Below are positions 1 to 18,444 of a stretch of 18,444 nucleotides of DNA, piece by piece (position 1 is the first letter of the stretch; the number at the start of each line of letters is the position of its first letter). The position numbers were made by a program, and so were the translations under genes. The notes under the pieces were generated by a model. That model was not told where the DNA came from. It was given only the letters and a program-made list of their open reading frames with translations, and made no database searches. Source of the DNA: Candidatus Rokuibacteriota bacterium. GTDB lineage: Bacteria > Methylomirabilota > Methylomirabilia > Rokubacteriales > CSP1-6. The DNA lies in contig JACPCX010000156.1 of assembly GCA_016184305.1 (NCBI GenBank), forward strand, positions 1-18,444. The letters are read 5' to 3'.

Positions 1-4
1 AGCC

Positions 5-133
5 GACATGAACGGTGTCCGGCGTGGCCCAGGCCGGGGCGGCGCCGTCGGTGGGGCGCACCTTGACATGAGCGTCCAGACTCGGACGGGCCCCGCGTCC
101 CCAGGAGCCCCAGGAGCCGATGGCACAGCGATC
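5..133 (+). repeat. Dispersed repeat, right-hand part (copy A; may extend beyond the window start)
   Basis: Aligns with 1082-1200 (CGGCGTGGCCCAGGCCGGGGCGGCGC.GTCGGTGGGGCGCACCTTGACAT...CCAGACTCGGACG...CCGATGGCACAGCGATC). Carries a 9-bp tandem duplication CCCCAGGAG x2 at 99-116 that is absent from the other copy. Confidence 0.9.
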
Positions 134-135
134 GA

Positions 136-283
136 TCACGGGATCACCTCATCCGCCCGTAGCAGCAGGGACTGCGGGATCGTCAGCCCGAGCGCCTTCG
201 CGGCCTTGAGATTGATCACCAGCTCGAACTTCGTCGGCTGCTCGATCGGCAGGTCGGCGGGCTTGGCGCCCTTGCGGATCTTG
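136..283 (-). pseudogene. C-terminal fragment of ABC transporter substrate-binding protein (ABC_sub_bind type)
   Basis: [48 protein letters not shown] is the characteristic C-terminus of this family. Upstream coding sequence is replaced by the repeat at 293. Confidence 0.85.
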
Positions 284-292
284 CAGCGTCTC

Positions 293-338
293 GGGTCAGG
301 CTTTGACTTCTGAACGACTGCGCGGTGTTGCCGAAGCA
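293..338 (+). repeat. Dispersed repeat, left-hand part (copy B)
   Basis: GGGTCAGGCTTTGACTTCTGAACGACTGCGCGGTGTTGCCGAAGCA matches 1034-1079 at 41/46 positions. Confidence 0.9.
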
Positions 339-339
339 T

Positions 340-376
340 GGTTGGGCGGCGGGTTGGGCGGCGGGGTCAGGCTTTG
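340..376 (+). repeat. 12-bp tandem repeat (GGTTGGGCGGCG x2) followed by a third copy of the GGGGTCAGGCTTTG end motif
   Basis: Tandem units at 340-351 and 352-363. Motif at 363-376, 5 bp from the HEPN stop codon. Confidence 0.85.
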
Positions 377-381
377 GCATC

Positions 382-717
382 TCACTCTCGCAGGAGAGCG
401 GTGACTGCCCCCTCAACAGCCGCGAGCTTGTTGTTGATCACATCCCACAAGATGTCGACGTCGACCCCGAAGTATTCGTGGATCAGGATGTCCCGGAGCC
501 CGGCGATCTTTTGCCACTCGATCTCTGGACGGCGAGCCCGGAGATCTGTCGGGAGGCGCTTGACGGCTTCGCCGACGACCTCGAGGTTCCGCACCACCGC
601 GTCGACCGTCATGTCGTCCGCCGCAAACGCATCCTTGGACAGACCTCCCGTGTATCGGCGGATTCGTGCGATGGCCCCCAGGATGTCTTCGAGGTAGACC
701 CTAGAGTCCCGGGGCAT
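382..717 (-). CDS. HEPN/DUF86 family RNase toxin (HepT-like)
   Basis: 111 aa; [13 protein letters not shown] segment and the RX4HXY motif RDILIHEY; overlaps the upstream MNT gene by 17 bp. Confidence 0.92.
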
Positions 718-1000
718 GGAGGGCTTCGCTGAGGATCCTCTCCCGTAGTTGCGGCTTGATGGTGTCCTTCAGGACCAGGTCCACCCGGCCATCGAACAAG
801 TGCTCGAGAAAAGCCTTGAGATTCATGTACGCATCGAACGACTTCGTGTCGAACTCGACGACGAAGTCGAGGTCGCTCTGCTCTGTCGCAGTGCCCCGAG
901 CGCCGGATCCGAACAGGCCGAGGGAGCGGACCCCGTGCCGCCGGATCGCCGGGGCGTTCTGCTCGAGCATACGGAGAATTTCGCTGGTCGTGAGGCCCAT
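701..1000 (-). CDS. Minimal nucleotidyltransferase antitoxin (MntA-like)
   Basis: GSX10DXD motif ([15 protein letters not shown]) and VDLV segment. ATG at 1000 preferred; an in-frame ATG at 1018 is the alternative. Confidence 0.92.
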
Positions 1001-1032
1001 TGACGGTTCCCGTCTCATGGTATCCCAGTTCT

Positions 1033-1200
1033 GGGGTCGGGCTTTGACTTCTGAACGACCGCGAGGTGTCGCCGGAGCAAGGAGATGACGGCGTTCGGCG
1101 TGGCCCAGGCCGGGGCGGCGCTGTCGGTGGGGCGCACCTTGACATAAGGGGCCAGACTCGGACGTGCCTCGCTTCCCCAGGACCCGATGGCACAGCGATC
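1033..1200 (+). repeat. Full-length ~170-bp dispersed repeat (copy C), possible MITE/REP-like element
   Basis: Left part matches 293-338 and right part matches 5-133. Begins GGGGTCGGGCTTTGAC. Confidence 0.85.
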
Positions 1201-1222
1201 TGGGACGATTCCGCGTACCGCC

Positions 1223-1618
1223 TCAGGGAAGCGGCGGTGCCTCGGGACGGCGCCATCGCCGGAGAAACCGCCACACCTCCTCGGCGGCGCTGATGACGCT
1301 CGTGTCGCGACCCATGATGCGCTCGGGAAGCTGCGACGGTCCGCCCGGCCAGCCGTGGCCGGCGCCGGTGAGCTTCCAGAGCCCGACCTCGGCGCCGCCG
1401 GCGCACGGCCCCCACACGAGCAGCGTCGCGGTGTGCCCGGCATCGCGCCCGCCTGCCGGCGCCGTGCGACGCTCGGCCACGCGGGGCTCCCCGGGGCAGC
1501 CGTCGTGGGCGACCCAGCGCGCCAGCTCGGGCTCGACCGCGCGATGAGCGATGCGCGTGCTGGTGAAGGGAAACGGTGGCCCCAGACCGCCCGCGTAGAG
1601 AGCCCGCGGGTCATCCAC
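1223..1618 (-). pseudogene. C-terminal fragment of PHB-depolymerase/LpqC-like alpha/beta-hydrolase esterase
   Basis: VDDPRALYAGG...WVAHDGC...WGPC...GAGHGWPGG...ISAAEEVWRF. The Asp and His region is present, but the N-terminal half with the GxSxG nucleophile is missing. Confidence 0.7.
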
Positions 1619-1636
1619 TGGTGTACGGTAGCGACC

Positions 1637-1915
1637 GTGACCGCCAACCCCCGTCCGGATTCCCGGTTCGTCCGCGTGGACGGCTGCGACCTCTGCCGGG
1701 CGGTGCGGATCACCCCCTGGTACTGGGAGGACGAGATCTGCTGGATCGCCGAGTGCGAGATCTGCGAGGTGCCGATGGTGGTCTGGCGCTACCACGGGAC
1801 CGAGCCCCCCGCCGAGCACGTCGCGCACATGCGCGAGCGCTTGCGGGACGTCGCGGCGACGCAGCTCGGGGAGTTCTGGGTGGACGCCCACATGCGCAAC
1901 ATTCCCGACCACTAT
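1637..1915 (+). pseudogene. Small Cys/His-rich protein (HIT-like/zinc-binding), probably 3'-truncated
   Basis: GTG start 7 nt after a TACGGT -10-like hexamer. CDLC...CWIAECEIC..PMVVW...MRNIPDHY; gene-like sequence ends abruptly at the 30-bp insert at 1916. Confidence 0.6.
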
Positions 1916-1945
1916 CGTGTCGGCGATCATCATCGCCAGGATCGT
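1916..1945. repeat. Exact 30-bp copy of the vapB/vapC junction (5540-5569)
   Basis: CGTGTCGGCGATCATCATCGCCAGGATCGT is identical at 1916-1945 and 5540-5569. Confidence 0.95.
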
Positions 1946-2377
1946 GGTCGCGACCTCGCTGCGGTGGTGCGTGGCGTGGTTGACCACGTGCTGGAGGAGG
2001 TGCCAGAGCGGCTGGCTAAAGGGCGTGCCGTCTGTCGCCTTGTAGGCCAGCGTCCGCCTGAGGTCCGCGGTGCCGAGCGCCGTGACGAAGGCCCGCTGCT
2101 CGGCTTCCAGCGCGTCCCACCGCTTTCTGAGTTCGGCCAGGCTCGCGAAGTCGGCATCGCCGTAGAGCTTGGTCGGCGAGTTGCCCTTCCAGCGATCGAG
2201 CCAGATCCGGTCGGCGCCGTAGATGTGGGCGAGCATGCCCTTGAGCGTCGGGAAGCTGAACTGCTTGCCGACTTCCTTCTTCGCGATGTCCTCGCCCAGC
2301 GCAGCCACCTCGTCGAAGTGCTTGCGGTTGCCCCACCAGTGATAGCCCCAGATGCCACGGATCAGCTCGAGCTCCAT
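1946..2377 (-). pseudogene. DinB/YfiT family protein lacking its native C-terminus and stop
   Basis: Y.WWGN...TLKGMLAHIYGAD..W and HVVNHATHHRSEV metal-binding His motifs. The sequence switches to the 30-bp insert right after SEVAT. Confidence 0.8.
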
Positions 2378-2387
2378 GACGCGCCTC

Positions 2388-2603
2388 CTAGTCGAGGACG
2401 GCGACGGTGTCGCCTTCCTGGACGGTCTGCCCCTCGGCGACCTTGATCTCCTTCACCTTGCCAGCCCTCGGCGCCTCCACCGGGATCTCCATCTTCATGG
2501 ACTCCAGCACGATCACCGGGTCGCCGGCGGCCAGCGAGTCACCGACCCTGCTCGTGGTCTGGAAGACCATGCCCGTGATGTGAGCCTTCACGTCCTCAGC
2601 CAT
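2388..2603 (-). CDS. Stand-alone biotin carboxyl carrier protein
   Basis: 71 aa with the ESMKM biotinylation motif and a biotin/lipoyl domain pattern; overlaps the biotin carboxylase remnant stop. Confidence 0.9.
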   Translation of the reverse strand: MAEDVKAHITGMVFQTTSRVGDSLAAGDPVIVLESMKMEIPVEAPRAGKVKEIKVAEGQTVQEGDTVAVLD

Positions 2604-2936
2604 TGAACGCTCCTTGTTCGGCCATGCGGGTGTGGGTGCGCCCCTCGCGGAACGCCGGGCCCCGCGTCACGCGCAGGTGGAAGGGAATGGCGGTCTTCGG
2701 GCCCTCGACGACGAAGGCTCTCACCGCCGCCTCCATGCGGGCGATCGCCTCCTCGCGCATCGCGCCCACGGCCACCAGCTTGGCCAGCAGCGGGTCGTAG
2801 TGTACCGAAACCAGGCAGCCTTCGGCGACCCCCTTTTCTGCTGGATCACGCGCCACGAGGGGCCGACGAGAACGAGCCCCGCTTCCTCGCAGGCCTGGAC
2901 GAAGGGCCAGTTCTCAGAGACGAAGCCGTGGCGGGA
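2596..2936 (-). pseudogene. Biotin carboxylase remnant (5'-truncated, frameshifted, large internal deletion)
   Basis: HGFVSENWPFVQACEEAGLVLVGP (canonical GYGFLSEN) at ~2930-2858, a frameshift into WRVIQQ, then directly the C-terminal GVAEG..VSVHYDPLLAKL...REEAIARM segment. Confidence 0.85.
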
Positions 2937-3306
2937 GCCTGTCCTCGCTGAGGCTACCGGCCACGGCCGGCTTCGCCGCCGAGTTCCTGAGGTTTCTCGG
3001 CGCCTGGCAACCGCGCCATCCGTGGTGGCTGTTTCCGGGTGTTAGGAGATTCCCCGCGCGGCCCGGGCCCTCGGCCCCTTGCCCGGTGCCCCAGGGCCGC
3101 TCCTTGACTGCGCGCCCACGCCGGGGGCAGGATGCCCTGAGGCCGAAGGGCCATCGCTGCAGCCACCCCTCGCCTTCTCCCCCATGATGCTGGCGTTCCC
3201 GGGTGCCGGGTCGAGGTTCCGGGGGTCCCGGGTTCCCCCGGAGGGGCCGGAGGGAAGGTCCGGCCCGTGACTGCTTCCCAGCCCACGAGCCCACGGAGGA
3301 CGATCA

Positions 3307-4473
3307 ATGGCCCTCGACGCCACGGCGTACCGCAACTTCAAGCAGGAGATGACCGGGTTCATCTGGAAGGAGCTCGACCCGTACGAGCACGAGATCGAGC
3401 GGACCGGGGAGATCCCCCGCGACGACCTCTTCCCGAAGCTCCGGCGGATGCGGTGCTTCGGGCTCACGGTGCCGGAGGCGTACGGCGGCGTCGGGCTGTC
3501 CGTCTCGCAGTACGTCCCGATCCTCGCCGAGCTCTCGAAGATCCACGGCGGCATCCGCGTGATCGTGCACGTCCACAACATGACCGCGAAGGCGGTCGCC
3601 GCGCTCGGCAGCGAGGAGCAGAAGCGGGCGCTGCTGCCGAAGATCGCCACGGGCGAGTGGTCGGTCGCGTTCGGGCTCACGGAGCCCGACGCGGGCACCG
3701 GCCGGGACCTCAAGACGCGCGCGGTCCGCGACGGCGATCACTTCGTGGTGAACGGCAGGAAGCACCTCATCACCAACTCCGAGTTCGCCAGCCACTTCAT
3801 GGTCTTCGGCTACACGGATCCGAGCCGTGGCGCGCGCGGCATCAGCGCGCTCATGGTCGACCGCGGCACGCCGGGCTTCACCATCGCCGACATGCCGGAG
3901 ACGATGGGGTGCCGGGGCGGCCAGCACGGCTACCTGACCTTCAAGGACTGCCGGGTGCCCGTCACGAACGTCCTCGGCACGGAAGGCGAGGGCCTGCTGC
4001 AGATGACGGCGGCCCTCGAGACCAGCCGGCTCTTCATCGCGGCGACGTCGCTCGGCACGGCCGAGCGCGCGCTCGAGCTCTCGCTGGAGTTCGCGAAGAA
4101 GCGCTCGACGTTCGGCAAGCCGATCGCGGAGCGCCAGGCGGTGCAGGCGTACCTGGCCGACATGGCGACGGACATCTACGCCCTGCGCACGATGGTCACC
4201 GACGCCGCGCACAAGGCCGACCGCGGCGAGCGCATTCCCGCGGAGGCGTCCATGTGCAAGCTGTTCGGCCTCGAGGCGGTCGGCCGCGTCACCGACCGGG
4301 CGCTGCTGGTGCACGGCGGCGTCGGCTACACGCGGAAGTATCCCATCGAGCGGCTCTACCGGGACGCGCGGCTGAACTGGGTCGAGGAAGGCACGCCGAC
4401 CATCCAGCGCCTCGTCATCGCCCGCGAGTTCCTCGAGGGCTACCGGTGGACGAGCGATCGTGATCTCGGCTGA
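3307..4473 (+). CDS. Acyl-CoA dehydrogenase
   Basis: 388 aa; FGLTEPDAG, VNGRKHLITN, RSTFGKPI, HGGVGY, YRDARL..EGT motifs; GGAGGA RBS upstream. Confidence 0.95.
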   Translation: MALDATAYRNFKQEMTGFIWKELDPYEHEIERTGEIPRDDLFPKLRRMRCFGLTVPEAYGGVGLSVSQYVPILAELSKIHGGIRVIVHVHNMTAKAVAALGSEEQKRALLPKIATGEWSVAFGLTEPDAGTGRDLKTRAVRDGDHFVVNGRKHLITNSEFASHFMVFGYTDPSRGARGISALMVDRGTPGFTIADMPETMGCRGGQHGYLTFKDCRVPVTNVLGTEGEGLLQMTAALETSRLFIAATSLGTAERALELSLEFAKKRSTFGKPIAERQAVQAYLADMATDIYALRTMVTDAAHKADRGERIPAEASMCKLFGLEAVGRVTDRALLVHGGVGYTRKYPIERLYRDARLNWVEEGTPTIQRLVIAREFLEGYRWTSDRDLG

Positions 4474-5131
4474 CCCGGCCGCCGTCAGGACGAGGGTCGG
4501 CGCCGTGCTCGCCGACCGCGCCGCTCGCGATCCCGGCCACCCGTCCCTCGAGTGCGATCGCGTGGTGCCCGGTTACACCGAGGTGGACGACCGGGATGCC
4601 CCGCTCCCGCCGGGGCAGGTCGGCGAGATCGTCTACCGCAGCCACGAGCCGTACACGATGATGCTCGGCTACTACCGGAACCCCGACGCCACGCTCGAGG
4701 CCCGGCGCAACTTGGGGTTCCACGCCGGCGACCTCGGCTCCCTCGACGAGGACGGCTATCTGCACTTCGTCGACCGCAAGAAGGACTCGATGCGGCGGCG
4801 CGGCGAGAACATCTCGTCGTACGAGGTCGAGAAGGTCGTGAACGACCATCCGGCGGTGCTCGAGTCCGCTGCCGTCGGGGTGCCGGCCGAGCTCGGCGAG
4901 GACGAGGCGAAGATCGTCGTCGTGCTGCGCCCGGGAGAGGCGTTGCGACCGGAGGCGCTCGTCGCCTGGTGCGAGCGGCGCGTGCCGAACTTCATGGTCC
5001 CGCGCTCCGTCGAGTTCGTCGACGCGCTGCCGAAGACGCCGAACGAGAAGGTCCAGAAGCACCGCCTCCGCGAGACCGCTGTCGCCGGCGCGTGGGACCG
5101 CGACCGCGCGGGAGGCCGCGTGGCGCGATAG
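4460..5131 (+). pseudogene. Acyl-CoA ligase (CaiC-like AMP-binding enzyme) with a large in-frame internal deletion
   Basis: About 33 N-terminal residues joined to the C-terminal part (GEI..R, GYY, GDLG, DRKKD..RRRGENIS, LPKT...K). The TSGTTG.PKG and YGxTE motifs are absent; 223 aa versus roughly 500+ typical. Confidence 0.85.
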
Positions 5132-5265
5132 GAGCCGACCGCATGGATCTCGCGTGCAAGTCCCATTCGGGAACATGGGGGCCTTCCTCGTGGTGGAGGC
5201 CGTGGCCCAGTCGGACGGGAGCGTCCGGCCTCGATGGGGCGCGTTCCGCCCGGCTCGGCGGTGCC

Positions 5266-5557
5266 CTATATCCGGCCGAGGGCCAGGTCGGGCACCCGCT
5301 CGAAGTGGCGGCGATTGCGGGTGAGGAGAACCCCGCGCTGCGCCAGCACGATGCCCGCGATCAGGCTGTCTCCCATCCCGATCGCGAGCCCCTGCTTCTC
5401 GAGTGTCCGGCGGACCTCGGCAGCGCGGTCGGCAGCGGTCTCATCGAGCGGCAAGCAGGGCAGCGCCGCCAGGAGCTCGGCGATCAGGCCTTGCTGGCGG
5501 GGGGTGCGGGCGCCTGCGAGGAGCTCGAACCGGGACATCCGTGTCGGCGATCATCAT
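5266..5557 (-). pseudogene. vapC: VapC/PIN toxin with an internal deletion and frameshift
   Basis: MMIADTDV starts at an ATGA overlap with the antitoxin. The rest (SRFELLAG...GDSLIAG...TRNRRHF) is in another frame; the 292-nt span is not a multiple of 3. Confidence 0.85.
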
Positions 5558-5793
5558 CGCCAGGATCGTCTGATCTCGGCGGTGGACGCGCGGAGACTCT
5601 CCGCCTCCTTCGGTCGGAGCGCTCCCTTCAGCATCAGCGCCCGTTTCCGCGCCCCGCCGCGCCCCTGCTGGGCCTTGAGATACGCCTCCAGGGCTTCGGT
5701 GACGAGCTGCGAGAAGCCCTTCTGGCCTCGGCGGGCGGCCAGGGCGAGGAGGCTCGCCCGATGCTCCGGCTTGATCTCGATGGTGGTGCGCAT
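5554..5793 (-). CDS. VapB-like antitoxin (ribbon-helix-helix type)
   Basis: 79 aa MRTTIEI...LLALAARRG..GFSQLVTEALEAYL...EIRRSWR, coupled to a PIN gene. Confidence 0.8.
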   Translation of the reverse strand: MRTTIEIKPEHRASLLALAARRGQKGFSQLVTEALEAYLKAQQGRGGARKRALMLKGALRPKEAESLRASTAEIRRSWR

Positions 5794-5799
5794 GGTGCG

Positions 5800-5828
5800 A
5801 GTATGCATGCACGTGCATGTAGAAGCAA
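5800..5828 (-). promoter_or_regulatory. Probable vapBC promoter with operator palindrome
   Basis: TTGCTT-N17-CATACT on the minus strand, 6 nt before the ATG (leaderless). A perfect 14-bp palindrome CATGCACGTGCATG (5806-5819) lies in the spacer. Confidence 0.7.
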
Positions 5829-6109
5829 CGAAGTCCTCTCCGGCCCGAGGTCGGGGGGTGTGCCGCGAGCGTCCAACCCAAGCCCGGCCGACGGCCGCTC
5901 TCCGCGTCGCCGCCACGCCGCCGCTCGTCCTCTCCCCAGGGGGACTGGTCGGGGCATCGGCGGACCCGGCAGGGTGGTTGCGCGCTGCGTCAACGTGGCG
6001 GCGGCGGCATCGGGACGGCTGTGGAGGACGAGTCCCACCCGGGTGGGCCACCGGGGCGAGTGGAGGACAGCCGGGTGCACAGGAATCCAGCTCCCTGCCC
6101 CCGCTCCCC

Positions 6110-6287
6110 CACCGAACGACCTATTGAACCTAGTGCATCCGGCTAAGAATCTGGGAAGGCGGTCGGTCGGGCCCTGAAATTGCTGTAAACTCATCTCGCC
6201 CGCTCCGCCGCCCAGGCAATCGAGTCCAGCGGAGCCACGGTGCGAGGCTCAATAATTCGACCCAATGCGTCATTGCGGGAGTGCGAC
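6110..6287 (+). promoter_or_regulatory. Likely promoter/leader region of the kor-por-rnf operon
   Basis: Locally lower GC non-coding stretch with several -10-like hexamers (e.g. TAAACT 6186-6191) and a GGGAG RBS. No exact promoter assignable. Confidence 0.35.
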
Positions 6288-8207
6288 ATGACAATGGCTC
6301 CGTCCTCACCGCCGCCCCCCACCGCGGCATCGTCGCAGCAGGCGCGCCCGGAGCGGAGGAGCCTCCGCGTCCCCGAGCACACCGTCGAGGTTGTCTCCGA
6401 CTCCGGCGAGGGCGCCCAGAAGTGCGCCCAGATCTTCGGCCGGGTCTCGGCGAAGATGGGCAACGGCGTGTGGACCGTGGAGATCATCCCCGCCGAGATC
6501 CAGCCGCCGGCGCGCACGCCAGAGAGCGCCAGCGGCAACCGCATCCGGATCGGCACGAAGCCGGTAACCAACTGGGGTGACCACGCCGATGTCGTCGTGG
6601 CCTTCAACGAGCAGGTCCTCCTCCACCGCCACCGGCTGGGCGCGCTGGCGGAGGACGCCATCATCCTGATCGAGGACCAGTGGGCGACCCATGACGATCC
6701 GGACATCCGCAAGGCATGGGCCGACGCCATGGAGGAGCTCGGCGGGCGGTCCTACCGCTTCATCCACGTGCCCATGGAGGAACAGTGCCTCACGGTGACG
6801 GACACCCCGCGCCGCGGCAAGAACATGTTCGCGCTCGGTCTGCTGGCGTGGATCTACTCCCGCGACCTCGACAAGATCCGGGAGCTGATCGCCCAGGAGT
6901 TCCGCAAGAAGGCACAGGCGCTGTACGACACGAACGTGGCGTTGCTGGAGCTGGGGCACCGCTGGGGCGAGGAGCACCTCGACTTCCGGATCCAGGTGCC
7001 CGCGATCGAGGCGGACCGGCCCAGGGTGGTCATGAACGGGAACCAGGCCCTGGCCATGGGCGCCATCGCCGCGGGGATGGAGCTCTGCGCCATGTACCCC
7101 ATCACCCCCGCGACCTCCGCCTCGCATTACCTGAGCGACATCTTCGAGCGGTTCGGCGGCATCGTCCACCAGGCTGAGGACGAGATTGCGGCCGCCGGGG
7201 TCGCGGTCGGCGCGTCGTTCGCGGGCAAGGTGGCCTTCGCCATCACCTCCGGCCCCGGCCTGGCGCTCAAGACCGAGTTCATCGGCCTGGCGGTGATGAC
7301 CGAGATCCCGCTCGTCGTGGTCGACGTGCAACGTGGAGGCCCGAGCACCGGGTTGCCGACCAAGGTCGAGCAGGGCGATCTCCTGGCCGCCCTGTTCGGC
7401 CAGCCGGGCGACGCCCCGCACGTCGTCCTCGCCCCGGCCACCATGGAGGAGTGCTTCCTCTCCATGACGACAGCCCGTCGCATCGCCGAGGCCTTCCGCT
7501 GCGTCGTCATCGTGCTCTCGGACGCGAACCTCGCCACCGGCGTGCAGCCCTTCCCGCGGCCGGAGGTGAACGAGCAGTGGCTGGCCCAGTCGCCCGATCT
7601 GGGCCCGGTGCGCGAGGGCCTGCGCCCCTACGAGTGGGACCCCGAGCGCGGCCTCTCGCGCCGGGTCATCCCCGGCCAGCCCGGAGGCATGCACACGGTG
7701 ACGGGCCTGTCCCATGACGAGTGGAGCCACGTGGGCTATACCCCTGACGTCCACGAGCGCGGCTGCGTGATGCGGAGCCGCAAGCTCGCGGTTTTCCAGC
7801 AGATGCTCAAGCCGCCCCCGGTCCACGGGGACGACGCAGGCGACCTCCTGATCGTCGGCTGGGGCAGCACGCTCGGCGCGATCGAGGAGGCCGTCGACCG
7901 GGCCCGGGAGGAGGGGGTGGCGGTCTCGTCGCTCCACCTCCGGTTCCTTTCGCCGCTCGAGCCGGGGCTCAAGGAGATCTTCCGGCGCTTCAAGAAGGTG
8001 ATGACGGTCGAGATCAACTACAGCGACGAACCGGACGACCCGTACATCACGGACGAGAACCGCCGGCGCGGCCAGCTCTGCTGGCTCCTCCGCGCCCAGA
8101 CGCTCGTGGACATCGAGTGCTGGACGCGCGTCCCGGGCGAGCCGCTGCGTCCCGGGCAGATCCTCGAGGCGATCCGGGGTCACGTGCCGCAGGAGGTCAC
8201 GAGATGA
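6288..8207 (+). CDS. korA: 2-oxoacid:ferredoxin oxidoreductase alpha subunit (fused gamma-alpha)
   Basis: DSGEG, GKNMFALG, GNQALAMG, YPITPA, QAEDEIAA, TSGPG, QRGGPSTGLPTK motifs. Substrate specificity is not determinable. Confidence 0.93.
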   Translation: MTMAPSSPPPPTAASSQQARPERRSLRVPEHTVEVVSDSGEGAQKCAQIFGRVSAKMGNGVWTVEIIPAEIQPPARTPESASGNRIRIGTKPVTNWGDHADVVVAFNEQVLLHRHRLGALAEDAIILIEDQWATHDDPDIRKAWADAMEELGGRSYRFIHVPMEEQCLTVTDTPRRGKNMFALGLLAWIYSRDLDKIRELIAQEFRKKAQALYDTNVALLELGHRWGEEHLDFRIQVPAIEADRPRVVMNGNQALAMGAIAAGMELCAMYPITPATSASHYLSDIFERFGGIVHQAEDEIAAAGVAVGASFAGKVAFAITSGPGLALKTEFIGLAVMTEIPLVVVDVQRGGPSTGLPTKVEQGDLLAALFGQPGDAPHVVLAPATMEECFLSMTTARRIAEAFRCVVIVLSDANLATGVQPFPRPEVNEQWLAQSPDLGPVREGLRPYEWDPERGLSRRVIPGQPGGMHTVTGLSHDEWSHVGYTPDVHERGCVMRSRKLAVFQQMLKPPPVHGDDAGDLLIVGWGSTLGAIEEAVDRAREEGVAVSSLHLRFLSPLEPGLKEIFRRFKKVMTVEINYSDEPDDPYITDENRRRGQLCWLLRAQTLVDIECWTRVPGEPLRPGQILEAIRGHVPQEVTR

Positions 8208-9157
8208 TCGACCAGGCGTGCTCGCTGCTGAGCTGCGGCCCCGATGAGGACCGCGAATGGACCATTTCGGACTACGAGAGCGCGGCGGCACGCTGGTGTC
8301 CGGGCTGCGGGGACCACGCGATCCTCACCGCAGCGCAGCGGCTCCTCGAGACCGAGCAGCTGCCGCCCGAGCAGACGGTCTTCGTCTCGGGGATCGGCTG
8401 CGCGAGCCGGTTTCCGCATTACATGAACACGTACGGCTTCCACGGGATCCACGGCCGGGCCTTGCCGGTCGCGATCGGCGTCAAGCTGCGTCGCCCGGAC
8501 CTGCACGTCTTCGTGGTCATGGGGGACGGCGACTGCTGCTCCATCGGGGCCGCCCACTGGATCCACACCCTCCGCTACAACCCCGACATCGTTGCGCTCC
8601 TGCTCGACAACGGCGTGTACGGGCTCACGAAGAACCAGACGTCGCCCACGAGTCCGAAGGGCAAGGCGAGCAATACGCAGCCGCGCGGCGCGCTCCTGCC
8701 CCCGCTGAACCCGCTCTCCGCCACCCTCGGCGTGACGAACGCCTCGTTCGTGGCGCAGACGGGCGACTGGGTCCCCGCCCATCTCTACGCGACGCTGCTG
8801 GCGGCGTACCGCCACCGCGGCTTTGCGTTCGTGCGCATCCTGCAACGGTGCCCGCAGTACACGACGGATCTGTTCGAGGGCGCCGTGCGCGATCCGGGGC
8901 TGATCGAGCTGCTGGTCCACCCGGACGGGGTCGCCGTCCCCGAGATCGAGCGCCTCTACAAGAATCAGGTGCGGCACGATCCCGCGGATCTCGACGCGGC
9001 CCGGCGTCTGGCCGAACCCGACGGGAAGATCCGCCTCGGGGTGTTCTACCGGAATGACACGCTGCCGGTGTACGAGGAGATGCGCGCCGTGCCGACCCGG
9101 TCCCACGCCGAGAAGCTCGCCCTGCTCAACACGGAGCTCGACCGCCATGCCGTCTGA
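8204..9157 (+). CDS. korB: 2-oxoacid:ferredoxin oxidoreductase beta subunit
   Basis: WCPGCGD, SGIGC, HGRALP, GDGD TPP motif, NGVYGLTKNQ; ATGA overlap with korA. Confidence 0.95.
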   Translation: MIDQACSLLSCGPDEDREWTISDYESAAARWCPGCGDHAILTAAQRLLETEQLPPEQTVFVSGIGCASRFPHYMNTYGFHGIHGRALPVAIGVKLRRPDLHVFVVMGDGDCCSIGAAHWIHTLRYNPDIVALLLDNGVYGLTKNQTSPTSPKGKASNTQPRGALLPPLNPLSATLGVTNASFVAQTGDWVPAHLYATLLAAYRHRGFAFVRILQRCPQYTTDLFEGAVRDPGLIELLVHPDGVAVPEIERLYKNQVRHDPADLDAARRLAEPDGKIRLGVFYRNDTLPVYEEMRAVPTRSHAEKLALLNTELDRHAV

Positions 9158-10169
9158 GGACCGCGCCGGCCTGGCCCTGGATGCCTTCAAGAAGCCGATC
9201 GCCGCGTTCCGCGCGACCCTGGCGGCCACCGCCGACGAGGTCCGCGGCTACCTCGCGACGCGGCAGTCGAGCTGGGAGGGGAAGGTTGCGCGCGTCGGCG
9301 CCGAGCTTGGGCCCCTGGCCATCGGGCGGATCGACTTCGAGCGCTTCGCCACCCTCGTGGAAGATCAGCCGGACGCCTCCCCGGCCGCCCTCGAGACCCT
9401 CGGCGGCGCCCTCGCGGCGCTGGGCGACCTCGCCGGGCGGAGCGAGCAGCTGTACATTGTCGAGGTCCCTGCCGGCGGGAGCCTCCACGAGGTGGTGGGG
9501 CGCGCGCTCGCGGAGATCGGCCGGGCCTTCAGCGCGGCGCGCCTCGTGTCCGAGGTCCGGGCGGGGCGGTTCGAGCCGGACGGTGGCGGTGTCGCGGTGG
9601 GGCCGCTGCCCTTCTCGCTGTGGACCAAGGCCGAGCGCCGGCTCGCGCCTCCCCTCGTGGTGCGGGTGCAGGGCCGTGACCTCCGGGCCGCCGGGCTTGC
9701 CGAGTTCCTCGACGGGCGCCAGCGCCTTGTCCTCGTGGTCGAGGGCGAGTGCGCCCCGGCGCCGCTCGGACGGCTCATCACGCCGGGGATCTTCGTGCTG
9801 CAGAGCGCCGACGGCTCCGGGCTGGACCGCCTCCTGGCCTGGGACGGACCCGGCATTGCCGCGCTCGTCCCGGACTCGGCGGCGCGCTTCGCCCATGACC
9901 CGAGCGGCGGAGCGGCAGCGTGGGAGCGCCTCCGCATCGAGTTCCTCCCCGATCGCGCCGCGCGCCGGGCCATCGGGGGCTTGAGTGGGGCGCAGCAGAT
10001 GGAGGAGATCGAGCTGCTCCGGAGCCTCGCGACCCGCCCGGCGGGTGGCGAGACGCGCCCGGCCGGCCCCGAACCTGCGGATGCTGCCGCGGGGCTTAAC
10101 GCGGCCGACCCCGCCGACAAGCTCGCGGCGTGGCTCCTGAGCCGTGTGGACCTCTCCGATGCCGGGTGA
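9147..10169 (+). CDS. Hypothetical protein, degenerate paralog of the PFOR TPP-binding domain
   Basis: 340 aa, overlaps the korB stop and ends 3 bp before rnfB. Colinear similarity to the downstream PFOR (see findings). Confidence 0.8.
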   Translation: MPSEDRAGLALDAFKKPIAAFRATLAATADEVRGYLATRQSSWEGKVARVGAELGPLAIGRIDFERFATLVEDQPDASPAALETLGGALAALGDLAGRSEQLYIVEVPAGGSLHEVVGRALAEIGRAFSAARLVSEVRAGRFEPDGGGVAVGPLPFSLWTKAERRLAPPLVVRVQGRDLRAAGLAEFLDGRQRLVLVVEGECAPAPLGRLITPGIFVLQSADGSGLDRLLAWDGPGIAALVPDSAARFAHDPSGGAAAWERLRIEFLPDRAARRAIGGLSGAQQMEEIELLRSLATRPAGGETRPAGPEPADAAAGLNAADPADKLAAWLLSRVDLSDAG

Positions 10170-10172
10170 CCC

Positions 10173-11051
10173 ATGGACGCCCTGAGCCCCACGGCCATCG
10201 CCGGCTCAGCCGTGATCCTCGGGGGTGTCGGCCTTTTCTTCGCCGCCCTAATCGCGGTCACGAACCGCAAGTTCCGGGTCTGGGAGGATCCGCGCATCGA
10301 TGTGGTGGCCGGGCTTCTGCCGGGCGCCAATTGCGGCGCGTGTGGCCAGCCCGGGTGCCGGGCTTTCGCGGAACAGGTCGTCCAGGGCGTGATCGTCCCC
10401 GCGTTGTGCTCGGTGGCCAGCCCGGACGTCCGCTCGGACATCGCCGGCTACCTGGGGGTTGACGTGGGCCAGGCGGTGCAGCGGGTCGCCCGCCTGCTCT
10501 GCGCGGGCGGGCGGGACGCGGCCCCGGACCGCGTGGACTACCGGGGGCTCGGCACGTGCAAGGCGGCGGCCGCGGTGGCCGGCGGCGGCAAGGGCTGTGT
10601 GTGGGGCTGCCTGGGCCTCGCCGACTGCGAGGTCGCCTGCACCTTCGACGCGATCGACATGAACGAGGTCGGGTTGCCGGTGGTGGTCCCGGCCAAGTGC
10701 ACGGCCTGCGGCGACTGCGTCGAGGCGTGCCCGAGGGATCTGTTCACCATCATGCCGATGGAGCAGCGGCTCCTCGTGCAGTGCAAGAGCCTGCTCGAGG
10801 GCGAGGCGGCAGACCGCCTGTGCCGGGTCGCCTGCAACGGCTGCGGCAAGTGCGTCCTGGACGCCGCGCCAGGCGTCATCGCGATGAAAAATGGGCTGGC
10901 GGTCGTGGACTACGCGCAGAATGACCTTGCGGGGCCTGAAGCCACGCGCCGGTGTCCCACCGGCGCGATCGTCTGGGTGGAGGGCGAGCAGTTCGCCAGG
11001 CGCGCCCCCATTGCGGCGGCCGTCCGGCCCGCCGAGGAGGCAGTGGCATGA
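10173..11051 (+). CDS. rnfB: Rnf complex subunit B
   Basis: N-terminal TM helix, EDPRI, LPGANCGACGQPGC, GCLGLADCEVAC, CTACGDCVEACP, CNGCGKC...CP. Confidence 0.93.
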   Translation: MDALSPTAIAGSAVILGGVGLFFAALIAVTNRKFRVWEDPRIDVVAGLLPGANCGACGQPGCRAFAEQVVQGVIVPALCSVASPDVRSDIAGYLGVDVGQAVQRVARLLCAGGRDAAPDRVDYRGLGTCKAAAAVAGGGKGCVWGCLGLADCEVACTFDAIDMNEVGLPVVVPAKCTACGDCVEACPRDLFTIMPMEQRLLVQCKSLLEGEAADRLCRVACNGCGKCVLDAAPGVIAMKNGLAVVDYAQNDLAGPEATRRCPTGAIVWVEGEQFARRAPIAAAVRPAEEAVA

Positions 11052-14000
11052 AATTCCGCAAGCACGGGGCTCCTTCCGCCCCGCCGAAGTACCCGGGGAT
11101 CCCGACTGCGGTCGACGGCAGCGCCGCCGTCGTCGAGATGGAAACGGCGGCGAGCGAGGCGGCCGGCGCGTACCCGATCACGCCCTCCACCCAGATGGGC
11201 GAAGGCTGGGCGGCCGCCCTCGCTGCCGGCAAGACCAACGTCAACGGGCGCCACCTGCTCTTCTTCGAGCCCGAGGGCGAGCACGCCGCCGCCGCCGTCA
11301 CCGCCGGGATGAGCATGGTCGGCCTGCGCGCCACCAACTTCTCGAGCGGGCAGGGCATCGCCTACATGCACGAGTCGCTCTACGCGGCGGTGGGCAAGCG
11401 GCTGACCTACGTGCTCAACATCGCCGCCCGCGCCATCACCAAGCACGCGCTCAATGTCCACGCCGGCCACGACGACTATCACGCGGTGGACGACACCGGC
11501 TTCTTCCAGCTCTTTGCCAAGAACGTGCAGGAGGGGGCCGACCTCAACCTGGTCGCCCACCGGATCGCCGAGCTGTCGCTGAACCCCGGCATCTGCGCCC
11601 AGGACGGCTTCCTCACCAGCCACGTCATCGAGTCGTGCCGGCTGCCCGAGCGCGAGCTGGTGCGCGAGTTCCTCGGGGATCCATCGGACATCATCGAGTC
11701 TCCGACGCCGACCCAGCGCCTCGTCTTCGGCGAGCGCCGCCGCCGGATCCCCGAGATGTTCGACCTGGACAGCCCGACCATGCTCGGCGTCGTCCAGAAC
11801 CAGGACGCCTACCAGCAAGGCGTGGCCGCGCAGCGCCCGTTCTACTTCGACCACGTGGCGGCCCTGGCCGACCGCGCCTTCGACGAGTACGCGGCGCTCA
11901 CCGGCCGGCGCTACGCGCGGGCCTCCGGCTACCGCATCGAGGACGCCGAGTACGTGATCATCGGCCAGGGCTCGGTGGTGTGGAATGCCGAGGCGGTGGC
12001 CGACCACCTGCGCGCGACGCGGAAGCTGCGGGTCGGCGTCGTCAACCTGACCATGTTCCGGCCCTTCCCGGCCGACCTCCTCGTCGCGCTGCTGCGCGGC
12101 AAGCGGGGCGTCGTCGTCCTCGAGCGGGTGGACCAGCCGCTCGCGGTGGACGCGCCGCTCTTGCGCGAGATCCGGGCGGCGATGGGCAAGGCCGTCGAGA
12201 ACGGGCGGGCCCGGGGCGGGAGCCTGGCCCATCCCGGGCTTCCGGCCTGTGCCCCGGACGAGGTGCCCGATTTCTACTCCGGATGCTTCGGGCTCGGCAG
12301 CCGTGACCTGCAGCCCACCGACCTCATCGCCGCGGTGGACAACATGCTCGATGGCGGCACGCAGCGCCGCCAGTTCTACCTCAGCATCGAGTTCATCCGG
12401 CCGAAGACGCGGCTGCCGAAGCTGCAGATCTGGCAGGAGCGGCTGCTCGAGAGCTACCCGGACATCGCCGGCCTGGCGCTGGCGCCGGCGGCCGACGTCA
12501 ACCTCCTGCCCGCAGGCTCGCTCTCGCTCCGCATCCACTCGGTGGGGGGCTGGGGCGCGATCACGATGGGCAAGAACCTCGCGCTGACGGCCGCGGAGCT
12601 GCTCGGCCTGCACATCAAGGCCAACCCGAAGTACGGCTCGGAGAAGAAGGGCCAGCCGACCACGTTCTACGCCACCCTGGCCCGGGAGCCCATCCGGCTC
12701 AACTGCGAGCTGCGTCACGTGGACGTCGTGCTCTCCCCCGATCCCAACGTGGCCCGCCACTCCGACCCGCTGGCCGGGCTCGCCGAGGGCGGGGTGTTCG
12801 TCATCCAGAGCGATCGCTCGGGCGAGGAGCTGTGGGCGAGCTTCCCGATGCGGATCCAGCGCGCCCTCAAGGACCGGAAGATCCGCGTCTACTCCCTGGA
12901 CGCTTTCCGCATCGCCAGCGACGAGGCGTCCGGGGCCGAGCTCCGTTACCGCATGCAGGGCGCGGCCTTCATGGGCGCGTTCTTCCGGGTGGCCCCGTTG
13001 CTGCAGGGCCAGGGCATCGACGAGGCCAAGCTCTTCGCCGAGATCCGCAGCCAGCTCGTGAAGAAGTTCGGACGGCTCGGCGCCCACGTGGTCGAGGAGA
13101 ACCTGCGCGTCATCCGCCGCGGCCACGACGAGGTCCGCGAGCTCGACGTGGCCGCGTACGAGGTGTCCACGACCGAGATCGGGCGCGTTCCCGAGCGCCC
13201 GGGCCGGCTCGATGGAGACCGGAGCCAGAGCCCCCTCGGCAGCCCCGGGCGGTTCTGGGAGCAGGTCGGCTCCCTCTACGCGACCGGCCAGGATGGGATC
13301 GCCGATCCCTGGGCCGCCACCAGCGCGCTGCCAGCGGCGACGAGCACGATCCGCGACATGACGGCGGTGCGCATGGAGGTGCCGGAGTTCGTGCCGGCCA
13401 ACTGCACAGGCTGCGGCCAGTGCTGGACCCAGTGCCCCGACACCGCGATCCCCGGCGTGGTCAGCCAGATCGACGAGGTCTTCCAGGCGGCGATACGCTT
13501 CGCCGCCAACGGCGGCTCCCTCGACCGCGTGCGGCAGATCGTCAAGCACCTTGCCAGTGAGTCGCGCCGGATCATGCGGGACACGCCCTTCACGACATTC
13601 GGCGACGTGGCGGCGGTTGCCTACACGAACGTCGCCGAGAAGCTCGCCTACGCGCCGGAGCGGCGGGCGGTCCTCGACGCGGAGTGGGCGCCCGTGCAGG
13701 CAGCGCTGGCCGAGTTCCCGCTCGCGAAGACCGCGCCCTTCTTCGACATGCCGGAGTCCCGGACCAAGGGCAGCGGCGGCCTCCTGTCGATCACGGTGAA
13801 CCCCGCGACGTGCAAGGGCTGCAACATCTGCGTCTCGGTGTGCCCGGACGAGGCGCTGCGGACGGTCAAGCAGGACGCGGGAGTGATCGAGCGCCTGCGC
13901 CGCAACTGGAAGCTCTGGGATCTCCTTCCCGAGACCGACGACCGCTATATCAACATCGCGAGCCTGGAAGAGGGCATCGGGACCCTGCCGTCCCTCCTCC

Positions 14001-16054
14001 TCAAGAAGACGAACTACCTCTCCATGCTGGGCGGCGACGGCGCCTGCATGGGCTGCGGCGAGAAGACGATCCTGCACCTCGTCTTCTCCGCGCTCAATGC
14101 CCTCATGCAGCCGCGGGTCAAGGCCCATGTCGAGCGCCTCGACGGGCTGATCGCGCGCCTGGACGACAGGGCCCGGCGCATCCTCGCCTCGGAGGCCGAT
14201 CTCACGCGGGTGGCGGGGAGGTCGGGTTCGATCGACGTGCCGCTCGCCGAGACGAAGAAACAGGAGGTGGAGCGCATCGCGGGGATCATCCGCGCCCTGC
14301 GCGACCTCCGCTGGCGGTACACGGAGGGGCCGACGGGCACCGGCCGCGCGACATGCGGCATCGCGAACTCGACGGGGTGCTCCTCGGTGTGGGGGAGCAC
14401 CTACCCCTACAACCCCTACCCGGTTCCGTGGGTGAACCACCTCTTCCAGGACGCTCCCAGCGTGGCCATCGGGATCTTCGAGGGGCACATGCGGAAGATG
14501 GCCGACGGCTTCGCGGCCGTGCGGCGCGCCGAGCTCGAGCTCGGCGGCGGTTACGATCCCGCGACGCACGAGGCGGAGCTCGCCAAGCTCGACTGGCGCC
14601 GCTTCAGCGACGAGGAGTTCGCCCTCTGCCCGCCCATCCTCGCGGTGGGCGGCGACGGGGCCATGCTCGACATCGGCTTTCAGAACCTCTCGCGGCTGCT
14701 GGCCTCCGGCAAGCCGGTCCGCGTCGTGATGCTCGACACGCAGGTCTACTCGAATACCGGCGGCCAGGCGTGCACGAGCGGGTTCCTCGGCCAGGTGAGC
14801 GACATGGCGGAATTCGGGCCCGGCCAGCGCGGCAAGGAGGAGACGCGCAAGGAGCTCGCGCTCCTCGCCATGGCCCACCGCAATGTGTTCGTGCTGCAGT
14901 CCTCCCAGGCCTCGCCCTCCCACCTGCTGGCCGGCGTGCTGCGGGGGCTCCAGTCGCGCTACCCGGCGGTGTTCTCGCTCCACTGCCCGTGCCCGCCCGA
15001 GCACGGGGTCGGCGACGAGGCGGCGCCCCACGCGGCGAAGCTTGCGCTCGAGAGCCGCGCCGTCCCGCTGCTGGTCTACGACCCCGCGACGGGGCCGAGG
15101 CTCGCCGATCGGCTGAACCTGGACGGCAACCCGTCTGTCGACGAGCCCTGGCCCACGTACGAGCTCACGTACGTGGACGAGGGCGGCGCCGAGCAGATGA
15201 TGGAGCTGCCGGTCACGGTGGCGGACTGGGCCTGCACCGAGACGCGGTTCCGGAAGCACTTCTCCCGGATCGCCGCCGGCGCCGGGGAGGAGGAGCCGGT
15301 GCCCTTGCACGAGTACCTGGCGCTTGCCAAGGACGACCGCGCCGGCAAGACGCCATTCATCTACACCCTCGAGGCCGGGCGGAAGCTCGGACGCCTTGCC
15401 GTCACCGATGAGATCGTCCGCCTCGCCGAGGACCGCCGGGAGCTGTGGACCCTCCTGCGCGACATGGCCGGGCTCAAGGCACCGGAGACGGTCGCGGCCG
15501 AGGCCGAGCTCGAGCAGCGGGTGGTTGCGCTGCGCGCCGAGTACGAGGCCAAGCTGGCCGACCTCAAGGCGCGCTACCCGTGGGTCATCGCGCGGCGCCT
15601 GGCCGAGGACCTGCTGCGGGCCAGCAACGGCGGGACGCCGATCGGTGAGCTGCTCGCGAAGGTCGATGCCCTGCCGGCCATGCCGCGGCCGCGCGGCGCC
15701 GGGGGCACCGCAGTTGCGCCGGCCCCCGCGGCGGCCGAGACGGCCGTGGCGAGCCTCGAAGCGGCGCCCGCGGCGCCGGCCGCAGCCGAGGCCGGCGAGG
15801 CTTTCACCATGGAGCCGTACATCGACTCGGCGCTCTGCACGGCCTGCAACGAGTGCACGAACTTGAACAAGCGGCTGTTCGCCTACAACGCCAAGAAGCA
15901 GGCCTATATCAAGGACCCGAAGGCCGGCAAGTTCAGGGAAATCGTGCAGGCCGCCGAGAAGTGTCCCGTGAAGATCATCCACCCCGGCTCGCCGCTCAAC
16001 CCGGCCGAGAAGGACCTGGACAAGTGGATCAAGCGCGCCCAGCCCTTCAATTGA
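11048..16054 (+). CDS. por: Large single-chain pyruvate(2-oxoacid):ferredoxin oxidoreductase with an extra C-terminal ferredoxin
   Basis: 1668 aa; YPITPS, YGSEKKG, two CxxCxxCxxxCP motifs, ACMGCGE, GCSSVWG, GGDG, YSNTGGQ, CPC; ATGA overlap with rnfB. Confidence 0.93.
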   Translation: MKFRKHGAPSAPPKYPGIPTAVDGSAAVVEMETAASEAAGAYPITPSTQMGEGWAAALAAGKTNVNGRHLLFFEPEGEHAAAAVTAGMSMVGLRATNFSSGQGIAYMHESLYAAVGKRLTYVLNIAARAITKHALNVHAGHDDYHAVDDTGFFQLFAKNVQEGADLNLVAHRIAELSLNPGICAQDGFLTSHVIESCRLPERELVREFLGDPSDIIESPTPTQRLVFGERRRRIPEMFDLDSPTMLGVVQNQDAYQQGVAAQRPFYFDHVAALADRAFDEYAALTGRRYARASGYRIEDAEYVIIGQGSVVWNAEAVADHLRATRKLRVGVVNLTMFRPFPADLLVALLRGKRGVVVLERVDQPLAVDAPLLREIRAAMGKAVENGRARGGSLAHPGLPACAPDEVPDFYSGCFGLGSRDLQPTDLIAAVDNMLDGGTQRRQFYLSIEFIRPKTRLPKLQIWQERLLESYPDIAGLALAPAADVNLLPAGSLSLRIHSVGGWGAITMGKNLALTAAELLGLHIKANPKYGSEKKGQPTTFYATLAREPIRLNCELRHVDVVLSPDPNVARHSDPLAGLAEGGVFVIQSDRSGEELWASFPMRIQRALKDRKIRVYSLDAFRIASDEASGAELRYRMQGAAFMGAFFRVAPLLQGQGIDEAKLFAEIRSQLVKKFGRLGAHVVEENLRVIRRGHDEVRELDVAAYEVSTTEIGRVPERPGRLDGDRSQSPLGSPGRFWEQVGSLYATGQDGIADPWAATSALPAATSTIRDMTAVRMEVPEFVPANCTGCGQCWTQCPDTAIPGVVSQIDEVFQAAIRFAANGGSLDRVRQIVKHLASESRRIMRDTPFTTFGDVAAVAYTNVAEKLAYAPERRAVLDAEWAPVQAALAEFPLAKTAPFFDMPESRTKGSGGLLSITVNPATCKGCNICVSVCPDEALRTVKQDAGVIERLRRNWKLWDLLPETDDRYINIASLEEGIGTLPSLLLKKTNYLSMLGGDGACMGCGEKTILHLVFSALNALMQPRVKAHVERLDGLIARLDDRARRILASEADLTRVAGRSGSIDVPLAETKKQEVERIAGIIRALRDLRWRYTEGPTGTGRATCGIANSTGCSSVWGSTYPYNPYPVPWVNHLFQDAPSVAIGIFEGHMRKMADGFAAVRRAELELGGGYDPATHEAELAKLDWRRFSDEEFALCPPILAVGGDGAMLDIGFQNLSRLLASGKPVRVVMLDTQVYSNTGGQACTSGFLGQVSDMAEFGPGQRGKEETRKELALLAMAHRNVFVLQSSQASPSHLLAGVLRGLQSRYPAVFSLHCPCPPEHGVGDEAAPHAAKLALESRAVPLLVYDPATGPRLADRLNLDGNPSVDEPWPTYELTYVDEGGAEQMMELPVTVADWACTETRFRKHFSRIAAGAGEEEPVPLHEYLALAKDDRAGKTPFIYTLEAGRKLGRLAVTDEIVRLAEDRRELWTLLRDMAGLKAPETVAAEAELEQRVVALRAEYEAKLADLKARYPWVIARRLAEDLLRASNGGTPIGELLAKVDALPAMPRPRGAGGTAVAPAPAAAETAVASLEAAPAAPAAAEAGEAFTMEPYIDSALCTACNECTNLNKRLFAYNAKKQAYIKDPKAGKFREIVQAAEKCPVKIIHPGSPLNPAEKDLDKWIKRAQPFN

Positions 16055-16061
16055 CCCTCTT

Positions 16062-17387
16062 GTGTGGGACCATCTGAAGTTCCGCCACGGCGTCCACCCA
16101 CCGGAGCTGAAGGAGCTCACGGCCCGGATCGCGATCCGGCGGGTGCCATACCCGGACGAGGTGGTGCTGCCGCTCCGCCAGCACGCGGGCAAGCCCGCCC
16201 GCCCCGTTGTCAAGGCCGGCGACCGGGTCGAGCGCGGGGATGTGCTCGCGGAGCCCGACGGGTACGTCTCGACGCCGGTACACGCCTCCGCGGCGGGGAC
16301 GGTCGAGCAGATCTGCCTGTGGCCGCACCCCGACGGGTCGTACGCCCCGGCGGTCCGGATCGCGGTGGACCGCTACTCGCCGCAGGCGCCCCGACCGCGG
16401 CTGGTCCCGGACTGGACGCGGCTCGAGCCGCCCGAGCTCGTCGAGGCCATCCGCCAGGCCGGGGTGGTCGGCCTCGGGGGCGCGGCGTTCCCCACCCACG
16501 TCAAGCTCGCGCCTCCCAAGGGCCAGGTCGTCGACACCGTCCTGATCAACGGCTGCGAGTGCGAGCCGTACCTCACGACCGATCACCGCACGATGGTCGA
16601 GTATTCGGACCGGGTCCACCTGGGCCTGCGCATCATGATGCGCTGCCTGGGGGCGACGCGCGCGATGATCGGCATCGAGCTGAACAAGCCCGACGCCATC
16701 GCCGCCATCCGCCGGACGCTTCCCTCCGATCTGGACGTGACCGTCCAGGAGCTCGAGGTGAAATACCCGCAGGGCGCGGAGAAGATGCTGATCAAGGCGC
16801 TCCTCGACCGCGAGGTGCCGTCCGGCAAGCTCCCGCTGCACGTGGGCGTCGTCGTGCAGAACGTCGCCTCGGCGGCGACGATCGCCGAGGTGTTCGAGAC
16901 GGGGCTCCCACTGGTCGAGCGCATCGTCACCGTGACGGGGCGCGGGGTCACGCGGCCGTCGAACCTCATCGTGCCCGTCGGCATGAAGCTCCGCGACCTG
17001 ATCGACGCGTGCGGTGGCTTCACGGCGGACGCGCGGGAGATCGTGTTCGGCGGCCCCATGATGGGGTTCGCCCAGGCGCACCTGGACACGCCGCTGGTCA
17101 AGGGCACGAGCGGCGTCGTGGTGCTCGCCGCGGCCGAGACCAAGCCCACCGTGTCGTACCCCTGCATTCGCTGCGGGCACTGCCTGGATTCCTGCCCGGT
17201 CTTCCTCAACCCGCAGCTCCTCGGCCAGCTCGCCCTCAAGGAGCGCTGGGAAGAGATGGAGACCAACCACCTGGCCGACTGCATGCTCTGCGGCTGCTGC
17301 GGTTACACGTGCCCGTCCAACATCCCCCTGCCGCAGCTCTTCGCGCTGGCGAAGGCCGCGCTCCGCAGGCGCCCGGCCCCGGCATGA
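16062..17387 (+). CDS. rnfC: Rnf complex subunit C
   Basis: GVHP, QHAG, HASAAG, GVVGLGGAAFPTHVKL, NGCECEPYLT.D, YPQGAEK, GGPMMG, CIRCGHCLDSCP, CMLCGCCGYTCP. Confidence 0.95.
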   Translation: MWDHLKFRHGVHPPELKELTARIAIRRVPYPDEVVLPLRQHAGKPARPVVKAGDRVERGDVLAEPDGYVSTPVHASAAGTVEQICLWPHPDGSYAPAVRIAVDRYSPQAPRPRLVPDWTRLEPPELVEAIRQAGVVGLGGAAFPTHVKLAPPKGQVVDTVLINGCECEPYLTTDHRTMVEYSDRVHLGLRIMMRCLGATRAMIGIELNKPDAIAAIRRTLPSDLDVTVQELEVKYPQGAEKMLIKALLDREVPSGKLPLHVGVVVQNVASAATIAEVFETGLPLVERIVTVTGRGVTRPSNLIVPVGMKLRDLIDACGGFTADAREIVFGGPMMGFAQAHLDTPLVKGTSGVVVLAAAETKPTVSYPCIRCGHCLDSCPVFLNPQLLGQLALKERWEEMETNHLADCMLCGCCGYTCPSNIPLPQLFALAKAALRRRPAPA

Positions 17388-18391
17388 GCCACCCGTCTCT
17401 TCTCATCACCGCCTCCCCCCACCTCGCCGCGGGGGACAGCACGCCGAAGATCATGTGGACCGTCGTGGTGAGCCTGGCGCCGATCGTGGCCGTTGCCACG
17501 TACTTCTTCGGCCCGAGCGCTCCGCTCGTGGTGGCGGCCGCCACCGCCGGCGCGGTGGTGATCGAGCGCGCCTTCGACCGCCGGGGCACCCTCCGTGACG
17601 GCTCGGCGGTGATCACCGGGATCCTGCTGGGGCTCACGCTGCCGCCCGGGCTGCCGCTGTGGATGGCCTTCACCGGCGGGGTGTTCGGCATCGCCATCGG
17701 CAAGCTCGTCTTCGGCGGGCTCGGCCAGAACGTGTTCAACCCCGCCTTGCTGGGGCGCGCCTTTCTCCAGGCCGCGTTCCCGGTGGCGCTGACGACGTGG
17801 CCCGTGCCAGCCGCGGGCGGCTGGTGGAGTCTGCGCGGGGACATCTTCGCGCTGCCATTCGCGAGCCCGCGGGCGCTGGAGACAGTGACCGGCGCCACGC
17901 CGCTGGGCCGGATGAAGTTCGACCACCAGGCCACGCCGTTCCTCGACCTCGTCCTGGGCACCACCTCGGGCTCGCTGGGCGAGACGTCGGGGCTCGTGAT
18001 CCTCCTCTGTGGCAGCTACCTGGCATTGCGCAACTACCTCAACTGGCGGATCCCGGCGAGCATCTTCGCCACCGTCGCCGTCGTCGCCGCCGGCCTGCAC
18101 ACGCTCGATCCGGCCCGCTACCCGGGCGCGGCCTTCATGCTCTTCTCCGGGGGGCTCATGCTGGGCGCCATGTACATGGCCACCGATCTCGTCACCTCGC
18201 CGGTGACGAATCCCGGCTGCTGGCTCTTCGGGGCCGGCATCGGCCTGCTCGTCGTCGTCATCCGGATCTGGGGCGGGCTCGCCGAGGGCGTGATGTACGC
18301 CATCCTCATCATGAACGCCTTCGTTCCCTTCCTGAACCGCTGGACGCAGCCCCGGGTGTTCGGCTCAGCTGGGCTGACGGTGCGCTCGTGA
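17384..18391 (+). CDS. rnfD: Rnf complex subunit D
   Basis: SPH, FGGLGQNVFNPA, TGATPL FMN-attachment motif, GSLGETS, MATD.VTSP, EGVMYAIL; ATGA overlap with rnfC. Confidence 0.95.
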   Translation: MSHPSLLITASPHLAAGDSTPKIMWTVVVSLAPIVAVATYFFGPSAPLVVAAATAGAVVIERAFDRRGTLRDGSAVITGILLGLTLPPGLPLWMAFTGGVFGIAIGKLVFGGLGQNVFNPALLGRAFLQAAFPVALTTWPVPAAGGWWSLRGDIFALPFASPRALETVTGATPLGRMKFDHQATPFLDLVLGTTSGSLGETSGLVILLCGSYLALRNYLNWRIPASIFATVAVVAAGLHTLDPARYPGAAFMLFSGGLMLGAMYMATDLVTSPVTNPGCWLFGAGIGLLVVVIRIWGGLAEGVMYAILIMNAFVPFLNRWTQPRVFGSAGLTVRS

Positions 18392-18444
18392 CGGACGCCG
18401 AGAGCCAGAGCGGGGGCGTGGCGGTGCCGGCAGCGCCCCCGGCG
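18388..18444 (+). CDS. Start of next coupled gene, probably Rnf subunit G (partial)
   Basis: GTGA overlap with the rnfD stop; frame open to the window end (MTDAESQSGGVAVPAAPPA). Identity is inferred only from gene order. Confidence 0.5.
   Translation, partial: MTDAESQSGGVAVPAAPPA

Follow-up and report, generated by a model that had tools for sequence, protein, structure and literature searches.

A cofactor-less remote relative of PFOR domain VI encoded between korB and rnfB, a putative non-catalytic subunit of KorAB

OFORs and the Rnf complex are central to ferredoxin-dependent carbon metabolism and, to our knowledge, the hand-over of electrons from soluble OFORs to Rnf is an open question. 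Multi-subunit OFORs carry extra small subunits, namely the delta ferredoxin subunits and, in the five-subunit enzymes, epsilon subunits. Passages of one structural paper describe domains I, II, and VI as the protomer-protomer interface of OFORs (PMC5020499). Rnf in Rokubacteria MAGs, and dimeric korAB together with a "PFOR-like" gene in a symbiont, are described in passages of two further papers, and the matching passages of both do not mention the gene studied here (PMC6064768, PMC11636981). Also, a full-text literature search found no paper on its family or on a ThDP-fold pseudo-subunit.

The window, which is the whole stretch of 18,444 nucleotides that was analyzed, holds this gene, termed HYP, in the following setting.

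6240..8207, + strand: korA, alpha subunit of a 2-oxoacid:acceptor oxidoreductase, a fusion of domains III, I, and II (Pfam POR, POR_N, PFOR_II)
8204..9157, + strand: korB, beta subunit of 317 aa with an intact ThDP/[4Fe-4S] PP domain (Pfam TPP_enzyme_C 8.6e-26, PFO_beta_C)
9147..10169, + strand: HYP (P0003), 340 aa, cofactor-less relative of PFOR domain VI, between korB and rnfB
10173..11051, + strand: rnfB (Pfam FeS, Fer4; NCBIfam RnfB-type models)
11045..16054, + strand: giant PFOR-like enzyme (1669 aa) that has large insertions and ends in a tethered ferredoxin domain with a single cluster
14489..15142, + strand: residues 1180-1397 of the PFOR ORF, the portion of domain VI that aligns with HYP
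16062..17387, + strand: rnfC (Pfam RnfC_N, Complex1_51K, SLBB, Fer4)
17384..18391 (start approximate), + strand: rnfD (Pfam NQR2_RnfD_RnfE 1.6e-99)

The korA product scored 538 bits against NCBIfam TIGR03710, above the cut-off of 482.75; its actual start could be a few codons further 3' than 6240. The ATG of korB at 8204 overlaps the korA stop (ATGA). HYP is open from its ATG at 9147 to its stop at 10169; the ATG lies 11 nt inside korB, the last stop nucleotide of which is 9157. The giant PFOR carries the Pfam domains POR_N, PFOR_II, POR, Fer4, and TPP_enzyme_C, with Fer4_13 at ORF residues 1624-1677, and scored 384 bits against TIGR02176, under the cut-off of 911. Its domain VI, which gave phmmer matches to 6cin and 1b0p, has both GGDG (at 1233) and YSNTGGQ (at 1266) intact; the latter is retained in 47 of 49 sequences, the window's PFOR and 48 orthologues.

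HYP is a real gene under purifying selection. One search gave 381 homologues and another 467 clusters at 50% identity, and most members were in MAGs labelled Gemmatimonadota or Rokubacteria/Methylomirabilota; one locus (L076) is labelled Gemmatimonas sp. Contigs from RNA libraries left portions of the window uncovered, to which no weight is given. The preliminary description of this DNA had proposed that HYP is a retained subunit linked to por and rnf genes, and both the selection and the linkage were borne out: dN/dS was 0.10-0.38 in 21 independent pairs, and kor, por, and rnf neighbors were found in all countable loci. Counting only loci long enough to show the neighbor concerned, HYP was accompanied by korB in 79/79, korA in 69/69, rnfB in 78/78, PFOR in 66/66, and rnfC in 44/44, and the order korA-korB-HYP-rnfB-PFOR-rnfC was kept in every sufficiently long locus. 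The 11-nt stop/start overlap with korB recurred in 71/71 loci, suggesting equimolar synthesis. HYP is thus encoded, and apparently translationally coupled, with catalytic subunits, as a subunit gene would be. In more distant loci, its identity was 41-51% vs 60-77% for its neighbors. HYP and the PFOR tail were shared by 8 of the 10 genomes with either one among 201, and, in a second count, by 30 of 32 among 201. In one genome, G338, a PFOR orthologue with 63% identity occurs without HYP and without an orthologous KorA. RnfC was not found there or in a further genome, G311, although such an empty answer shows little. G338 suggests that HYP tracks the kor/rnf module and not PFOR alone.

Five parts of the HYP protein are used below.

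9213..9356, + strand: residues 23-70, N-terminal helices with a conserved ELGPFaxGRID motif, the main predicted KorA contact
9507..9959, + strand: residues 121-271, core aligning with PFOR domain VI in hhalign (PP-fold strands and helices)
9666..9680, + strand: residues 174-178 (VQGRD), degenerate site of the GDG ThDP/Mg motif
10035..10106, + strand: residues 297-320, low-complexity Ala/Pro/Gly linker of varying length
10107..10157, + strand: residues 321-337, conserved amphipathic C-terminal helix, DP(V/A)DKLAAWLLxQADLS

HYP had been described as a catalytically dead copy of the PFOR ThDP domain because of seven colinear blocks shared with the neighboring enzyme. These blocks, their order, and the identities were all present in the two sequences. 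The 43-aa block (HYP 128-170 vs PFOR-ORF 1187-1229) has exactly 10 identities, and the others are GRID at HYP 60 vs GSID at 1092, LAALGDLAGR at 89 vs IRALRDLRWR at 1113, IFVLQS at 215 vs VFVLQS at 1312, FAHDP... at 248 vs LVYDP... at 1374, IELLRSLA at 288 vs WTLLRDMA at 1499, and ADKLAAWLL at 323 vs ARRLAEDLL at 1547. In pairwise alignment with shuffling, the likeness of the single sequences was not above chance. BLASTP of HYP against the PFOR ORF gave a best E of 0.78, and the Smith-Waterman score of 40 lay below the shuffle mean of 41.7 (z -0.27) and was reached by 284/500 shuffles; with cheap gaps, z was 2.0 and 12/300 shuffles reached the score.

Profiles built from 76 HYP sequences and from 49 sequences of the giant-PFOR domain VI were compared with hhalign. 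HYP 121-271 matched PFOR 1180-1397 with a score of 43.8, P 7.4e-5, and a probability of 62%, and the core excised alone gave P 3.3e-5 and 72%. None of 100 column and 100 block shuffles reached this score (0/200; maxima 25.8 and 33.9), and the reversed profile scored 19.5. Profiles of domain I, domain III, and the N-part of PFOR and of KorA, KorB, RnfB, and RnfC, seven controls in all, gave P of at least 0.014. Against the single PFOR sequence, alignment A1 of HYP gave E 0.0048 with a probability of just 7%. The profile alignment is colinear through the two strands that precede GDG and the second ThDP loop, then through the FV.Q strand and the turn with Y/H-D-P; strand is matched to strand, and the D-G of the HYP family consensus falls on GDG. 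Three of the seven blocks, the 43-mer, FVLQS, and F.HDP..G, lie inside the significant core and stand as homology. The four outer ones (GRID, LAALGDLAGR, IELLRSLA, and ADKLAAWLL) were dropped, since the N-terminal 120 residues and the tail (272-340) gave P of at least 0.096 against the PFOR insert, tail, and whole domain VI. The best-matching segment, HYP 128-160, maps to PFOR 1187-1213, which does not align to canonical PFOR, suggesting that the HYP copy derives from the giant-PFOR lineage.

Two other origins were considered and rejected. A copy derived from KorB was dismissed because the profile match to KorB was weak (P 0.014) and in another region. P0164 was not retained as an ancestral intermediate, its tail being about as near the PFOR tail as an orthologue's when the sequences were read by eye. 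Searches for fused HYP forms of 596-2000 aa found none, which is weak evidence. Family libraries did not recognize HYP: no Pfam family at E <= 0.01 and no NCBIfam family was found, and the gathering threshold of Pfam TPP_enzyme_C (PF02775) was not reached, the profile-profile match being only to the neighbor's domain VI. An HMM of 37 homologues gave four matches among PDB sequences at E <= 10, with no OFOR among them (best, sigma factor SigA, 0.056). The ESM Atlas feature search was uninformative, with mixed AAA/STAND/DUF families at 0.84-0.87.

The AF2 model of HYP (pLDDT 86.2) has the three-layer alpha/beta PP fold. Foldseek gave no match at E <= 1e-3, and its ten best matches were all PFOR (top E 3.5e-3, probability 0.93). 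VIA-align, run on 48,161 chains without Foldseek, placed residues 812-1170 of 6cin_A, which are PFOR domain VI, first with Z 8.5, rmsd 7.0, and 188 aligned residues; a second look at this pair gave Z 8.7, rmsd 6.1, and 181 aligned. A Z of 8.5 with an rmsd of 6-7 Å is in the middling range by the program's own scale. The beta subunit of M. acetivorans PFOR followed with Z 6.6, and then chain 8ys5_C of H. pylori OorDABC with Z 5.9; this chain is taken to be OorB by its length. Ranks 1-28 were ThDP enzymes without exception. The structure search with the predicted model, therefore, points to the same domain as the profile match, and together they support HYP as a remote relative of the PFOR ThDP (PP) domain VI, as had been proposed.

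The losses listed in the preliminary description were found, with one qualification. In the window, VQGR (HYP 174-177) occupies the place of the PFOR GGDG (1233), but across the family this site is degenerate rather than gone. The consensus is V-D-G-A-D; position 175 is D in 46/76 sequences, Q in the window, and A, E, N, or others elsewhere, and position 176 is G in 70/76. HYP has no GDG-(X24-27)-N ThDP/Mg2+ motif, and the second ThDP loop, equivalent to YSNTGGQ, is deleted in the profile alignment. The four Cys ligands of an OFOR-type proximal [4Fe-4S] cluster are also absent; the window's HYP has a single Cys, C202, the sole recurrent one (26/76), and 29/76 orthologues are free of Cys. HYP thus combines homology to an enzyme domain, lost cofactor residues, and purifying selection, the marks of a pseudo-enzyme, presumably an inactive one. 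The loops conserved in HYP (G176, D178, D189-G190, PAPL, and HDP) are on the face that once bound the cofactor, and the predicted contact with KorA does not involve this face. A role as a KorAB subunit does not account for their conservation.

Outside the core, the ELGPFaxGRID region has an invariant G55, a near-invariant L54 (97%), and a near-invariant D63. The linker has pLDDT <50 at residues 304-320 and gapped, unconserved alignment columns. The C-terminal helix beyond it, modeled at residues 322-333, is conserved at L326 (73/76), A327 (74/76), W329 (75/76), and L330 (75/76). This helix takes no part in the predicted KorAB interface and could serve as a docking element.

HYP had been suggested to pair with KorAB or PFOR, or to dock them on Rnf, and a KorAB subunit was upheld at the level of models. 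Co-folds of HYP on KorA/KorB gave ipSAE values of 0.85, 0.86, and 0.85 compared to 0.15 for the best of three controls, and the score dropped to 0.15 with KorA replaced. The input was a single alpha-beta protomer with KorA 262-600 only, without domain III and the C-terminus. The mark used is reached by 116/157 solved complexes and 2/215 mismatched pairs, a calibration that holds roughly here because custom alignments were used. The runs had at least 72% of contacts in common and partner pLDDT of at least 77. HYP residues 23-70, 127-138, and 160-166 contact KorA in the predicted complex, and the former cofactor loops are not used in this one arrangement; the partner residues are KorA 399-455, 470-472, 521-526, and 568-574 and KorB 5-12 and 301. 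Within residues 1-170 of HYP, conservation is higher at the predicted interface positions than at the others (Mann-Whitney p 1e-5). Five KorA paralogues without HYP agreed with the consensus at 21% of the contact positions, compared to 43% at other positions, and four of the five have a deletion at the invariant W447, suggesting that these positions are specific to HYP-linked KorA. Since domains I, II, and VI form the inter-protomer interface and the co-fold had one protomer, the surface on which HYP was placed may be occupied in the real (alpha-beta)2 enzyme. Binding of HYP to KorA/KorB is model-supported only.

We consider it probable that HYP is a pseudo-enzyme made of PFOR domain VI, which lost its ThDP/Mg loops and [4Fe-4S] cysteines and was kept as a non-catalytic subunit of KorAB, perhaps as a tether. 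Its source would be the giant PFOR of the same lineage, namely the PP domain that binds ThDP (domain VI), and HYP would be made by translational coupling to korB through the 11-nt overlap. The N-terminal helices (ELGPFaxGRID), the helix at 127-138, and the W..ERR turn are predicted to rest on KorA domains I and II and on both KorB termini. The conserved amphipathic helix, borne by the flexible Ala/Pro linker, would be left free. It could dock on another operon product, RnfB/C or PFOR, and such docking would keep KorAB close to the tethered ferredoxin of PFOR and to the Rnf complex. We infer the partner and role of HYP in this way, and its tethering role and stoichiometry likewise. Against this explanation stand the lack of a library match, the null pairwise statistics, the hhalign probability of 62-72%, and the modest fold scores.

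The same observations can be read in other ways. HYP could be an adaptor for the giant PFOR or for RnfB/RnfC instead of KorAB, with its PFOR-type surface capping or pairing with PFOR or anchoring it on the membrane complex. HYP is nearest to PFOR's own domain VI and not to KorB (P 7.4e-5 vs 0.014), lies directly 5' of rnfB in 78/78 loci, and co-occurs with the PFOR tail, its conserved C-terminal helix is idle in the KorAB model, and the truncated KorA may bias the co-fold. However, KorA/KorB, the sole partner in the co-fold, passed by a wide margin that was lost on replacing KorA (0.15), the 11-nt coupling joins HYP to korB, and G338 has the PFOR orthologue without HYP; we regard such an adaptor as unlikely. 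Slightly less likely still is a ligand sensor: what is left of the diphosphate site would bind ThDP, CoA, or a nucleotide, and HYP would regulate KorAB or PFOR. The top-conserved loops do lie at the C-terminal ends of strands on the former cofactor face (G176, D178, D189-G190, P204-A-P-L207, Q219, and H250-D-P252), with D175 and G176 kept as given above, but the Mg-binding Asp is not conserved, the entire second ThDP loop is deleted, and ThDP sites require a PYR domain on the cofactor face, a pairing that the co-fold did not predict.

HYP might also assist the O2-sensitive KorAB only for a time, as a factor in its assembly or protection, for example by shielding the protomer interface or a cluster in maturation, and would then not be stoichiometric. 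The predicted site overlaps KorA domains I/II and the KorB termini, which passages on solved OFORs place at the inter-protomer interface (PMC5020499), and HYP evolves faster than its neighbors. No chaperone-like features were found, though, and the overlap with korB in 71/71 loci suggests equimolar synthesis; we find this quite improbable. The last reading, that the likeness to PFOR is not homology and HYP, an alpha/beta protein of other descent, resembles ThDP domains in its three-layer fold by chance, would fit the null pairwise tests, the missing library match, the modest fold-search Z and rmsd, and the unrelated families from the language-model search (0.84-0.87). It is very unlikely, given that profiles and structure independently indicate the same domain of the same family, that the register sets strand on strand and the consensus D-G on GDG, that shuffles never attained the score, and that the best 28 of 48,161 chains are all ThDP enzymes with PFOR first.

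HYP represents an unannotated family of hundreds of members fixed in a korAB-x-rnfB-PFOR-rnfC operon, and this "hypothetical protein" at least now has a fold and a name. Our full-text searches returned no ThDP-fold pseudo-subunit of an OFOR, so HYP would be the first one known to us, provided that it is a subunit or tether of KorAB, and it would then give a direct handle on the existence of OFOR-Rnf assemblies. A bolder and doubtful extension is that the operon encodes a membrane-bound super-complex, with KorAB (dockable via HYP) and the giant PFOR with its tethered ferredoxin both on Rnf, the HYP body holding KorA/KorB and its C-terminal helix plugging into RnfB/C or PFOR. Oxidation or synthesis of two 2-oxoacids would then be wired directly to an ion-motive NAD+/ferredoxin machine without free ferredoxin. 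In soil and groundwater phyla that are largely aerobic, ferredoxin chemistry sensitive to oxygen could be run in this way, perhaps including reductive carboxylation powered by the membrane potential.

Compared to known systems, HYP is closest to PFOR domain VI, as in Moorella thermoacetica 6CIN, Desulfovibrio africanus 1B0P, and the neighboring giant PFOR, which is its best structural match (Z 8.5-8.7) and, in the giant enzyme, has a segment in common with HYP that canonical PFOR is missing. HYP differs in being free-standing at 340 aa, with a degenerate GDG, a deleted YSNTGGQ loop, and no cluster cysteines. No counterpart was detected for its N-terminal helices or for the linker and helix at its C-terminus, and Pfam TPP_enzyme_C does not recognize it. 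OFOR beta subunits (the upstream KorB, M. acetivorans PFOR beta 9BT4, Sulfolobus tokodaii OFOR b-subunit 5B48, M. marinus OGOR 6N2N_B, and 8YS5_C) have the same fold (Z 4.9-6.6); HYP and KorB share the FV.QT strand motif and are both encoded beside an alpha subunit. In contrast to HYP, which keeps none of them, KorB keeps the CPGCG, GDGD, and N-loop motifs, and the profile match between the two was not significant (P 0.014, another region). The accessory small subunits of OFORs are likewise non-ThDP and encoded within OFOR operons, but the delta subunits are ferredoxins with clusters, whereas HYP lacks cluster ligands and is built on a ThDP fold. Lastly, passages of PMC5020499 describe OFOR arms that reach over the neighboring protomer (D. 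africanus PFOR domain VII and the C-terminal helix of the S. tokodaii b-subunit), where, as in HYP, a short helix ends a domain-VI-type module away from the body. No sequence likeness was found with hhalign, and the arms are part of the catalytic chain itself, whereas the HYP helix sits on a disordered linker of ~25 residues. By analogy, the tethered helix at the C-terminus of HYP might nevertheless work as these arms do.

HYP, the unnamed 340-aa protein encoded between korB and rnfB, belongs to a row of seven genes that run in one direction in the window, as listed below.

Genes of the co-directional row in the window
6240-8207, co-directional, korA
8204-9157, co-directional, korB, whose ATG overlaps the korA stop
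9147-10169, co-directional, HYP (340 aa)
10173-11051, co-directional, rnfB
11045-16054, co-directional, PFOR-like gene (1669 aa; the giant PFOR)
16062-17387, co-directional, rnfC
after rnfC, co-directional, rnfD

The HYP ATG lies 11 nt inside the 3' end of korB. Further upstream, a 223-aa frame at 4460-5131 follows an acyl-CoA dehydrogenase gene (3307-4473) and has AMP-binding_C as its sole domain, and the ~1.1 kb before korA (within 4460-6240) holds long open frames, with a Pfam family on neither strand. On the minus strand, an 86-aa frame at 2596-2856 matched only Biotin_carb_C, the biotin carboxylase C-terminal domain (3.4e-19); it is possibly a fragment, or else one piece of a gene that was read in several parts.

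HYP is a genuine gene. No family was found for it in Pfam at E <= 0.01 or in NCBIfam. A word-indexed protein search with 8000 candidates scored gave 381 homologues at E <= 1e-3; among the matches listed, these were 307-348 aa long, nearly all 323-348, and every named one was "hypothetical". An exhaustive search matched 467 cluster representatives at E <= 1e-3, 279 of them at E <= 1e-30. Purifying selection, which the preliminary description had proposed to check, was found: dN/dS was 0.10-0.38 in 21 phylogenetically independent pairs, and korA, korB, rnfB, PFOR and rnfC were somewhat lower in the same pairs (0.035-0.32). Metatranscriptome contigs from four libraries of four studies aligned to portions of HYP with 90-100% identity, and among them some span the korB/HYP and HYP/rnfB junctions, which is a weak hint of expression since DNA can occur in such libraries.

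HYP had been described as looking like a catalytically dead copy of the cofactor-binding domain of the giant PFOR, with seven colinear blocks in common. These blocks are all present with the order and identities reported, including the 10 identities of the 43-residue block, and so are the VQGR at the GGDG position of PFOR and the single cysteine. The likeness is real, yet two sequences are unable to demonstrate the relation. BLASTP gave a best E of 0.78, with the three core blocks as separate colinear HSPs (E 2.4 to 16), and the Smith-Waterman score of 40 was reached in 284/500 shuffles (in 12/300 with cheap gaps), so that by shuffling the pair stays within chance.

Profiles were built from 80 related loci out of species genomes, with 76 sequences for HYP and 49 for domain VI of the giant PFOR (residues 990-1560 of its frame). 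With hhalign, HYP 121-271 aligned with PFOR 1180-1397 at a score of 43.8 (P 7.4e-5, probability 62%), and the HYP core excised alone reached a probability of 72% (P 3.3e-5). Seven control profiles for other parts of the operon (KorA, KorB, RnfB, RnfC and, of PFOR, domain I, domain III and the N-part) gave P >= 0.014. The score was 19.5 with the template reversed, at most 25.8 in 100 column shuffles, and at most 33.9 in 100 shuffles of 10-column blocks, which keep local blocks and lose their order. At the level of the consensus sequences the match is plain: both families share '..G.Y....H...L...F..W....E..L.PP', ending at the strand before GDG, and 'V-D-G-A', 'FV.Q(T/S)' and 'F.HDP..G...RL' of HYP align on 'G-D-G-A', 'FVLQS' and 'L.YDP..G....L' of PFOR. 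Neither the first 120 residues nor the tail (272-340) showed a detectable relation to any part of PFOR (P >= 0.096); thus the four blocks outside the core are unsupported. With phmmer, the alignment of the giant-PFOR domain VI with solved PFORs begins only at residue ~1214, and therefore the best-matching HYP stretch corresponds to a giant-PFOR segment absent from canonical PFORs. This sequence pattern points to an origin of HYP by duplication within the giant-PFOR lineage.

The predicted fold was consistent with the profile. An AlphaFold2 model from 37 homologues (mean pLDDT 86.2, pTM 0.78) has four or five N-terminal helices and a seven-strand alpha/beta core; residues 304-320 are disordered, and a last helix spans 322-333. 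Foldseek found no match at E <= 1e-3; its ten best were PFOR chains throughout (top 6ciq_B, E 3.5e-3, probability 0.93), followed by oxalate oxidoreductase beta, DXS and transketolases. A second look with VIA-align placed model residues 1-296 on 812-1170 of 6cin_C (Z 8.7, rmsd 6.1, 181 aligned) and gave Z 8.4 for 1b0p_A. In a Foldseek-independent search of 48,161 chains, PFOR domain VI came first, as the preliminary description would have it (6cin_A 812-1170, Z 8.5, rmsd 7.0, 188 aligned). The M. acetivorans PFOR beta subunit was second, about two units lower (Z 6.6), 8ys5_C of the H. pylori OorDABC complex was third (Z 5.9), and all of the first 28 were ThDP enzymes. By the tool's scale Z alone is middling, and the weight of the model comparison lies in the uniform list and its agreement with the independent sequence profile.

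HYP has lost cofactor and cluster motifs. HYP of the window has Q-G at the GDG position; across the family this position is degenerate, with D at 175 in 46/76 orthologues (A, E, Q, N or others elsewhere) and G at 176 in 70/76. The second ThDP loop (YSNTGGQ), kept in 47/49 PFOR sequences, is absent from HYP, and 29/76 HYP sequences have no cysteine; therefore, no cluster can be bound. Conserved features are ELGPFaxGRID (53-63), GRAF.AAR (125-132), W159, E163-R164, P168-P169, G176.D178, D189-G190, P204-A-P-L207, Q219, F248.H250-D-P252, S280..Q283-Q284 and the C-terminal DP.DKLAAWLL.

Linkage to kor, por and rnf genes was borne out. Counting only loci whose contig extends far enough, korB (79/79) and korA (69/69) lie upstream of HYP, and rnfB (78/78), the giant PFOR (66/66) and rnfC (44/44) downstream. 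In all 71 loci with both termini aligned, the overlap between the korB stop and the HYP start is exactly 11 nt. The window's genome has one HYP copy. Of 201 genomes sampled evenly from its phylum, HYP was found in 9, the PFOR tail in 9 and both in 8, the two exceptions being fragment matches in genomes 84% and 81% complete. Among 201 genomes from the phylum of a Gemmatimonadales locus, HYP and the tail were each found in 31 and both in 30. In the HYP-only genome there, the contig that carries HYP and korA ends ~2 kb past HYP. The PFOR-only genome, G338, has an orthologue 63% identical over residues 2-1516 that lacks the ferredoxin tail. At its locus (L082, G338:C1:3924000-3943900), the PFOR gene occupies 9120-13580 of the minus strand and stands alone, the flanking ~6-9 kb on each side containing no kor, HYP or rnf gene. 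The sole KorA of G338 is a paralogue (35% identity, 27% over a longer aligned stretch), and RnfC was not found with a single RnfC query. Thus, HYP tracks the kor/rnf operon and not PFOR as such, and this genome suggests that the ferredoxin tail belongs with the operon setting.

Of the multimer modelling proposed earlier, the KorA/KorB part was covered. KorA 262-600, KorB and HYP were co-folded as one protomer, with KorA devoid of domain III and of its 55 C-terminal residues; every chain had an alignment of 46 rows, with the loci in the same order. The ipSAE was 0.85, 0.86 and 0.85, compared with 0.00 and 0.00 when the partner was replaced and 0.15 when KorA was replaced; at least 72% of contacts were common to the runs and partner pLDDT was at least 77. 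The calibration mark was reached by 116/157 solved complexes and 2/215 mismatched pairs, counts that are only rough here given the custom alignments and three-chain job. The predicted contacts are as follows.

Predicted interface in the co-fold
HYP side, residues 23-35, 49-70, 127-138, 160-166
KorA side, residues 399-455, 470-472, 521-526, 568-574
KorB side, residues 5-12, 301

This model supports, but does not show, binding of KorA/KorB by the N-terminal helices of HYP. Within HYP, conservation is higher at the interface than outside it (Mann-Whitney p 1e-5 compared with the remainder of 1-170, and 0.008 compared with the remainder of 1-300). Five KorA paralogues with no HYP following match the HYP-linked consensus at 21% of contact positions and 43% elsewhere, and the invariant W447 is deleted in 4/5, in a small sample with four of five mutually close. 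Both observations agree with a specific KorA/HYP interface. In solved OFORs the two protomers meet through domains I, II and VI, with III and V exposed (PMC5020499). Because of this, HYP may cap the protomer interface of KorAB, giving an alpha-beta-HYP unit, or the co-fold may have placed it on a surface occupied in the cell.

Ahead of the RWCPGCGD cluster motif, the KorB linked to HYP carries a conserved extension at its N-terminus (window 8204-8290, residues 1-29), where C6-S7-L8 is almost invariant across 46 sequences; residues 5-12 contact HYP in the co-fold. An additional, divergent korAB pair sits immediately upstream of the operon in three loci (L051 2010-4524, L057 1940-4493, L062 2082-4534). 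Its KorA is 34% and its KorB ~50% identical, no HYP gene follows it, and its KorB N-terminus lacks the CSLL.C motif of the KorB linked to HYP.

HYP is a ThDP-fold relative of domain VI that lacks cofactor and cluster sites, is under selection and is locked into its operon. We propose that its N-terminal helices would bind KorA/KorB, as modelled, and that its conserved amphipathic C-terminal helix, borne on a disordered Ala/Pro linker and free in the KorAB model, could dock on RnfB/C or PFOR, which the operon also encodes. KorAB lacks a ferredoxin domain, and docking would bring it next to Rnf and the tethered ferredoxin of PFOR (Fer4_13, 1624-1677). A less likely alternative is that HYP acts as a ligand sensor. 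The loops on its former cofactor face are strongly conserved, which the docking mechanism leaves unaccounted for and which keeps the sensing reading alive.

The giant PFOR, whose gene lies between rnfB and rnfC in 66/66 loci reaching far enough, is itself unusual at 1669 aa, compared with about 1170-1230 for solved PFORs. It scored 384 bits against TIGR02176 (cut-off 911) and has a ~100-residue insert that separates the CxxC of domain VI from its third cluster cysteine, a split Fer4 region, and a C-terminal Ala/Pro linker bearing a Fer4_13 single-cluster ferredoxin domain. In one cluster representative (P0164, 457 aa), HYP residues 1-295 continue directly into the helix and linker of the giant-PFOR tail and then into Fer4_13, whose score (E 2.2e-4) falls slightly short of the Pfam cut-off; it looks like either a deletion of rnfB and most of PFOR or an assembly joining the two.

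In the full-text literature, with subscription journals largely outside, we found no account of the HYP family, of an OFOR pseudo-subunit with a ThDP fold, or of a korAB-HYP-rnfB-PFOR-rnfC operon. The nearest known systems are PFOR domain VI and the OFOR beta subunits, whose fold HYP shares. HYP fails three of their defining features, namely the family-model threshold, the GDG...N motif and the cluster cysteines, and is therefore classed as a pseudo-enzyme derivative and not a member.
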